DNA of 64,000 nucleotides from Eudoraea algarum (GTDB lineage Bacteria > Bacteroidota > Bacteroidia > Flavobacteriales > Flavobacteriaceae). Below the pieces are notes generated by a model. It was not told the origin of the DNA and ran no database searches. It saw nothing but the letters and a program-made list of their open reading frames with translations. A program made the translations under genes and the position numbers. The stretch lies in the NCBI RefSeq assembly GCF_050589645.1, contig NZ_JBNGOQ010000003.1, forward strand, positions 392,277-456,276. The letters run 5' to 3'. Position 1 is the first letter of the stretch, and the number at the start of each line of letters is the position of its first letter. Below are positions 1 through 64,000 of the stretch, piece by piece.

Positions 1-131
1 TGCACATCAGGGATATTATCAATTAAGTTTAGATGCTCATAAATGGTTACAGGTGAACGGTTAGGCGCATCTTCATATTTATCATATTCAAGTCCTTCAA
101 TGGTGCCCCCAGTAGTAATTATTTGAATCAT
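1..131 (-). CDS. Partial CDS (N-terminus only; gene runs off the left edge). The MIQIITTGGTIEG motif resembles the asparaginase/glutaminase N-terminal TGGTIAG signature.
   Basis: ATG at 129-131 on the minus strand, open reading frame to the window edge, TGGTI motif. Confidence 0.3.
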   Translation of the reverse strand, partial: MIQIITTGGTIEGLEYDKYEDAPNRSPVTIYEHLNLIDNIPDV

Positions 132-178
132 TTTGAATACTTTCTAGATTAAGAATGTGTATTTGTTTTAATTTAGAC

Positions 179-760
179 TTAATGCCAAAGCCTAAAAAGA
201 TTTACCAATAATTGGTCTACTACAAAAAGTAATGTCATAATACCAGCGATGACTAATACTCTTTTAGTTTTTGAAGTCAAAGATGAAATCTGATTATTGT
301 TAATCTTGATTTTATTAGTTAGAATAGCGAAAGCTTTTTGGATTTTTTCCTTATTAAAGTATAGAATCAAATTTAATAGTAAGAAATATAACATAGCATT
401 TGCTAATGCTCCTTTACTCTCTAAGAAGATAATATCAAAAACTATAATATTTACCATTATTGGCAATAGAATAAACACCCCTATAATTTTTGTTTTATTC
501 AATAATAAAAACCAAGCTCCTATGATTTGTAATATCCCTACGAATAGAATGTAGCCATAAGAATATCCCATAAATGTCCACGCAATATTGAAAGCACTAG
601 CATTCTCTAAAGTTATTGCAGCTACATCTTCAGGGAGTCTCCCTCTTCGATAAAACTGTCCACCCATTATTTTTCCGATACCATAGAAGTTCAGAAAACC
701 AAACACATACAAACGACATACTAATTCATATATTCTATTATCAATTTTGTTTAAAAACAT
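179..760 (-). CDS. DoxX-like integral membrane protein
   Basis: 193 aa with multiple hydrophobic helices; sequence resembles the DoxX family. Confidence 0.45.
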   Translation of the reverse strand: MFLNKIDNRIYELVCRLYVFGFLNFYGIGKIMGGQFYRRGRLPEDVAAITLENASAFNIAWTFMGYSYGYILFVGILQIIGAWFLLLNKTKIIGVFILLPIMVNIIVFDIIFLESKGALANAMLYFLLLNLILYFNKEKIQKAFAILTNKIKINNNQISSLTSKTKRVLVIAGIMTLLFVVDQLLVNLFRLWH

Positions 761-820
761 TTTTCTAATTACCTGTTAGATGATTTTTGTTCATGATTAA
801 GTGATGTTATAGGCTAAGAA

Positions 821-1874
821 TCAAAAGAAACGCCAATGAACCTTCCTTACTTTTAGAAGCTCTTTTCTGATTTTCTGCCATTCTACATCAGCGCTTTTTA
901 TATATTCATCTTCCTTTTTTAAAAACATATTCTTGACTCCGGATGACCAATTGAGGTATAATTTTCCGTCTGTAATTGACCAACTGTCTTGGGGCCTGCT
1001 TTCAGCACCGTATCCATTGCTTCCATGACCAGACATTCCATAAGCACACCACCCTCCATATTGGGGAGCATACTTTTCAGGATTAGCCTCGAATAAATCC
1101 CGATGCTCTTCGGAGGCAAATAACCAGGTAGCTCCATTCCATTTATAAGATGTATTCTTTTTACCCTTAGTTGCTTTCTCCAATTTGAAATAAGCTACAG
1201 GGTCGTAGCCCCCAATAACATAGCCATTACGTAATACCATAATTTCAGTGTCAGCCAATACCGGACGCATCTCATGACTATCATATGGGTCTTTAGACTT
1301 TAAACTTGGCCAGAATGTTTTTGCACCAGATTTAATATCTTTTCTAACTCTCGGCCATTGACTATCTGCATACTTAATTAGATTGGTCATTGCTTCTTTA
1401 TTTTTACTAAAATATTCCGCCCAATCGACCCTGTCTATGAGATACAATTTGTTTTTAAATATTACCCAACTGTCTTCTGGACGGGTCTGTGCACCAAAAC
1501 CTTCACCTCCGGCTCCTGCCATTTGTGTCAAAGACCAACCCCCGTATTGAGGAGAATAAGTAGTTGGGGATTTCTCAAAAAGTTCTTTATGCTCCTCTGA
1601 GAAAAAGCCAAGTTGCGTCATTCCATTCAACTTTAATGGATGCAAATCCTTTCTGAGCCTTATTTTGTTTAAAATATGCTACAGGGTCATAACCTCCTAT
1701 AGCATAACCATTCTCCAATATCATAATTTCTGAACTACCAAGATTTGGCTTCCAGTCGTCTCTGTCTTTAACAAATTCTTGGACAACAAAATCTTTTTTG
1801 ACTTTACTTTGAGCTGATATTATTATTGGAATATTAAAAGCCAGAAGCACAATTATCAATTTTATATTTCTCAT
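821..1874 (-). pseudogene. Secreted protein with three YHS-like repeats (GYDPVAYF...F.S.EH..LF...P..Y.PQYGGW), split into two ORFs (1587..1874 and 821..1645) by a +1 frameshift in an A5 run at 1603-1607.
   Basis: The upstream ORF ends ...ATWLFLRGA*. Removing one A of the run gives ...ATWLFSEEHKELFEKSPTTYSPQYGGW, which matches the later repeats; signal peptide MRNIKLIIVLLAFNIPIIISAQS. Confidence 0.5.
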
Positions 1875-2083
1875 ATCTGCATGTATTTACTGATTACAGT
1901 TATATAATAAGTAACTGGAGAAAGTATGAAATCACACTCTTATCTCTTTTTTGTAAAATTTTAACAAAAGTCTATACAGAAATGTAAATAGTGAAGCTTT
2001 CGGGATTTTAGCAGTATGTTCTATTGATTAAGACGTGCTTTTAAAATGATTTCAGAGCCTAAAAAATGAGTTGAAGGGAAAAA

Positions 2084-3052
2084 TTAGACTTGGTTTACCC
2101 ATCTTTTAGCTGCGTGCAGATAGGCACTAGGTTCCGAGTAACCTAATATGTATGCAATACCTTTTGTTTTAATGAGGTTTCCTTTTACTAAATAAATTGA
2201 AAGTTCCTTTCTAATATCGTCAATAATCCTTCTAAAGGACAAGCCTTCATCTGATAACTTTCTTTGGAAAGTCCTATCGCTTATCGGAAACTGCTTTGAT
2301 ACTTGTTCAAAATTTGGGGGTTCAGGGCAGCACATATTTAATATCATATTTCTAACCATCACAGAAAAAACTTTATTCTCAGCGTTTTGTAGAGAAAGCA
2401 TTTGTACAAACTTAGGCAACAAATATTCTATTTCTTTGGCACGTTTTGTATTTATTTCGGTAGTAAGAATGCTTTTGTTAAACTGTATGAGGTAGGCGTC
2501 TTCATATTCAACTTTGGTGTTTAAAAAACTAGAATATTCGCTAGTATCGTTATAAGGTAATTTCAGAGCAGGCAAAACACTATCACTTACCATAAGTTTA
2601 AGTTCTCTATAAATGAAACAAAATACGGTATCTAGAAGATGACTTTTTAGAATTTCATTTTTGATTGGGCTATCAAGACGAATTTCAAAACTGTTGTCAT
2701 ACTCTTTCGTAGTAAGTTCCACTATTGAAAATGATGTTGATAAGTATTGTTGCAATATAAATATCGCTTGCTCTATACTGGACGCGTTTAGAGATATTTC
2801 GGCTATAAACCCTAAAGACTTAATATTTAAGTAACAACCATAGTATAATCCAAAATAAGTATGCTTTACTTTTTGCGATAAAGTCTCAAAAACACTTAAA
2901 AACTCTTTATCACTTACATTATTTTCAGGGTTGTTGATATCCAACTCTTCATCATCTAAATATTGTCGCAGTTGCAATTCATTAGTTCCTAGATAGGAAC
3001 CGTAGTCAAATAAATTAGCTATATGTATTGCCGAAATTTTCATTGTTTGCAA
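2084..3052 (-). CDS. AraC family transcriptional regulator
   Basis: C-terminal AraC-type HTH (RTFQRKLSDEGLSFRRIIDDIR...LGYSEPSAYLHAAKRW). Confidence 0.7.
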   Translation of the reverse strand: MQTMKISAIHIANLFDYGSYLGTNELQLRQYLDDEELDINNPENNVSDKEFLSVFETLSQKVKHTYFGLYYGCYLNIKSLGFIAEISLNASSIEQAIFILQQYLSTSFSIVELTTKEYDNSFEIRLDSPIKNEILKSHLLDTVFCFIYRELKLMVSDSVLPALKLPYNDTSEYSSFLNTKVEYEDAYLIQFNKSILTTEINTKRAKEIEYLLPKFVQMLSLQNAENKVFSVMVRNMILNMCCPEPPNFEQVSKQFPISDRTFQRKLSDEGLSFRRIIDDIRKELSIYLVKGNLIKTKGIAYILGYSEPSAYLHAAKRWVNQV

Positions 3053-3126
3053 TACAAATATTGGCGTAAAATATCAATTAAACAAAAAAAGACACTTCTA
3101 TTTTTGTACCAATAAACATAAATATT

Positions 3127-3981
3127 ATGAACAAACTACAGAACACACTTTTGGCTAATGCCATATTCTCAGGAATGTCAGGAATAGGGCTTCTTTTATT
3201 TCACAAAGAGATAGCGGATATTTTTTCCGTTAATTCTAGTACTACTTTTTGGATAGTAGGAATTGCACTCATCTATTTTGCTTCGACCATTACTTACGAA
3301 ATCTTTAAACAAAGACCTATACCTATTTTATTTATAATTATTCAAGACATATTATGGGTAATAGGCAGTATAATTTTACTTGTATCACAACCATTCGGCA
3401 TCTCCATTACAGGAAACTATATAATAGCTGCAATTGCATTAATCGTCTTTTTTATGGCTATTGCTCAATCTAAAGCTTTGTCCAAAGTTGACACTATAGA
3501 TGCAGACGGAAAAAAGCGATTACGCTTTAAAACAATATTCAATGCCAATGGAACAAAAGTATGGAAAGTAATATCTGATGTAGGAAATGTTTATAAAGTA
3601 GCACCAAATATTGATGATTCATCTATCGTTTCCGGTAATGGAGAGGGGATGATTAGAAGTTGTTCACATGGAAAGGATAGTTGGACAGAGACCTGCTCTT
3701 TGTGGAAAGAAGAAGAGGCCATATCGTTTGTGGTTCATACAGATAAACCAGACTATCCGTACCCATTATCTTTTCTACAAGGAGCTTGGTACATAAAGGA
3801 AATAGATAGCAACAATACTGAAGTAGAGATGATTTTTGATTTAAAATTTAAGAATAAACTACAAAATCTGTTTGTCTACCCTCTAATGAAATTCAAGTTT
3901 GGCAAATCATTCAATGTACTACTAGATAATTGGAAAGCTATTATTGAAGAACATAGCAATGGGAGCTGGTTTTTCGCATAA
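3127..3981 (+). CDS. Membrane-anchored SRPBCC (START/polyketide cyclase-like) domain protein
   Basis: About four N-terminal TM helices, then an SRPBCC-like C-terminal domain (WKVISDVGNVYKVAPNI...); a canonical Bacteroidetes -7 box TATTTTTG lies about 27 nt upstream. Confidence 0.45.
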   Translation: MNKLQNTLLANAIFSGMSGIGLLLFHKEIADIFSVNSSTTFWIVGIALIYFASTITYEIFKQRPIPILFIIIQDILWVIGSIILLVSQPFGISITGNYIIAAIALIVFFMAIAQSKALSKVDTIDADGKKRLRFKTIFNANGTKVWKVISDVGNVYKVAPNIDDSSIVSGNGEGMIRSCSHGKDSWTETCSLWKEEEAISFVVHTDKPDYPYPLSFLQGAWYIKEIDSNNTEVEMIFDLKFKNKLQNLFVYPLMKFKFGKSFNVLLDNWKAIIEEHSNGSWFFA

Positions 3982-4503
3982 TAAAGTGTACAAAAAATCA
4001 TCCAAAAACACGAAACAAATACTTTTTAACCAGCTCCTTAAGGAAAATGAAGGAATTTTATCTAAGGTGGTCAATCAATTTATTGCGAGTGAATATGATA
4101 GAAAAGATTTTAAACAGGAGATAATTTATCAATTATGGAAATCTTATGATTCATTTAGTGGTAGGTCCAAATTCAGCACTTGGATGTATAGGGTATCTTT
4201 AAATACTGCGCTTAAATATCTTAAGAAAAAGAAAAAGATAATTTCAAGTATAGGGATTGATGAGAACTTACTTCAAAAAATTGATGTAAAGCATACGAGA
4301 TTGAGGAACAAACAAAACTGATGTACGAGGCGCTATACAAATTAGATAAAATAGAAAAGGAGATGCTACTCTTATATTTAAAAGGATTAAAGCAGAAAGA
4401 AATTGCTCAAATAATGGGTTTTACGACCACCAATGTTGGAACCAAAATTGGGCGAATAAAATTAAAATTGAAAAAAATGGTTGCAAGGCAAGAATCAAAT
4501 TAA
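3944..4503 (+). pseudogene. ECF-type RNA polymerase sigma-70 factor, paralog of 10848..11339, split into a region-2 ORF (3944..4321) and a region-4 ORF (4321..4503) by a 1-nt deletion in an A run at about 4288-4290.
   Basis: Alignment to the intact paralog: restoring gtaaaagca gives ...IDVKAYEIEEQTKLMYEALYKL, colinear with ...TDVSDNTEEQQIEKLYETIKRL; the FSGRSKFSTWMYRV motif is conserved. Confidence 0.5.
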
Positions 4504-4621
4504 AGACTGTTCACTAAAAAATACCAGTAATAATAGAATACTGAATTTAAATGATTCAGTCAAAATGTGATTTTTAAATAGAAACTCATACCAATACATA
4601 TGAATCACATATTTATAAAAA

Positions 4622-5920
4622 ATGAAAGAATTTAAAAACATAAATACTATCCAAAAAATAAGCATAGTATTTATTGCTATAGGTGCAATGAGCATTTTTC
4701 CTGAGCACGGTACTTGGTTTCATAAAACATTGCAAACCCTATTTGTAGTAGGACTATTATTTTATATATATCCCATAAAAAGGAAAATGTTTAACTCTAA
4801 AATAAAAAAAACAACACTCATATTAATTTTCAGCATAGGTAGTATGGGGCTCAATGCACAAGATTATTCGGAACAAATTGAATCTTTTAACCTGAGTTTT
4901 GATGAAAAAGATTTGGGTAAGGTAAACAAACATTTAAGTAGCGAATTGAAGTTCGACCCTATTCCTGCTTCTAAGACTCCTATGATTATGAAAAATATAG
5001 TCACTAAGTTACCTAAACTAAATAGTATAAAAATAATTGAAAGTGAGAAAGGAAAGGCTAAAGTAAAGTATGATTTTGTAGGCTTAGGAATTAGGGAATC
5101 TCGTATTCACTTTGACGAAGAAGATAAGATTACAAAAATTGAACTAATAGAAAATCCTATCAGACAAGAGATGGAAGCTCAAAAAGCGATGAAGAAAAGC
5201 ATGCAGCAACCAAATACCAATGGCTTATCCAGTAAGTTTGAGAAAATTCAGTTTAAATCTATAGATAACCTAATGGTAACTGGGAATTTATATGAAATTT
5301 CTAAGGAAAATCCAATAATCTTGCTATGCCATCAAGCCGGTTACAATAAGTTTGAATACGCAGATATAGCGCCCCGTTTAAATCAATTAGGCTTCAATGT
5401 TTTAGCAATCGACCAACGTGCAGGAGGTGAATTTGCTGGGCATAAAAATGAAACTAACACACTAGCTAAGCAAAAAGGGTACACCAATCTTGATTTTTTA
5501 GATGCTGAACAAGATATAATTACGGCTATAGACTACCTTACTAATAGATACAGTAAAAAAATTGTATTATGGGGAAGTTCTTATTCTTCGAGTTTAGCTT
5601 TTATTATCGGAATGGAGAATGAAAATGTTATGGCTAGTATAGCCTTCAGTCCTGGCAACTATTTTGGCGACAAAAGACCTTTATTAGAAAATGTTCTTTC
5701 GAAGTCTAAGAAACCTTTTTTTATTACCTCTTCCAAGAATGAGGCACAAGAAATTAAACGTCTTCTTTTAAAAGATGTTCCTAAAGGAAAGGAAAGGATA
5801 CATTTCACGCCTAATTCCGAGGGATTTCATGGTTCTAGAGTTTTATGGGTTGGACAAACAGGAGCGGAAGAATATTGGTCTCAAATAAGGTCTTTTCTAG
5901 ATAATTATCGTAAGATATAA
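4622..5920 (+). CDS. Alpha/beta hydrolase (dienelactone hydrolase-like), secreted. The likely true start is 4787 (MFNSKIKKTTLILIFSIGSMGLNAQ signal peptide).
   Basis: C-terminal hydrolase fold (LLCHQAGYNKFEYADIAPRLNQLGFNVLAIDQRAGGE...WGSSYSS); in-frame ATG at 4787 precedes a signal peptide. Confidence 0.5.
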   Translation: MKEFKNINTIQKISIVFIAIGAMSIFPEHGTWFHKTLQTLFVVGLLFYIYPIKRKMFNSKIKKTTLILIFSIGSMGLNAQDYSEQIESFNLSFDEKDLGKVNKHLSSELKFDPIPASKTPMIMKNIVTKLPKLNSIKIIESEKGKAKVKYDFVGLGIRESRIHFDEEDKITKIELIENPIRQEMEAQKAMKKSMQQPNTNGLSSKFEKIQFKSIDNLMVTGNLYEISKENPIILLCHQAGYNKFEYADIAPRLNQLGFNVLAIDQRAGGEFAGHKNETNTLAKQKGYTNLDFLDAEQDIITAIDYLTNRYSKKIVLWGSSYSSSLAFIIGMENENVMASIAFSPGNYFGDKRPLLENVLSKSKKPFFITSSKNEAQEIKRLLLKDVPKGKERIHFTPNSEGFHGSRVLWVGQTGAEEYWSQIRSFLDNYRKI

Positions 5921-5998
5921 CTAGGCCAAAATAATGCTGTTCCAAATATGAAAACTATAGAACAGCAAGAATAATCATTTTTAAATATCCTTAGTCTG

Positions 5999-6940
5999 AT
6001 GAAGCATTTAGCTTTGCAATTATTATTCTGTTTTCTTATCATTTTCACCTCCAATGCTCAAAATGATATCCTAAATAGTAAGGTTTATGAACTGGATAGT
6101 TCAAGTTCACTTCTGTCAAGAATAGGAGAAACACCTTCGAAAATACTTGATAGATTTAGAGATGCTGGTATGAATCCTTCCAGACATACACTCACTAGGG
6201 AAGAACATAAAATAGTGTCTTCTGCATTAAATGAATTACCTCCTTTGCATCAAAGGGTACTGAAAAAACATTTGTTGAGAATAAGTTTTTTAGATAATAT
6301 GCCCAATACTGCGTTTACAGCACCTATAAGCCCAAATGATTCTATAAAGCTATACGCAATTACCGTCAGAGCTGAAATTTTAAACCAAACCGTATCAGAA
6401 TGGCTTACCGAAAAGGAACGCAATTGTTTTGATTTTTCAAATACTAATTTAAATGTATCTATTAGAGCCGGCGAGCTAAGTGCAATCTTGTATGTATTGA
6501 TTCATGAGGCTACTCATATTGTTGATGGAGCTTTGAACTTAACACCTCAATATACCGTTCCACAAAGGGAAATAGAAAATTCTTTAAAATCTAACCCATT
6601 TACGGCGAACATTTGGAAAAATAGGATTGAACCTATTGAAATATTTCAAAATAAGATGTTAGACGAAATTTACTTTAAAAGCAGAAAGAAAATGCCCATA
6701 AACAAGTCTCAAGAAATATATGGTGCACTTAAAAATTCACCTTTTGTTTCTTTGTATGGACGTAACAGCTATCATGAAGATTTGGCCGAAATTGCGACTA
6801 TATATCATTTTACCAAAAAGTTAAAACAAGAATATCAAATAGTAATTGCTAAAGGGAACTCTAAATTATTCTCATATGAACCTATGAAGTCTATGCTTGT
6901 AAAAAATAGACTTCCTCAATTAGAATATTTCTATTTATGA
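5999..6940 (+). CDS. Secreted hypothetical protein with an HExxH motif (LIHEATHIVD); putative zinc metallopeptidase-like
   Basis: Signal peptide MKHLALQLLFCFLIIFTSNAQ; HEATH motif. Confidence 0.4.
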   Translation: MKHLALQLLFCFLIIFTSNAQNDILNSKVYELDSSSSLLSRIGETPSKILDRFRDAGMNPSRHTLTREEHKIVSSALNELPPLHQRVLKKHLLRISFLDNMPNTAFTAPISPNDSIKLYAITVRAEILNQTVSEWLTEKERNCFDFSNTNLNVSIRAGELSAILYVLIHEATHIVDGALNLTPQYTVPQREIENSLKSNPFTANIWKNRIEPIEIFQNKMLDEIYFKSRKKMPINKSQEIYGALKNSPFVSLYGRNSYHEDLAEIATIYHFTKKLKQEYQIVIAKGNSKLFSYEPMKSMLVKNRLPQLEYFYL

Positions 6941-6955
6941 CATTTAGTTTCGTTA

Positions 6956-7711
6956 TCAAAAAGACATAATCTCACCATCATCTGGAATTAATATTCTATC
7001 TCTTTCTACACCATTTTTATCAGCATATAGCCTCAATGATTCCCTAGTTACTCTACAAAAGTCTATAGCCTCCAAATGGACTGCAACTAATTTAGAATTA
7101 GGAGAAAGCTTAGATAATTCAATAGTTTGTTTTTCGTCCATATGTACAGGATAATCTTCAAAATTCGGGATGATTCCACCACCTGAATTAGTCACTATAA
7201 GCTCTGGTGAGAATTTTTCCACGGCATTTCTCACTTCATCAATTAAGATACTATCACTCACAATATAAACAGTGGGTTCCTCTTTAGCCTGTATTACATA
7301 TCCAGAAACTTGCCCCATATGAGGTAGGATTGGGCCACTCCCATGTTGTCCGGCTATTCTGGTAATAGATAGGCCCTCCCATTCCAGTTCTTTTTGAATC
7401 ACACTTACATTATTGAAATGCTTAATCATAAAACTCTCATCTTCTGGTGTACAGAAGAGTTTTGTGTCTTTAGATAAGGTCTTGATTGCTTTTTCATCTA
7501 GGTGGTCAGGATGTAAATGAGTAATCAAAATTCCATCTAAGTTTTCTATTATTTCAGAAATTAACATTGTTAAATTGACAATCGGATTTTTTTGTAAGCC
7601 AGGAGCGAATGGAGGGAAAGTTTCTTTGATACTGAACATGGGGTCAATTAGTAAAACTTTGCCAGCATAGTTCAATTTTAAAGTTGCATTACGGATTAGT
7701 TGAAGTTCCAT
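6956..7711 (-). CDS. MBL-fold metallo-hydrolase
   Basis: HxHxDH motif (ITHLHPDHLD). Confidence 0.7.
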   Translation of the reverse strand: MELQLIRNATLKLNYAGKVLLIDPMFSIKETFPPFAPGLQKNPIVNLTMLISEIIENLDGILITHLHPDHLDEKAIKTLSKDTKLFCTPEDESFMIKHFNNVSVIQKELEWEGLSITRIAGQHGSGPILPHMGQVSGYVIQAKEEPTVYIVSDSILIDEVRNAVEKFSPELIVTNSGGGIIPNFEDYPVHMDEKQTIELSKLSPNSKLVAVHLEAIDFCRVTRESLRLYADKNGVERDRILIPDDGEIMSF

Positions 7712-7725
7712 AGTCGTTGTTATGT

Positions 7726-8748
7726 TTAGTAGATTTTATTTAGAACCAGTTTTCCTTTTACTCGGTTTGTTTTTAGATATTCAAAAGCCTCTTCATATTT
7801 TTCTAGTGGATATGTCCTGTCAATGATGGGTTTTATCTTTCCTTTCTCTATTAACCCTTTGACTATTTCCAATTGCTTGCCATCAGATTCTGTCAGAAAA
7901 CGATAATAGTTGACACCCTTAACGAGTGCTAAAATTTTGATTGGCAGGCTCATTAGACCAAATAAAGGGTAAAGTAAGAGTTTGTGAATAATATTGATTT
8001 TCAATTTGAGTACAAAACGAATGTCTGGTGGCCCACCAATACTTACAACCGTGCCACCTTTTTTAGCGGCTAGGATTGACCTCAATGGATTGTTGTCACC
8101 AATCAGATTGAATACAATATCATATTTTTCACCATCATCTAAAAAACTCTCAAAATCATAACAAATGACTCTGTTTGCGCCTAAAATTTCTACTAAAACT
8201 TCATTTTTATGGCTGGTTACTGCTGTAATATTAAGTCCCAAGGATTTAGCATATTGAATGGCAAAAGTACCAACACCCCCAGAACCAGAATCAATCAGAA
8301 TACTTTGTCCAGCTTTAGCCTTTGCATACTTGCTTATAGCCTGGATACAGGTCAAAGCTGCTAATGGAATTGTTGCTGCTGCTTCGTGAGTAATGTTTTT
8401 AGGTTTTGAAGCAACGTGGTCTGGGTCGGCAAGGACAAATTCGGCAAATCCACTTCCCTTATGCAATGGTAGTCGTGAAAAAACTTCCTCGCCATTTTTA
8501 AATGAAGTTACCATGCTGCCAGTCTTTCTTATGATACCGCAGATATCAAATCCAAGCTTTGGTTTCTTCACTATTGATGGTAGAATCGCCTTTAAATCGC
8601 CTTTGGCTATTTTAATGTCAATTGGGTTTAAAGCAATGGCCTTCACCTCAATCAAGACCTCATTATCGTTAGGGATGGGTTTATCAATTTCTGAAAAGGA
8701 TAAAGCTTTTCCAATATCGCCATATTTTTTTAAAAGTAAACTTTTCAT
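7726..8748 (-). CDS. NAD(P)-dependent alcohol dehydrogenase / quinone oxidoreductase (MDR superfamily)
   Basis: GroES-like N-terminus plus a Rossmann GSGGVG motif (DSGSGGVGTFAIQYAK). Confidence 0.7.
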   Translation of the reverse strand: MKSLLLKKYGDIGKALSFSEIDKPIPNDNEVLIEVKAIALNPIDIKIAKGDLKAILPSIVKKPKLGFDICGIIRKTGSMVTSFKNGEEVFSRLPLHKGSGFAEFVLADPDHVASKPKNITHEAAATIPLAALTCIQAISKYAKAKAGQSILIDSGSGGVGTFAIQYAKSLGLNITAVTSHKNEVLVEILGANRVICYDFESFLDDGEKYDIVFNLIGDNNPLRSILAAKKGGTVVSIGGPPDIRFVLKLKINIIHKLLLYPLFGLMSLPIKILALVKGVNYYRFLTESDGKQLEIVKGLIEKGKIKPIIDRTYPLEKYEEAFEYLKTNRVKGKLVLNKIY

Positions 8749-8749
8749 G

Positions 8750-10156
8750 CTATGAGTTTACAGTTTCTAAAATCCAAGTCGATATTGCTTGCAAAGCAGC
8801 AGGGTTAAAAGTTTCCTCTAGCTTTTGATATTCACTCATCTTACAGGAGTTGCATTTTTGGAAAAAGTGATTTAGACCTTCTAGTTCTTTGACCTTAAAG
8901 TTTTTTGTTTTTCCATTCTTTAAGGCTTTTTCGATAGCGATTAAATGAATATCTGCAGGTACCTGTATGTCTTTTGAGCCATTGATTGCTAGTACTGAAC
9001 ATTTTACTTTTTTGAACTCCTCTGCGGGATTGTAACTGTAGAAATATCGGGACCAAGGAGTGACCCTAGATTCTACTAATCCTTTGATGTTTTCATCTGT
9101 TTTTTCTTTTGAACCTAGCATTGGTCTTAAAATTGGCGCAATAGTTTTTTGATAATGTGCCGTCAGTTCTGTCTTTATTTTCTCGATATCGCCTCTTTGA
9201 GATGCGATTTTTATAGCTTCTCGAATGGCATCTTCATAGGCTTTTTCACTTGGTACAGGAAAGGGTCTTAAGTTTTTTGAAACTATTAACGATGTTTCAC
9301 TACCTTGAATACCGGCGCCAGCAAGACTTACTATGAAAGCTACATTCTTCTTCATTCTGTTGGCTACCATAGGCGCTATAATAGCACCTTCACTATGTCC
9401 AATCAGACCAATTTCACCTACATCATTTCTGGTTAATAAATATTCAACCGCACATTCAACATCGCTTGCAAAATCAGCTGTGGTAGCTGTTGAGAAGTCG
9501 CCGGTGGATTTGCCAAACCCTCTGTCATCAAAACGAAGTACTGCTATACCCTGGTTAGTAAGGTGGTCGGCTAAAACTAGAAATGTCTTATGACCAAAAA
9601 CCGTTTGGTCTCTATCTTGACCGCCACTTCCGCTAATGAGTACAACAGCTGGAAACTTAGAACCTTCCTTTGGCTTGGTGAATGTACCAGCCAGTTTTAC
9701 ATTTGCTGCTTCATTTTCAAACGACACATTTTCGGAGAGATATGGATATGGTTTTTTCGGTTCTTGGGGTTTTCCACTTCCTTCAATTTCCACTTGTTCT
9801 CCTTCCTTTCTTTTTAATGTAAGGGGTATTTTATTAGCACCTTCCTGAAATTTTCCTTCAAATTCATTTTTACTGTCATTATATTTTCCCCGATAACCCA
9901 TTCCAAGATTGGAACCATCTACGATAAGTTCACCATCCGAAAATGTGGTTTGTTTAGGTTTAAGACCTTCCACCCTTTGTGAAGGGATGGAAACTGTAGT
10001 GCTCAATTCACCATTTATTTCCTCAATGTCGAATATGAAAACGATTTCCTTGCCTTTTCCAAGAGTCACTTTGCCTTGCCAGACACCTGATATTTCTTGG
10101 GCATGAATTACTGTTGTTGTTATAAGCATTAATGCTATTCCTATTGTGTTTTTCAT
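8750..10156 (-). CDS. Secreted alpha/beta hydrolase with an N-terminal lipocalin-like domain
   Basis: Signal peptide; GxSxG nucleophile elbow (LIGHSEGAIIAP). Confidence 0.6.
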   Translation of the reverse strand: MKNTIGIALMLITTTVIHAQEISGVWQGKVTLGKGKEIVFIFDIEEINGELSTTVSIPSQRVEGLKPKQTTFSDGELIVDGSNLGMGYRGKYNDSKNEFEGKFQEGANKIPLTLKRKEGEQVEIEGSGKPQEPKKPYPYLSENVSFENEAANVKLAGTFTKPKEGSKFPAVVLISGSGGQDRDQTVFGHKTFLVLADHLTNQGIAVLRFDDRGFGKSTGDFSTATTADFASDVECAVEYLLTRNDVGEIGLIGHSEGAIIAPMVANRMKKNVAFIVSLAGAGIQGSETSLIVSKNLRPFPVPSEKAYEDAIREAIKIASQRGDIEKIKTELTAHYQKTIAPILRPMLGSKEKTDENIKGLVESRVTPWSRYFYSYNPAEEFKKVKCSVLAINGSKDIQVPADIHLIAIEKALKNGKTKNFKVKELEGLNHFFQKCNSCKMSEYQKLEETFNPAALQAISTWILETVNS

Positions 10157-10242
10157 TTTTACTTAAATTTTGATATTAATTATCTATTACAGCTTACGAT
10201 AGAAGCTATTTTTTTGTTCTTATTTGTAAATTTTATTTCTAT

Positions 10243-10842
10243 TTAATCTTCGAGCTCTTTTAGTATATTTTGAGCATCTGCTGTGATTTTTACGTAGCAG
10301 CCATAAGCCCATCTTGCAAAGAAGAAAAGCGCAATTAGAGCTATGGGAATAAACCATAGTAGATTATTGCTTTCGCCTGCGAAAAAGTCTTTTCCTTTGC
10401 CTATTTTTAAAGCTAAGGGTATCGCTGTTAACATAAATATAGCTGATAAAACTATGCCCCATTTTTGAACTAAGAGGAAATGGGTTCTTCGCTTGGTGAA
10501 TTCAATTATAGTTTGTTTGTAGTTTCTTTTTGCCATATCCATATTATTCATTCTATAGACTGCTGTCAGTGAGAGAATTGGTAATATGGTCATTATTATG
10601 ATACTTAGTACTGCACATATTTGAAGTGGTAACGTATCAAAAAGCTGGATGTTCCATATCACGATTATCAATGCTAAAAATAAAACTGCTGTTCCTGTAC
10701 CCTCATATTTGAGTATCGATTTCAGCTTATTGCTGTATTTTATCTTTACTACATCCATAATCACTTTATCTGTTAAGATTCTTTGATTGTCAATTTTTGT
10801 GTTGAGCTTGGACCAAGTTTCTTGTAATTCTGCTAGTTCCAT
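10243..10842 (-). CDS. Putative membrane anti-sigma factor, immediately downstream of the ECF sigma gene
   Basis: Short cytoplasmic N-terminus, then about four TM helices; 5-nt gap to the sigma gene. Confidence 0.35.
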   Translation of the reverse strand: MELAELQETWSKLNTKIDNQRILTDKVIMDVVKIKYSNKLKSILKYEGTGTAVLFLALIIVIWNIQLFDTLPLQICAVLSIIIMTILPILSLTAVYRMNNMDMAKRNYKQTIIEFTKRRTHFLLVQKWGIVLSAIFMLTAIPLALKIGKGKDFFAGESNNLLWFIPIALIALFFFARWAYGCYVKITADAQNILKELED

Positions 10843-10847
10843 TTCAG

Positions 10848-11339
10848 TTATTTATTTTGCATCAATTTTTTTAATTTCTCTTTTATCCTACTAATTCTAG
10901 TTCCTACGTTGGTTGTAGTGAAACCAATTATTTCGCCAATTTCATCGTAACTTTTGTTCTCCAGATAGAGCATAATAATCCCTCTCTCTAAATTGTTTAA
11001 CCTTTTAATGGTTTCATACAGCTTTTCTATTTGTTGTTCCTCAGTGTTATCACTAACATCAGTTCGCTGGAATAGTTTCTCATCGATTTCAATTCCACTG
11101 GTAATTGTTCTTTTTTTCTTTTTGATATAAACCATAGCAGTATTCAATGCTACGCGATACATCCAAGTGCTGAATTTGGACCTACCACTAAATGAACCAA
11201 AAGACCGCCATAACTGGTATATCATCTCCTGTCTTAAATCCTGCGCATCTACCTGAGAATTTGTGTACAAGGTTGATACCTTGAAAAGGATACCATCATT
11301 ATCATTTATGAATTGAACAAATTGTTCTTGGTTAGGCAT
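10848..11339 (-). CDS. RNA polymerase sigma-70 factor, ECF subfamily
   Basis: Sigma-70 region 2 (FSGRSKFSTWMYRVALNTA) and region 4 (YDEIGEIIGFTTTNVGTRISRIKEKL). Confidence 0.75.
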   Translation of the reverse strand: MPNQEQFVQFINDNDGILFKVSTLYTNSQVDAQDLRQEMIYQLWRSFGSFSGRSKFSTWMYRVALNTAMVYIKKKKRTITSGIEIDEKLFQRTDVSDNTEEQQIEKLYETIKRLNNLERGIIMLYLENKSYDEIGEIIGFTTTNVGTRISRIKEKLKKLMQNK

Positions 11340-11400
11340 TCAGAAAATGGATTGTTTATTTTATTAGTATTACAAAGTCTAAAAAAATCACAATTAATAC

Positions 11401-11700
11401 TCATTTTTTTGAGACAAATACTTCTAATTTTTTAAAGCCCTTTTCTCTGTAAGGCACTAGTTTTTTGTACTCCTCACTAGAAAATAATTTAACAAAGGCT
11501 TCTTGACTTGGGAATTCCACTACCATTATAAAGTCCGGTTTTTCATCACCAACAATAGTTTGGGCTATGGGATATTTCTCTACAACTGTAGCATCAACTG
11601 TTTCGTAAAGCGTACGCATATTGGTTGCATAATGGTCGAAAGATTCCCGTTCTTGAGGGTTTACAAATCCAATGATGATAAGAAAGATTTTAAAATTCAT
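11401..11700 (-). CDS. DUF1330-like (Dabb-fold) protein
   Basis: 99 aa; VVEFPSQEAFVKLFSSEEYKKLVPYR resembles the DUF1330 core. Confidence 0.4.
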   Translation of the reverse strand: MNFKIFLIIIGFVNPQERESFDHYATNMRTLYETVDATVVEKYPIAQTIVGDEKPDFIMVVEFPSQEAFVKLFSSEEYKKLVPYREKGFKKLEVFVSKK

Positions 11701-11894
11701 TCTTTGTGTTTTTATTATTCAAGATATAAGTGTACACTTTATCCAAAAAATCACAATTGATATGAATAAATTTTCAGTTATATGTTTTTTGGCATTTTAG
11801 CATCTTAAATAGGAAGAGAGTAATTAATGAGTTAATGATGCCAAAAAGGATTATAAGCGCATAGAATGAAATAATTATTTTACAGCTTAAAATA

Positions 11895-11930
11895 AAGGTC
11901 TAGATTAATTTAATCTAGACCTTTAAAAAA
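11895..11930 (-). terminator. Perfect 14-bp hairpin (AAAGGTCTAGATTAA/TTAATCTAGACCTTT) flanked by A/T runs; likely terminator of the dehalogenase-like gene
   Basis: Seen directly in the sequence. Confidence 0.4.
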
Positions 11931-12100
11931 CATCAACCACCATCAATCAAAAAACATATTGCAGTTTTCTTTTTTAATAACTTTATCTTTTTTGTTTATA
12001 AAGTGTTCACAGAATTAAAAAAGAGTAACATTATATTATAGCTTCATAATATGAATATTTTAAAGATATCTTGCTTGTGTTTGCATTCCAACTTAAACTG

Positions 12101-13249
12101 TCATAAATTGTCTAACCAGTTACTTATCGCAACTGCGGCCTCTTCTGCTGCTCCGTTGGTTTCATTTTGCCAGTAGTGTAGAGATGGCTTAATCATATCA
12201 TACACCGAAACATTATCTATGTTTTGCCATCCACCTACCTGACCAGATACACTACCTGTTACTACATTTCTCATGGTAATGGGAAGATTGGAAATAGGGT
12301 CCACGGCACCTGGTGGGGCAAAGTCTCCTGACAAGACAAAACTTGGATTTCCAAAAAGGACTAAGCGAGGTTTATCAGTCTGCTGAAAATACTGTGCGAT
12401 TTCAATAAAGTCTGCTCTGTTTTGGTCATTAATTTCCAAAATTCCTAAACAGTCCCTATCAAAATGTAGAGCTTGTCGGGATTCAGGTGTTAGAAATGGC
12501 GACCGAAACTCAGTCACTTCATCCTCATTTAATTGTACAATACTAGTTCGACCAAAAGCTGGGTCTGGCATTCCATTAAAATCATTATTAAGTAATAAGG
12601 TTTCTATAAAAAAGTTGTCTTCCAAAACCAATTGGTCAGCATTAGGACCTCGCAATTCTTGAAGAAATGGTGGAAGAAAATCTTTAGGAAATGGTCCAGA
12701 AAATACTACCTCAAACATTGCTGCTGCATCCACTTTTTCAGGGTATCTTGCAGCAAATAATCCTCCAACAAACCCACCCATATCGTGATTGAGTAATCTT
12801 ACCTTTGGTAGATTAAGTGCCTCAACAAATTCATTAATGTATTCCACATATTCACCAGAACATGGTGTACCACCTGTTTTTTCGGATTTCCCAAAGTTTG
12901 GAAGGTCTATCGCAATAACACGATTATTTCTTGATAGTTCAGGAATCATCTTTCGCCATAGATAACTACTTGTTGGAAGTCCATGGACCATAATTAGGGG
13001 TATCTCGCCCTCCCCTTCGTCCAAATAATGCATTTCCAGACCTGACTCTAGAATAATGAAGTTTGATAGATATGGATAATTTGCGAATGCTATTTGTCTA
13101 TTTTTATTTACGCTATCATCATCACTATTACATGAAATAAAAACGACAGTAAAAATTACTAGGATTATTGAAAGGACAGATGTCTTGACCATGTTAGATA
13201 ATTTTTTCATTGTTTGGAGTTTGTTTATATATGACATTTCGACAATCAC
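12101..13249 (-). CDS. Haloalkane dehalogenase-like alpha/beta hydrolase lipoprotein
   Basis: Lipoprotein signal (VVFISCNSDDD); IMVHGLPTSSYLWRKMIPEL...IDLPNFGKSEK is typical of alpha/beta-hydrolase fold-1 / haloalkane dehalogenases. Confidence 0.6.
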   Translation of the reverse strand: MIVEMSYINKLQTMKKLSNMVKTSVLSIILVIFTVVFISCNSDDDSVNKNRQIAFANYPYLSNFIILESGLEMHYLDEGEGEIPLIMVHGLPTSSYLWRKMIPELSRNNRVIAIDLPNFGKSEKTGGTPCSGEYVEYINEFVEALNLPKVRLLNHDMGGFVGGLFAARYPEKVDAAAMFEVVFSGPFPKDFLPPFLQELRGPNADQLVLEDNFFIETLLLNNDFNGMPDPAFGRTSIVQLNEDEVTEFRSPFLTPESRQALHFDRDCLGILEINDQNRADFIEIAQYFQQTDKPRLVLFGNPSFVLSGDFAPPGAVDPISNLPITMRNVVTGSVSGQVGGWQNIDNVSVYDMIKPSLHYWQNETNGAAEEAAVAISNWLDNL

Positions 13250-13315
13250 TTTATCTTAAGTGAAATTGTGAAGAAGAAATGGGAGCCAAAATAGCCCCAA
13301 ATTCAAAGTTGTTTA

Positions 13316-14137
13316 TTACTCTTGAAAGGAGAACTTTGTAAAGACAAAGTCAGCTTTTGCTACTGCGCTCATCATCAGAGGCGCTGCTTTCGTTTTAAAT
13401 TCTTTATTAGCAAATAGTTTTTCATTATCCTCAACGCTATCCCATTCTATTATAAACTGCATCTGTGGTTCGTAGGTAGCTTGACCTTTGGAATCTGTTG
13501 AGATAAGTCTAAGTACAAATTCGGGATACGTACCACCATAATTACGCTTTATGGGTTCTGATACTTCAAAATACTTTTTAATGCTTGTCTGAGCTTGTTC
13601 ACCGGCTTTCAGGTCTACACCTCCAAATTCATAGACTTTATCAGAACGAAATGTCACAATTTTGTCTTTTGCCACCTCGAAGTAGCCAAGATTCATTGTA
13701 TTGATGGCTTCATCTCTGATAGGTGCAATTTTCTTGTACTGTTTGTTCTTCAAAAATTTTAGTCTAGATTCTGCAGTAGGCCATTCGAATATGGCTACCA
13801 TATTTCCTGGTAAAGACTTGCTCTTATTTTTAACTACACCAAAACCGCCAATCATTTTTCCACCATATTGGGCTGCCAATTCCAGAGCTTTTGGAAAATA
13901 TTGTTTATTTAATTGTTCCATCTTGTCTGGTTTGATGTCTGCAAAGGCTAGTTCGTACACTTTTCCTTTTTTAAATAATATAGCTTGAGTCTTTACATCA
14001 TGAGATTCACTGTTTTCAATTTTGGCGTTGGCTACTTTTTTTGGCAACAGTAGCATTGCTACATATTGGTTCTGTGCAATATTATTTTGAACAATAAATA
14101 GTACTGACAAAAATGTTGCTAGTGATAAGAATTTCAT
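13316..14137 (-). CDS. Secreted protein with two tandem DUF1330-like domains
   Basis: Signal peptide; two internal repeats of about 110 aa resembling 11401..11700 (..IIEWDSVEDNEKLFANKEFK..). Confidence 0.35.
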   Translation of the reverse strand: MKFLSLATFLSVLFIVQNNIAQNQYVAMLLLPKKVANAKIENSESHDVKTQAILFKKGKVYELAFADIKPDKMEQLNKQYFPKALELAAQYGGKMIGGFGVVKNKSKSLPGNMVAIFEWPTAESRLKFLKNKQYKKIAPIRDEAINTMNLGYFEVAKDKIVTFRSDKVYEFGGVDLKAGEQAQTSIKKYFEVSEPIKRNYGGTYPEFVLRLISTDSKGQATYEPQMQFIIEWDSVEDNEKLFANKEFKTKAAPLMMSAVAKADFVFTKFSFQE

Positions 14138-14329
14138 ATTTTTCTTTTTTTCTATGTTTTATAATTTTCTTTTTTTCTATACTTAAATAGAAGACAAGTA
14201 TATTTTGAACAAACATAGCCGCTTAAATTTTCGCTACATTATTTATGTGGACAATGGGGAAATTTGATTAAGCATAAAGAATGAAGAGTGGTAATCGGGA
14301 AATATGGGGTAAATGGGAACTTTTTTTTG

Positions 14330-16084
14330 CTAGTTCTGCTTTATAATGTACTCTTTGAGTAATTTATATCTTGCCCTTGATACGGGTATTTGGATTGGGA
14401 TGTCTGGACTTTTAAAATAGGATGTTTTGGAATTACCATAAAGCACTAAATGGTTATTAAGGTTTATAATAAATGATTTGTGGCACCGTTGTATATAATC
14501 GAAACCCCTTAACTGAGACTGAATACTTTTAAGAGTTGCCCTTAAAGTCCTTTTCTCTATTGTACCCATGTTTTTCCAATATAGAGTTGAATAATTGTCA
14601 TTTCCTTCTGCGTACAGAATCTTTTGCGGGTCTATTTCAAATGTCTCTGAGGTTTGCGTATTAATGGTGATTATTTGCGATGGCTTCTCCCTTTGATTTG
14701 TCTTATAAGTTGAATTATCTAGGTTAATTAAATGTAACAAGCTTGTATATTTAAATGTGTTTCTTATTGTATCAAAAATCGGATTACATAAAAACTCACC
14801 AGGAAGTAGACCTAGATTAAACCTAATGCTTCTTTCAATGTGTTTGAAAAACTCTTTTTCTTGATTAAACCCTAACCTGATAATCCCAATGGCATAATTG
14901 AAAAGTCCAGTATTTTGTTGTAAATCTAAATCTCGAACTTCATTTTCTAGTTGCATTGCTTCAGCATAGAAGCCAGATTTTGCAAAAGCAAAAGCCAAGT
15001 ATGCATAATAAATAGGATTATTTTTTTCGGTCTCCTTACAATATTTGAAATCTTCAATTGAACTTTCGATATGCCCCAGAAAGAGATTTGTCAATCCACG
15101 TAATTCAATAATAGGATGAGCATTCTTGTCAATTTTTAAAGCATCAGTGATGTACTTTTTAGCATTGACATAGTCCTTCATATAAATAAGGATTCGAATC
15201 ATCATTGCATAATGAGGTATTGCTAACCCTTCTTCTCTAATGGTTATTTCAGCATGATGCTTTGCTTTGTTGAACTGTTTTTTATGAATATGGTTCATTG
15301 CAGAAGCATGATGTGCCTTAATGTTTTCGCTATTCAATTTTAGTGCTTGTGTCAAGTTAATTTCTGCCTGATGAAAATTCCTATCAAAAAAAATATCGAT
15401 AAAAGCAGCAGAGACGTAAGATTCGGACCTTTTATTATTTAAAACCAAAGAACGATTGGAAAATTTTCTACCAGTTTCAAAAGCCAAAATAGGATTGTCA
15501 TATCCCATGATACCAATAATACTATAACAGTCAGCTATTGCTGAATGTGATACTGCCAGGGACTTGTTTTCTTTTATAGACTTTTTGAAAAAAGAAATAG
15601 CCAAAAGCATTTCTGGATACGTATACCGATGCCAATGATACAATCCTCTTAAATAATATTCTCTAGCTTTTGTCTTATCACTTGTGTCTTTAAATGAAAA
15701 GTTAGATTCACCACCATCTATAATATTCAAGACATTCTTTACAATCAATTTAACCGATATAGTCCATTTTTCTATTTGAACCAAAGTGTCAAAAGCCAAC
15801 AGTTCCTCTTTGGTATCTATCTTAAACAACCGAGTAAAAATTATGTACTCACCATTGATTTGTTTTAGGTTACCTTCTATAAGATAGTCTACTTGATGCT
15901 CGGTTTTTAATTTTTCTAAGGGGATGGGATTAGCTTTGACATATAAACTAGTAGTCCTTGAAGCCGTTTTTATTTGGGAAGATTTTGAAATAAGGTAAAT
16001 AGATTCTTCCAAAATACCCTCTGATAGATGGTGTAAATCATCAAGTTTATCAATATGGTATGGAAGTATAAGTACTTTTTTCAA
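14330..16084 (-). CDS. LytTR-family DNA-binding regulator with an N-terminal small domain and central TPR repeats
   Basis: C-terminal LytTR motif (YIQRCHKSFIINLNNHLV); TPR-like helical repeats in the middle. Confidence 0.6.
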   Translation of the reverse strand: MKKVLILPYHIDKLDDLHHLSEGILEESIYLISKSSQIKTASRTTSLYVKANPIPLEKLKTEHQVDYLIEGNLKQINGEYIIFTRLFKIDTKEELLAFDTLVQIEKWTISVKLIVKNVLNIIDGGESNFSFKDTSDKTKAREYYLRGLYHWHRYTYPEMLLAISFFKKSIKENKSLAVSHSAIADCYSIIGIMGYDNPILAFETGRKFSNRSLVLNNKRSESYVSAAFIDIFFDRNFHQAEINLTQALKLNSENIKAHHASAMNHIHKKQFNKAKHHAEITIREEGLAIPHYAMMIRILIYMKDYVNAKKYITDALKIDKNAHPIIELRGLTNLFLGHIESSIEDFKYCKETEKNNPIYYAYLAFAFAKSGFYAEAMQLENEVRDLDLQQNTGLFNYAIGIIRLGFNQEKEFFKHIERSIRFNLGLLPGEFLCNPIFDTIRNTFKYTSLLHLINLDNSTYKTNQREKPSQIITINTQTSETFEIDPQKILYAEGNDNYSTLYWKNMGTIEKRTLRATLKSIQSQLRGFDYIQRCHKSFIINLNNHLVLYGNSKTSYFKSPDIPIQIPVSRARYKLLKEYIIKQN

Positions 16085-16267
16085 ATCAATATCAATTTTA
16101 CTTAATAAAACCTAATTAAAGATTAATAGCTCGAACTTAACATAAAAAATACATTTAGTTTTCATTGTTGCCTCTTGAATTTCATAAAAACCTTTTGATG
16201 CACCCTATATGAAAAATGAAGTCTGGAGATTTTTTTAGAGAGCTTCTGGATAATTTTTCAAACCGAA

Positions 16268-16768
16268 TCAGAAAAGTAGTTTTTTAACTTTTTCAAGAAA
16301 CAATTCAACGGCAACACCAAAGCCCAATTCGTCGGGTTCTATAAATAATCGGATTTTCCTATGAGGAGAAGAAGAATTTTCATAGTCAACATCAAAAATA
16401 AGAACTTCTGGGACTATTATTGATAATTTGGTAGTTTCGAAGAATCCGATTTCCCGAAATCTATCTTGTTGTATACTCCAAATACCACTATTGGAATATA
16501 CTGTATCATTTCTAACAAGTCGGTACTCCATGTTGTTGAAGTCATTGAAACTAAAATTACCCAAATTCCCAACCTCATCAACTACTGCAAGTCCATTAAG
16601 TCCATTTTCAATAAACTCACCATAAAATGACTTGATTTGCACAACTTCCCATTGTCCGATAAGGAAATCAACATCATTTTGGAGGTCATCTGGTCGGCAG
16701 GAAGCAAAACAAAAAATCAGCAGAGCCATTATAGAGGGTAAGCTGCGATATAAAATTTTAAAGTTCAT
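16268..16768 (-). CDS. Lipocalin-like lipoprotein, hypothetical
   Basis: Lipobox LIFCFASC; 166 aa. Confidence 0.35.
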   Translation of the reverse strand: MNFKILYRSLPSIMALLIFCFASCRPDDLQNDVDFLIGQWEVVQIKSFYGEFIENGLNGLAVVDEVGNLGNFSFNDFNNMEYRLVRNDTVYSNSGIWSIQQDRFREIGFFETTKLSIIVPEVLIFDVDYENSSSPHRKIRLFIEPDELGFGVAVELFLEKVKKLLF

Positions 16769-16965
16769 TCTTTTTCTTTTTATGGTGCACCAGTATTTGT
16801 ATTCTGAATTGACAGAAAATCACATATTTTCATTTTTCTTGAGAATATCGATGTATTTATACTCCTCAGAAAAGTTAAAATTTTAAAGAGGTCAGATTTT
16901 TTTTGGTATTATTTATCCTTACCGGGAACTAATGGATATATAGATTAATCTTAAAAGTATAAAGT

Positions 16966-17400
16966 ATGAAATCTAAAAAAAATGCTCACTTATTTTTGAT
17001 ACTAAGCTTGTTACTAATTACAGGATGTAATAATGAGGATGATTCAAATTCAACTAAGATAAACCCTGTTCCATTGGTCTTCAATGGGGATTTTGATTCA
17101 GATAAATCTAAACTAGACGATTTGTTAAATGATATTAAAACTATATCCAGCAGTGTAATTTGAACTACATCCGAGGATTGGCTTATTACTCCTATCGGGA
17201 CAAAATCTTGTGGAGGTCCATCAGGATATTTGGCATATTCAAAGAAAATCGATATGTCACTTTTTGCAGAATATGTTGAGATTTATAGAATCAGTGAGGA
17301 TATATTCAATAGGAAATGGGAAATTATATCCACTTGTGATATTGAACCAGAACCGATTGGAGTTAAGTGCGAAAATGGGACTGCTATATTAGTATTTTAA
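16966..17400 (+). pseudogene. Lipoprotein gene interrupted by an in-frame TGA at 17161-17163. The same frame stays open for 79 more codons (TTSEDWLITPIGTKSCGGPSGYLAY...ENGTAILVF*).
   Basis: Lipobox LLITGC; no start codon downstream of the TGA; a 79-codon open frame in roughly 30% GC DNA is unlikely by chance. Confidence 0.4.
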
Positions 17401-17459
17401 AGTGCAATAGTTATATGAAGAATATATTAATTAGGTTTTTTATTAATATACCTGGTCAT

Positions 17460-17822
17460 CTAGGGTTTTGGTAATCTCGGATAAAACTGTACTAGAGTAT
17501 CCTTTCGTTCGATTAGCATGATTTTACATTCATCTACAGAAGATACGCGATGGTTAATTCCTTTTTGAACTACAAATAAGTCACCGGTATTCATATAAAA
17601 TGCCTTTGATGATTCTATTTCCATTAATAGCTTTCCTTCTAATAAATAGAACAGCTTGTCACTGTTTTCGTGATTGTGCCATGGAACTTTATCTCCTTTT
17701 ATCTTAACCACTTTAATATACTCATTATTAAGAGAGGCAATAATCTTAGGTGAGAACCAATCTTCTAGCAAGTGTGATTCATATAGTGCGTTCTTATTGA
17801 TATTTGACTTTTTCACAACCAA
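17460..17822 (-). CDS. Cupin domain protein
   Basis: WHNHENSDKLFYLLEGKL cupin motif. Confidence 0.6.
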   Translation of the reverse strand: MVVKKSNINKNALYESHLLEDWFSPKIIASLNNEYIKVVKIKGDKVPWHNHENSDKLFYLLEGKLLMEIESSKAFYMNTGDLFVVQKGINHRVSSVDECKIMLIERKDTLVQFYPRLPKP

Positions 17823-17939
17823 TTAGTTAATGTTCATATCAAAAAATCACAGCATACATTTATTATATCTTTTCTAAAAACTAAAAAGTGTGATTTTATT
17901 TCCTCAAACTAAACTAATGAGATTGATAAGATTGGATAT

Positions 17940-18395
17940 ATGAATATTCGGAGTGCAACATTACAGGATAAAGAGAAGATTATTGAACTAGTGAAAACTG
18001 GGCTCAAAGAATTTGGGTTTGAGTACTCATCCACAACTTCAGAGTTAGACCTAGAGGACTTTGCCGAGGTTTACTTAAACATTGAAAACACTTTTTTAAT
18101 TATGGAAACTTCTCAGGGTAAATTGGCAGCTACCGGTGCATTACTAAAAGAAAGAAATCATGATAGTTATAAAATCCAGAAAATGTATGTTTCCAAAATG
18201 TATAGAGGACTAGGGTACGGTAAATTAATGCTGGAGCAATTTATACAATTAGCAAAAAGTAATAAGGCTCAAATTATTTTATTAGAAACTTCCAATCATA
18301 TGAAAACTGCTATTGGTTTATACAAAAGTTACGGTTTTAAAGAAACCTGTGTGATTCCTAAATCTCCTCGTTACAATATTACAATGACAAAATAA
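17940..18395 (+). CDS. GNAT family N-acetyltransferase
   Basis: YRGLGYGKLMLEQFIQLAK acetyl-CoA binding motif. Confidence 0.7.
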   Translation: MNIRSATLQDKEKIIELVKTGLKEFGFEYSSTTSELDLEDFAEVYLNIENTFLIMETSQGKLAATGALLKERNHDSYKIQKMYVSKMYRGLGYGKLMLEQFIQLAKSNKAQIILLETSNHMKTAIGLYKSYGFKETCVIPKSPRYNITMTK

Positions 18396-18469
18396 ATATG
18401 ATTTTTTGTGATTTTATACAAAAACTACATACTAATAGGGCAAGAAAAATATTTTAAATCTAAAAAATT

Positions 18470-18574
18470 ATGAATCAGAATAAGACAATTACGACATCGA
18501 AAACAGTAAATAGAATCTTACTTTTTATTTTGAGCGCTATAGGATTTGCACTATGGTTTTGGTTATTCACCTAA
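18470..18574 (+). CDS. Small single-TM protein (34 aa, MNQNKTITTSKTVNRILLFILSAIGFALWFWLFT), immediately upstream of the XRE HTH gene
   Basis: Below the ORF-track size cutoff; a GTGATTTT motif lies about 55 nt upstream; 15-nt gap to the HTH gene. Confidence 0.25.
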   Translation: MNQNKTITTSKTVNRILLFILSAIGFALWFWLFT

Positions 18575-18588
18575 AGGATTTTTAAAGT

Positions 18589-18786
18589 TTGATGATTAAT
18601 CGAATAAAAGAGTATCGAAAGATTAATAATTTTTCACAACAAAAATTAGCTTCAATACTTAATATTTCAAGACAAACACTTTCTAATATAAAGAATCAAA
18701 AGCAGGTTCCCTCTTTGATAATAGGACTTAAATTATCAAGAGTATTTAGTGTAGATGTTAATGGGCTTTTTCAACTAAAACCTTAG
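18589..18786 (+). CDS. XRE-family (YozG-like) helix-turn-helix transcriptional regulator
   Basis: 65 aa; HTH QQKLASILNISRQTLSNIKN. Confidence 0.6.
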   Translation: MMINRIKEYRKINNFSQQKLASILNISRQTLSNIKNQKQVPSLIIGLKLSRVFSVDVNGLFQLKP

Positions 18787-18791
18787 GAATA

Positions 18792-19502
18792 ATGAGAGTT
18801 TTAGGACCAATTGGTGGTATTAGTTGGGTGTCAACAAGAGATTATTATATACAAATAAATAAAGGAATAAATGCACAATTAGGCAATCTAAACTACGCTG
18901 AATGCATGATTTATTCTTTTAATTATCAGAAAATTAAAGATAATAATGATGCAAATGATTGGAATTCCACTTTGAAGATGGTCGTTATTGCTTCAAAAAA
19001 ACTGGAAAAAAGCGGTGCCAAGGGTATAGTCCTTTGTGCAAATACAATCCATTTTATTGCTGACCAAATTGGAAAAGAAATTAATATTCCTATAATTCAT
19101 ATTGCTACATCTACAGCTCTAGAAATCAAAAGAAATGGATTGAGAAAGATTGGTCTTTTAGGAACAAAGTTTACGATGGAATATGATTTTTTCAAATCTA
19201 AACTAGATGAGCAAGGAATAGAAGTGTTGATTCCGAAAAGTATTTCAAATAAGGAATTTATTCATGATACTATCTTTAGCGAACTGGGAAAAGGCATAAT
19301 CAGAACAAAAACTAAAGAGAAGTATTTATCAATTATTAAAGAATTAATAAATGATGGAGCTGAAGGAATTATAGCAGGATGTACAGAGATACCGCTGTTA
19401 ATTAAAGAATCTGATATTTGATTGCCTTTTTTTGATACAACCAAAATTCATGCCGAAGCCGCCGTAAAATTTGCTCTATCTGATGAAAAAACTACCTCAT
19501 AG
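18792..19502 (+). pseudogene. Aspartate/glutamate racemase family protein (YgeA-like), truncated by an in-frame TGA at 19419-19421. The conserved C-terminus (LPFFDTTKIHAEAAVKFAL) continues in frame to a TAG at 19500-19502.
   Basis: Both catalytic motifs are present (VLCANTIHF...; GCTEIPLL). The post-TGA peptide matches the canonical racemase C-terminus (..LPVFDTAAIHAEDAV..). Confidence 0.55.
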
Positions 19503-19532
19503 TTTTTGTAGAATAATATAAAAAAGGTTTAT

Positions 19533-20435
19533 ATGAAAATGAAGCAATTAGTTGATGAGAAATTTAATTCATTGATAAAACTAATAGTTTTTAGCTTTAT
19601 TATCGGTATTTCCGCTAACTCTTGTATCAATCAGAGTTCGAAAAATAAGAATAATCAAATGAATGTAATGGACAGCACAGAAACCAAGGAAAATATACTT
19701 TTTATTCATGGATTTCCAATGAGTTCTTCTATATGGAAATCTCAAGTAAGCGCTTTAAATAAGGATTATAATTGCTATGCAATTGATTTACCCGGATATG
19801 GTAAAAACTTGAGTCAATACGAGTTCAATCACTCTATAAACTCATATTCCGATTATGTTTATCAATATATTAATGATAATAACCTTGCTCCTGTACATAT
19901 AGTAGGAATGTCCATGGGAGGGTCTATAACGTTAAATATGTCTCGTCGTTATAATAACATTCTGAAAAGTATGACCGTAATACATACTAGTGCTATAATA
20001 GATACTGATGAAGATAAGAGGAAAAGAGATATTACGATTGCTGGTATTGAAAAAGGTGGATTATTGGAGTTTATTGATGACTTTGCCGACCGTTTATTAA
20101 GCCCAAAATCAAAGGATGAGATAAGACAGAAATATATTTGTCAAATGCGTGAAGCCTCTCAGGAAGTTGTTATTGCTGGTTACAAAGCCATTCGAAATAG
20201 AGAAGATGAATCATCTAACCTTTCAAATTTAAAAATCCCTGTTTTAGTGGTTGCTGGGAATGATGACATAGGTTCTACGCCTGAAGAAATGAAAGAAATT
20301 GCAGAGGCTATACCAAATTCAACTTTCAAAATTATATCAGACTGTGGACATGTTGCTCCTTTAGAACAGCCACAAAGATTAAATGAAATTCTTTCTGAAT
20401 GGTACAATAATATAATAAATGTGGAGAAACCTTAG
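19533..20435 (+). CDS. Alpha/beta hydrolase
   Basis: HGFPMSSSIWKSQV...; GMSMGG nucleophile elbow. Confidence 0.6.
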   Translation: MKMKQLVDEKFNSLIKLIVFSFIIGISANSCINQSSKNKNNQMNVMDSTETKENILFIHGFPMSSSIWKSQVSALNKDYNCYAIDLPGYGKNLSQYEFNHSINSYSDYVYQYINDNNLAPVHIVGMSMGGSITLNMSRRYNNILKSMTVIHTSAIIDTDEDKRKRDITIAGIEKGGLLEFIDDFADRLLSPKSKDEIRQKYICQMREASQEVVIAGYKAIRNREDESSNLSNLKIPVLVVAGNDDIGSTPEEMKEIAEAIPNSTFKIISDCGHVAPLEQPQRLNEILSEWYNNIINVEKP

Positions 20436-20484
20436 TGTAGGTATAAACTACCCCAAGATAGTTTAACTCAAAATAAAATATACT

Positions 20485-20895
20485 ATGCAAAAATTAACGG
20501 TAACCTTTAGTGTAATACTTTATGCTATTGCAGTTCCGTATCTGGAAATAAATAATACACATGTATTTAATCCAGATTGGACACCTCATGTTAGAATTCA
20601 CGAAGTTTGGCAACTAATTACTAATTCTGTTATTGGAGTATTGTGCCTCTGGTTGGTTTGGAAGAAGAGAGATAAATGGATATCTACACTCCTTAGCATG
20701 TTTATTACTGGAGGTTTTTTAGTAGCTTATATGTTGAAAGAAACATATGGAGGCTCCATGAAGTATCTAGACGGAAGTGAAAAAACTTTAGCTGGAATTA
20801 ACATTGGAGTTCTGGGCTTTGGAGTTGCTTTTTTACTTTTAAGTATTACGTTATTTATTAGTGCAAAAAAGAGAAATAAAATGAAACAACATTAA
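20485..20895 (+). CDS. Hypothetical membrane protein
   Basis: About four hydrophobic helices. Confidence 0.35.
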   Translation: MQKLTVTFSVILYAIAVPYLEINNTHVFNPDWTPHVRIHEVWQLITNSVIGVLCLWLVWKKRDKWISTLLSMFITGGFLVAYMLKETYGGSMKYLDGSEKTLAGINIGVLGFGVAFLLLSITLFISAKKRNKMKQH

Positions 20896-20943
20896 GAAGA
20901 GAACAGAGTATGTTACAAGTTACACTAATGATGAATTGAAATT

Positions 20944-21438
20944 ATGATGTATACACCAGCAGATGGTTTCCCTTATTATTTTGACTTGGTTAATGGTGAT
21001 AGCTTACAAACACTTTTTACTACAATATCAACTTTCGATTTTTTAAAATCAATTCCTGAGGATAGAGTCATATACCGCTATGAACCCAATAAATGGAGTA
21101 TAAAACAAATAATAGGACATATAACCGACCATGAAAGAATAAAAATGTTCAGAGCATTTCAGTTAAGTAGAAATGAGAAAACACAATTATGGGGTTATGA
21201 CCAAGATTTTCTTATTAACCAAAGTCGTTTTGATGATTTGGAAATGCAACTTTTACTAGTCGATTTTCTAAATGTTCGGAAAGCATCTATAAGTTTTATT
21301 GAAACCTTATCGGAAATTCAATTAAAAAATACAGGCTGGGCTAAAGATTATGAAATTACGCTTGAAGACTTTCTCAAATCAATTATTGGACATGAGTTAC
21401 ATCACTTAAATATTATCAAAGAAAAATACTTATTATAG
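20944..21438 (+). CDS. DinB/YfiT-like family protein
   Basis: DinB_2-like histidines (IIGHITDHERI...IIGHELHHLNII). Confidence 0.5.
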   Translation: MMYTPADGFPYYFDLVNGDSLQTLFTTISTFDFLKSIPEDRVIYRYEPNKWSIKQIIGHITDHERIKMFRAFQLSRNEKTQLWGYDQDFLINQSRFDDLEMQLLLVDFLNVRKASISFIETLSEIQLKNTGWAKDYEITLEDFLKSIIGHELHHLNIIKEKYLL

Positions 21439-21493
21439 TAGAGATTAAAAAAAGTAAATGAAAGAAAAGAAATAGAGTCTCAAGAAATAAAAA

Positions 21494-22189
21494 TTATAAT
21501 ATTTTAAGCAAATCACTGGGGGTTTCAATTTCAAAATCAGGTCTATATGTCCACGCTCTTGTGTCAGCACTGCTGTATTTTGCAGTAACAGCAATTACTT
21601 TACTATTATTATCTAATTTCATTTCAATATTTCTTGCAAATTCAATATCACCTTCATGGTCTCCTATATAAATAATAGTTTTGTTAGCGGTATTTTCGAA
21701 TATTTGCTGTAAACATTTTATTCCGCCAAAAGGAATTGGTTTTTGATAATTATTTGGGATATCATTATAACCAATAATTGAGTTGAACTTATCAAGTAAG
21801 CCATTTTCCTTTAAAACACATTTAATGTTATCCGATGCATTTTGAGAGCAAATACCCTGGGGTACATGAATTTTACTTATAGTATGTTTAATATCAGAAA
21901 ATAACTTTACAGGGATTGTGTTTTTAAGCTGATATTCTGTCCATAAAGCCCCAGCTTCAATCATTTCAACCTCGGACATTCCGTAATAATTTATATATAA
22001 ATCTTGCCAATTTTTAGATTGATGATTGGCAATATGGTACGAATCTTCACTTTTTAAGGCATCTGGTAAGTTTTCTCCTGTTAGCCTAGGTGTTACTACT
22101 GAAAGAATCTCCTTGGTAATATCAATATTCTTTGGAACTGAATTCACTAATGTTCCGTCAAAATCCCATAGCACTGCATCAACATTCAT
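21494..22189 (-). CDS. HAD family hydrolase
   Basis: Motif I DFDGTLVNS. Confidence 0.65.
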   Translation of the reverse strand: MNVDAVLWDFDGTLVNSVPKNIDITKEILSVVTPRLTGENLPDALKSEDSYHIANHQSKNWQDLYINYYGMSEVEMIEAGALWTEYQLKNTIPVKLFSDIKHTISKIHVPQGICSQNASDNIKCVLKENGLLDKFNSIIGYNDIPNNYQKPIPFGGIKCLQQIFENTANKTIIYIGDHEGDIEFARNIEMKLDNNSKVIAVTAKYSSADTRAWTYRPDFEIETPSDLLKIL

Positions 22190-22222
22190 AAATCATTAGT
22201 TATAATTTTTTTTAAAATAAGA

Positions 22223-23152
22223 CTATTGATTTATTTTAATATTGGTTAACTTGTAAAAAGGATAATCAACATTCTCTTTTACACATTCCTCAATTATATA
22301 ATCTACCAAGTAATATTTTTCGTTGAGGTTATCTTTTTCATAATCTAGTTGCAATGAAGACTTGGCTTCATAGGGAAATTTGGAAAGTAACCCTATAGAA
22401 GTTTGTATATCCATTTCAGACAAATCTATTCCTTTTATTGAGGCCAGTTTTCTCAGTTCGTACATCATATTCTCTAGGGACAACATTAGTTCTACATCAA
22501 TAAGAAGTTCTCCAAATGTTACATTGTAGGCCGTAGTAATAGCTGCCACCGGCGCAACAAAAAGATACTTTTTCCACAAAACTGTTTCCATATCTTTTAC
22601 AAATGATATATCAATTTCTGCATCCTTAAAAACCTTAATTAAAACTTCATGTGTTTTTAGCAAATTGCCTCCTATAAAGATTTTACCTGGTCCTCCTAAA
22701 TGTTCAACATAACCTGGTTTTTTTATGTTAGATGCTACATAAATGCATCCATCCAAAATGTTGAACTCATTATTACCAAAGTTTTCAATTATAACTTCTT
22801 TGGCGTTGACCATATTTTGCAAAGTTATGATGGTGCTATGCGTATCTAAACAACTTCTATAGCTGTTTATGGCATCTATTAGTGAAAAGGATTTCGTGGT
22901 TACCAATAAAACATCTAAAATTCCTATTTCTATTGGATTATCGGAAACTAAATGAGGACGAACATTTTCAATCTTATCTCGGGATTTGATTGTGAGTCCA
23001 TTTTTTACAATTTCTTCTTTTGTGTCTCCTCTGCAGATAAAAATGATTTCGATATCATTTTCATTTTCAGGATAGTAGTGTTTTGCCAACGGTGCACCAA
23101 CAAAACCACCAATTCCACCAATTCCAAGTATTCCAATTCTCATTTTAATCAT
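22223..23152 (-). CDS. panE: 2-dehydropantoate 2-reductase (ketopantoate reductase family)
   Basis: N-terminal Rossmann MRIGILGIGGIGGFVGAPLAK and ApbA/PanE-like length and architecture. Confidence 0.65.
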   Translation of the reverse strand: MIKMRIGILGIGGIGGFVGAPLAKHYYPENENDIEIIFICRGDTKEEIVKNGLTIKSRDKIENVRPHLVSDNPIEIGILDVLLVTTKSFSLIDAINSYRSCLDTHSTIITLQNMVNAKEVIIENFGNNEFNILDGCIYVASNIKKPGYVEHLGGPGKIFIGGNLLKTHEVLIKVFKDAEIDISFVKDMETVLWKKYLFVAPVAAITTAYNVTFGELLIDVELMLSLENMMYELRKLASIKGIDLSEMDIQTSIGLLSKFPYEAKSSLQLDYEKDNLNEKYYLVDYIIEECVKENVDYPFYKLTNIKINQ

Positions 23153-23603
23153 ATTAAGTTTTGAATAAAGACAAGCTTCACTTTTTGATAGTAGTGAAGC
23201 TTGTTAGATGCAGAAAGGGCAAAATAAAGTATTTGTAAATTCATTATATTCTGCGCAAAATTCTAAAGTCTTACTATATAATTAGTATTAATTGGATTTC
23301 ATTTATCACAAAAATTTATTGATTTTTTTTACTCCAATTGGTTACAGCCAACTTTTCCATTTCCGCCTCATTGCTTAACCACGGCACGATAGTATTAAAT
23401 GGTTTCCCTTCCCAAAAATCATTATAAAACAAGTATAGTTTACCATTGCGAAAGCGCAATAACCATTAAATTATACTCAAACTAGCTCATAACTTTAATT
23501 TTTCCTGTATGTCAAAATGATTTTTTGACTTTTTTTATCTGAGAGTTAGCATTAGATTTATAATTAGTCTGTTTTCATTTTCTTTTATGTCTAGAATTAA
23601 TTG

Positions 23604-24197
23604 TTATTGATAACTAAATGGTGTTTTACCCAAGAACTTTCTGTAAAGACCAATCTGACCTAATTCATATCCCAAATGATGCATTTGAAAGCCGTACAGC
23701 CCACGCACGGTCTGTTCAGGAAATGGCAGTGGGAAGGGCGCTGCCGAATCCAATTGTTCTTCAGTTAGGTTGCCCAGGGCTTCGGCGATTTTGGGGATCA
23801 AGACATCAAAATCTTCCCTCATTTTCGAAAGGGACGGATGGTCTGCTTTGGGGTCAAAAGCCTTTCCGAAGGCAAACTGCTCGGCATACGGATTTTCAGT
23901 AGCCTGCCCCAATAGCATGGCCAAGTTATATTGAATGTCTACCATATGGCCAGCAATCCATGCCAGGCTATTGGCATTGTTGATGCGTCTGTCGGCCTCG
24001 GTATCTGAGATATCGTTTAGGTTTTTTGAGAATAGTCCGGCCTGTAATTCGTACTGTGCTTTCAGCACCTGTATGTCAGTGGGTTTATAAACCTCTTTGA
24101 TAACTTCCTTTTCCACTTTCTCAGCTTTTTGTTGGCAAGAGGCGATGGTTAGGGCCAGAATCAGAACGACCAATACTTTCATTGTTATTTTTTTCAT
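23604..24197 (-). CDS. DinB-family lipoprotein
   Basis: Signal/lipobox LTIASC; DinB_2-like histidines (IAGHMVDIQ...QMHHLGYELGQ). Confidence 0.5.
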   Translation of the reverse strand: MKKITMKVLVVLILALTIASCQQKAEKVEKEVIKEVYKPTDIQVLKAQYELQAGLFSKNLNDISDTEADRRINNANSLAWIAGHMVDIQYNLAMLLGQATENPYAEQFAFGKAFDPKADHPSLSKMREDFDVLIPKIAEALGNLTEEQLDSAAPFPLPFPEQTVRGLYGFQMHHLGYELGQIGLYRKFLGKTPFSYQ

Positions 24198-24207
24198 TGC
24201 TAATAGT

Positions 24208-24717
24208 TTAGGGATTATGCGGCTTTTTTACTTTTTTCTTAAAGTATTTTTGGTCAGATTTTATTTTGGCTTCTGATTGTTTTCCTGTCTCGATATAGTA
24301 TTTCAGGTCTTCCATTGTTTGATAGAGGTCCTTGCGCATCTTAGGCTTTATCATCCAACCCATAAGTAAGCCAGGGACCGTTGCAAGTGTCACATCCAAG
24401 TCCATGGTAACTTCCGAGGTGTTGATACTTAAAGATTTTACTTTCCAATTGGCAGTGGCGGCCTTCATAATAAAGGGAGTATCATCCAAATGATATTGCA
24501 GCTCCATCCGCTCCTCATCGGCCCGGTCAATGATTTCACTAACGTCACCAAAAACGGTTGAACAGGTTCTGCCTATGTATGCGCTATTCTGAACTTCACG
24601 TTCTTTGGATTCATTTACCGTGCTCGCCCAATCACAAGAACTGCCATAGTTGGTGTAGAGCACTTCCCAAACTTTGGAAGCTGGGGCATTTATCTGTAAG
24701 GATTTTTTAAATTTCAT
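24208..24717 (-). CDS. SRPBCC family protein
   Basis: INAPASKVWEVLYTNYGSSCDWAS, typical SRPBCC N-terminus. Confidence 0.55.
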   Translation of the reverse strand: MKFKKSLQINAPASKVWEVLYTNYGSSCDWASTVNESKEREVQNSAYIGRTCSTVFGDVSEIIDRADEERMELQYHLDDTPFIMKAATANWKVKSLSINTSEVTMDLDVTLATVPGLLMGWMIKPKMRKDLYQTMEDLKYYIETGKQSEAKIKSDQKYFKKKVKKPHNP

Positions 24718-24876
24718 ATGAAGCTACATTTGTGTTTTTTGCCTATTTATTATCAGGAAAACAAAGGGTTTGGATTGACTTTATTTGACTTTTAGATTCA
24801 AAAGGAAGGTTAATGTGACAACTTTGCATAAAAAAACCTGAACAAGTGTTCAGGTCTTTCCATCAAGGGGTGAAAA

Positions 24877-25398
24877 TTACCAACCGACATAATTAGGAGA
24901 TTTAATGTTTTTCATACGTAAACAAACAATTGCCTGTGCTCGGTGATGGGTACAGTGGTCGAAAACGATATTTAAAATTTTTCTCCTGGTCATTCGACCT
25001 GCCCAAAAAGAAGTGGTCTCCTCAAAGTAAGATTGTTCTTTATTTTCAATAGCGTTCTGTAAAGCCCCGTATTGAGCTTTCAAATAAGAAATAACCTCTT
25101 CTTTGTTGTTAGAATTGGGTTGTTTTACAGTTTGGAACGACAGTCCCGAGTTGCCGATATAGGCCATCCCCTCTCCAATATGAACAAGTTGCTCACCAAA
25201 GGAGCGGACATCCTCTATGGGTTTATAATTGTAATGTGCTTCTGGCATCTTATTGGCTACATCAAGCGTATATTCCAGGCTGTTCTTCAGCTTTTTGAGG
25301 TACTCGTTTTTAAAATTGCTTTTTTGTGCTGTCATAGGAAACCAAGATGTTATCAATAGGGTGCTGGCTATGGTAAAGATTTTTGGAAGTGACATCAT
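24877..25398 (-). CDS. DinB family protein
   Basis: HCTHHRAQAIVCLRM; start overlaps the sigma gene stop by 1 nt. Confidence 0.55.
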   Translation of the reverse strand: MMSLPKIFTIASTLLITSWFPMTAQKSNFKNEYLKKLKNSLEYTLDVANKMPEAHYNYKPIEDVRSFGEQLVHIGEGMAYIGNSGLSFQTVKQPNSNNKEEVISYLKAQYGALQNAIENKEQSYFEETTSFWAGRMTRRKILNIVFDHCTHHRAQAIVCLRMKNIKSPNYVGW

Positions 25399-26276
25399 CA
25401 GTTCAGTTTCATCAGGTCTTTGATATGCTTGTCGTTCAAGATATCCTCCAAAAAGGTTTTCTTGTCAAAGTCCGCCTTATAAGGTAATTGACCATAGAGT
25501 TCCGCATATTTTTCGTCCACAATGTCCAGCATCTCATCGGCATCCTTCTTAATGTAATTTCTAAAGTTTGAATATTCCTTTCGATTAAACAGAAGGTTTT
25601 TGCTGTCGATAACCTCATTGTCCATAGCGAAGGTCACTTTTTTATGGCAACGACAAGGGTTTGCTTTGTTGACCAACCCGCACTTTTCGTTCATAAAATT
25701 GAAGAGGTCCCGCCGTGCACGGGAGAGTTTCTGCCGGAAGTTGTCCTTGGAAATATCCAAAATCCCGGAGCCAATGGTATGGTCTGCATTGAACATTTCG
25801 CCTACTATATATACCAGTCGCTGCTCGCGGGTAAGGCATAAAAGCATTCCGCTCATACAGCTGTAATTCATCTCTCTGATAAATTGCTTTTTTTCTTCCT
25901 GCTCCAATGGGGTAAGGGGTTGGTCTGGTGTCATATCGAGCCCTTGGGCCATTTTATCAAAGCTTTCAAAGACCGATTCATTGGGTCTCCTTTTGGACAT
26001 TAGGAAATGGTTGGCCACGATACGATAGGCCCAGGTCCTGAAGGCGCTCCTACTTTCAAATTTTGATAGGTTGGTAATGATCTTTATGGTGGCTTCCTGG
26101 GTAAGATCTTGTGCATCCGCAGGATTGCGCACCATTTTCCAGGCAATATTGTAGATGTAAGGTTGATGCTTTAATATCAAATCTTCCAATGCCTGCTTGT
26201 CACCAGTCCTGGCCAGCGAAACCAATTGCTCATCGGTCTTGTCGCTTTTATATTCTTTTAAAAACGGATTGTCCAT
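25398..26276 (-). CDS. Sigma-70 family (ECF-like) sigma factor with a C-terminal extension of about 115 aa containing C-x8-C-x-C
   Basis: Region 2 (QDLTQEATIKIITNLSKFESRSAFRTWAYRIVAN) and region 4 (LTREQRLVYIV), then an extension with CGLVNKANPCRCH. Confidence 0.65.
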   Translation of the reverse strand: MDNPFLKEYKSDKTDEQLVSLARTGDKQALEDLILKHQPYIYNIAWKMVRNPADAQDLTQEATIKIITNLSKFESRSAFRTWAYRIVANHFLMSKRRPNESVFESFDKMAQGLDMTPDQPLTPLEQEEKKQFIREMNYSCMSGMLLCLTREQRLVYIVGEMFNADHTIGSGILDISKDNFRQKLSRARRDLFNFMNEKCGLVNKANPCRCHKKVTFAMDNEVIDSKNLLFNRKEYSNFRNYIKKDADEMLDIVDEKYAELYGQLPYKADFDKKTFLEDILNDKHIKDLMKLN

Positions 26277-26406
26277 CGTACACTTTATTATTTAGATGCG
26301 CTTTCGCGAAAGCTGTGACAACTTTTTTAAATAAAAAAATAGCAAAACCTGTCACACAATTTTTATGGTGCATCCAAAGGAAGTATAATCACTAATTAAT
26401 AATATA

Positions 26407-26916
26407 ATGAAAACTGTGAAAATGATAGCCTTGGCAGCATTCGTTGCCTTTGGTTTTACACAAATGAACGCTCAAAATGCTGATGCCAAAATCACTAAAA
26501 CCAAAATAGTGGAAGCATCTGCCGACAAAGTCTGGAACGAGTTGCGAAAACTTGACAATATTGATGAAATTTCAAGTTTTGTTGGTAAAGTCGAATTCAC
26601 TGGGCCTAAAGGTGCGGGAGGAAGCCGTGTTTGTACCGCCCCGGATGGAAAGGGCAAATTCAAGGAAAATATCCTAGCTTTTGATGATGCCACCAGAAGC
26701 TATACCTATGCGGTAGTGGAAGGTGTGCCTGCGGCTGGAATGGTCAGTAATTTTAAAGTCGTTGATTTAGGGTACAACAAATCGATGATCGTTTGGACAT
26801 CTACTTATGAGAAGTTTATGCAAAACCCACAGATGACGGAGGAGCAGTTCAATGGTTTCCTCAATCAGGCTTCTGGTGAGATGATGAATAATGTGGCAAT
26901 AATGGCTTCTAAATAG
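26407..26916 (+). CDS. Secreted SRPBCC domain protein
   Basis: Signal peptide; KIVEASADKVWNELRKLDNIDEISSF. Confidence 0.5.
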   Translation: MKTVKMIALAAFVAFGFTQMNAQNADAKITKTKIVEASADKVWNELRKLDNIDEISSFVGKVEFTGPKGAGGSRVCTAPDGKGKFKENILAFDDATRSYTYAVVEGVPAAGMVSNFKVVDLGYNKSMIVWTSTYEKFMQNPQMTEEQFNGFLNQASGEMMNNVAIMASK

Positions 26917-26973
26917 CCCCGAACTCATTATTCTGATTAAAAAGGGTCAAAAATTTTCCGTTTTTGACCCTTT

Positions 26974-27816
26974 TTACACAGTTGATTCTCTGAACAAAGT
27001 GGGAGATAAATTATAATGCCTTTTGAACAATTTTGAGAAATAACCAGGGTCATTGAAGCCGCAATCATAGGCAATCTCAGAGACAGAAGCCTTGGAATTT
27101 CGTAGCAGTCTGTTGGCCCTTTCCAACCTTTTAGCAACAATATAGCGGGAGAAAGTCGTATTGAATTCTATTTTGAACTTTCTTTTGAAGGTCGATGGAC
27201 TCATGTTGGCGATGGCCGCCATTTCATCCAGTGACACGTCCTCAAAAACATTGGCATCGACAATTTCATGTAAGGTATAACTTTCCCTGTCAAATAAAGA
27301 TGAAAGCAGCTCTAGGATGGGGTTGGGATTTCGGCTGTTGACGAGCAGCAAGGTCAACTCTTTAATCTTCAGTGCTACCAGTTCTTCGGTGGCCAACTCC
27401 CGATTGTCGAAATAGAAGAAAAGGCCATCCAAATATTTCTTTAATAGCACATCCAAATCCACTAGTGCATTCGACTTTTTTGACGATGCGAATGTGTCTA
27501 GTTTTCCAATGGCCTCTGATTCCAATATGGACTGCATCACCTCAGGGTGCAATCGCAAAAGGACCACTTCCGCTACTTTATCTTCGGTAGTACCATGCCA
27601 TTTGTTGACATAGGTGCCGCATTTCATCAAGACACCCTGTCCTTCACTTACCTCGGTTTTACCATCTGCGCGATAAAGACTGCCTTTGGTGTTTATGGGA
27701 AAGATAAAGCAGGCCGAATTACCCAAATCGGATGCAGCCACCAATGGCGGTGAAAAGGTGAAATGGCTGATGACGGCCCTTCCACCCAATTCTAAATGTC
27801 GCTGTGTCAAAATCAA
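26974..27816 (-). CDS. AraC family transcriptional regulator
   Basis: C-terminal AraC HTH (VSEIAYDCGFNDPGYFSKLFKRHYNLSPTLFR). Confidence 0.7.
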   Translation of the reverse strand: MILTQRHLELGGRAVISHFTFSPPLVAASDLGNSACFIFPINTKGSLYRADGKTEVSEGQGVLMKCGTYVNKWHGTTEDKVAEVVLLRLHPEVMQSILESEAIGKLDTFASSKKSNALVDLDVLLKKYLDGLFFYFDNRELATEELVALKIKELTLLLVNSRNPNPILELLSSLFDRESYTLHEIVDANVFEDVSLDEMAAIANMSPSTFKRKFKIEFNTTFSRYIVAKRLERANRLLRNSKASVSEIAYDCGFNDPGYFSKLFKRHYNLSPTLFRESTV

Positions 27817-27822
27817 GAGGTC

Positions 27823-28932
27823 TTATTTATATAGATGCCTTATTTTCTTCCATTTCTGCTCCGTTACTTTCTCACCGGTCTTGGCGTGGTAATCTATACC
27901 ATGGGCATAACGTTGAAATGCCTTGCGCATGGGTGCTTTGGCCAAACTTTTAAAAAATCGCGGCCTGGTAAGATAGTTAAAACGAATTTTTAGTAAGGTT
28001 TTATTGTTTGAAATTTTGGTTGCGTCCATATTGACCCAGCTGTAGTCGATGTTCAGGTTGCCGAAGCCTTTCTTATCCACTATTTCAATGGTGATGTGAT
28101 GGTTTTCAGGGTCGTATTTTGCTATTTTATCTACGAAGTATTTTTTTTCACGATTATTGGTCATGTACATGATGCGCATAGCGCCCACTTTGGGTTCGTT
28201 ATGTCCTGATGACCATTCGGAATAGGGACAGTTGGGATTGCTGTCTGCAACGTCTGCAAAACCCTCCCCTATGATTTCCCAAACGCGTTCTACTGGGGTA
28301 TCGATTTTTTGTTCGACCTCCACAACGGCGATTTTTTTCCTCATTTTGGTATCTTTTGACACCTTCTTCCCCATAATTTCCACCTTTCGGGGATGGGGTT
28401 CACCCGTCTCTACGAAATGTTTTAGTTCTTCGGCCTTGTTCTGAAGTACTTTGGTCAATTGTTTACGCATCATCCATTTCATGGTGAGTCCCATAAAACC
28501 TCCAACACGCATATCGTTGTAGGATGTCCAGATGGTCTTGTCGCCCTTAGGCGTAAGCTTGTCTTTGTTGATAGAGTATCTGACGAAGCCTGGTAGCCCT
28601 TCATAGAGTTCGTACTCGAAATAGTAATTCTCAGGCTCCCATTTGATGACACGTTCTCTTGTGTCATTGAATCCGGCAGCACTGATGGAACAAAATCGTT
28701 TGGCATCGCCTCCCTCGCCGCTGAACTCGACCACATGGTTTACTCCCGAGGCCCATTTGCCGATGCCTCCGTAGTCCACAGCAAGTGCATTCCAAACGGT
28801 TTCTATGGGTGCATCAATTTCGATTTCATAAGATGCCTGAAGGTTGGGTTCTTTTCTCTCCATATCTTGAGCTTTGACACCTTGAATGCCTAAGAACATT
28901 ACAAGGATCATTAACATGATTTTCGTTTTCAT
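27823..28932 (-). CDS. Secreted protein with two tandem SRPBCC domains. The ORF extends to 28998, but the signal peptide begins at the Met at 28932.
   Basis: MKTKIMLMILVMFLGIQGVKAQ signal peptide; two WNAL../VWEII.. SRPBCC-like repeats. Confidence 0.5.
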   Translation of the reverse strand: MKTKIMLMILVMFLGIQGVKAQDMERKEPNLQASYEIEIDAPIETVWNALAVDYGGIGKWASGVNHVVEFSGEGGDAKRFCSISAAGFNDTRERVIKWEPENYYFEYELYEGLPGFVRYSINKDKLTPKGDKTIWTSYNDMRVGGFMGLTMKWMMRKQLTKVLQNKAEELKHFVETGEPHPRKVEIMGKKVSKDTKMRKKIAVVEVEQKIDTPVERVWEIIGEGFADVADSNPNCPYSEWSSGHNEPKVGAMRIMYMTNNREKKYFVDKIAKYDPENHHITIEIVDKKGFGNLNIDYSWVNMDATKISNNKTLLKIRFNYLTRPRFFKSLAKAPMRKAFQRYAHGIDYHAKTGEKVTEQKWKKIRHLYK

Positions 28933-29129
28933 AGTTCTAGATTTTATGAAAACAAAGTTGAAAGAAACACTAGATAAAGGTTGGGAATAATAGGTCAATC
29001 AATAGGATTTATAGACCAGAGTATTGTGATACTTGAAGAACGCCATAATAAAGTTTAAAATCTGTTGACCGATTTGTTGACATATTATATCAAATCAATT
29101 CAAATTATATGATTGTCCAAAAACAACGA

Positions 29130-29166
29130 AACCTTGCAAATCATAGATTTTGCAAGGTTTTTTATT
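29130..29166 (+). terminator. Rho-independent terminator (AACCTTGCAAA-loop-TTGCAAGGTT then TTTTATT) with no annotated plus-strand gene upstream
   Basis: 10-bp stem followed by a T run. Confidence 0.45.
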
Positions 29167-29185
29167 CGTTTGGAGTTTCCTCCCT

Positions 29186-29202
29186 GTGACCTCGACAGGA
29201 TT
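29186..29202. repeat. 17-nt direct repeat (GTGACCTCGACAGGATT) duplicating the 3' end of tRNA-Arg (29356..29372); att-site-like scar
   Basis: Exact 17-mer match 170 bp from the tRNA 3' end. Confidence 0.6.
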
Positions 29203-29323
29203 ACCTTCGGTTTTCCCTTGAATTCCCCTTTGCAAATAGAAAGCCTTATGGCTTCGCCATACCTTTTATTTTATTACAAGATTGGAAAGCATTAGCTTTC
29301 CATCTTTCCATAAAACAAAAAAC

Positions 29324-29342
29324 CCATTACTTGCGTAATGGA
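29324..29342 (-). terminator. Hairpin (CCATTAC..GTAATGG) followed by a T run on the minus strand, directly downstream of the tRNA-Arg 3' end
   Basis: 7-bp stem then TTTTTTGTTTT on the minus strand. Confidence 0.45.
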
Positions 29343-29356
29343 CGTTCTGCTTGTAG

Positions 29357-29430
29357 TGACCTCGACAGGATTCAAACCTGTAACCTTCTGAGCCGTAATC
29401 AGATGCGCTATTCAGTTGCGCCACGAGGCC
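29357..29430 (-). tRNA. tRNA-Arg (anticodon ACG)
   Basis: 74-nt cloverleaf folded by hand: acceptor GGCCTCG/CGAGGTC, D-stem GCGC/GCGC, anticodon stem TCTGA/TCAGA with loop TTACGGC, T-stem ACAGG/CCTGT with T-loop TTTGAAT; CCA not encoded. Confidence 0.85.
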
Positions 29431-29823
29431 TTATGCTTTACCGATAACGGGCTGCAAATATATTTCTTTTTAAACTTTCCACAAAATAAGGAAGGCCAAA
29501 ATAAAGGCAGCCTGCCCTATATTATTCCAGGGCATTGGTGGTCACATAATAGCGCCAGCCAATGATGGCCAATTGCAGTTTAGAGGCCTTGGAGAGGTCA
29601 AGCTGTCTTTTTGAATACGAGGGCAAAAGGAGTTTGTTTACCCTCGACAAAAACATAAAAAAGGACTTTCTCATCGTACTCGGTTTAGGTTAGCCGTTTT
29701 TCAAAGATAAGTATTGTGTCCGACTTCATACATTGCCGTTTCTTCAAACACTTACCTAACTGAATTTCACCAATGGCTCGTTAAGAAGGGCACTACACTA
29801 AAAATCGGTTTGATAGGTTTCCG

Positions 29824-31161
29824 GTGCATGCTAGCTTAGACAGGAATTTAAATTTTTTTGACATGAAAACAAAATGGACAATTTTACTCTTGCCCACCCT
29901 GATAATCGGTGGTTTTTTTGCCTCCAATTTTAGGACGACGGACCAGAAACCCGTGCGAACATTAGAACCCGAAGCAGGATGCGTATTTATGACGGTTATG
30001 GGGGAGCAATCCTCTCAAGGCTTTAACCAGTATAAGACTAATGGAAACTTGGCGCTGGCCATCGGTGATGGGCTCTCTTGGCTTTCCAAGGCACAATTGC
30101 CCAATGGGGGATATGGTGCTGGGAGCCATAGTGCACAACATATTAGAGATCCACACGCGGTAAAGGCGGATCCCGCCACCACGGCTATTGTTGGGATGGC
30201 CTTGTTAAGAAGTGGAAATACCCTAAAAAAGGGCAAGCACGCCCCGAACCTCAAAAAAGCGTTGGGCTTTTTGTTGGAGACCGTGGAAAATGTAGCAGAT
30301 GATAGCCCTTATATTACAGAGGTCAGGAACACCCAGATCCAAACCAAGTTGGGCGAGAATATAGACGCCGTGCTTACCGCCCAGTTCCTTACCAATGTCC
30401 TGGAACGAGAGTTGGCGGGGATGGACAGAAAAAGGGTAGTTCGCTGCCTGGATATCTGCATTGCGCGAATAGAGGGGGGAACAGATGCCGAAGGCAGGCA
30501 AAAAGGAGCCGGATGGGCCGGAGTGTTGCAAAGCGGTATGGCCAATAGTGCATTGGAATCGGCCATGGCCGTGGGTGCTGCCGTGGATTCGGTGGTGATG
30601 GAACGGTCCCGTAACTATCAAAAGGGCAACTACGACGAAAAGACCGGTACGGTAAAAACAGATGACGGCGCAGGAATAATGCTTTATGCGGTAAGTGGAA
30701 GTGTTAGGGCAAGTGCCAAAGAAGCCCGCAAGGCGGAAGCAGCTATTAACAAAGCGAAAGCTGAGGGTAAATTGGATAAGGATGCGAAAATTAATGCGGC
30801 CAATCTGGAACGCTCAGGGTATACCAAGGCCGAGGCGTTGGAGCATGCAACGGCGTACGAAGTATATCAGTCCGCAAAACGAACCGCCCAGAGGGATGAT
30901 GTAATGTCTGGTTTTGGCAATAATGGGGGAGAGGAGTTTCTAAGTTTTTTACAGACGGGAGAATCCATGGTCGTAAACCAAGATAAGGAGTGGGAGCAAT
31001 GGTATGATGATATGAGCGGGAGGATTTTAAAAATTCAAAATGAGGACGGCAGTTGGAACGGCCATCACTGTATTACCAGTCCGGTTTTCTGTACGGCCAC
31101 AAGCCTGCTTTTGCTCACGGTGGAGAACGATATCGCCTTTCTGCAAAAAATTGGGGAATAG
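29824..31161 (+). CDS. Secreted hypothetical protein, possibly a prenyltransferase/squalene-oxidase-repeat (alpha-alpha toroid) fold
   Basis: N-terminal TM/signal; weak resemblance to terpenoid cyclase/prenyltransferase repeat proteins. Confidence 0.3.
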   Translation: MHASLDRNLNFFDMKTKWTILLLPTLIIGGFFASNFRTTDQKPVRTLEPEAGCVFMTVMGEQSSQGFNQYKTNGNLALAIGDGLSWLSKAQLPNGGYGAGSHSAQHIRDPHAVKADPATTAIVGMALLRSGNTLKKGKHAPNLKKALGFLLETVENVADDSPYITEVRNTQIQTKLGENIDAVLTAQFLTNVLERELAGMDRKRVVRCLDICIARIEGGTDAEGRQKGAGWAGVLQSGMANSALESAMAVGAAVDSVVMERSRNYQKGNYDEKTGTVKTDDGAGIMLYAVSGSVRASAKEARKAEAAINKAKAEGKLDKDAKINAANLERSGYTKAEALEHATAYEVYQSAKRTAQRDDVMSGFGNNGGEEFLSFLQTGESMVVNQDKEWEQWYDDMSGRILKIQNEDGSWNGHHCITSPVFCTATSLLLLTVENDIAFLQKIGE

Positions 31162-31190
31162 ATTAAGTTACCTCAAATAGATAAAAGTAG

Positions 31191-31315
31191 CCTGTATGAA
31201 AAGTGTTTGAATGTCTGTTCGAGCGCAGTCGAGAACTTTTTAAACTATTAATTTATTGAGCATCTCGACTGCGCTCGAAGTGACAGTTTCAATTTTTAAG
31301 CACTTTTCATACAGG
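31191..31315. repeat. 125-bp nested palindrome between convergent genes (outer arms CCTGTATGAAAAGTG/CACTTTTCATACAGG, inner arms TTCGAGCGCAGTCGAGA/TCTCGACTGCGCTCGAA); bidirectional terminator or REP/MITE-like element
   Basis: Perfect 15-bp and 17-bp inverted repeats. Confidence 0.5.
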
Positions 31316-31333
31316 CTTTTCCAAACAAAGGCA

Positions 31334-32668
31334 TTACTTGTTATCGTTTTCCATCATTTTCCTGGCTAGATCTGCCCCAATCAAGGATTGCAACAAATTG
31401 GCGTCGCCGCTCTTGGCATCACCCCCCTCGATAAAGATTTCTGGTAGGTTAAGCTCTTTGAGTTCACGGGCTACCCCAACGGCCATTTTATAATCCCATT
31501 CGGCACGCTCCTGAGGTGTAAGTCCGGCATTGACCAATTTGGCGTTCTGATAGGCTTCGGCATCGGCTGCCACCTTTTTGCTCTGGGCCTTGAACTTTTC
31601 TACTTCAAACTGCTTTTTTTCCTTCACCAAGTTGAACTCGGCTACCTTGGCCTCTGTCTCGGCGGCGATGGTCTTTTGGATCTGCTCCTTTTCCAGGCGG
31701 GCGCGTTCGGCAGCTTTCTCGGCTTCACCACGGGCCTTCTCCTTTTGTGCCCGATAGAATTCCCGTTCGGCCTGCTGCTTCTCGAGTTGGGTCTGGGCCA
31801 CTTCCTCTTTTTGCAATTGCAGACGATTGTCAAAGGTCTCTTCCCAATCTATTTCGGTAACTACGGCCTGCACCACGGTAAGGCCATAACTTTTAAGGGA
31901 ATTGCCCTCTTCCCGGACCGCGGTCCCCTGTTGCATTTTGATCCGATAACGTTTCTGCTTGCGCTGTTTGTTTACTACGGTGCGCACGGTAGCGCTGTCG
32001 CCGATGATTTCTTTGCGTTCATTGGTCAAGTACTCTTCCAGCACATACATGCCGTTTTCCAGCTGATCCTTAAAATACCGGTCAAAGTCAGACGCCTGTC
32101 CAGAGATATAGTCCTGGGCGTCCATAAGCTTACAGGTGTTTTTAATGGATTGGTCAATGTTTGGAATGATACGGGAGCGAATCAGGTTCTGCTCGGTTTT
32201 GTTACGATCGGCCACGGATAGAAACTGTGCATCGTCTTCCGTGTTGATACTGATAACCACGGAAGTGGCTATGCGTGCCTTCACCGCGTCGCTAAATGCC
32301 CAATACTTGGCTACATCCACATTGGCATATTCACTTTGTTCCCCTAGTTCACCCTTGGCGTTGGGGATGACATATTTTATGGGTAGTTCAAACTGCAAGG
32401 GAATAAGGCGCCCCCACATCTTGGTATGGATCCCTTGCCTAAAAACAGCCTTTTGCCCTCCCCAAGGATATTGCACCGCATAGGCGGTACCGGGCTCCGC
32501 ATAAAAGAACGTGCCGGTGAGCACACTCATAACGATGCCTACAAGGATGATTTGGAAACTTCTGCGCTGCGTAAACCAGTCAAACAGTCTGTGGTTCTTA
32601 AAAAGGGGTTTCGCCAATAAGGTAAAGATCCCGACAAGTACGATAAGTATTCCTAAAATTGTTAGCAT
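31334..32668 (-). CDS. SPFH/band-7 (flotillin-like) family protein
   Basis: N-terminal TM, SPFH domain, long E/K/A-rich coiled coil. Confidence 0.65.
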   Translation of the reverse strand: MLTILGILIVLVGIFTLLAKPLFKNHRLFDWFTQRRSFQIILVGIVMSVLTGTFFYAEPGTAYAVQYPWGGQKAVFRQGIHTKMWGRLIPLQFELPIKYVIPNAKGELGEQSEYANVDVAKYWAFSDAVKARIATSVVISINTEDDAQFLSVADRNKTEQNLIRSRIIPNIDQSIKNTCKLMDAQDYISGQASDFDRYFKDQLENGMYVLEEYLTNERKEIIGDSATVRTVVNKQRKQKRYRIKMQQGTAVREEGNSLKSYGLTVVQAVVTEIDWEETFDNRLQLQKEEVAQTQLEKQQAEREFYRAQKEKARGEAEKAAERARLEKEQIQKTIAAETEAKVAEFNLVKEKKQFEVEKFKAQSKKVAADAEAYQNAKLVNAGLTPQERAEWDYKMAVGVARELKELNLPEIFIEGGDAKSGDANLLQSLIGADLARKMMENDNK

Positions 32669-33136
32669 ATGGATTTGGTTTAAAGGTTAGACATGATTAT
32701 GGTCAATATAAAGTACAATACAAACTTTGCTAGAGTGATCATTTCACTTAGGTTTTAGAGGTTAATAAGTAGTTGATGATAATCGATTACTTTTTTAAGA
32801 TATAGCGGAAGATTGCTTATTTCCAAACGGTTTGATGAAATTTAATGCAATTGCATGCAGTGTTGTAAGTGAAAAAATGAATTCGATTATAAGATTTCAA
32901 ATGCTCTCTTGGAAGAAGTTTCTAATCGAAATCTTAATTGTTAAATAACATTACAATTTGTAATAATTCAAGAGGGTTTTTGAGTGGTTTTTCAAATTCC
33001 AAGGGGCATTTTATTCCAAAAACGGCGTTTTTGGGCATTTTCATTTTTTTTCGAAACGATTTTGGCAGGAAAAGACAAGGGGTAAAAACCTATATCAAAT
33101 CAAAAATCTTAGTCTATATTTGCCAAAATTTGTCCT

Positions 33137-34075
33137 ATGCAGGATCTTCTTTTTGTTTTACTGGGGTTGGCCTTGCTCATCATGGGCGGGAATTGGCTGC
33201 TAAAAGCGGCAGTGGCCTTATCCTTGAGGCTTAATATCCCCAAGATCGTTATCGGGATGACGGTAGTTTCCTTTGCCACCTCGGCCCCGGAACTTATTGT
33301 AAGTATTAAGGCCGCCCTGGACGGTTTTCCAGATCTGGCGCTGGGCAATGTGGTGGGTTCCAATATTGCCAATCTTGGATTGGTACTTGGGATTACCGTT
33401 ATCCTGGGGCATATGGATGTTAGAAAAAGCTTCTATACCACAGATTGGCCCGTGATGGCTGTGGCTTCCCTCTTGTTTTTCGGATTTATTTTCTTTGATG
33501 GGCAGTTGCAGCGCTATGAAGGCATGGTCATGGTGGTCCTTCTCTTTTTGTTCTTGGTATACCTTCTGCGTTTTCAAAAGACCGCAGTGGTGGACGAACT
33601 GCCCGAGGATGACGTACCCTTGCCCTTGTATAAGACGGTTTTGTATTTGGGCATTGGAGGGGCGGCCCTATGGGGAGGTTCCGAACTACTGATCGAAGGT
33701 GCGGTGGGCTTGGCCACGTACTATGGCGTAAGCGAACGTGTTATTGCCATTACGGTAGTTTCCATTGGGACCAGCATTCCGGAATTGGCGGCCTCGGTTA
33801 TTGCAGTCATAAAAAAGGAAAAGGCAATTTCCTTGGGGAACCTTATTGGCTCCAACATTTTCAATCTGCTGGCGGTATTGGGAATTACCTCGATCATTAC
33901 ACCGATCAGTGTGGTAGACGACGGACTGTTGTATTACGATGTCTTCTGGATGCTGGGAATTTCCTTTTTGATCCTACCTTTGGTCTTTCTTCCACGCGGC
34001 CTGCGATTGGGCTGGCGGGACGGCTTGGTCCTCCTCGCAGTCTATGTGGTGTTCGTGTACTTTACCATTCAATAA
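33137..34075 (+). CDS. Calcium/sodium antiporter (CaCA family, YrbG-like)
   Basis: Two alpha-repeat motifs (GNVVGSNIANLGLVLG; GNLIGSNIFNLLAVLG). Confidence 0.75.
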   Translation: MQDLLFVLLGLALLIMGGNWLLKAAVALSLRLNIPKIVIGMTVVSFATSAPELIVSIKAALDGFPDLALGNVVGSNIANLGLVLGITVILGHMDVRKSFYTTDWPVMAVASLLFFGFIFFDGQLQRYEGMVMVVLLFLFLVYLLRFQKTAVVDELPEDDVPLPLYKTVLYLGIGGAALWGGSELLIEGAVGLATYYGVSERVIAITVVSIGTSIPELAASVIAVIKKEKAISLGNLIGSNIFNLLAVLGITSIITPISVVDDGLLYYDVFWMLGISFLILPLVFLPRGLRLGWRDGLVLLAVYVVFVYFTIQ

Positions 34076-34219
34076 AAAATGGCTATTCTGTCAGACGAAA
34101 TAGACCACGCAATCGGGCAACGGTGTACGTTGGCTAATCGGAAAGGGTAGGGAATAGGGTATAAAAAAACCGACCCCCGGAATTCCAAGGGTCGGTAGAT
34201 ATATAATCAACAATTAATA

Positions 34220-35245
34220 CTAATTTGCTAGAGCTTCTATATTTGCGGATTTTACCGTTTTAATAATCCTACCGGCTATTTTGTACGGATCTCCGTTTGA
34301 AGCGGGCCTACGATCTTCCAACCATCCTTTCCATCCTTTTTCTACCGTAATAATAGGAATCCGAATAGATGCGCCCCTATCCGAAACCCCGTAACTAAAG
34401 TCCTTAATGGAAGCGGTTTCGTGCAAGCCAGTAAGTCTTTCATTATTAAAGGCACCATATACGTCGATGTGGTCAATGGCTACAGGTCTAAAGGCCTCAC
34501 ATATTTTTTCGTAGATTTCCTTGGAACCACAGGTTCGTAAGGTAGTATTGGAGAAGTTGGCGTGCATCCCGGAACCGTTCCAATCGCCTTTTACCGGCTT
34601 AGGATGTAATTCAATATAGTATCCGTACTTCTCGGTAAGCCTATTTAACAAATATCTGGCAACCCAAATTTCGTCCCCGGCTTTTTTCGCCCCTTTGGCA
34701 AAACATTGAAATTCCCACTGCCCCGGTGCAACCTCCTGGTTGATACCTTCAATATTGATTCCTGCTGCTATACACAGATCCATATGCTCTTCAACAAAAT
34801 CCCTTCCCCATGTATATCTACCTCCTACGGAACAGTAGTATTTGCCCTGTGGTCCGGGAAACCCACCTCTAGGGAATCCTAGGGGTAAATCTGTTTCGGT
34901 ATCCATTAGGAAGTATTCCTGTTCAAAGCCAAACCAGAAGTCATTATCATCATCGTCTATGGTAGCTCTGTAGTTGGAGGGGTGAGGATTGCTATCCGAG
35001 TCTAAAACTTCACACATGACCAAAAAACCATTGGCTCTTTCCGGATCTGGAAAAATGGCAACAGGTTTTAAAAGACAATCCGAAGATCCACCCTCTGCCT
35101 GTTCCGTAGAGCTCCCGTCAAAAGACCATATCGGGCAATCTTCCAATTTGCCACCAAAATCTTCTTCAATTTTCGTTTTACTTCTCAACTCCTGAGTTGG
35201 TTGATGCCCATCTAACCAGATATACTCTAATTTAGTTTTACTCAT
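34220..35245 (-). CDS. glnII: Glutamine synthetase type II (eukaryote-like GSII)
   Basis: 341 aa; GS beta-grasp plus catalytic domain (LEYIWLDGH...; DRGASIRIP). Confidence 0.75.
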   Translation of the reverse strand: MSKTKLEYIWLDGHQPTQELRSKTKIEEDFGGKLEDCPIWSFDGSSTEQAEGGSSDCLLKPVAIFPDPERANGFLVMCEVLDSDSNPHPSNYRATIDDDDNDFWFGFEQEYFLMDTETDLPLGFPRGGFPGPQGKYYCSVGGRYTWGRDFVEEHMDLCIAAGINIEGINQEVAPGQWEFQCFAKGAKKAGDEIWVARYLLNRLTEKYGYYIELHPKPVKGDWNGSGMHANFSNTTLRTCGSKEIYEKICEAFRPVAIDHIDVYGAFNNERLTGLHETASIKDFSYGVSDRGASIRIPIITVEKGWKGWLEDRRPASNGDPYKIAGRIIKTVKSANIEALAN

Positions 35246-35456
35246 AATATTGGTAATTTATTATAAATTTTACGACAGACAAAAATATGTTTTTTCAGGA
35301 ATTAACCTAACTTTTGATGGGTAATTAATTAAGAAAAAGGAATTATTTTTCAACACCCCCAATTTTTTTAGGGTATTTTGTCAAAAATTTATTTTTTTGA
35401 TCATATATTATTAAATCGATAATTCTTAGTTTTGCCGGAACAAACGAAAATTTGAC

Positions 35457-37643
35457 ATGTCTAGAACCAGATTTGACGCTATCGCGGAAAGCCATAAGAG
35501 AAATCGTATAAACATTGAGGAAAAAGGAAGACGTTCGGAACTTTTTGGACAAAACGTGTTCAACGAAGAACGGATGCTGCAGTACCTTACCAAGGAAGCA
35601 CATAGCAGCGTTAAAGCGGCCATTTTTTCCGGCTCCAAGATCGATCGAAAAATTGCGGACCAGGTGGCCGAGGCCATGAAGACATGGGCCATTTCTATGG
35701 GAGCTACGCATTATACACATTGGTTTCAGCCCCTTACCGGAGCAACGGCCGAAAAACACGATGCTTTTTTTGACCTATTGCCCAACGGCAAGGGGATGGA
35801 AAAGTTTGGTGGTGGCCAATTGGTACAACAAGAACCCGATGCCTCCAGTTTTCCCAGTGGCGGCATCCGGAACACTTTTGAAGCCAGGGGTTATACCGCC
35901 TGGGACCCGACCTCCCCTGCATTTATCTACGGGACAACCCTCTGTATTCCCACGATTTTTGTATCCTATACGGGAGAGGCCCTGGACAATAAGGCACCAC
36001 TGCTTAGGGCACTGCACGCGGTTGATGAAGCCGCAACGGCCGTTGCCAAATATTTTGACAAAAACGTTACAAAAGTAAATGCCACCTTGGGCTGGGAACA
36101 GGAATATTTCTTGGTAGACAAGGCCCTGGCCCATTCCCGCCCCGATATCATTATGACCGGCCGTACCCTTATAGGCCATTCGGCCGCTAAGGGGCAACAG
36201 CTGGATGATCACTATTTTGGGGTCATACCAAACCGGGTGATACGATTTATGAGCGATTTGGAACAGGAATGCACAAAATTGGGCATACCGGTAAAGACCC
36301 GACATAATGAAGTGGCTCCCAACCAGTTTGAATTGGCACCCGTTTTTGAAGAGGCCAACTTGGCGGTAGACCATAACCTATTGCTGATGGATGTCATGGA
36401 AAAAGTGGCCGACAAGCACAGTTTTAAGGTGCTTTTTCATGAAAAGCCCTTTGCGGGCATTAACGGTTCCGGGAAGCACAACAATTGGTCGTTGGCTACG
36501 GATACCGGGGTCAATCTGCTAAGTCCGGGTTCTACCCCAATGAAGAATCTACAATTTCTCACCTTTTTCGTAAACACGATCAAGGCGGTGGATACGTATG
36601 AGGAATTGTTGAGGTCCTCCATTGCCTCGGCCAGCAATGACCACAGGTTAGGAGCCAATGAAGCACCGCCCGCTATTTTGTCCATTTTTATCGGCGCCCA
36701 ACTAAGTGATGTCTTGGATGAACTGGAGGGGGTGTCCCAAGGAAAATTATCGCCCCAGGAAAAGACGGAATTGAAACTGAACGTAGTGGGCAAGATTCCG
36801 GAGATCCTTTTGGACAATACCGATCGGAACCGCACCTCGCCCTTCGCCTTTACCGGCAACAAGTTCGAAATGCGGGGCGTGGGGTCTAAAACGAATTGTG
36901 CCAAACCCATGACCATCCTAAATGCGATCATGGCCAAACAATTGATTGCCTTCAAAAAGGAGGTGGATATCCTTATGGACAAGAAAAACCTGAAAAAGGA
37001 CGAAGCGGTCTTTAACGTACTTAGAGAGTACATAAAAACCTCCAAGCGGATTCGTTTTGATGGGGACGGGTATAGCACTGAGTGGGAAAAGGAAGCTAAA
37101 AGAAGAAAGTTGAGCAATAATAAAAATACACCTGAAGCCCTGCAGGTACTTACCTCTAAAGCGAGCTTGGAACTCTTTAAATCCATGGATGTCATGAGCG
37201 AGGTGGAAGTTAAGGCTAGACAAGAGGTAGAGTTGGAAGCCTATATCTTTCATATACAGATAGAAGGACGTGTGTTCAACGAAATCGTCAACAACCACAT
37301 CCTACCATCTTCAATTGCCTATCAGAACAAGCTGATTGACAACGTGACCGGACTTAAGGAGATTTTTGGAGCGGCCCACAAGAAGCTGTCCGACGGGCAG
37401 CTAACCATTATAGAACAAATAGCCGAACATATTGCTGAAGTAAAGAAAAAGGTGGATGCTATGACCGATGCCAGAAAAAGTGCCAATACCATTACGAATA
37501 TCGATAAAAAGGCAAGGGCCTATTGCGATAATGTAAGGCCCTACTTTGACGAGATTCGATACCATTGCGATAAATTGGAGCAGTTGGTGGACAATCAAAT
37601 ATGGCCCCTCACCAAATACCGGGAACTCCTGTTCATAAAGTGA
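35457..37643 (+). CDS. glnN: Glutamine synthetase type III
   Basis: 728 aa; GSIII-like N-terminal and catalytic regions; divergent from glnII. Confidence 0.8.
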   Translation: MSRTRFDAIAESHKRNRINIEEKGRRSELFGQNVFNEERMLQYLTKEAHSSVKAAIFSGSKIDRKIADQVAEAMKTWAISMGATHYTHWFQPLTGATAEKHDAFFDLLPNGKGMEKFGGGQLVQQEPDASSFPSGGIRNTFEARGYTAWDPTSPAFIYGTTLCIPTIFVSYTGEALDNKAPLLRALHAVDEAATAVAKYFDKNVTKVNATLGWEQEYFLVDKALAHSRPDIIMTGRTLIGHSAAKGQQLDDHYFGVIPNRVIRFMSDLEQECTKLGIPVKTRHNEVAPNQFELAPVFEEANLAVDHNLLLMDVMEKVADKHSFKVLFHEKPFAGINGSGKHNNWSLATDTGVNLLSPGSTPMKNLQFLTFFVNTIKAVDTYEELLRSSIASASNDHRLGANEAPPAILSIFIGAQLSDVLDELEGVSQGKLSPQEKTELKLNVVGKIPEILLDNTDRNRTSPFAFTGNKFEMRGVGSKTNCAKPMTILNAIMAKQLIAFKKEVDILMDKKNLKKDEAVFNVLREYIKTSKRIRFDGDGYSTEWEKEAKRRKLSNNKNTPEALQVLTSKASLELFKSMDVMSEVEVKARQEVELEAYIFHIQIEGRVFNEIVNNHILPSSIAYQNKLIDNVTGLKEIFGAAHKKLSDGQLTIIEQIAEHIAEVKKKVDAMTDARKSANTITNIDKKARAYCDNVRPYFDEIRYHCDKLEQLVDNQIWPLTKYRELLFIK

Positions 37644-37712
37644 GGGGTTAACGCCCAGGCCAGGTACCAAAACCGTGGCCTTTTGCGACCTTAATTTAAA
37701 AGCCTACATTTT

Positions 37713-38939
37713 GTGGGCTTTTTTTATGGATTGCCCTATTTTTGCCCCAAACTGCATAAGATGGGTTCGTCCAATAGTAAAAGATATGATTTAAGAGGGG
37801 TTTCGGCCTCCAAAGAAGAGGTGCACAAGGCCATAGAAAATATTGATAAGGGTCTTTTTCCAAAAGCCTTTTGTAAAGTGGTGCCTGATTATCTCACCAA
37901 CGATGATGCTTACTGTCTGATTATGCATGCCGATGGTGCCGGAACCAAATCTTCCTTGGCCTATATGTATTGGAAGGAAACCGGGGATATTTCGGTTTGG
38001 AAGGGCATCGCCCAGGATGCCCTGATCATGAATGTGGACGATCTGCTCTGCGTGGGGGCCACAGATCACATCATGTTGTCCTCCACCATTGGTCGAAATA
38101 AAAATTTGATACCCGGAGCGGTCATAGCAGCCATAATACAAGGTACCGAAGAGCTCATTTCGGATTTGTCCGCTCACGGCATTACCATACACTCCACAGG
38201 TGGGGAGACGGCAGATGTGGGCGATCTGGTACGTACCATCATCGTAGATTCAACGGTTACTGCACGCATCAAAAGGGCCGATGTCATAGACAATGCCAAC
38301 ATACAGGCGGGCGATGTGATCGTTGGTCTTGCTTCCTTTGGCCAGGCCTCTTATGAAAAGGAGTACAACGGCGGGATGGGCAGTAACGGACTCACTTCTG
38401 CCCGGCACGACGTGTTTGCCAAGTACTTGGCGAAAAAATACCCCGAAAGTTATGATGCCGCGGTGCCCGAGGCCCTGGTTTATTCAGGAAACAAGAAATT
38501 GACAGACAAAGTACCCGAAGCTCCCCTTGATGCAGGTAAATTGGTGCTATCGCCCACAAGGACCTACGCTCCGATCATTAAAAAGATCCTTTCGGAATAC
38601 ACGGCAGAAACCATTCACGGAATGATACATTGCAGTGGTGGCGCTCAGACCAAAATCCTCCATTTTATAGACCAATTGCATATCATTAAGGACAATATGT
38701 TCCCGATGCCTCCGCTGTTTCGTTTAATACAGGAGCAATCTGGTACCGAATGGAAGGAAATGTACCAGGTTTTTAACTGCGGTCACCGGATGGAATTATA
38801 TGTAAACGAGGCCATTGCGGAAGATTTGATCGCTATCTCGGAAAGTTTTGGTGTGGCCGCCAAAGTAGTGGGCAAAGTGGTACAAAATCCACACAAAAAG
38901 CTCACGATACAAAGTGAATATGGCACCTTTGTATATTAA
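37713..38939 (+). CDS. AIR synthase-related (PurM-like) protein of unknown function; alternative start at 37761
   Basis: PurM-like N- and C-terminal domains (DALIMNVDDLLCVGA...). Confidence 0.55.
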   Translation: MGFFYGLPYFCPKLHKMGSSNSKRYDLRGVSASKEEVHKAIENIDKGLFPKAFCKVVPDYLTNDDAYCLIMHADGAGTKSSLAYMYWKETGDISVWKGIAQDALIMNVDDLLCVGATDHIMLSSTIGRNKNLIPGAVIAAIIQGTEELISDLSAHGITIHSTGGETADVGDLVRTIIVDSTVTARIKRADVIDNANIQAGDVIVGLASFGQASYEKEYNGGMGSNGLTSARHDVFAKYLAKKYPESYDAAVPEALVYSGNKKLTDKVPEAPLDAGKLVLSPTRTYAPIIKKILSEYTAETIHGMIHCSGGAQTKILHFIDQLHIIKDNMFPMPPLFRLIQEQSGTEWKEMYQVFNCGHRMELYVNEAIAEDLIAISESFGVAAKVVGKVVQNPHKKLTIQSEYGTFVY

Positions 38940-38993
38940 GGTATACGAATCCCCCAATTCCTACGTTGTTTTAATAATTAAGCCCCTTATGCT

Positions 38994-39437
38994 ATGGAAA
39001 GAAAAACGTTTTTAAAAAACTTGGGCGCGGGAGCGGCTTTTGCCGTAGTTTTCCCTTGCCTTCACGGATGCTCCAGCAGTGGAAGCGATGATGTGGCACC
39101 GGAAGATATGAAACCTATACCCACCGGAGTTGATTTTACGATCGATTTGAACACCTCCGAAGGCGCTGGACTGCAGAACAACGGCGATTTTATTCTGAAG
39201 GACTTTGTGGTGGTCGTTAAGAACTTAGAGGGTCAGTTTGTAGCGGCCAGTCAGGTTTGCAGCCATCAACAGACCGAAGAGGTGCGTTTTCTTGAGGAAA
39301 ACGGTGGTATTTACCGATGCTCTACCCATGGTGCCCGCTTTGATCAGCAAGGAGCTCCGTTGAACAGTGTAACTCCCAATCCGCTGAAAATCTTCAATAC
39401 TGAATTGAACGGTACTATTTTACGTGTTTTTGAATAG
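38994..39437 (+). CDS. Rieske [2Fe-2S] domain lipoprotein, probably Tat-exported
   Basis: CSHQQ...CSTHGARF Rieske boxes; N-terminal RKTFLKNLGAGAAFAVV Tat-like motif; lipobox LHGCSS. Confidence 0.65.
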   Translation: MERKTFLKNLGAGAAFAVVFPCLHGCSSSGSDDVAPEDMKPIPTGVDFTIDLNTSEGAGLQNNGDFILKDFVVVVKNLEGQFVAASQVCSHQQTEEVRFLEENGGIYRCSTHGARFDQQGAPLNSVTPNPLKIFNTELNGTILRVFE

Positions 39438-39472
39438 ACACATCCCAATAAAAGTACTTATAACCTACTCAT

Positions 39473-39907
39473 ATGAAACATAGTATTCTAATTACCGCCC
39501 TTTTGTTTTCGTGCTGTCTTTTGGGACAGGACTGGAAAGGAAACTACGCCGAGGCACTTTTGGCTTCAAAGCAAGAGAGCAAGCCCTTGGTGCTGGTCTT
39601 TTCAGGTTCGGATTGGTGTGGCCCGTGCAAACGACTTGATCGGAATATTTGGCAATCGGAAGCCTTTAAGGCCTACGCCTCGCAGCACTATATTCTCTAC
39701 AATGCAGATTTTCCAAGAAAGAAAACGAACAAACTGCCTGAAGAGAAGATAAATGCCAACAAACAACTGGCCGAGCGTTATAACCCAAAGGGACATTTCC
39801 CCTTGGTTCTGGTCCTCAACGGTCAGGAAGAGGTCTTGGGCAAGACCGGATATGAAAAAGTCTCACCAGACGCCTATTTATCTCTTCTAAATTCCTTTAT
39901 AAAGTGA
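39473..39907 (+). CDS. Secreted thioredoxin-family protein (CGPC active site)
   Basis: Signal peptide; SGSDWCGPCKRL. Confidence 0.6.
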   Translation: MKHSILITALLFSCCLLGQDWKGNYAEALLASKQESKPLVLVFSGSDWCGPCKRLDRNIWQSEAFKAYASQHYILYNADFPRKKTNKLPEEKINANKQLAERYNPKGHFPLVLVLNGQEEVLGKTGYEKVSPDAYLSLLNSFIK

Positions 39908-40896
39908 GATTGAACCTTTCCCTATGCTTTTTTTTTCTTGCCCTTATATGTTTTGGTCAAGAAAATTATGTTACCGTTCATCGGAGCATGAAGCTGATGG
40001 GAAGCAGGTTCGAGATTACAGTGGTAGCGCCCAATGAGGAAATTGGCTATATCAACATCGAAGAGGCCGCCGCGGAAATCACCCGCATAGAAAAAATGAT
40101 ATCTTCTTGGGATGCGGAATCCGAAACTTCCGCAATCAACAAAAATGCCGGTATAAAACCGGTAAAGGTAAGTATGGAACTCTTCAAGCTCATTGAACGT
40201 TCCAAACAAATTTCGGAAATTACCGATGGTGCTTTTGATATATCCTATGCCTCTATGGACAATGTTTGGAAGTTCGATGGGACCATGAAATACCCGCCAA
40301 CGGAGACCGAGATCAAAAGATCCATCGCCAAGATAGGGCATAAAAAAATTATCCTCGATGCAGATGAACATACGGTCTTTCTGAGGCAAAAAGGCATGAA
40401 AATAGGTTTTGGGGCCATTGGGAAAGGGTATGCGGCCGATAGGGCCAAACAACTTTTGGTTTCCAAAAAGGTACGGGCAGGAATTATCAATGCTTCCGGA
40501 GATCTTACCACATGGGGCACCAAGGCCAGTGGGGAAAAGTGGCTTATCGGTATTGCCAATCCCTTGAGCAAGGATAAGATATTTTCGTGGCTCCCCGTCG
40601 TGGAATCCTCGGTGGCCACCTCCGGGAACTATGAAAAATACGTGACCTTTAGGGGACAGAAATATTCGCATATCATCGACCCCAGGACAGGCTATCCCTC
40701 AAAAGGAATCAACAGCGTTTCCATTTTTTCCAAAAGCGCGGAACTATGTGATGCCCTGGCCACTTCGGTATTTATCATGGGAAGGGATGCAGGTATGGCC
40801 CTTATCAATCAGCTTAGGGGTACCGAAGTGATTATCGTGGACAGCGCAAATAAAATTCATAAAAGCAATGGTATCCTGTTCGATAATAATCAGTAA
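39904..40896 (+). CDS. apbE: FAD:protein FMN transferase (ApbE family)
   Basis: ApbE-like sequence throughout (..GFGAIGKGYAADRA..; ..ATSGNYEKY..); overlaps the thioredoxin gene by 4 nt. Confidence 0.75.
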   Translation: MRLNLSLCFFFLALICFGQENYVTVHRSMKLMGSRFEITVVAPNEEIGYINIEEAAAEITRIEKMISSWDAESETSAINKNAGIKPVKVSMELFKLIERSKQISEITDGAFDISYASMDNVWKFDGTMKYPPTETEIKRSIAKIGHKKIILDADEHTVFLRQKGMKIGFGAIGKGYAADRAKQLLVSKKVRAGIINASGDLTTWGTKASGEKWLIGIANPLSKDKIFSWLPVVESSVATSGNYEKYVTFRGQKYSHIIDPRTGYPSKGINSVSIFSKSAELCDALATSVFIMGRDAGMALINQLRGTEVIIVDSANKIHKSNGILFDNNQ

Positions 40897-41116
40897 TTTT
40901 AAAAGGATGAAGAAATTGGTATTGCTATTGGTCCTTGCCGTTTTTTGCACCTCCTGCGTTGTGGTCAAAGAATACGAGAAGGTGTATATTAACGATGACG
41001 AGATGTTGCTTTCCGCCAAAGGCACAGAACGATTTGAAACCAATTTTCAAATCTACCGGGAAGCGGCTTCGGGAGCCAATGGAGGAAAAACAGGGGGTGG
41101 TTGTGGCTGTAATTAA
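40868..41116 (+). CDS. DUF4266-like small lipoprotein (C-terminal GGGCGCN)
   Basis: Lipobox VFCTSC; conserved C-terminal GGC motif; overlaps apbE by 29 nt. Confidence 0.5.
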   Translation: MVSCSIIISNFKRMKKLVLLLVLAVFCTSCVVVKEYEKVYINDDEMLLSAKGTERFETNFQIYREAASGANGGKTGGGCGCN

Positions 41117-42404
41117 GCACGTAAAAGGGAAATTACCCCTGGGCGTCCTGCTGTTCATTTCTTACCTGGGTTTCTCTCAGGCGGGCCAGCAGACCTATAC
41201 CACTAGGGTCTTGGAAGCTGCGGAAATTGATCTGTTGTTCAGCTATTATGATCAGGACGGGCAGAATGCGGCCGTAACCGGGGGAGAAGGTACCGAAGAA
41301 CTTACGGATGCAACCTCGAGCATCGTTGTAAAAATACCCATGAATGCAAATGACGTGCTTACCGTAGATGTGGGCATATCTGCCTATACCTCGGCCTCAT
41401 CAAGCAATGTAAACCCACTGGATGGCAATGCCAACGACCCAGTAAGTCCGTTCATCGCCTCTTCGGGGGCATCCAGGAAGGATCAACTGGCCTATTTTAA
41501 ACCTTCGTATCAGCACAGTTCTTCTGACCGCAACACCTTGTGGACAGCCAACGCCTACGTCTCCAACGAATATGACTACTTCTCCATAGGTTTTGGTGCG
41601 GGGTATACGCGCTTGTTCAATGAAAGAAACACCGAGCTCGGGATAAGTGCCCAAGTATATCTGGACAAATGGAATTCGCAGTATCCGATAGAGTTAAGGG
41701 GTGTTTTTTTTGATGACCGAATTACCGGCAATGGAACGTATAATCCACAATTCACTGAATTTCAGGATGAAACACGTAATTCCTACAGCATATCCCTTAG
41801 TTTTTCCCAAATTTTGGGGAAACGGTGGCAGGGTGCTTTGTTTGCGGATATTGTATCCCAGAACGGTTTGTTGAGCACGCCCTTTCAACGGGTTTATTTT
41901 GGTGATGTGGAAGATTTCTTTATAGACGACTTCCAGTTGGCGGATGATGTGGAACGTCTTCCCGATAGCCGCTTTAAGTTGCCCATTGGGGGCCGATTGA
42001 ACTATTATTTGAACGATGTAGTGGTCCTACGGGGGTATTACAGATATTATATGGACAATTGGGGGATACACGGGCATACCGCCAGTTTGGAAGCACCCAT
42101 AAAATTAAGTGATAAGTTTACACTGTACCCCAGTTATCGGTATTATACGCAGACCGCTGCCGATTACTTCTTCAGTAAGGAAGGGGCTGTATCCACCCTG
42201 GAATTTTATACCTCGGACTACGACCTGTCTGCCTACGATGCCAATCAATACGGTATGGGTATCCGATACAAGGATATTTTTGCCAACACCAAACTTTTCT
42301 CTTTTGGGCTCAAAACTATCGATCTTCGAGTAAACCAATACGACCGTAGCGATGGGCTAAGTGCTTTTATTGTTACCCTGGGCACTACTTTTGTAGGAAA
42401 TTAA
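41079..42404 (+). CDS. DUF3570-like protein (predicted outer-membrane beta-barrel). The ORF-track start at 40935 overlaps the DUF4266 gene out of frame; the likely start is 41079.
   Basis: Signal-like LPLGVLLFISYLGFSQA; alternating beta-strand pattern; C-terminal aromatic residue. Confidence 0.5.
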   Translation: MEEKQGVVVAVIKHVKGKLPLGVLLFISYLGFSQAGQQTYTTRVLEAAEIDLLFSYYDQDGQNAAVTGGEGTEELTDATSSIVVKIPMNANDVLTVDVGISAYTSASSSNVNPLDGNANDPVSPFIASSGASRKDQLAYFKPSYQHSSSDRNTLWTANAYVSNEYDYFSIGFGAGYTRLFNERNTELGISAQVYLDKWNSQYPIELRGVFFDDRITGNGTYNPQFTEFQDETRNSYSISLSFSQILGKRWQGALFADIVSQNGLLSTPFQRVYFGDVEDFFIDDFQLADDVERLPDSRFKLPIGGRLNYYLNDVVVLRGYYRYYMDNWGIHGHTASLEAPIKLSDKFTLYPSYRYYTQTAADYFFSKEGAVSTLEFYTSDYDLSAYDANQYGMGIRYKDIFANTKLFSFGLKTIDLRVNQYDRSDGLSAFIVTLGTTFVGN

Positions 42405-42520
42405 CATCTTCCCGACCCCGTAAGATCGGACGCACAAAACCAAGGGTTTTTCTTAGGCGGTTCGGATCTGCTTGAAGCTATAAAAAAATCGTAAATTCGC
42501 AATCCAAGTGTAGATCGCAT

Positions 42521-43597
42521 ATGTTAGATAAATTAAACATTGTAAAACAACGTTTCGATGAGGTGTCGGACCTCATTATCCAACCCGATATCATATCGGA
42601 CCAGAAACGCTATGTACAGTTGAACAAGGAATATAAGGATCTCAAGGTCCTTGTGGACAAACGTACACAATACGTGGAGCTGACGGATAATATTAGCGAG
42701 GCAGAGGAAATAATTTCGGACGGAAGCGATGCCGAGATGTTGGAAATGGCCAAAATGCAGTTGGAAGAGGCCAAAGCGGCCTTACCCGTTCTGGAAGAGG
42801 AAATAAAATTTTTACTGATTCCCAAAGATCCTGAGGACGCCAAGAACGTGGTGGTAGAGATACGCGCGGGCACAGGGGGAGACGAGGCCAGTATTTTTGC
42901 CGGCGATCTGTTCCGCATGTATACCAAATATTGTGAGTCCAAAGGATGGAAAACGAATGTGATCGATCTTAGCGAGGGTACCAGTGGTGGATTTAAGGAA
43001 ATACAATTCGAGGTAAGCGGAGAGGACGTGTACGGTACCTTAAAATTTGAGGCCGGAGTACATCGGGTGCAGCGCGTACCACAGACTGAGACACAGGGTA
43101 GGGTACATACCAGCGCAGCAACGGTCATGGTGCTTCCGGAAGCCGAAGATTTTGACGTGCAGATAGATCCCAAGGATGTGCGGATAGATTTTTTCTGTTC
43201 CTCAGGTCCTGGCGGGCAGTCGGTAAACACGACCTATTCAGCGGTACGTCTTACCCATGTCCCCACAGGTTTGGTAGCGCAGTGCCAAGACCAAAAGTCG
43301 CAACATAAAAATAAGGAAAAGGCCTTTAAGGTATTGCGATCGCGGCTCTATGATCAGGAACTGGCAAAAAAACAGGAAGAGGATGCCGCCAAACGAAACT
43401 CCCAAGTAAGCAGTGGCGATCGTTCGGCAAAAATTAGAACCTACAACTACCCACAGGGCAGGGTTACGGACCATCGAATAGGACTTACCCTTTATGATCT
43501 GACCAACATTGTTAACGGGGATATTCAAAAGATTATCGATGAGCTGATGCTTGTAGAAAATACCGAAAAACTAAAGGAGGCCTCGGAAATTTTTTGA
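42521..43597 (+). CDS. prfA: Peptide chain release factor 1
   Basis: GGQ motif ([11 protein letters not shown]) and RF1-type PQT tripeptide region ([18 protein letters not shown]). Confidence 0.85.
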
Positions 43598-43626
43598 TGA
43601 CTCAGACCACTTAGCAGGAAGACAAA

Positions 43627-44448
43627 ATGACCACCCAGTTTTTAACAGCACAGATCCGGAAAAAAAAGTCCTTTCTCTGTATTGGTTTGGATACCGACCT
43701 GGACAAGGTGCCGGAACACCTCTTGGACGAAGAGGATCCCCTATTTGCTTTTAACAAAGCCATTATCGACGCCACACATGAGCTGTGTGTTGCCTATAAG
43801 CCCAATATTGCCTTTTACGAGGCTTACGGACTTAAGGGCTGGAAGGCCCTGGAGAAGACCATGGCCTATTTGAATACAAACCATCCCGGAATATTTACCA
43901 TTGCCGACGCCAAACGCGGGGACATTGGCAATACATCCACAAGGTATGCCCAGGCTTTTTTTGGGAATCTGGATTTTGATGCCTTGACCATCGCGCCCTA
44001 TATGGGCAAGGACTCCGTGGAGCCATTTTTGGCCTTTGAAGATAAGCATACCATTCTCTTGGCATTGACGTCCAATGTCGGAGCTTTTGATTTTCAAACA
44101 AAAAATAGCAACGGTAGGGAGCTGTACAAGGAAGTTCTGGAGACCTCCAAGACCTATAGCCATGCCGAACGCCTTATGTACGTGGTAGGTGCAACCAAGG
44201 CATCCTATTTGTCCGAGATTAGGCAAATTGTACCCGAAAGCTTTTTATTGGTGCCGGGTATTGGGGCACAAGGGGGAAGTCTAAAGGAAGTATGTCATTT
44301 TGGTATGACCGAGGATGTAGGACTGCTGATCAACTCTTCGCGTGCTATCATCTACGCCTCCAAAGGAATGGATTTCGCAGAGGCCGCGGCAGAAAAAGCC
44401 CGGGAGGTGCAAAAAGAAATGGCGACAGAGCTGGGGCGGCTAGCTTGA
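43627..44448 (+). CDS. pyrF: Orotidine 5'-phosphate decarboxylase (type 2)
   Basis: LCIGLDTDL...[11 protein letters not shown] motifs. Confidence 0.8.
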
Positions 44449-44451
44449 TGT

Positions 44452-44718
44452 CTACACCAAACTTTCCAGGACTTTCTTGATTTTTTGTGCCTTTTGTTCA
44501 AAGAATTCACCCAACTGGGTATCCGTATATTTAATGCTTGATGCCTTCTCCATAAAACTTTGATATTGGTATTCCAAAAGGGTTATGGCGTGTGCCCCGG
44601 AAGTTATCGGTGTAACGGTTCCTACTCTACAATACTGCTTTTCCATAGTCAAAAACTTTGTTCTTACAAATATACGACCGTATCGGGGTTTTAGATGTTG
44701 GTGTAAGGGTGTATTCAC
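44452..44718 (-). CDS. Hypothetical small protein
   Basis: ORF only. Confidence 0.2.
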   Translation of the reverse strand: MNTPLHQHLKPRYGRIFVRTKFLTMEKQYCRVGTVTPITSGAHAITLLEYQYQSFMEKASSIKYTDTQLGEFFEQKAQKIKKVLESLV

Positions 44719-44976
44719 CTAAAAACCAGGTGTTTTATCTAATTTTTAACAAAAAGACAAAGAAATTGGCAACCGCTTTGGAAGATATTCCACTGCCGTC
44801 CGGTGCGATTCGGTATAACAATATCCTCTATTCCTGTCCGAAATCTGGTCCCAAGTGTTTTCAAAACCACACCCCATTGGGCATGTTCAAGTTCCTTTTC
44901 AGGGATAATTATTTAACAAAAGTGTCTCGGTAGTAGTGTTCAAAATCAGTATCTTACCTATACAAAAACACTTGGA

Positions 44977-45486
44977 ATGATGAAAAAATACGTAAGCCTT
45001 TCACTTTTTCTTTTTTTTGGATTTTTAGTACATGCGCAAAGCGATGCATGCGCCTGTTGTACCGAAGATCATACCGCCTTTGACTTTTGGGTAGGGGATT
45101 GGGAGGTCACCAAGACCGACGGTTCCGCAGCCGGAAAGAATACCATTGAAAAAATAGAGGGTAGTTGTGTGCTAAGGGAGAATTGGACCAGCGCCAATGG
45201 GAACTATACCGGTACCAGCTATAACTTTTTTAATCTTAGTACCAAACAATGGGAGCAATTGTGGATAGACAATGCTGGGAATCATCTAAAATTAAAAGGG
45301 AATAGGATAGATAACCATATGATACTTTCATCGGACGAGTTTACCCACACGGATGGGAAGGTCTACAAGAACAGAATTACCTGGACGTTGAACGAGGATG
45401 GTAGCGTGCGGCAACTTTGGGAAGTCCTTCAGGGCAATGAAGTAGCGAGTGTTGCTTTTGATGGCTTGTATAGAAAAAAAGGATAG
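44977..45486 (+). CDS. Secreted hypothetical protein
   Basis: Signal peptide MMKKYVSLSLFLFFGFLVHAQ. Confidence 0.4.
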   Translation: MMKKYVSLSLFLFFGFLVHAQSDACACCTEDHTAFDFWVGDWEVTKTDGSAAGKNTIEKIEGSCVLRENWTSANGNYTGTSYNFFNLSTKQWEQLWIDNAGNHLKLKGNRIDNHMILSSDEFTHTDGKVYKNRITWTLNEDGSVRQLWEVLQGNEVASVAFDGLYRKKG

Positions 45487-45505
45487 CCCAACGATTATGG
45501 ATCAG

Positions 45506-45711
45506 TGAATGTAAATTGCAGCTCCGAATGACTTTGATAGCTAATTCAAATAATTACTCTAAAAAATGAGACAGAAGTTTTTTTAGAACATGTTCCGGAG
45601 CTGCTTTACATTTATTAGGTTACTTATCTCAAAGTAACATACTCTTTGCATACGTTGGGGAAAGGCTTATCAAGATTTACCGTTCCGATAAAAGTTTACG
45701 TTACGTTTACC
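45506..45711. repeat. Copy A of a ~210-bp repeat family (internal IR GTAAATTGCAGCTCC...GGAGCTGCTTTACATTT; conserved CAAAGTAACA and TTCCGATAAAAGTTTACGTT blocks), abutting the left edge of the GC-rich SusCD block
   Basis: About 75-80% identity to copy C over about 200 bp, same orientation. Confidence 0.65.
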
Positions 45712-45790
45712 AAAAACCTTCCGTTTGTCGAGAATTTTGGAGGTTAAGCGCCGTTACTCCGCTATACATGGACTTTTCAAGCGATGCAAA

Positions 45791-46480
45791 TCACGACGCT
45801 TTGAAATAGAAATCGAGCAGTTTTACCAGGTCCTCCCTTTTGTAGGGGTCCAGTTTCTGTTTTTTGATGTGCTTTTCCATTTCCCCGGCCCGTTCCCCGA
45901 ACAGGGGCACCAGGTTCTTCCGCTTGCGGGGCAGTTCCACCACCTCGCCCTCGGGGCCCAGCCCCTGGAGGTAGAAACGGGCGCCCTCGCGCTTGAACTT
46001 GGCGGGCACGTCCTGTTCGTAGCTGCTCTTGGCGGGCTTCTTGGGCACGAACTTGATGTTCTCCTTGAAATAGAGCGTGTAGCCCTCGCCGCGGTGCAGC
46101 CTTTCGAAGAAGGTGGTCTGCAGTTTTCCGCGCTCGTCCCTGTAGGGCCTGGTCTCGAACCAGCGGCCGGAGCCGTCCAACAGGGCTATGCGGTAGGGGG
46201 TGGAGCGGTCCAGTCCCATGACCTCGCCGTTCTCCCTCTTGATCTCGATGCTGTTCTCCACCACGTTGAAGCGCAGCAGCTGTACCTTTTCCATGCCGTT
46301 TATGCGGGCCGACACGAACTCCTCCAGGAGGTAGCGCGAGCCCTCGGCCTCGTCGTAGATCGGGTTGTTGGTGCCCACGAAGAAGGCGAGCTCGTTGAAG
46401 GTCTCGTTGTTGGGCCGCTGTATCTGCCCCTGGGCCGAAAGGCCTGCAAGGCACAGGGCAAGGAGGATCGTTCTTTTCAT
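45791..46480 (-). CDS. Secreted hypothetical protein (K/E-rich), last gene of the GC-rich SusC-SusD operon
   Basis: Signal peptide MKRTILLALCLAGLSAQ; the longer overlapping ORFs on both strands are high-GC artefacts. Confidence 0.45.
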   Translation of the reverse strand: MKRTILLALCLAGLSAQGQIQRPNNETFNELAFFVGTNNPIYDEAEGSRYLLEEFVSARINGMEKVQLLRFNVVENSIEIKRENGEVMGLDRSTPYRIALLDGSGRWFETRPYRDERGKLQTTFFERLHRGEGYTLYFKENIKFVPKKPAKSSYEQDVPAKFKREGARFYLQGLGPEGEVVELPRKRKNLVPLFGERAGEMEKHIKKQKLDPYKREDLVKLLDFYFKAS

Positions 46481-46565
46481 ATCTAGATCGGTTTAGGGTT
46501 AAAATATAGGGACCACCAAAAACCGTGCCTTGGTGGTCCCATTCCTATATCAGTTCCGCTAGCTC

Positions 46566-47996
46566 CTAGAAGGTTCCGGGATTCTGCGTGATGTTCGGAT
46601 TGTTGGTGGTCTCATCGTCCACGATGGGGAAGATCACCTTGTCCGCACCGGGTGCCGACTCGGGACCGCCACCTGGGCGAAGGTTCAGGCCGTTCCTCAA
46701 GAGGTCCATCCTACGGTGGCCCTCGAAACAGAGTTCCTTCCTTCTTTCCAGACTGATGGCGTCAAGGTCCAGATTGCCCGCGGTAAGGTCGGCAAGGCCG
46801 GCCCTGCTACGCAGCGTGTTGATGTCGGCCAGGGGCGTGGCGCCCACAGAGGTGCCTGCCCTAAAATTGGCCTCGGCCCTGTTCAGGTACATCTCCGTGA
46901 CCCTTACCCCCATACCATCGGAGGCATTGTCCACCACATCGTTGTACTTGGTGGTGAAGAAGGTATTGTTGCCCCCTGCATCGGTGGCCGCTACGGACAG
47001 TTCGTCGAACCTTCTGTCCCCGGGCTCTGCATTAAAGGCATCGATCAGGTCCTGGCTAAAGGGCGCATCGCCCCGTCCTCCGGGGGAGGCGTTGTAAAAG
47101 TTCACGTACACCTCGTCGGAACCCGGTACCGATTCGTCCTGGGGACCGTCGGTCGGGGTATTGATCACCACGAACAGGTGCTCCGAGGAGGTTTCCGCGT
47201 TGTTATAGAAATCGTAGTTGGCCGCCAAGGGGTGGTTGCCCGCCGCGATCACCTGGTTGGCCAGATCGGCCGCCCCGGCCCAGTTCTCCCTGTAGAGGTA
47301 CAACCTGGACAAAAGACCCTGGGCAGAAGCCTGCTCGGCCCGCTCGCCGTTGTCCACCGGAAGGTCCGCTATGGCGTCCAAAAGGTCCTGCTCTATAAAA
47401 GCGTGCACCTCGTTCACCGTGGAACGCTCCAATTGGAACTCGGATATCTCGCCCCCTTCGAAGGGCTGCGAAACGATCGGTACCCCAAGGTTGGTGCCCC
47501 CGCTGAACTGGTAGGGCTGTGCAAAGAGGTTCACCAATTGGAAATAAGTGTACGCACGTAGGAACTTGGCCTCGGCTACGAATACGGCTTTTGTGGCCTC
47601 ATCCAGCCCGTTGATCTCCGCCGGATCTACGGGCGGAAGGTTCACGATTACATTGTTGGCGGCCCCGATCAGTTCATAGGCATCCAACCAGATGTTGTCT
47701 ATCGTCGTATTGGTGGCCAGGGTCTCGAACTGGTCCACTTCCTGGAGTGAAGGGAAACTTCCCACGAAATTCACGTTGTCCGACATGAAGTCCGACATCA
47801 GCTGCGGATTCCCGTTCAGGTCACCGCTCTGGTTCTTACTGTAGACCCCGACGACGGCACCGTTGATCGTGGCAAAGGTGCTGAAGATTGTACTGGAGGC
47901 CACATTGTTCTCCGCAACCACGTCCAATCGGTCCTCGCACGAAACGATCATGAGAAGTCCAAAGAGTGCTGCTATTGCTTTATTTGTTTTTTTCAT
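46566..47996 (-). CDS. susD: RagB/SusD family nutrient-uptake outer-membrane lipoprotein
   Basis: Lipobox MIVSCED; SusD-like length and TPR-like N-terminal region; directly downstream of susC. Confidence 0.8.
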   Translation of the reverse strand: MKKTNKAIAALFGLLMIVSCEDRLDVVAENNVASSTIFSTFATINGAVVGVYSKNQSGDLNGNPQLMSDFMSDNVNFVGSFPSLQEVDQFETLATNTTIDNIWLDAYELIGAANNVIVNLPPVDPAEINGLDEATKAVFVAEAKFLRAYTYFQLVNLFAQPYQFSGGTNLGVPIVSQPFEGGEISEFQLERSTVNEVHAFIEQDLLDAIADLPVDNGERAEQASAQGLLSRLYLYRENWAGAADLANQVIAAGNHPLAANYDFYNNAETSSEHLFVVINTPTDGPQDESVPGSDEVYVNFYNASPGGRGDAPFSQDLIDAFNAEPGDRRFDELSVAATDAGGNNTFFTTKYNDVVDNASDGMGVRVTEMYLNRAEANFRAGTSVGATPLADINTLRSRAGLADLTAGNLDLDAISLERRKELCFEGHRRMDLLRNGLNLRPGGGPESAPGADKVIFPIVDDETTNNPNITQNPGTF

Positions 47997-48010
47997 TGCT
48001 CTATTTTTTA

Positions 48011-51000
48011 TTAAAATGTTAAACGTGCCCCGAACGAATAGGACTTGGCCTGTGGTGCGGTAAAGAATGTTTCTCCTTGGAACAAGGGATCGATATCATC
48101 GGTCACCTCGGGGTCTATCCCGTCCAGTTCGTCCCCTTTAATGGTGAATAGGTTGGTTGCCGTGGCATAGAGCCTAAGCCCGGTAATGAAACCGCCAAGT
48201 CTTTCCAGGGCCTTCTCGGGAAGGTTGTACCCCAGGGTGATGTTCTTGATCCTCAGATAGGAGCCGTCCAACTGCTGCTGGGTAGAACGCTGGTTGAACA
48301 AGTTAAAGGTAGAACTGTTTGGGCTTGGCAAAAAGGCGTTGTCGCCCGGCTGCCTCCAGATGTTCAGGTTCTGCCTCCTGATGTTCACTATGCCCCCGAT
48401 GGCGTCGTTACCGTCGGCAAAACGAAGGCCGTCAATTACTATTTCATTACCATAGGAGTAGTTCATCAGTACGGACAGGTCAAAGTCCTTGTACTTGAAG
48501 GTATTGGTCATACCCCCTGAGAAATCGGGAAGCGGGCTTCCCGTGACCACACGGTCTCCCGAGCCTGGATTAGTGGTAATGTTTCCATTGGCATCCAACC
48601 ATTCGGCGTCCCCGGTCTGGGAGTTGATGCCCACGTAACGGATCAGGTAGAAGTTGTTCAGGGATTCCCCTTCGATGGCCCTTTGAATGGCCCCGTCGAT
48701 GATCCTCCTGCCCTGTGGGTCCGTCGCGGCGTCCTCGTTGAGACGGAGCACCTTATTCTCTATCGTGGTCAGGTTGAAGTTGGTACGCCACTCGAAGTTC
48801 TCGGAGCGTACGTTAACCGTGCTCAGTTCAAACTCCCAACCTTTGTTCTCCATCTCGCCGATGTTCCTGCTGATCGAGGTAAAACCGGTCTGTGGTGGCA
48901 ATATCTGGTTCAGCAAAAGGTCGCTGGTGGTCTTCTTGAAGTACGAGGCGTTGAAATTGATGCGCCCGTTCAAAAAGGTCGATTTGATACCGATGTCCAG
49001 CGTCTCACTTTCCTCCCATTTGATGTCCGCATTTTCAGGTTGGTTGGGTACGGCCCCGGATTCCCCGTTGTAGTCCCCGAAACCTCCGATACTGAAGAGC
49101 CCGAGCGATGGGAAGGTCCCCAAGCGGTCGTTACCCACCGTACCGATACTGGCCCGGACGGAGAGATAGTCAATAAAGTCGATGTCCTGGACAAAGGGTT
49201 CCTCGGAGATTACCCAGCCCGCGGCCGCGGACCAGAAGTACCCGAAACGCACATCTGGCTGGAAACGGGAGGACCCGTCACGTCTTATGGATCCCTCCAC
49301 AAGGTACTTGCCCTTGTAGTCATAGGATACCCTGGAAAAGAGCCCGAAAAGGCGGGTCGGGAAACGGTCCCCGTTCAATACGGTGGCCGTAGCCCCTGCG
49401 CCGAGGTTCCTAAGGACATCGTCCAAAAATCCGGTCGCGGAAACGTTCAATCTGGACCTGAGGGTCTCCTCATAGTTCAGTCCGAGAAGAACCGATAGGT
49501 TGTGGTCCTCACCATAGGTGTCGGAGTAGTTTATCGTCTGGTTGGTAAGATATCTTTCCTCCCTTACGCTCACTACCTGTGCCGATCCACCGGGCGTGTT
49601 GAAGTCCGCATTTCTAAGTGTTTCTTCAAGGTCGAGCCTGTCGATACCGAACTCGGAACGCCAGGTAAGCCCCTCGATAGGGGTGATCTCGGTATAGGCG
49701 TTCCCGATTACACGAAAGGTCTTCAGCTCGTCCGTGTTCAGGGCCACCCTCGCAAAGATGTTCGGGATAAAGGAGCCCGACTGCGCGAAGTTGCCCTCGT
49801 CGTCAAAGGCCGCTACCACCGGGCTCTGAAGGAAGGCTGTTGTGAAGGGTGCGTTGATACTGTTCTCCACACTTACCCTGTTGAGGCGGTTGTTGGTGAC
49901 CCCCAGGTTCATCCCGACCTTCAGCCATTCCTGGACGTCCGAATCGATGTTGATCCGCGCCCCGGCCCGTTGCTGGTCGTTGCCGATGATAAAGCCTTGG
50001 GTGTCCTGGTAGTCCATACCAAAGAAGAAGCTGGTCTTCTCGCCACCGCCCCTTACGCCAAGGTTGTAGTTTTGTGATACGCCCGTGCGCTGTACCCCGC
50101 CGAGCCAGTCCGTCCCCCCGGAACCGATGGCGCCAAGGCCAAGGGATTCTGGTGTTACCGTGGTGCCGCCGTTCTGTATGGTGGCCACTTCCGACTTGAA
50201 CTGTCGGAACTCGTCCGCGGTCAGGATGTCCGGAACGTCGGTAGACTGCGAGTACTGTGTGCTCACGTCAAAGGTCACCTGGGCGGCGGAGTTCCTGCGG
50301 CCCTTCTTGGTGGTGATCAGGATTACCCCGTTGGCGCCCCTGGACCCGTAGATCGAGGTCGCACCGGCATCCTTAAGTACGGTGAGCGACTGGATGTCGT
50401 TCGGGTTCACGTAGGAGAGCGGGTTGATCCCGGTGTTCCCCCCACGGTTGAGCGTGTTGCCCGCGGTATCGGTGATGGGCACCCCATCGATCACGATAAG
50501 GGGCTGGCTACCCGCGTTGATCGAGTTTACGCCCCGTACACGTATAACGGCGGCAGAACCGAGAACACCCGAGGCGTTCACGATCTGGGTACCGGCGCTC
50601 TGCCCCTGTAGGAGCTGATCGGCCGAGACCACCTGGAGGTTCTCAATGGCCTCCTCTTTTACGATACCGATGTTCTGGATAATCTTTTTCTCCTCTTGGT
50701 TACCGTAACCAATAACGACCACCTCTTCCAAGGCCTCCGCATCTTCCTGCATCGTTACATTGATGACATCCGAAGCGCCTACAGTGCGCTCAACGGTTGT
50801 TTGTCCTAAATAGGAATAAACAAGAACATCCCCTGAGCTTGCCTGGATAGCATAGTTGCCATCAAAATCAGTTTGTGTTCCCGTGGAAGTTCCTTTTACC
50901 ACAATGTTCACCCCAGGTAAGGGTAAGCCTCCTTCATCCGTAACGGTACCGGAAACTGTTTTTTCTTGTGCATATGCCATAGACATCCCAAATAGGAATA

Positions 51001-51031
51001 GCATACACAGCCAAATACATTTTTTTTTCAT
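48011..51031 (-). CDS. susC: SusC/RagA family TonB-dependent outer-membrane receptor
   Basis: N-terminal carboxypeptidase-regulatory-like domain, plug (TonB box region), NYNLGVRGGGEKTSFFFGMDYQDTQGFI SusC signature, C-terminal ...ARLTF. Confidence 0.85.
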   Translation of the reverse strand: MKKKCIWLCMLFLFGMSMAYAQEKTVSGTVTDEGGLPLPGVNIVVKGTSTGTQTDFDGNYAIQASSGDVLVYSYLGQTTVERTVGASDVINVTMQEDAEALEEVVVIGYGNQEEKKIIQNIGIVKEEAIENLQVVSADQLLQGQSAGTQIVNASGVLGSAAVIRVRGVNSINAGSQPLIVIDGVPITDTAGNTLNRGGNTGINPLSYVNPNDIQSLTVLKDAGATSIYGSRGANGVILITTKKGRRNSAAQVTFDVSTQYSQSTDVPDILTADEFRQFKSEVATIQNGGTTVTPESLGLGAIGSGGTDWLGGVQRTGVSQNYNLGVRGGGEKTSFFFGMDYQDTQGFIIGNDQQRAGARINIDSDVQEWLKVGMNLGVTNNRLNRVSVENSINAPFTTAFLQSPVVAAFDDEGNFAQSGSFIPNIFARVALNTDELKTFRVIGNAYTEITPIEGLTWRSEFGIDRLDLEETLRNADFNTPGGSAQVVSVREERYLTNQTINYSDTYGEDHNLSVLLGLNYEETLRSRLNVSATGFLDDVLRNLGAGATATVLNGDRFPTRLFGLFSRVSYDYKGKYLVEGSIRRDGSSRFQPDVRFGYFWSAAAGWVISEEPFVQDIDFIDYLSVRASIGTVGNDRLGTFPSLGLFSIGGFGDYNGESGAVPNQPENADIKWEESETLDIGIKSTFLNGRINFNASYFKKTTSDLLLNQILPPQTGFTSISRNIGEMENKGWEFELSTVNVRSENFEWRTNFNLTTIENKVLRLNEDAATDPQGRRIIDGAIQRAIEGESLNNFYLIRYVGINSQTGDAEWLDANGNITTNPGSGDRVVTGSPLPDFSGGMTNTFKYKDFDLSVLMNYSYGNEIVIDGLRFADGNDAIGGIVNIRRQNLNIWRQPGDNAFLPSPNSSTFNLFNQRSTQQQLDGSYLRIKNITLGYNLPEKALERLGGFITGLRLYATATNLFTIKGDELDGIDPEVTDDIDPLFQGETFFTAPQAKSYSFGARLTF

Positions 51032-51066
51032 ACTTTAAGTTTTAATTAAGTTAGTCTCGTACGTCT

Positions 51067-51300
51067 TGAATTAAACTGTAAGCGTAGGCCCATAGGACTT
51101 AAAGCCAGGGAAACCTACCGTTCCCAAAAAAGTGAGAATTAAGAGTGCTGTTTCTAAATTTTGGAAGTAAGTGTCTCAGAGCTACTTTACATTTAATTAG
51201 TCATACGGCCCAAAGTAACATGCTCTTTGCCTGTTTTAAGGAAAGTCTTATAAACGTTTACTTTTCCGATGAAAGTTTACGCTTTTTTTACGCCTACCGT
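51067..51300. repeat. Copy B (degenerate) of the ~210-bp repeat family, in the susC upstream region
   Basis: Shares the ..GAGCTACTTTACATTTAATTAG..CAAAGTAACATGCTCTTTGC..TTCCGATGAAAGTTTACGC.. blocks with copies A and C. Confidence 0.55.
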
Positions 51301-51616
51301 CCATTTACTGAGAATAATTCAATGATGAGTGCAGTTAGGTCAATTTGGGTATTCGCTTCTTCCGCCTTATTCATTCATCTAAAAAAGGATATCCTCCAAA
51401 GCCATAATCCCAATTTGGTTCCAGATATTTTCAAAACGGCAAGGCGCTGAAGTAAATCCTACGGCATAAGATATTTGCGGACATCCTATTTATAGGCCGG
51501 GCACGGGGGTCGGGCACCTAATAAAAAACGAAGAGCCAAGGTCTACCGCAAACAATATCGGTTTTTTGGATAATACTAATGGTAAAGGGAAAATTGCCTG
51601 TATTGGCGGGTATTTC

Positions 51617-51824
51617 TGAATGTAAATTGCAGCCCTGAATTATATTGATGACTAATTCAATTAATTACTCTAAAAATGAGAATGAAGTATTTTTTAGGAG
51701 TAAGTTTTTCAGGGCTGCTTTACATTTAGTTAGTTATAAAACCAAAGTAATACGCTCTGGATAATATTTGGGAAGAACTTATAAACCTTTACTTTTTCCG
51801 ATAAAAGTTTACGTTGAGCTTACG
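51617..51824. repeat. Copy C of the ~210-bp repeat family; its 3' end overlaps the stop region of the AraC-type gene
   Basis: TGAATGTAAATTGCAGCCC...GGGCTGCTTTACATTTAG...TTCCGATAAAAGTTTACGTT. Confidence 0.65.
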
Positions 51825-53353
51825 CTGGTCTTTAGGCTATTTCGTAGCGTTTTTTTTTGATACTCGGTGGGTGTAAGGTCGGTATCTTTTTTAAAGGCCT
51901 TGTTGAAGGTAACTTTGTTGTTATAGCCCACTTCATAAGCGATATCAATGATATTCAGATTTTTGAGATAGTCAGTATCCAGAATTTGTTTGGCTTCATG
52001 GATCCGGTAACTATTGATCAATTCATGAAAGTTCATTTTAAAATGCTCGTTGATCACTTGGGAGGTATTGTGTCTGGTGGTATTTAACCTTTCGGCCAGG
52101 ATTTCCAGACTTATGTCGTTCTCCTTGTAAACCTTGTGCTCATCGAACAACTTCACTAAGTTCGACTTGAGTTCCTCGGACAGGCTTTCTGTTAGACCCG
52201 AATTTTTGTACTTAAAGAAAAGCTGGTCGTTAAGGGCATACAGGCCATTGAATACATTGGGCTGCACGTTTGCCGAATAGCCCACATACAATACCATTAG
52301 AGTCATACTGATAATTTGTAGATTGAGCAGGATGCCCGAGTTGATGTTGTAGTTTACAAAAAAGAAATAAAAGGCGTAGGTAAAGATGTACATAAAATGT
52401 ATCCTATAGATATTTTTTTGCCAGAGTTTGTTGTTCTTGCTCAACTCCTTGGTCTTGCTGCTTTCCAGATATAGCTTTCGGATAAAATAACCATACCCGA
52501 TCAGTGATATTAGTTTTGTGGACGAGATGATGAGCAAGTTGTAATTCCCATAGGCCTCTTCAACAGCTACATTGCCCAATATGACGTCTAGTTTATCAGG
52601 CGCGGACAAGGCATATACCGGAAGGAGATAGGTCAAAAGCAGTACGGTGGGGACAAGGTGGAGCAAGTCCTTGGGCTTAAATTGGTACTGCCGTGTTATT
52701 CGTTTATAATAGAAATACAACAAGGGCCCGAACAATAGGGCAAACGGTGAAGACATAAGATGGGTATGCGGAAACTGAAACTGATAATTGGTCGCAAAAA
52801 AGAACCAATGGAGGATAAAAATGGAATGGACCAAAATAAACCCACTGATCAACACCCGGGCCAATTTGTCGATGTTCTTGTTTAGATTAAGGACTATGGT
52901 AATGTAAAAGCCAATTAGGGCTATATATAATAGGATAAAGGACCAGACATTGATATTGGTCGTATATTTTTCCTCCAAAGTGGCGAATTCGTCCGTATGT
53001 TTTATGGAATCAAAACCCTCGTTTAGGAAAAGTGCAGTGTTGAACTCCTCAAAAAGATACTTTTCCAAAAAAACTACTGATTTCTCGGTGTTTTCGAGTC
53101 CGGCATACCCCAAGGCAATTTTTTTGTACAGCTGGGATTTTTCAATCTTCCCTTCCTCCAACAACTGAAGGTATATCTTAAGTGCTTCGGAATAATTTTG
53201 TTTTTGGTACAATTCATCGGCCCTGGTCAGCAGGTCTTGGGTAATATCATAAAAGTGCGGCAAACGACTCTCAGCGACGCTTGGGTACGACAGCGCGCTG
53301 GTTGGGAAGCTTAACAGTAAGAACAATCCGAAAACAATTCTTAAGCGTCTCAT
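51809..53353 (-). CDS. Membrane-bound AraC-type sensor regulator (signal peptide, periplasmic TPR-like region, about 7 TM helices, C-terminal AraC HTH). The ORF extends to 53530, but the likely start is 53353.
   Basis: MRRLRIVFGLFLLLSFPTSALS signal peptide; C-terminal HTH (ILAERLNTTRHNTSQVINEHF...). The terminator hairpin at 53553-53580 lies inside the longer ORF. Confidence 0.6.
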   Translation of the reverse strand: MRRLRIVFGLFLLLSFPTSALSYPSVAESRLPHFYDITQDLLTRADELYQKQNYSEALKIYLQLLEEGKIEKSQLYKKIALGYAGLENTEKSVVFLEKYLFEEFNTALFLNEGFDSIKHTDEFATLEEKYTTNINVWSFILLYIALIGFYITIVLNLNKNIDKLARVLISGFILVHSIFILHWFFFATNYQFQFPHTHLMSSPFALLFGPLLYFYYKRITRQYQFKPKDLLHLVPTVLLLTYLLPVYALSAPDKLDVILGNVAVEEAYGNYNLLIISSTKLISLIGYGYFIRKLYLESSKTKELSKNNKLWQKNIYRIHFMYIFTYAFYFFFVNYNINSGILLNLQIISMTLMVLYVGYSANVQPNVFNGLYALNDQLFFKYKNSGLTESLSEELKSNLVKLFDEHKVYKENDISLEILAERLNTTRHNTSQVINEHFKMNFHELINSYRIHEAKQILDTDYLKNLNIIDIAYEVGYNNKVTFNKAFKKDTDLTPTEYQKKTLRNSLKTSVSST

Positions 53354-53552
53354 GGTTGATTGATGAATTAGCAAGTAAAAGTTAGGAATTAAAAAAAGTC
53401 CAAATCTTAAAGTTTTCATAAAAACAGTAAACCCCGATAATAGTTTACTTGATGAGAAAGTCCCGCTATGCTTGGTAAAATGGCGTTTTGGGGACCGAGA
53501 CGGAGAGAAATGGCAGAAAGCTTTCTCCAAATCTTAAGACGTTATAACAAAA

Positions 53553-53580
53553 AAACCGGTGTGAACACCGGTTTTAGACT
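53553..53580 (-). terminator. Rho-independent terminator (AACCGGTGT/ACACCGGTT hairpin plus a T run on the minus strand) downstream of the PfkB kinase gene
   Basis: Seen in the sequence. Confidence 0.5.
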
Positions 53581-53795
53581 AACTAACTCAAAAAATTACT
53601 AACTCAAAAATTCGGTACAAAGATTTGAAGTCCCTTTTAAAAGGGCTAACGAAACATTGGCAATCTGTAATGTTTGTTTTGTAACACAACGCGGGAGTTT
53701 TGTTTTTATTGTGTTTTAACAGGAATAATAGTATTAAAAAAAATGCTGATAGGGCAAGGGATATTAAGGAAAAGCGCGGGCCAAGGCTTTGTAAA

Positions 53796-54788
53796 TCAGT
53801 AGTATTTTGCCATCAGCAGCTCTGTTTCTTCCTTATTTTTGAAAACGTCGAAGGTTTTGCCCTGTGTCCGAAGGGCACCCAGGGCATTGGCATATTGCGC
53901 CGCTTTAATAGGGTCGCCAAATTGGGTGAAACCGTAGGCAAGGCCCCCTGCAAACGAATCTCCGCATCCAGTGGTATCCACCACATCTTTCATGAAAATG
54001 GACTTGACAAATTCCTTATGGATTCCGTTCTTCCCCTTATAGTACAGAACGCAACCTCTGGAATCCAAGGTAACATAGAAATGGGAGACCCCCAGTTGTA
54101 GGACATGGGCCGCCATGGCGTCCAGATGGTCGGTTTTTTCCTCATCGTAATGCATCATTTCATCCGCTTCATACTCATTTTTAAACCAACATACCTGGGA
54201 TTCTTCCAAATTCATTTTTAGGACGTCTATATAAGGTAACCATTCATCCATATCTACCCAAAACTTGCGGTATCGATCCCCTTGCATACTCATGGTGGTC
54301 GTTGGTCCATGGGCATCAAAAATAACAAGTCCCTTTTGTTCTTTTTTGATGTGGACCAAGGTGCTCAGGGAGATTTCAAAATCGGTAATCGGAACAAAGA
54401 CGTATGCATCCATATCGCCCAGCGAAGCTACGTCCCCCGGAAGTATGGGGCGCATACAGGCAGTCTGTTTCTCTATCCGGTTGTTCTGGTCCACGAACCT
54501 AAGTTCAATTACCGTACCCCGGTCGTCCTTTGAGGAAATACCTTGGGTATCTATATTGGTATATGGGGCAAAAAGATCCAATATGCCTTCTTGGTCCCTT
54601 TGGTGCACAGTGGATACGGGCAGCACGGTGCCCTTTGCTCCTAAAAGCTTGGATAGGGCGATTACCGGATGTGTAACACATCCGTATTTTTTGATCACCT
54701 CTTTGTTAACGGTGTAGATGGTGTCCCTAGGTATTGGCCCTAAAACTGCAATTTTTGTCATAATAATAGCATCAGTCCTGCAATGCAA
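53796..54788 (-). CDS. PfkB-family carbohydrate kinase
   Basis: DTTGCGDSFAGGLAYG (PfkB signature 2). Confidence 0.7.
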   Translation of the reverse strand: MHCRTDAIIMTKIAVLGPIPRDTIYTVNKEVIKKYGCVTHPVIALSKLLGAKGTVLPVSTVHQRDQEGILDLFAPYTNIDTQGISSKDDRGTVIELRFVDQNNRIEKQTACMRPILPGDVASLGDMDAYVFVPITDFEISLSTLVHIKKEQKGLVIFDAHGPTTTMSMQGDRYRKFWVDMDEWLPYIDVLKMNLEESQVCWFKNEYEADEMMHYDEEKTDHLDAMAAHVLQLGVSHFYVTLDSRGCVLYYKGKNGIHKEFVKSIFMKDVVDTTGCGDSFAGGLAYGFTQFGDPIKAAQYANALGALRTQGKTFDVFKNKEETELLMAKYY

Positions 54789-55515
54789 AAACCTTTTTTA
54801 GGATGTCCGTTGTTCTGGACGAGATTTTGGTTCTAATTTCCTTTTCCTCTATCGCAATCATAGTATATACCCCATTCAAAGCCTCTTGGGTAACGTAGTC
54901 CGTTAGGTCAGGGTTCACATCAGTGGTTAGTGGTAGGCTATTGTATTTCTGAATTAAATTGTTCCATATGTCATTGGCTCCGACTTTTTCAAAGGAATTT
55001 TTTATGACCGGATTGAATTTGGTGTAGAGCTGCTGTTCGGTGGTGCTGGTAAGGTATTGGGTAGCGGCATTGTCCGCTCCCAAAAGAATGTTTTTGGCAT
55101 CGGCAAAGGTAATGCCCTTCACCGCGGCTACAAAAATAGGAGTGGCCTCGGCCACGGCATCCTCGGCAGCCCTGTTCATAATCCGTAGGCCCTCATCCGC
55201 CAATTTGCCCAATCCAATATCCCTTAAGGTCTTGTCCACTTTTTTTAGTTCGGCCGGAAGCAGGATTTTAACCAGTTCGTTCTTGAAAAAGCCATCCTTT
55301 TGGGTGAGCTTGCTCACTTGTTTGTCTATCCCCTGGTTCAGGGCTTCCTTAAGTCCCTGGGCTATTTCGGCGTTTCCTACACCCCCCTGGGGAAGTTGAT
55401 TCACAACCTGCTGCAGCTCGGCACAGGAAATCAATTGAAAAATCACTAAAAAAAGAATTATTTTTCTTCCCATGCCTTGTAGATCATATATTCTAAAATA
55501 CGTATTAATTAGCAA
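54772..55515 (-). CDS. Secreted lipoprotein, DUF4197-like
   Basis: Lipobox LISCAE; helical repeat protein of about 240 aa. Confidence 0.35.
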   Translation of the reverse strand: MLINTYFRIYDLQGMGRKIILFLVIFQLISCAELQQVVNQLPQGGVGNAEIAQGLKEALNQGIDKQVSKLTQKDGFFKNELVKILLPAELKKVDKTLRDIGLGKLADEGLRIMNRAAEDAVAEATPIFVAAVKGITFADAKNILLGADNAATQYLTSTTEQQLYTKFNPVIKNSFEKVGANDIWNNLIQKYNSLPLTTDVNPDLTDYVTQEALNGVYTMIAIEEKEIRTKISSRTTDILKKVFALQD

Positions 55516-55557
55516 ATTTCCGGTATATTTTTTACCATGGCGTTTTTTTAAGCCCGA

Positions 55558-56409
55558 CTATGAAAAAATGACCGTCTTGTTGTTGTACACCATGGTCTTG
55601 CGATTTAGGTGCAGTTTTACGGCACGCGAAAGGACAATCTTTTCAAGATCCCTGCCCTTGGCGATAAAATCTGCGATGCTATGCGAATGTGATACCGTGG
55701 TAACGTCCTGCTCAATAATGGGTCCGGCATCGAGTTCCTCGGTCACATAATGGCTTGTGGCCCCAATGATCTTCACCCCTCTTTTAAAAGCGGCGTGGTA
55801 TGGTTTTGCTCCTGCAAATGCAGGCAAAAAGGAATGGTGTATGTTTATGATCTTAGCCGGGTATCTATCAATAATTTTCGAGCTAACAATTTGCATATAA
55901 CGCGCCAGAACAATGAAATCAATTTCATGTGCTTCCAATAGTTTTAGCTGCTTTTCCTCAGCCGAAGCCTTGTTCCCGGCGGTAACCGGAATATGAAAAA
56001 AGGGAATGTTGAACTGTTTGGCGATATAATCCAGGTCATTGTGATTGCTCAGGATAAAGGGGATTTCCACGTCCAGCTCTCCGGAATGGAACCTACTTAA
56101 CAGATCGTACAGGCAGTGGTTGTACTTGGATACGAACAAACCCATTTTTGGCTTCACCCCTCTTTGGTACATTTTCCATTCCATTCCATAGGCCTTTGCA
56201 ATGGTCTGTTGAAATGTGGTTCTAAAACCTTGGAAGAATGCCTGGTCCTTTTCAAAATCGCTTTCCAATCGCATAAAGAACACCCCCGCCTCGGTATCCA
56301 CATGTTGGTCCAGGTAAATAATATTGCCGCCTTGGGAATGCAAAAACCCCGTTACGCTACTAATTATTCCAGCTTGATCGGGACAGTGGATAAGAATGGT
56401 AATTCTCAA
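55558..56409 (-). CDS. purU: Formyltetrahydrofolate deformylase
   Basis: N-terminal ACT domain plus formyltransferase domain (HNDLDYIAK...INIHHSFLPAFAGAKPY). Confidence 0.8.
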   Translation of the reverse strand: MRITILIHCPDQAGIISSVTGFLHSQGGNIIYLDQHVDTEAGVFFMRLESDFEKDQAFFQGFRTTFQQTIAKAYGMEWKMYQRGVKPKMGLFVSKYNHCLYDLLSRFHSGELDVEIPFILSNHNDLDYIAKQFNIPFFHIPVTAGNKASAEEKQLKLLEAHEIDFIVLARYMQIVSSKIIDRYPAKIINIHHSFLPAFAGAKPYHAAFKRGVKIIGATSHYVTEELDAGPIIEQDVTTVSHSHSIADFIAKGRDLEKIVLSRAVKLHLNRKTMVYNNKTVIFS

Positions 56410-56554
56410 AATGCTCGTTGTTTAGAGGTATAAAATTAGGATATTAAGAACCAAGAGGTATATATGGGCTTTATTTTTACAAAATTCGAATAAGAACGTA
56501 ATTTTTTTTGCATTTTCCGTAAATTGCAAGCTGAAAATAGTCGCTTTATTATAA

Positions 56555-59500
56555 ATGGAACAAACCAGACCTTATCAGCCCCAGCACAAAGTTAGAATTG
56601 TTACGGCAGCATCACTGTTCGACGGTCATGACGCAGCAATCAATATTATGAGACGGATCATTCAGTCAACAGGGGTGGAAGTAATCCATTTGGGGCATGA
56701 CCGTAGCGTGACAGAGGTAGTGGATTGTGCCATACAGGAAGATGCCAATGCCATTGCCTTGACCTCCTATCAGGGTGGCCACAATGAATATTTCAGATAT
56801 ATGTTCGACCTGCTCCAAGAGCGAGGTGCAGGACATATTAAAATTTTTGGAGGGGGCGGTGGTGTTATTCTGCCCAATGAGATAGCAGCATTAATGGATC
56901 ATGGGATTACCCGGATATATTCGCCAGATGATGGAAGAACGATGGGACTTCAAGGCATGATCAACGATTTGGTGGCCCAGAGCGATTTTCCCATACCCGC
57001 ATTGCCATCGATCCATGGGAAAGACCTTACAAGTGCTTTGAGAAATAAAGATGTCAACGTCCTTGCCCGGCTGATATCGCTTGCCGAGAACCGGCCAAAG
57101 GATTTTGAAAAAAACTTCGGACCGGTAAAAAAATCGAATAAAAAAGTTCCCGTTTTGGGCATTACAGGTACCGGTGGGGCTGGAAAATCGAGTTTGGTGG
57201 ACGAGTTGGTGCGACGCTTTTTGATCGATTTTCCGGACAAGACCATAGCGTTGGTCTCTGTTGACCCGTCCAAGCGAAAAACAGGTGGTGCCCTGCTCGG
57301 AGATCGTATTCGAATGAATGCGATAAATGACAAAAGGGTGTACATGCGGTCACTGGCCACACGGCAGTCCAATTTGGCCTTGTCCAAATATGTAAACGAG
57401 GCCATAGAGGTGCTGAAGGCGGCGGAATTTGATCTTATAATTTTGGAAACCTCCGGTATTGGCCAATCAGATACCGAGATTATAGAACACAGTGATGTTT
57501 CCCTTTATGTAATGACGCCAGAATTTGGTGCCGCCACCCAATTGGAAAAAATTGATATGCTCGATTTTGCAGATTTGGTCGCAATCAACAAATTCGATAA
57601 AAGAGGCGCATTGGATGCGTTGCGCGATGTCAAGAAACAATATGTGCGAAATCATGCACTTTGGGATGTGGACCAGGAACAATTGCCCATTTTTGGTACC
57701 ATGGCCTCACAGTTCAACGACCCGGGGATGAACCGTCTGTACAGGGCGGTCATGGACAAGTTGGTGGAAAGGACGGGAACAACGCTCAAATCGGATTTTG
57801 AGGTCACCAACGAAATGACGGACAAGGTTTATGTTATTCCTCCGGCCAGAACCAGATATCTGTCCGAAATATCGGAAAGCAATCGTGCATACGATGCCAA
57901 GGTGGTTTTGCAAAAAAATACCGCACAACGATTGTACGGTATTTACCAAACCATTTTATCTGTACTGAATGCCGCTTCGACCGATACCGGGAAGCTAATC
58001 CTATCGGATGCCGGGATTCATGAAAAAGAGATATTAAAACGCGGTTCAAGCGAGAAGGACAAAGGCTTTTTGGGCTTGTTGATCCAAGAATTCAATCGCG
58101 TAAAAAAGGACTTGGACCCCCATAATTGGGAAATGCTGATGCACTGGGAAGCTAAGATAAAACGCTACAGGGATCCCGTATATTCCTTTAAGGTGCGGGA
58201 GAAGGAAATTCAGATCAACACACATACCGAATCCCTATCCCACCTGCAAATCCCCAAGGTGGTGCTGCCCAAGTATACGGCCTGGGGCGATGTATTGGGC
58301 TGGAGCTTACAAGAAAATGTTCCTGGAACCTTTCCTTATACAGCTGGGCTCTATCCCTTTAAAAGGACAGGGGAAGACCCAACGCGGATGTTCGCCGGTG
58401 AGGGTGGCCCCGAACGTACCAACAGACGTTTTCATTACGTTAGCCTGGGGATGCCTGCCAAACGCCTGTCTACGGCCTTCGATTCTGTGACCTTATATGG
58501 GAACGATCCGGACCACAGACCTGATATTTATGGAAAGATCGGCAATGCCGGTGTATCCATTTGCTGTTTGGATGATGCTAAAAAATTGTATTCCGGTTTT
58601 GACCTAAGTGATCCCATGACCTCGGTAAGCATGACCATTAATGGTCCGGCGCCCATGCTTTTAGGGTTTTTTATGAACGCCGCCATCGATCAAAACTGTG
58701 AGAAATATATCAAGGAGCACGGCTTGGAGGACGAGATAACGGCCAAAATTGAGAAACACTTTAAGAAGAAGGGCATGTCCCGGCCGCAGTACCTTGGGCA
58801 ATTGCCCGAGGGAAACAATGGCCTGGGATTGCTGTTGTTGGGGGTAAGTGGGGATTTGGTATTGCCCAAATCGGTATACCAGAAGATTAAGGCAAGCACC
58901 TTAAGTCAAGTAAGGGGCACGGTACAGGCAGATATACTCAAGGAAGACCAGGCTCAAAATACCTGTATTTTCTCGACCGAGTTTGCCCTAAGGCTTATGG
59001 GAGACGTACAGGACTATTTTATAGCTCATGAAATCCGCAATTTTTATTCGGTCTCCATTTCGGGCTATCACATTGCTGAAGCGGGGGCAAACCCGATTAC
59101 CCAATTGGCTTTTACGCTTTCCAACGGCTTTACCTATGTTGAGTATTACTTGAGTAGGGGCATGGATATCAATAGCTTTGGCCCCAATCTGTCCTTTTTC
59201 TTTTCCAATGGCATTGATCCCGAATATGCGGTAATTGGAAGGGTTGCCCGTAGAATCTGGGCCAAGGCCATGAGGGATAAATACGGCGCCAATTCTAGGG
59301 CGCAGATGTTAAAATACCACATACAGACCTCTGGCCGAAGTCTGCATGCCCAGGAAATTGATTTTAACGATATCCGTACTACTTTGCAGGCCCTATATGC
59401 CATTTATGATAACTGCAATTCCCTGCATACCAATGCGTATGACGAGGCCATAACCACACCTACCGAGGAATCGGTGCGCCGCGCCATGGCCATACAATTG

Positions 59501-60013
59501 ATCATCAACAAGGAATTGGGATTGGCTAAGAACGAGAATCCTCTGCAGGGCTCCTTTATTATAGAAGAGCTTACAGATTTGGTAGAGGAGGCAGTGTTGA
59601 TGGAATTTGATCGTCTTACAGAACGCGGTGGCGTATTGGGCGCCATGGAAACCATGTACCAACGTTCGAAAATTCAGGAGGAAAGTTTGCACTATGAGAC
59701 CCTAAAACATACGGGGGAGTATCCCATTATCGGGGTAAACACCTTTTTAAGTTCTAAGGGATCACCCACAATCTTACCCGCCGAGGTCATACGGGCCACC
59801 GAAACCGAAAAGGAAGCACAGATCACTACCCTGAACAACTTACAGCAGCGCAATTCTGGGGAAGCACAAACCCAGCTCAAAGAACTTCAGGAGGTAGCCA
59901 TTACTCATGGCAATGTGTTTGAAAAACTGATGGAGGTAACTAAAGTTTGCTCGCTAGGGCAGATAACCCAGGCCCTTTTTCAGGTAGGCGGACAATATAG
60001 AAGAAATATGTAA
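56555..60013 (+). CDS. icmF: Fused isobutyryl-CoA mutase (IcmF: B12-binding domain, MeaB-like GTPase, mutase substrate domain)
   Basis: 1152 aa; B12-binding N-terminus, P-loop [12 protein letters not shown] plus MeaB-like region, C-terminal acyl-CoA mutase barrel. Confidence 0.8.
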
Positions 60014-60024
60014 ACGGCGATATT

Positions 60025-60459
60025 TTAGAAACCGTAAGAATCGTTAAGACCAAAAGTAGTATCGTTGCCACCGCGCAGGGATCGTCTCCAAGCCTTAAAG
60101 GATTTCCGAAAACTCTTGATTTCGGTCCTAAGTAAATTCAGGTATTCCTTTTCCTTTACACCATCCTTTTCCAAACCATTGCAATAAGACAGAATGTTGC
60201 GTGTCATGATATTGATAAACTTGGCACTCTTCATCCTTACGGAAAGTGATTCGGAATGTTCTGCCTGGGCGATCTTTTGAGGAATCAATATCGCATCGGT
60301 AATCAAGGAATCTGCTATGATGTCCCTATGGCTGTTCGATTGATAAAGTTTTAGCAAGTCTTTGTTGTGGGAAACATAGGCTGCAATTTCCCTACTCATT
60401 CTGCAGAGATCAAGCGCCTTCCTGTACACAGGTACCGTTCTTAGATTTTTATTGGGCAT
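60025..60459 (-). CDS. Hypothetical protein
   Basis: ORF only, convergent with icmF. Confidence 0.3.
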   Translation of the reverse strand: MPNKNLRTVPVYRKALDLCRMSREIAAYVSHNKDLLKLYQSNSHRDIIADSLITDAILIPQKIAQAEHSESLSVRMKSAKFINIMTRNILSYCNGLEKDGVKEKEYLNLLRTEIKSFRKSFKAWRRSLRGGNDTTFGLNDSYGF

Positions 60460-60580
60460 TTTTTTTGTAATAGCAACTTTCGTCCTATAAAGTTACGGTC
60501 AAATTGGGAATTTTAACTTTAGAATCCATAGCAATTTTGTAATTTGGCTTTTAAAAGCAAATTATTTAAACGACATTGTT

Positions 60581-61033
60581 TTGAATATTAAGATAGATGA
60601 TTTAAACTGGAGCATTTTGCAATGCCTACAAGAAAATGCTCGCGATTCCTTTGCCAATATTGGCCGGAAAGTGGGGTTGACTCCTCCGGCTGTTGCAGAG
60701 CGTATCAAGAAAATGGAGGACCTGGGTATTCTAAGCGGATACAAGGCGGTAGTTTCGCATGCGCAAACAGGGTATTTGCTCAAGGCAATCATTACCTTAA
60801 GGGCCTTTATGGGCAAGTTAAAACCCTTTTTGGAAATTGTGGTGTCCTTTGACGAGGTGGTCAATTGCTATCGAATAACCGGAAATGAAAATATCGTCAT
60901 GGAGGTGGTGTTGCGAGATCAGTCCCATTTGGAGCAGTTTATTGATAAACTTATCGTATACGGGGAAGCGCGTACCCATATTGTGCTGTCGCACGTTATT
61001 TCCAACGCTCCTATTGGCAAGGGAAATGGCTAA
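60581..61033 (+). CDS. Lrp/AsnC family transcriptional regulator
   Basis: N-terminal HTH (DLNWSILQCLQENARDSFANIGRKVGLTPPAVAERIKKME) plus a RAM domain. Confidence 0.75.
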   Translation: MNIKIDDLNWSILQCLQENARDSFANIGRKVGLTPPAVAERIKKMEDLGILSGYKAVVSHAQTGYLLKAIITLRAFMGKLKPFLEIVVSFDEVVNCYRITGNENIVMEVVLRDQSHLEQFIDKLIVYGEARTHIVLSHVISNAPIGKGNG

Positions 61034-61263
61034 GCTAGGGTTTAATGGCAGGGAACTTGGGTGGCATCGGTCTTGTTACGGAATTTTGATCTCTGCCAAG
61101 ACCAACCCCTGGGATTTTTCCAACATGGGGACCCTCCGAGTGCTTCCATTGGTACATTTGTCCAAGCGGCCTATTGAATTTGTTAAAATCGTGGATAAGC
61201 CAATCCTTTTATATAACTTTAGTAGAGCCTTTTTTTGGCCGGATTTTTGATGAATCAATTGCT

Positions 61264-62682
61264 ATGAAACAGTTTTTACTATTCCTGTTCCTTGGTATTT
61301 CCTTTACTTTTCATACCAAGGCGCAACAAATTACCCTGAAAAAGGGTATTATTCTGGATACCGTACCGATCAACGATTCAATTCCAGACAGTTTTGCCCT
61401 TTACCTCCCAAAGAATTTTGAAAATACGGGCAAGTGGCCGGTGGTCTTCGTTTTTGATATGGAAGGAAAAGCGGTTCAGGCGCTTCGAATGTTTCAGGCC
61501 GCAGCTGAAGAACAGGGATATATCCTTGCAGCATCCAATAATGTGTACGATACCTTATCCATCCCCAAAAATATCGTCATTGCCAATAAAATGTTCAATC
61601 GGGTGTTTTCCCTTTTTCCGATACATGCCAGCCGTGTTTATACCGCGGGTTATGGTAGTGGGGCCAGATTTGCCTCCGTAATCCCAACCTTTATCAAACA
61701 AATAGAGGGGGTTATTGCCTGTGGTGCAGGGATAGCCCGAACGGAAATCCTGAGCATCAAAAATAGGTTTCATTTCATCGGTATTGTGGGTAGGGAGGAC
61801 TACAACTATTCCGAAATGTTGGCGCAAAAGAAAATGCTCAACCGGTTAAAGTTCCCCAATCACCGCTTGTTTTTTGATGGAGGACACGAATGGCCAAGGC
61901 AAAACTACATCGCCAAGGCCATGGAAATATTTACACTTTCTGCTATGGCCAAAGGCAACTTACGGCGCGACAGCCTATTTATCGCAAAAGGCTTTGCCCA
62001 GGATCTCGACAGTATAAAGGCTTCCATAGCCTCCAACAAATTAGTACAGGCAGATGATTTAATGGCTAGGACTTTATCTGTTTACAGACCGCATTTGGAT
62101 ATGGATTCTTTGATGGAAAGAAGGCGCTTGCTCAAAAAGAAAAAAGCGTACCGGGCGTTGAAGCGGAACGAGAATAACCAACTTTTCAAGGAGTCCCTGA
62201 TCAAGGAAGATTACGGGTATTATTTGGAGGAGGACGTGCTTACCTACAATTTCAATAATTTGGGCTGGTGGAATTACCAAATGCAGGAATTGGAGAAGTT
62301 TTGCAAGAGTCAGAACAGGGCCGAAAGGCAAATGGGGAAAAGGTTAAGGGGGTTTGTAAATGCACTGATAGAAGACAACATTGATATTGTTATGGCGGAT
62401 CGATTGGTCGATACCGAAGCTCTCCACTTTTTGTGGATGTTAAAAACGATTACCGCCCCACAGGAATACCGGTATTATCTTAAAATTATTTCGAGCTATG
62501 CCAAAAACGAAGATTTTGGGACAGCGCTATTTTATTTGGAAGAATTACTTAAGAACGGCTATAAGGACAGGGCATCACTATACAAGCTTGAAGATACGGC
62601 CCTGCTCAAGATCACACCGGAATTTAATCGGATCGTGGCCAAATATCTCAAGGACGCACGCTATGATGTCATTGAGGAATAA
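61264..62682 (+). CDS. Secreted esterase-like alpha/beta hydrolase with a C-terminal helical (TPR-like) region. The ORF-track start at 61174 is probably spurious; the signal peptide begins at 61264.
   Basis: MKQFLLFLFLGISFTFHTKAQ signal peptide; ..VYTAGYGSGARFAS.. nucleophile-elbow-like motif. Confidence 0.4.
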   Translation: MKQFLLFLFLGISFTFHTKAQQITLKKGIILDTVPINDSIPDSFALYLPKNFENTGKWPVVFVFDMEGKAVQALRMFQAAAEEQGYILAASNNVYDTLSIPKNIVIANKMFNRVFSLFPIHASRVYTAGYGSGARFASVIPTFIKQIEGVIACGAGIARTEILSIKNRFHFIGIVGREDYNYSEMLAQKKMLNRLKFPNHRLFFDGGHEWPRQNYIAKAMEIFTLSAMAKGNLRRDSLFIAKGFAQDLDSIKASIASNKLVQADDLMARTLSVYRPHLDMDSLMERRRLLKKKKAYRALKRNENNQLFKESLIKEDYGYYLEEDVLTYNFNNLGWWNYQMQELEKFCKSQNRAERQMGKRLRGFVNALIEDNIDIVMADRLVDTEALHFLWMLKTITAPQEYRYYLKIISSYAKNEDFGTALFYLEELLKNGYKDRASLYKLEDTALLKITPEFNRIVAKYLKDARYDVIEE

Positions 62683-63406
62683 ATCGGGGGACCTGCTCTA
62701 GGTCCCAATCGATGACCAAGCCTTGAGCAAGGGATTCCGCAATTTCCTTACCGTACAAGTATTCGCATAAATAGAGGGCGGCCTCAAAACTCTTGGCCCC
62801 TCCAGCGGAGGTAATATATTTGCCATCGTGTACAAAGAGGACACTGTCCTTTACCTTTAGTGCAGGGAACATTGCTTTATAACGATCTATATCACTGGGG
62901 AAGGTAGTGGACACCACCTGATCCAAAACCCCCGCCTTGGCCAAAACAAAGGCCCCATCGCAATGGGAGGTCATAAAGAGGGCAGTCTTATCCACCCGCT
63001 TCACAAAGTTGATCATCGTAGTATCCAGCAAATCGGAATCCAGGTGATGCTCCGCACTGGGTACGACCAGTATATCTATTCGAGGTAACACGTCCTTCGT
63101 GTAGTCGAAATCGGGAAGCAGGCGTACCCCTTCAAAGGTGGTTATGGGCTCCAAGCTGTTTGCCACAGTAAAGGTGTTCATTGCCTTAATGTTCTTACGG
63201 TACTGCGTATGCTGAAAAATATCATAGGGAGCGGTAAGCTCCGTATTGTAAGTGCCGTCCATGATCAGAAAGGCCACATTGTAACGATCGGCGACCAATT
63301 TTGGAACCGTTCTTTCTTCCTCTCTCTCGGAAGGCGAGGTCTTTTGTTGTTCTTGGCAGCCAACCAGAAGAATACAGTACAATACAAAAGGGAGTGTTTT
63401 TTTCAT
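62669..63406 (-). CDS. DJ-1/PfpI family lipoprotein
   Basis: Lipobox LLVGCQ; DJ-1/PfpI-like core. Confidence 0.55.
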   Translation of the reverse strand: MKKTLPFVLYCILLVGCQEQQKTSPSEREEERTVPKLVADRYNVAFLIMDGTYNTELTAPYDIFQHTQYRKNIKAMNTFTVANSLEPITTFEGVRLLPDFDYTKDVLPRIDILVVPSAEHHLDSDLLDTTMINFVKRVDKTALFMTSHCDGAFVLAKAGVLDQVVSTTFPSDIDRYKAMFPALKVKDSVLFVHDGKYITSAGGAKSFEAALYLCEYLYGKEIAESLAQGLVIDWDLEQVPRFIPQ

Positions 63407-64000
63407 AAGACGGTACGTACAGATTTCTTTAATACGCGTTTCAGCAGTAAAAGTAACAAAATACCCAATAGGCAGATGAAAGCGACCCCGTACCAGGTAA
63501 CGTCATATCCAAAACGGGCTACGGACAGCATCCCAGAATTATGGGCAAAAACATGGGCTACTGAAAAAGCCATGGTATAAAGGGCCATGTATTCGCCCTG
63601 ATTGCCCCGTTTGGCACGGTCCATGGCGAAGGCATTGGAAAATGGAAAGGCGATCATCTCCCCTAAGGTCATTAACAACATCCCCACTACCAAGATTCCC
63701 GCCCAAGAACTGAAATTAAAAATAGCAAAACTTACCCCGACCAGAAACATGCCAAAGCTAATATGGGTGATTTTGGACCAGGGTCTGGTTTCCATGAACT
63801 TAATGAGGGGCATTTCAAAAGCAAAGATCAAAAAACCATTCATACCCAGCAGCAGACCAATTTGATACTCCGAAAGGTAATGTACCTCATTGTAATACAG
63901 CGGCACCGTTGAAAAATACTGGACAAAGGTAAAACTGAACACCACCATGGCAACTATAAACAACCAATAGGGCATATCCGTATAGGCCGATTTTGGGGCG
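63403..64000 (-). CDS. MFS transporter, C-terminal half (partial; the frame stays open to the right edge of the window)
   Basis: Six hydrophobic helices; no stop codon upstream in frame before the window end. Confidence 0.5.
   Translation of the reverse strand, partial: APKSAYTDMPYWLFIVAMVVFSFTFVQYFSTVPLYYNEVHYLSEYQIGLLLGMNGFLIFAFEMPLIKFMETRPWSKITHISFGMFLVGVSFAIFNFSSWAGILVVGMLLMTLGEMIAFPFSNAFAMDRAKRGNQGEYMALYTMAFSVAHVFAHNSGMLSVARFGYDVTWYGVAFICLLGILLLLLLKRVLKKSVRTVL

Follow-up and report, generated by a model that had tools for sequence, protein, structure and literature searches.

The ~210-230 bp repeat that brackets a SusC/SusD cassette in the 64-kb stretch of Eudoraea algarum DNA analyzed here (the window) is not a dispersed element. 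It is a control unit at the start and the end of a SusC/SusD cluster in many marine Flavobacteriaceae, and our analysis establishes the repeat, its restriction to one locus, and its conserved anatomy. In our view, the repeat likely serves the adjacent membrane-bound HTH_18 (AraC-type) regulator as a composite cis-regulatory module, read from the minus strand. A multicopy regulatory RNA or promoter module was among the possibilities raised by a sequence-only reading of this DNA. It is supported by the constant orientation towards susC, the proximity to the stop codon of the regulator gene, an array of short boxes that hardly varies, a -7-like box, a fold backed by covariation, and seven loci where the module ends just before the susC ATG.

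The same reading had noticed three copies (A, B, and C) in the same orientation, and repeat finding, MAFFT alignment, blastn, and profile search all recover them. The repeat search of the window joined 45506-45710, 51156-51291, and 51617-51738 into direct-repeat families. The mean column identity of the three copies aligned by MAFFT is 75%, while blastn yields 76.4% over 212 nt for A and C, 75.7% over 103 nt for A and B, and 76.6% over 124 nt for B and C. The similarity is significant (nhmmer, E = 5e-61 to 7e-63), and neither the profile search nor a scan with covariance model R1 found a fourth copy in the window. The previously named blocks TTCCGATAAAAGTTTACG and GCTGCTTTACATTTA occur exactly three times each in the window, with 0.13 and 0.21 occurrences expected by chance, respectively, and three reached in no shuffle. 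The internal inverted repeat is also real: its arms are CTCCG/CGGAG in A and CCCTG/CAGGG in C, differing by two double changes, both fully compensatory. The earlier reading strand has to be corrected, as the unit is functionally read from the minus strand, that is, the susC direction.

The regulator, cassette genes, modules, and their parts are all on the minus strand. The regulator gene (51809..53353; Pfam HTH_18 5e-17, HTH_AraC 4e-8) encodes 514 amino acids as called in databases, with the ORF reaching 53530. The product matches at 100% 'helix-turn-helix domain-containing protein [Flavobacteriaceae bacterium 3-367]' and, by hydropathy and Pfam, consists of a signal/TM segment, a TPR-like region, at least five hydrophobic segments, and a C-terminal HTH_18 domain. 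The cassette, of 'type 1', starts with susC (48011..51031), encoding a TonB-dependent receptor of 1006 aa (Pfam CarbopepD_reg_2, Plug, and TonB_dep_Rec_b-barrel) with 82-85% amino acid identity to orthologues in Saonia, Eudoraea, Maribacter, and others. It is followed by susD (46566..47996; 476 aa; Pfam SusD-like_3 and SusD_RagB), whose best foreign homologue is from Flagellimonas sp. (79% identical). The third gene, hyp229 (45791..46480), encodes a protein that has a signal peptide but belongs to no Pfam family; its orthologues (46-53%) are found behind susD in loci L006, L020, and L038.

Module C, the distal one (51607..51839; nhmmer E = 8e-62), is full, with boxes, a -7-like box, and the complete RNA. 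It runs across the HTH_18 stop codon (51809-51811), as had been observed. The box array (51788..51823) comprises GTAAG at 51823-51819 and GTAAA at 51812-51808 and 51792-51788, the middle box containing the TAA stop. Further on are GTTTATAAG (51786-51778), CTTCCC (51775-51770), the -7-like box TTACTTTG (51743..51750) with a predicted start near 51738, and the RNA element (51616..51732; R1 115.2 bits; single-sequence fold -33.2 kcal/mol, z = -8.5).

In module B, the susC-proximal one (51057..51309; nhmmer E = 5e-61), the boxes are intact (51291-87, 51280-76, and 51261-57), as are GTTTATAAG (51255-47), CTTTCC (51245-40), and the -7-like box (51218-51211). The reported distance of 36 nt between the end of B and the susC ATG at 51031 holds, and a start predicted near 51206 would leave susC with a 5' UTR of ~175 nt. 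The RNA half of B (51072..51199; R1 21.3 bits, E = 0.057) is degenerate and folds no better than shuffles (z = -0.46); pairing remains in its outer stem AATTAAATGTAA/TTACAGTTTAATT. As this susC-adjacent copy is degenerate, the RNA may not be the immediate leader in this organism. The subtype of B, 'gamma', also precedes susC in L005, L006, L007, L012, and L040, and related variants are found in L042-L048.

The terminal 'orphan' module A (45498..45724; nhmmer E = 7e-63) is full and lies between the last cassette gene, ~80 nt past its stop (45791) as had been stated, and a convergent gene, hyp169. It carries boxes at 45710-06, 45699-95, and 45680-76, CTTGATAAG (45674-66), CTTTCC (45664-59), and a -7-like box (45637-45630) with a predicted start near 45625. 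Its RNA element (45505..45618; R1 112.8 bits; single-sequence fold -30.5 kcal/mol, z = -5.8) ends 19 nt from the hyp169 stop codon.

Each module is comprised of a DNA half (~95 nt) and an RNA half (~115 nt). The consensus of the DNA half is GTAAA-N6-GTAAAC-N13/14-GTAAAC-GTTTATAAG-nCTTTCC-N21-TTACTTTG, with the GTAAA boxes starting 11 and 19-20 nt apart. Its columns are nearly invariant in the alignment of 37 copies, whereas the adjoining non-coding DNA is not conserved: the spacer between C and B is ~39% identical to that in Saonia, compared with 67-80% in the modules and 45-59% in hyp229, which is coding. In the window, the triple-box pattern has two exact matches against 0.00 expected, and is found nowhere outside the modules. 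Judging from its motifs, the DNA half looks like an operator combined with a flavobacterial -7 box. The -7 box of flavobacterial sigma-A reads TAnnTTTG (-12..-5), with the variant TAnnTTGY (PMC9723704), and the box TTAYTTTG includes the TAnnTTG core of these boxes. The three GTAAA boxes are, we infer, candidate binding sites of the regulator, and CTTTCC and TTACTTTG would be the -33 and -7 elements of a predicted flavobacterial promoter. Two observations count against the promoter, namely one mismatch of the -7-like box to TAnnTTTG, and TTTC(C) rather than TTTG at the -33 position.

The RNA half is a ~115-nt three-way junction. The closing stem consists of P1a (AAUGUAAA/UUUACAUU) and P1b (GCAGCYCUGAA/UUCAGRGCUGC), P2 is an A/U hairpin, and P3 is an invariant hairpin, UUUGA-AUUAGYYA-UCAAA. 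By RNAalifold, six of the ten P1b pairs are doubly changed; in the alignment based on the model, P1b has 95.6% pairing and covariation in 8 of 11 pairs. In the plain alignment by MAFFT, pairing is seen in 84.6% of cells, compared with no more than 49% once the partners are slid, and double changes at 20 pairs are matched by none of 500 shuffles; as all these counts take in related sequences, the covariation cells are not independent events. The fold z-scores of the RNA half range from -3.9 to -8.5, the degenerate B excepted. The susC-sense reading yields 68 G.U versus 25 A.C pairs. In Flagellimonas, the entire stem is swapped for a different complementary sequence, with P3 retained. These data demonstrate a fold with covariation, lying on the susC-sense strand. 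Counting against discrete short RNAs, there is no U-tract after P1 in A or C, and no terminator-like site between C and B.

An exact 18-mer scan of one genome per species identified 11 Flavobacteriaceae genomes with 1-2 matches each. In the ten genomes that could be placed, there is a single locus each, always the same one; the eleventh match, L018, is outside the placed set, as its sequence ends at the locus end. A metagenome scan yielded nine further loci, and protein look-ups added loci from Pricia, Aggregatimonas, Pseudozobellia, Croceitalea, and Robiginitalea. In all 21 loci from ~15 genera, copies are found only in one syntenic locus. The order is the HTH_18 membrane regulator, one or two modules, susC-susD, and the terminal module, with the modules always oriented towards susC. 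A module follows the regulator gene in 21 loci, usually starting 2-19 nt past the stop. In L020, L022, L034, L035, L038, L041, and L053, a full module ends 1-17 nt before the susC ATG, and therefore susC transcription must cross the RNA. The window, L006, L022, L040, L042, L044, L048, L050, L052, and L055 all have the terminal copy; in Robiginitalea, it lies behind a canonical susD terminator and is therefore a unit of its own. In Flagellimonas, a divergent form of the RNA lies between susCD and short HTH_18 genes, and R1 matches the hth-susC spacer in every Flagellimonas/Muricauda locus fetched.

We propose that the regulator would sense a periplasmic or membrane signal and then fire every module of the locus. 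In several relatives, in which a full module directly adjoins susC, the RNA would serve as the 5' leader of susCD transcripts; in the present genome, B keeps the promoter-like half with a decayed RNA, and C and A keep the full RNA with no gene directly downstream. The RNA may work in cis as a negative or attenuating leader, and the stand-alone copies may yield the same RNA as a short transcript that works in trans on a factor or target in common. Binding by the regulator, activity of the promoter, the ends of the transcripts, and the direction of the regulation are predictions of this scheme.

The earlier suggestion of a MITE-like element, here with three insertions, is contradicted by the data, and we give it almost no credence. 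The size, the internal inverted repeat, and the multiple copies would fit, but the inverted repeat is internal rather than terminal, target-site duplications are not seen, and the 64-kb window has no additional copy. Moreover, the ten placed genomes have one locus each, with fixed order and orientation and positional orthology across genera. Gain or exchange of the cassette by recombination between repeat copies, also suggested, fares better in part, as at least four non-orthologous SusCD types, differing by genus and sometimes two in tandem, lie between the conserved modules; these differing pairs partly support cassette exchange. That the repeats are primarily recombination substrates, being direct repeats or attC-like hairpins for the gain, loss, or swap of SusCD, is nonetheless unlikely. 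Two cassettes separated by a module (L020 and L038; in L051, no module was detected between two SusCD pairs), the free combination of module subtypes with cassette types, a strand-biased hairpin conserved in structure rather than sequence, and the proximity of an integrase and a transposase to the unit in F. halotolerans (0.3-2.4 kb) speak for it. On the other hand, neither the window nor the syntenic loci encode a recombinase within 10 kb, the arm ends, read directly, lack the attC core sites RYYYAAC/GTTRRRY, the box array rather than the hairpin is the most conserved part, and L035 and L041 have a single module right before susC, with nothing to exchange. The composition of the cassette, described earlier as foreign and flanked by the repeats, gives a mixed answer. 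The tract at 45790..50760 is indeed GC-rich (55-61% vs. ~40%; GC3 0.70-0.86; orthologous cassettes in relatives have just 40-50%), and its left edge adjoins module A, but its right edge is not at B: it is within susC, at about codon 85-100 (GC3 0.33-0.45 before, 0.6-0.88 after), away from any repeat. Finally, the copies are 83-84% identical to their positional counterparts in Saonia and 76% to paralogs of the same genome, and thus have not recently recombined with each other.

It is quite improbable that A and C are non-functional relics, A as a promoter-leader left after the loss of a second SusCD cassette, and C as a duplication of the promoter region. In L038 and L020, the copy behind hyp229 directly precedes a second susC, which is absent from the window, and the terminal copy in Pricia has lost its DNA half. 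However, the terminal copy is kept beside different neighbours in at least nine lineages and is better conserved than the adjoining coding gene, and the distal copy is found in nearly every locus. Compensatory substitutions maintain the stem of terminal copies (winA, L040_7367, L042_8812, L048_7641, and L052_17966), which appear to be under selection; as A keeps its structure in this way, it is probably functional. Even less probable is that the inverted repeat acts as DNA, as a palindromic operator or looping site for a dimeric regulator, with no structured RNA. The arms TGTAAAGCAGC/GCTGCAATTTACA are conserved in sequence in most copies, and the HTH of Hoffmann et al. is reported to bind inverted repeats near its own gene (PMC13472631). 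Still, one protein would have to read both the A and the C arms, which differ within the same genome yet remain complementary; G.U pairs exceed A.C pairs on one strand; the Flagellimonas stem is an unrelated complementary sequence throughout; and the arms are ~75 nt apart, with two more conserved hairpins in between.

The proposed composite regulatory module resembles several known systems. Like integron attC sites and cassette arrays, it presents directly repeated imperfect-hairpin sites that bracket variable gene cassettes and are conserved in structure more than in sequence; by contrast, an integrase and R''/R' core sites are absent, each cassette is an operon of 5-7 kb that has a promoter of its own, and the sites bear a conserved promoter-like half. 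Riboswitch and attenuator leaders similarly place a conserved RNA of several stems between the promoter and the start codon, but here stand-alone copies have no downstream gene, and no ligand, terminator U-tract, or alternative fold has been identified for the RNA half. The small RNAs of Bacteroides PULs (DonS-type; FopS family with RbpB), thought to repress or tune susC-type operons (PMC11697453), are also paralogous RNA families linked to susC operons. However, they are from gut Bacteroides rather than marine Flavobacteriaceae, the DonS-type RNAs run antisense to the 5' region of susC, as opposed to the sense RNA here, and we found no sequence or Rfam relation between them. Promoters of AraC/XylS-type (MarA/SoxS-like) activators share an HTH_18 regulator encoded beside its presumed target and short direct-repeat boxes about one and two helical turns apart immediately upstream of -33; here, the predicted box GTAAA corresponds to no known consensus, and the regulator sits in the membrane and has a TPR-like part in the periplasm.

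The closest parallel is drawn by context alone. In Flagellimonas taeanensis, an abundant short ncRNA adjoins hth genes and also occurs in the large spacer upstream of the susCD operon, on the same strand; it has several copies per genome, is found in other Bacteroidota too, and its function is unknown (PMC13472631). The dCas12f-sigmaE systems with this RNA (Hoffmann et al., Nature 2026) have a short HTH protein rather than a 514-aa membrane regulator, and the rpoE-dcas12f pair is absent from the window and from every locus fetched. In addition, the RNA here is fused to the GTAAA box array and has 2-3 copies per locus, including the terminal orphan. Still, given the matching context, a structured ncRNA beside a helix-turn-helix gene, in the spacer upstream of susCD and on the susCD-sense strand, we lean towards identifying the RNA half with the 'hth-associated ncRNA' of Hoffmann et al. 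(2026).

The repeats around the susC-susD cassette are real: they form a conserved module of a candidate promoter and a structured RNA, present here in three copies, for which we infer a function and expression. Copy A is terminal, copy B is proximal to susC, and copy C is distal, behind the regulator gene. The three-copy arrangement proposed in the sequence-only reading was recovered by a repeat search, which linked direct repeats at 45506-45710, 51156-51291 and 51617-51738. The similarity of the copies was likewise borne out, with a mean column identity of 75% in a MAFFT alignment and blastn identities of 76.4% over 212 nt for A and C, 75.7% over 103 nt for A and B, and 76.6% over 124 nt for B and C. 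The two sequence blocks named in that reading occur exactly three times each in the 64 kb (expected 0.13 and 0.21), and the copies had been placed correctly relative to the genes. In the window, a profile built from the copies found A, B and C with E ~1e-61 each; neither this profile nor R1, a covariance model of the RNA half of the module, detected a fourth copy there.

All genes of the locus lie on the minus strand in the order regulator, C, spacer, B, susC, susD, hyp229 and A, followed by the convergent hyp169 on the plus strand. The 316-nt spacer between C and B is unconserved and contains no credible small ORFs, only ones of 20-28 codons. The regulator (514 aa) has a signal or transmembrane segment, a TPR-like region, at least five hydrophobic segments and a C-terminal AraC-type HTH_18 domain. 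Its ORF at 51809-53530 (minus strand) is open for 573 codons from a TTG at 53530, while public annotations use the ATG at 53353, yielding the 514 aa. A 584-aa protein at 14330-16084 (minus strand), with TPR and a C-terminal LytTR DNA-binding domain, recalls the layout of the regulator, TPR plus a C-terminal DNA-binding domain, the likeness being one of domain order alone. In the annotated parts of the window (1 to ~20.4 kb, selected ORFs of 19.5-35.2 kb, and 36.6-58.0 kb), we found no integrase, transposase or other mobility genes, and no rpoE-dcas12f pair; nor was this pair found in any fetched locus.

An exact scan with TTCCGATRAAAGTTTACG of one genome per bacterial species yielded 37 stretches, about the number expected by chance, except for 11 genomes of Flavobacteriaceae (Saonia, Eudoraea, three Maribacter, Ulvibacterium and five more). 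Ten of these have one to three copies each, throughout in a single syntenic locus with the order PurU, DUF4197, regulator, modules, SusC, SusD, other genes, module, hyp169, other genes, PyrF, PrfA; the eleventh, L018, ends at the locus edge. A metagenome scan with a degenerate 34-mer contributed nine more such loci. Orthologues of the regulator led to Pricia, Aggregatimonas, Pseudozobellia and Croceitalea, and a SusD look-up led to Robiginitalea. The module lies behind the HTH_18 regulator gene in 21 of the 21 oriented loci, mostly 2-19 nt past the stop codon, and all modules in them are oriented towards susC. A closing module beyond the cassette is present in every locus that reaches far enough, except L038; in L050, it is reduced to the leader half. 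As the same syntenic locus recurs across genomes, the family is bound to a locus and not dispersed. Copies in the window are closer to their positional counterparts in Saonia (83.2% for A, 84.0% for B, and 84.2% for C) than to their paralogues (76%); hence, the triplication predates these genera, and no homogenisation of the copies has taken place. The module is conserved in about 15 genera and has no entry in Rfam. All related loci also have a conserved ORF of 64-65 aa, without a family, beside pyrF (the 44450-44650 region of the window; L001, 13351-13545; L050, 18445-18642; L052, 19424-19621; L055, 11455-11649).

Each module consists of a DNA half and an RNA half. An alignment of 37 distinct copies gave, in the susC direction, the consensus GTAAA-N6-GTAAAC-TTTYATCGG-AAAA-GTAAAC-GTTTATAAG-nCTTTCC-N~21-TTACTTTGR, followed after ~15 nt by an RNA-like part of ~115 nt, beyond which conservation ends. 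The first half is nearly invariant among these copies; compared with Saonia, the C-B spacer of the window cannot be aligned (~39% identity), and identity reaches just 45-59% even in hyp229, a coding gene. Successive GTAAA boxes have start-to-start distances of 11 and 19-20 nt, CTTTCC precedes TTACTTTG by 21 nt, and the triple-box pattern is confined to the modules in the whole window. The TAnnTTG core of flavobacterial -7 boxes is present in TTAYTTTG, which departs from TAnnTTTG at one position. Since such boxes occupy -12 to -5 in Flavobacterium psychrophilum (PMC9723704), transcription is predicted to start near 45625 (A), 51206 (B) and 51738 (C), 6-7 nt ahead of the start of the R1 match. 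Position and conservation suggest that the GTAAA boxes are bound by the adjacent regulator, and that the region of CTTTCC and TTAYTTTG is a promoter. Scans for E. coli-type sigma-70 promoters and terminators are uninformative for Bacteroidota, and the sole "terminator" found overlaps the -7-like box.

In the RNA half, RNAalifold on 24 leaders predicted a 10-bp stem with double changes at six pairs and only 4 of 240 cells broken. Single-sequence folds gave a three-way junction (z = -3.9 to -8.5), composed of the closing stem P1a and P1b and the hairpins P2 (CUAAAAA/UUUUUAG) and P3 (UUUGA-AUUAGYYA-UCAAA). Of the window copies, A and C fold better than shuffled sequences, and B does not (z = -0.46). 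When 29 copies are aligned plainly with MAFFT, pairing holds in 84.6% of cells, compared with 35-49% when the partners are slid by 1-3 columns; double changes occur at 20 pairs, and none of 500 shuffles reaches any of five measures. Thus, pairs have been kept by compensatory change beyond the controls. A model-based alignment gives 86.8% paired cells and 23 pairs with double changes, P1b being 95.6% paired with 8 of its 11 pairs covarying; as this alignment leans towards the structure, the plain MAFFT figures are fairer. R1 detects 31 copies on the sense strand, with scores of 48-115 bits; the window copies reach 115 bits (C), 113 (A) and only 21 (B, E = 0.06). When the copies are read in the susC sense, there are 68 G.U pairs versus 25 A.C pairs, an excess that fits an RNA made in the susC direction. 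The Rfam scan suggested by the sequence-only reading produced no matching Rfam 15 family: at the gathering threshold, only the tRNA at 29357-29430 passes in the window, and the best hit of a permissive scan of the repeat region is a plant microRNA model (E = 1.3, 24 bits vs 46.5).

Of the explanations offered before, a MITE-like element is contradicted by the inverted repeat, which is internal, not terminal, by the presence of one locus per genome in ten genomes, and by the lack of a further copy in the window; a dispersed repeat or MITE was rejected on the scan of the genome collection. An integron array would be expected to have an adjacent tyrosine integrase and attC core sites. The module has neither: no integrase occurs within ~10 kb, and the arms TGTAAAGCAGC...GCTGCAATTTACA lack RYYYAAC...GTTRRRY core sites. 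A peptide encoded inside the RNA half is argued against by indels of 1, 2, 4 and 5 nt among the copies. A protein could instead read the arms as a DNA palindrome; two compensatory double substitutions in P1b between A and C of the same genome argue against it. Antisense RNAs of the DonS type in Bacteroides are opposite the 5' part of susC, while the module RNA is situated ahead of susC and has pairs consistent with the sense strand (G.U over A.C, as counted above), so it is not of this type. The explanation that stands is that of a regulatory RNA or promoter module, in the form of a conserved promoter-like and RNA unit tied to an HTH_18 regulator and SusCD operons.

In the comparison loci L020, L022, L034, L035, L038, L041 and L053, the distance from the end of a full module to a susC ATG is 1-17 nt, and at these loci the susCD mRNA must carry the RNA as its 5' leader. 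The copy next to susC belongs, in the window and about half of the loci, to the "gamma" subtype, with the DNA half kept and the RNA decayed; gamma-type loci have a full copy further upstream, behind the regulator. No terminator-like site was found between C and B in an E. coli-type scan, uninformative for Bacteroidota, and transcription from C may therefore continue into susC. The terminal full copy closes the locus with no gene behind it. Terminal copies preserve the stem through compensatory changes within themselves, namely CUCCG/CGGAG in copy A of the window, GUCCUG/CAGGAC in L042 and L048, GCGGC/GUCGC in L040, and GCAAC/GUUGC in L052, the latter with an additional AAGG/CCUU in P1a. In Robiginitalea myxolifaciens (L055, 10470-10722), a canonical intrinsic terminator, AAATCCGCACCCCTGGGTGCGGATTTCTTTTTT, ends susD right before the terminal module, which has UUGUUUUUUG after P1b. 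Given these changes and the Robiginitalea terminal module, A and C are regarded as functional RNA genes or leaders and not as relics.

At least four non-orthologous SusCD pairs are found behind orthologous regulators and modules. The first type, in the window, L006, L012, L020, L022, L034, L038 and L041, has SusC 82-85% and SusD 73-76% identical to those of the window, and is accompanied by hyp229 in the window, L006, L020 and L038. In the second (L005, L040, and the second pairs of L038 and L051), the identities to the window are 36-38% for SusC and 31-32% for SusD. SusC of the third type (L035, L042, L043, L045, L048, L050, L052, and the second pair of L020) is 42-53% identical over the first ~250 aa and 25-27% over the rest, the partner being SusD-like_2 where a SusD is annotated (L050, L052). 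The fourth (L007 and the first pair of L051) has SusC at 29-31%. The module subtypes alpha, beta and gamma combine freely with the cassette types. The susC starts of non-orthologous types are nearly alike, ATGAAAAAAAAATG(T/C)A (window 51031; L006, L022, L035, L038, L042), and the conserved CAUUUUUU(AG) of the RNA half is complementary to the A-run of this start.

The cassette has a GC content of 55-61% versus ~40%, while orthologous cassettes in relatives have 40-50%. Codon-position analysis delimits a GC-rich tract at 45790-50760 (GC3 0.70-0.86). Its left edge lies between the hyp229 stop and A, but the right edge is in susC at codon ~85-100 and not at B. The GC3 breaks fit one such cassette replacement, with crossovers in the conserved susC 5' end and near the terminal module. 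Cassette exchange as proposed earlier is upheld in part: different SusCD pairs, freely combined with module subtypes, speak for cassettes being replaced at a regulatory scaffold that stays fixed, but crossover at the repeats themselves is only putative. A search for the donor of the GC-rich allele did not find one, the best SusD match being 79% (Flagellimonas), with only 75% for Robiginitalea (~50% GC). Recent horizontal transfer of cassettes among the sampled genera was rejected, as the nucleotide identity to Saonia and Eudoraea stays at ~65-80% throughout, in the flanks as well as in the cassette.

Other compositional and repeat features occur elsewhere in the window. Positions 1-24000 have a GC content of 0.29-0.34 compared with 0.40-0.49 in the rest, and encode hydrolases, small regulators and two ECF sigma factors. 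Inside two oppositely oriented ECF sigma-factor genes, at 4106-4249 and 11097-11240, lies a 144-nt inverted repeat (78%). The copy near 3944-4503 is probably frameshifted, since it is called as two ORFs (Sigma70_r2, 125 aa; Sigma70_r4_2, 60 aa). A 63-nt direct repeat (79%) at 1184-1246 and 1668-1730, with a spacing of 484 nt, probably represents internal or paralogous coding repeats.

The closest SusD homologue is in a Flagellimonas genome, in a different neighbourhood, behind a 149-aa protein with HTH_18 only. The spacer at that locus has an R1 match of 33.7 bits, in which P3 is kept (UAUUUGAAUUAGCUAUCAAAA), the closing stem is formed by unrelated yet complementary sequence (GGCGG(U)GAGAGG/CUUCUCCCGCC), and the GTAAA boxes are replaced by two direct repeats GTCCCNCCCGTTT. 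Further short HTH_18 genes in Flagellimonas and Muricauda (104-160 aa) all have susC-susD 370-450 nt downstream, with a sense-strand R1 match of 21-33 bits in every such spacer. Two direct repeats resembling GTCCCNCCCGTTT, ~31 nt apart, occupy the place of the GTAAA boxes in the Flagellimonas hth-susC spacers of L054 (~5700-5760) and L059 (~5590-5640), and are possibly the operator of short HTH_18 proteins. Three further look-ups for dCas12f-linked hth genes returned hth-susCD loci, none of the three with rpoE or dcas12f. In Flagellimonas halotolerans (L056, 92-4839), a Transposase_mut gene and a Phage_int_SAM_5 integrase lie at a contig end, upstream of a unit of a long HTH_18 gene (506 aa), a short one (160 aa) and susCD.

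In Bacteroidota, nutrients enter chiefly through SusCD transporters, whose control in marine Flavobacteriaceae is little known. The locus offers a compact, testable unit, in which three GTAAA boxes as a candidate operator are joined to a candidate promoter and to a structured RNA that is strongly supported by comparison. The data add that selection keeps orphan copies and that different SusCD pairs sit behind one module. A joint reading, which we consider speculative and rather unlikely to hold as a whole, is that the module represents a native, dCas12f-independent form of a widespread Bacteroidota switch made of an HTH regulator and an ncRNA. The membrane HTH_18 sensor would fire a dedicated promoter whose first product is the three-way-junction RNA; this RNA would gate the expression of SusCD both as a cis-acting leader and, when made from stand-alone copies at the locus ends, in trans; and the modules, with the conserved susC 5' end, would provide fixed docking points for exchanging non-orthologous SusCD cassettes under a single regulator.

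Compared with the flavobacterial sigma-A promoter, with its -33 TTTG and -7 TAnnTTTG and a TTG some 19-21 nt ahead of the -7 box, the module has CTTTCC and TTAYTTTG, 21 nt apart. AraC/XylS-type operators consist of half-sites repeated in helical register, and the three GTAAA boxes are a candidate operator of this kind. For the RNA half, an abundant ncRNA has been described in Flagellimonas taeanensis, next to hth genes and, on the susCD strand, in the large spacer that precedes a susCD operon (Hoffmann et al., 2026; PMC13472631). A covariance model exists for it, genomes have several copies, and sites matching dCas12f guides overlap its 5' end; its role and promoter are unknown, the authors' guess being a negative regulator (PMC13472631). 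Judging by genomic context, we lean towards the RNA half being this hth-associated ncRNA. If so, a candidate regulator-dependent promoter fused to the RNA bears on what drives the ncRNA, and the lack of dCas12f-sigmaE genes near the locus bears on its dCas12f dependence, both being questions that Hoffmann et al. left unanswered. For the hth-associated ncRNA, the guide-matching site at the 5' end would have a 5'-G TAM, with rpoE-dcas12f in the genome; this pair is absent from the annotated window parts and fetched loci. The hth-associated ncRNA lies beside an HTH gene, as the module RNA does behind HTH_18 in 21 of 21 loci, and upstream of susCD on the same strand, as do the module copies, all susC-directed and with the G.U excess on the sense strand. 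The Flagellimonas context agrees with that of the hth-associated ncRNA, and the window matches it with a longer regulator.

Follow-up and report, generated by a model that had tools for sequence, protein, structure and literature searches.

Does a GC-rich run of three co-oriented genes in a flavobacterial chromosome represent a cassette newly inserted from a distant donor, as the initial annotation proposed, or a resident operon whose sequence has changed in place? The question arises in a window of 64,000 nucleotides (the whole stretch of DNA analyzed), where GC content reaches 50-61% in 500-nt windows from 45,750 to 50,750, compared to 35-47% in the flanks. The genes concerned, susC, susD, and a gene for a secreted protein, hyp229, have GC contents of 0.546, 0.575, and 0.599, respectively, versus 0.468 for prfA, 0.484 for pyrF, and 0.401 for the AraC-type gene. 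Their GC3 values are 0.70, 0.74, and 0.86 (z = 4.1 to 7.6 against 26 backbone genes with a mean of 0.506, sd 0.046, and range 0.40-0.59), while 0.59 is the ceiling among genes of the 40-kb backbone; when pooled, the values are 0.756 for the tract (1,589 codons) and 0.514 for the backbone (9,516 codons). C3 (0.44) and G3 (0.32) are both elevated. AAG, GAG, and CAG are favored, C-ending codons are strongly preferred in two-fold families (AAC 0.83, GAC 0.76, TTC 0.70, ATC 0.73), and arginine is encoded by AGG (0.37) more than by CGG (0.10), the latter reaching 0.50-0.56 in sampled high-GC relatives. Codon usage of the tract correlates at r = 0.85 with L092, a 57%-GC Flavobacteriaceae contig carrying the same locus, and at only r = 0.43 with the host backbone. 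In hyp229, the least constrained of the three genes, the shift extends to codon positions 1 and 2 and to the amino-acid composition. The compositional anomaly first noticed in the sequence is thus confirmed by gene GC, GC3, codon usage, and 500-nt windows, the long spurious ORFs in alternative frames are indeed seen, and the view that susC-susD-hyp229 is compositionally foreign to its neighbors is supported.

The gene identities assigned earlier are borne out by domain scores and a signal peptide. The susC gene (48,011-51,031, minus strand) encodes a SusC/RagA TonB-dependent transporter of 1,006 amino acids that matches TIGR04056 (804.9 bits, cut-off 368.25) and the TIGR04057 signature (62.6, cut-off 46.2), as well as the Pfam families Plug, TonB_dep_Rec_b-barrel, and CarbopepD_reg_2 (CarboxypepD_reg). 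Starting 14 nt past the susC stop, susD (46,566-47,996, minus strand) encodes a 476-residue SusD/RagB-family lipoprotein, whose scores for SusD-like_3 (84.5 bits) and SusD_RagB (84.7 bits) exceed the Pfam cut-offs and whose N terminus, MKKTNKAIAALFGLLMIVSC, places a cysteine at residue 20, as in a lipoprotein signal. The third gene, hyp229 (45,791-46,480, minus strand), encodes a secreted protein of 229 amino acids with a signal peptide, to which a domain search assigned no family; most relatives also carry it in third place in the operon. The AraC-family regulator (51,809-53,353, minus strand; 514 amino acids from the NCBI start, the ORF extending to 53,530) is of native composition (GC3 0.52). 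Its translation exhibits an N-terminal hydrophobic segment (signal or transmembrane), a TPR-like stretch, several transmembrane-like helices, and C-terminal HTH_18 and HTH_AraC domains, in agreement with the membrane AraC-type sensor already suggested.

The same genes are found between the same neighbors in other lineages. The order MCM-purU-DUF4197-PfkB-AraC-susC-susD-hyp229-hyp169-pyrF-prfA is shared by at least 14 loci: Saonia (L003), the P01 bin (L008), Maribacter (L004, L007, L009), Leptobacterium (L013), Robiginitalea (L090), and several uncultured Flavobacteriaceae, represented by isolates (L002, L010, L086, L088) and metagenome contigs (L091, L092, L099). The AraC gene adjoins susC in every syntenic locus, and operon GC is host-like in each of these relatives, with operon GC3 within ~0.05 of flank GC3. 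The locus is bounded by hyp169 (44,977-45,486, plus strand; GC3 0.465), a native, convergent gene for a secreted protein, orthologues of which (55-71% identity) lie at this locus or close to it in L002, L003, L008, L013, L086, L088, L091, and L099. The SusC matches at 75-84% identity are all Flavobacteriaceae orthologues from the same site, the next tier being at ~55%. Judging from gene order and homology, AraC-susC-susD-hyp229 is an ancestral operon held at one chromosomal site across many marine Flavobacteriaceae; since the genes and their neighbors are the same in relatives, what differs here is the allele and not presence or absence. As to function, the adjacent susC/susD pair is in keeping with the polysaccharide utilization proposed earlier, but no glycoside hydrolase, lyase, or esterase was found among the identified neighbors (~10 kb; AraC, PfkB, DUF4197, purU, MCM, pyrF, prfA, DUF3570, ApbE) or in the syntenic loci, and such a role of the operon is unproven.

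The upstream border of the GC-rich tract is located inside a gene, at susC codon 126, position 50,654 (maximum-likelihood GC3 change point; 2-lnL support interval 50,633-50,765), 377 nt 3' of the susC ATG, with a log-likelihood ratio of 24.7 as compared to a maximum of 8.0 among 300 shuffles. GC3 is 0.42, hence host-like, over codons 1-125 (50,657-51,031) and 0.73 from codon 126 on, which makes susC an in-frame chimera of a native-like and a GC-rich part; a comparable step is observed in none of 12 susC orthologues. At its downstream border, the tract stops together with hyp229 or slightly before the end of that gene, whose last ~30 codons (45,791-45,880) display a GC3 lowered to 0.6-0.7. The tract of ~4.86 kb (45,791-50,654, minus strand) comprises susC codons 126-1006, susD, and hyp229, and is the segment proposed below as replaced. 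The nucleotide sequence has diverged almost to saturation from all relatives, and crossover points are therefore not visible directly as identity steps.

The initial annotation had placed the edges of the GC jump within a few bp of two repeat copies, A and B, seen as the borders of an island. Three copies are present, all on the minus strand. Copy A (45,501-45,713; nhmmer E = 3.7e-64) is full length, lies 78 nt 3' of the hyp229 stop, shares 83% identity over 208 nt with the downstream copy in Saonia, and is predicted to adopt a Y-shaped fold (-30.5 kcal/mol, z = -4.1). Copy B (51,159-51,293; E = 7.7e-25), 128 nt 5' of the susC ATG, is partial: it comprises the first ~135 nt (5' portion, model positions 4-139) of the ~215-nt element and matches the equivalently placed Saonia copy at 84% identity. 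Copy C (51,612-51,827; E = 2.6e-61), immediately 3' of the AraC gene, is full length and 81% identical over 254 nt to its Saonia counterpart; its RNA part also folds as a Y (-33.8 kcal/mol, z = -7.8). The best match of every copy is the one at the equivalent position in Saonia and other genera, and the repeats resemble operator and promoter modules placed ahead of a Y-shaped RNA of ~110 nt. With these positional counterparts, with the upstream border inside susC ~505 nt away from B, and with the downstream border 78-170 nt from A, the repeats do not delimit an island.

Tract and flanks also appear to differ in their phylogenetic affinities, at least for SusC 126-1006 and SusD. In neighbor-joining trees built from short alignments, bootstrap support for joining the host to Saonia and the P01 bin is 91% for prfA and pyrF together, versus 8% for SusC 126-1006 and 13% for SusD; the pairing of Saonia with the P01 bin holds for both (77% and 99%, respectively). 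The nearest sequences to SusC residues 1-125 are those of the P01 bin and Saonia, a clade outside which residues 126-1006 fall, and SusD is at a similar Kimura distance (0.28-0.34) from every orthologue. Informative sites carry the Saonia and the Maribacter state in a ratio of 84:9 for prfA, pyrF, AraC, and SusC 1-125 (40:4 for the AraC regulator), as compared to 25:22 for SusC 126-1006 (Fisher p = 1.8e-6) and 44:36 when SusD is added (p = 1.1e-7). Despite having the highest GC3, hyp229 does not exhibit this discordance: its informative sites tend to the Saonia group (10:3 and 6:2) and its best matches are Saonia-like, so that one donor from outside the Saonia clade would not account for all three genes. 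A grouping with M. algarum and 2-612-J receives 100% support in the flanks of Maribacter sp. 2308TA10-17, versus 28% for its SusC and 11% for its SusD, which is a hint of a precedent for replacement at this same locus.

The composition step inside a conserved gene that remains in frame, the conserved synteny with host-like GC in relatives, the discordance of tract and flanks, and the occurrence of the tract in three strains are probably explained by homologous recombination that replaced the resident operon copy, in place, with an orthologous one. In the lineage of 'Flavobacteriaceae bacterium 3-367', ~4.9 kb would have been overwritten with the orthologous segment of a GC-richer relative, and the patch GC3 would imply a donor genome of roughly 55-60% GC; both this GC content and the family of the donor are what we infer. 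A higher-GC donor, already invoked in the first reading of the locus, is thereby kept as the best explanation of the tract composition. One crossover would have occurred around codon 126 of susC, where the Plug-coding sequence is very conserved, yielding the in-frame chimeric SusC, and the other where hyp229 ends or within the conserved element that follows it. Native sequence would remain in the promoter region, the regulator, and susC codons 1-125, and the imported transporter is therefore presumably still host-controlled. The selective reason may be pressure on surface-exposed proteins. Among 5.8 billion proteins and two metagenome scans, no donor with a near-identical segment was found, the best non-self identities being 84-85% for SusC, at most 77% for SusD, and 53% for hyp229. 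A recent import that has ameliorated this little should still have a near-identical living source; as none was found, the donor lineage would have to be unsampled.

The failure to find a donor in databases of this size also fits an alternative that we consider unlikely, namely that the tract was never imported and that its GC was raised in situ by a process limited to 4.9 kb, either a local mutational bias or GC-biased gene conversion in a recombination hot spot whose limits are the conserved Plug-coding segment on one side and the downstream element on the other. A rise in place is consistent with the Saonia-group affinity that hyp229 retains despite the strongest GC shift, and with AGG as the top arginine codon, which is the expected outcome of AT-to-GC change at third positions in an AGA-rich ancestor and which is unlike the CGG preference of the sampled high-GC relatives; the Maribacter case hints, moreover, that the locus may be recombination-prone. 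Composition pressure alone would, however, give states belonging to neither group, and the Maribacter-group state at 36 of 80 informative sites in SusC 126-1006 and SusD, as compared to 9 of 93 in the flanks, therefore counts against it. The step is also abrupt, within a single gene, and a GC3 excess is found in none of the more than 12 relatives having the same operon and elements. Effects of biased gene conversion reported in bacteria amount to a few GC3 points, and not to the 25-35 observed here. That a local process, with strongly GC-biased gene conversion as one candidate, drove this part of a surface-exposed uptake operon from a GC3 of ~0.45 to 0.75-0.9 in one species lineage, and shifted the amino-acid composition of hyp229 along with it, seems slightly less likely still; if true, the tract would be a bacterial example of local compositional evolution that is unusually strong and has sharp boundaries.

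SusC/SusD pairs often rank with the most abundant proteins in marine Flavobacteriia, and the high GC3 could accordingly be viewed as codon adaptation in a transporter operon with very high expression, with which the strong preference for C-ending codons in two-fold families would agree. This is very improbable: susC codons 1-125 are unaffected, the G-ending AAG, GAG, CAG, and GTG are also up, which points to composition rather than to tRNA matching, and the shift is greatest in the accessory gene hyp229, where it reaches amino-acid composition. Furthermore, in none of 12 relatives do the orthologues exceed their flanks in GC3, and backbone genes over 40 kb are all at or below a GC3 of 0.59.

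The insertion of a novel cassette from a distant high-GC member of the Bacteroidota beside a resident AraC regulator, for which a real GC jump over exactly three co-oriented genes flanked by direct repeats seemed to speak, now has hardly any probability left. The initial annotation had made it depend on the presence or absence of the genes in related genomes, and their content proves to be conserved with the same flanks in many genera. The close relatives of SusC are same-site Flavobacteriaceae orthologues and not the Hymenobacter/Rhodothermaeota-like sequences expected as best matches; insertion and donor taxon are both refuted. No mobility-related domain was detected among the scanned neighboring ORFs, and the only tRNA in the window (29,357-29,430) is 16 kb off. 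A genomic island was likewise rejected: the atypical composition is present, but the site is occupied in relatives, the neighboring ORFs scanned gave no mobility genes, and neither an adjacent tRNA nor repeats made by insertion are seen.

As little credit can be given to an assembly chimera or contamination, in which reads of a GC-rich relative were joined at conserved segments: the upstream junction does fall where susC is most conserved and an assembler might change templates, but the tract is in frame in three assemblies separated by 77-88 substitutions per ~23 kb, inside and outside it, on contigs of 678-772 kb (962 kb for the longest contig in one listing). The three strains differ by 0.35-0.4%; with 19 SNPs across the 4,864-nt tract and 46 across ~7,400 nt of flank, the two have SNP densities of the same order. 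The acquisition had been called recent; its age is only bracketed between the three-strain split (~0.4%) and the earlier split from the Saonia lineage.

An island of deviant composition is routinely taken for an insertion that brings new functions. Here, under replacement, the signal would mark an allele swap in a core, positionally conserved operon, which bears on how the output of GC-based island callers is interpreted. SusC would combine a native N-terminal domain with an imported plug and barrel, and even strongly conserved SusC/SusD pairs of marine Flavobacteriaceae (75-85% identity across genera) would be exchanged between species; recurrence of such exchange is hinted at by the discordant cassette of one Maribacter species. 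The question of what selects for the turnover of outer-membrane uptake proteins is thereby raised, phage or predator pressure being one candidate. No new kind of system is revealed by the tract.

Replacement, the most likely cause, is a known kind of event, distinct from a newly inserted island. The locus shares with genomic islands and laterally acquired polysaccharide-utilization loci an atypical composition over several co-oriented genes including a susC/susD pair; it differs by a site that is occupied in relatives, by flanking repeats that are conserved regulatory elements and not att sites, and by the fact that neither mobility genes nor carbohydrate-active enzymes were identified. The resemblance is closer to orthologous (xenologous) or 'replacing' transfer, in which gene order and neighbors are unchanged and the allele alone is foreign, and a crossover in conserved coding sequence yields an in-frame chimera; differing affinities of tract and flanks, another mark of that class, appear here for SusC 126-1006 and SusD. 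Compared to that class, the GC3 contrast is unusually large (+0.25 to +0.35), hyp229 is without discordance, and no donor is identified. Another parallel is the rag locus, which is said to have been first noticed, by Hanley et al. in 1999, through its atypical G+C content. In Porphyromonas gingivalis, RagAB (SusCD) variants have a mosaic distribution that arises through allelic exchange and does not follow strain phylogeny (PMC5266723). Here, the exchange would be between species or genera, the three strains carry one allele, the locus has no flanking IS elements, and, the host being free-living and marine, immune selection is not an obvious driver. What the two loci share is a positionally fixed outer-membrane pair of the SusC/SusD type, divergent types of it, and, if the replacement reading holds, allelic exchange.

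The window reaches 50-61% GC (500-nt windows) between 45,750 and 50,750, compared to 35-47% on either side. Three co-oriented genes of the minus strand lie there: susC (48,011-51,031; TIGR04056 at 805 bits, with a SusC/RagA signature), susD (46,566-47,996; both Pfam SusD models passed) and hyp229 (45,791-46,480), encoding a 229-residue protein with a signal peptide, for which no family match was found by family profile search. These identities agree with the initial annotation, as do the neighbouring regulator, a membrane-anchored AraC-family protein, and the spurious ORFs seen on other frames. The GC jump is equally well founded: GC3 amounts to 0.70, 0.74 and 0.86 for susC, susD and hyp229, respectively, versus a backbone mean of 0.506 (26 ORFs, 23.6-64 kb; sd 0.046, maximum 0.59), hence z values of 4.1 to 7.6. 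Both C and G rise at third positions, and the codons AAG, GAG and CAG are favoured. In codon usage, the GC-rich tract is closer to L092, a 57%-GC metagenome contig (r = 0.85), than to the host backbone (r = 0.43). The shift of hyp229 reaches beyond third codon positions, with a GC1 of 0.59 (orthologues 0.34-0.43), a GARP/FYMINK ratio of 0.88 (0.26-0.47) and an R/(R+K) of 0.50 (0.13-0.29). The GARP/FYMINK ratio of SusC (0.94 versus 0.84-1.05 in orthologues) is uninformative as a donor signature, as this protein is too constrained for an amino-acid shift to be visible. Overall, the composition looks genome-wide in origin. The structure model of hyp229 is confident (pLDDT 86), and no solved structure resembling it was found. 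To note, the susD-hyp229 spacer, of 46% GC versus 29% in Saonia, harbors at 46,509-46,540 an inverted repeat, GGGACCACCAA...TTGGTGGTCCC, with perfectly complementary arms of 11 nt and a 10-nt loop, and no T run follows it.

The GC-rich tract (~45,791-50,654) comprises susC codons 126-1006, susD and hyp229. In 25-codon blocks, the GC3 of susC is 0.28-0.56 over the first 125 codons, then ~0.84. A likelihood change-point search positions the step at codon 126 (window 50,654; 2-lnL interval 50,633-50,765) with a log-likelihood ratio of 24.7, the maximum among 300 shuffles being 8.0, and none of 12 orthologous susC genes exhibits a comparable step. The step falls in the Plug-coding segment, the best-conserved portion of the gene, and the reading frame is intact. 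The upstream border is therefore 377 nt inside susC and ~505 nt away from repeat B, and not at the repeats A and B as first described. At the other end, GC3 decreases to 0.6-0.7 over the last ~30 codons of hyp229, and repeat A starts 78 nt past its stop codon. Sliding nucleotide identity to Saonia and to the P01 bin, a related metagenome-assembled genome, provided no clean step for the crossover points, because divergence is near saturation everywhere (~75-80% in the flanks); the longest exact matches between the sequences likewise failed to mark the junction.

SusC homologues at 75-84% identity are found in Saonia, Maribacter, Croceitalea, Eudoraea, Flagellimonas, Muriicola, Leptobacterium and Robiginitalea, all Flavobacteriaceae, which argues against the distant, Hymenobacter- or Rhodothermaeota-like donor once envisaged; the next tier stands at ~55%. 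The DNA around these homologues was fetched, and gene order and GC3 were compared. The order MCM-purU-DUF4197-PfkB-AraC-susC-susD-hyp229-hyp169-pyrF-prfA (hyp169 being a convergent secreted protein), or a near variant, recurs in Saonia, the P01 bin, four uncultured isolates, three Maribacter species, Leptobacterium, Robiginitalea and several metagenome contigs. In each of these syntenic loci, the GC3 of the operon matches that of its own flanks: susC and flank values are 0.415 and 0.41-0.45 in Saonia, 0.27 and 0.24-0.34 in the uncultured isolate L002, and 0.78 and 0.71-0.76 in contig L092. Judging from gene order, the locus is evidently ancestral and not inserted; the initial annotation had proposed an inserted cassette, a view set aside here since relatives possess the same operon between the same neighbours, which that annotation had itself named as grounds for rejecting it. 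SusC is 75-85% identical across genera, and the operon is kept between housekeeping genes. Adjoining pyrF, a 64-residue ORF (44,452-44,646, minus strand) has the same called length in every syntenic genome, Robiginitalea included. Together with the intergenic DNA to ~44,740, it is 83-89% identical to Saonia at the nucleotide level, and few non-housekeeping stretches here are as well conserved; no family match was found for it.

The polysaccharide utilisation label is not established, as no carbohydrate-active enzyme was identified near the operon, either at 44,400-56,500 of the window or in the syntenic loci, a PfkB kinase and a DUF4197 protein being found instead. The substrate of this SusCD operon may be other than a polysaccharide. 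An acquired accessory island seems more plausible for the start of the window (1-23,200) than for the susCD tract: this region has 30-36% GC, and its 21 ORFs have a GC3 of 0.21-0.35 versus ~0.5 in the remaining window. This block encodes many alpha/beta hydrolases, a Zn-dependent dehydrogenase, an AraC regulator with an arabinose-binding domain, a TPR-LytTR regulator, a DUF1330 protein and PanE/ApbA.

Neighbour-joining trees with bootstrap revealed a change of affinity along the locus. For prfA and pyrF, 91% of bootstraps join the window to Saonia and the P01 bin, the two that are also closest to SusC residues 1-125. This grouping is recovered at 8% for SusC 126-1006 and 13% for SusD, while the Saonia-P01 pair itself still reaches 77% and 99%, respectively. 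Informative sites were defined as those with a state common to Saonia and the P01 bin but not found in M. algarum or 2-612-J. At these sites, the Saonia and the Maribacter states occur in the window in a ratio of 84:9 over prfA, pyrF, AraC and SusC 1-125, of 25:22 over SusC 126-1006 and of 19:14 over SusD (Fisher p versus the flanks: SusC, 1.8e-6; SusC plus SusD, 1.1e-7). A foreign, higher-GC origin of the tract, part of the initial proposal, is retained as likely. The step within the gene, the change of affinity at this step, the genome-wide-like composition and the existence of GC-rich syntenic relatives favour, with moderate confidence, a resident segment that would have been replaced by the orthologous segment of a GC-richer relative via homologous recombination. 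Orthologous (“replacing”) horizontal transfer by this route is a known process, and since the same gene order is found in GC-rich relatives (Robiginitalea and contig L092), homologous flanks are available in nature.

The main alternative, a local rise of GC in situ instead of import, is rather improbable, yet several results point its way. A donor was found neither by protein searches (SusC and hyp229 as queries) nor by scanning a genome collection for SusC and metagenomes, in two scans, for hyp229 and SusD; the best non-self identities were 84-85% for SusC, 77% for SusD and 53% for hyp229. Moreover, hyp229 stays on the Saonia-group side (10:3 informative sites) despite the strongest GC shift, and the arginine codons of the tract include AGG at 0.37, whereas CGG is the preferred one in the high-GC relatives sampled. 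Selection on codons for high expression is an improbable explanation, since the first 125 susC codons do not show the shift, G-ending codons are raised as well and the excess is seen in no relative. Robiginitalea, of high GC and same synteny, was considered as donor for the replacing segment and rejected: its SusC is only 76-78% identical, hyp229 is absent, and its Arg and Leu codon preferences differ.

The window is 99.6% identical to GCA_038077475.1 and GCA_947494825.1, deposited as “Flavobacteriaceae bacterium 3-367”, and belongs to a third strain of that species. It differs from each assembly by 77-88 substitutions in ~23 kb, with 19 in the 4,864 nt of the tract and 46 in ~7,400 nt of flank. 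As substitutions occur in tract and flank alike, an assembly artefact is rejected and the tract is older than the strain divergence. Over 35,794-61,031, compared with the loci L001, L082 and L084, the window exactly matches neither public assembly. Most strain substitutions fall in one block (38,261-48,815), where it differs from both assemblies alike, and none between 48,816 and 52,789, a pattern suggestive of an intraspecific recombination block.

The repeats, two of which (A and B) were initially placed within a few bp of the ends of the GC jump, are conserved parts of the locus and not insertion scars, each copy being most similar to the same-position copy of Saonia, and are unrelated to the proposed replacement. 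All lie on the minus strand: copy A (45,501-45,713) 3' of hyp229, the partial copy B (51,159-51,293) upstream of susC, and copy C (51,612-51,827) directly 3' of the AraC gene, with 83%, 84% and 81% identity to their Saonia counterparts, respectively. At least seven lineages carry the ~215-nt element, with two or three copies per locus (L002-L010, L013, L086, L088 and L090 have them at the same positions); its orientation is always that of the operon, and copies are located on both sides, 5' of susC and 3' of the operon. From 5' to 3' in this sense, it is formed by three GTAAAC boxes, one of them within the palindrome TAAACGTTTA, followed by a TTACTTTG box, similar to the Bacteroidetes -7 promoter motif TAnnTTTG, and by a fold of ~110 nt. 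Nearly all of 21 copies share a Y shape, in which an outer stem surrounds two hairpins. Folding is better than that of shuffled sequence in seven of the eight copies tested (z -2.8 to -7.8), and standard pairs occupy 87% of pair cells versus 35-47% with partners slid. Eight pairs display changes on both sides; covariation is modest (score 0.179, versus 0.155 in shuffles, 12 of 500 of which attained the observed score). The excess of G-U over A-C cells in the core outer stem (~17 to 3) fits an RNA transcribed in the operon sense. An Rfam search of the repeats, at the gathering threshold and at E <= 1, found no family. We infer that the element may combine an operator and a promoter with a leader or small RNA, and it is a candidate for a regulated RNA of either type belonging to this SusCD operon.

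In Maribacter sp. 2308TA10-17, this locus may have undergone another allele replacement, one that bears no GC signature. Its flanks cluster with those of M. algarum and 2-612-J (100% bootstrap, 94% protein identity), whereas its SusC and SusD are 83% and 77% identical to theirs, with bootstraps of 28% and 11%. Along positions 6,900-15,500 of its locus, L004, nucleotide identity to L007 (Maribacter) and L010 (an uncultured isolate) falls from ~0.85 to 0.70-0.78 across AraC to hyp229. This case hints that exchange may recur at the locus. The nearest specific parallel is RagAB of Porphyromonas gingivalis, a SusCD-type locus with allelic exchange, whose four sequence types display a mosaic distribution generated by such exchange (PMC5266723).
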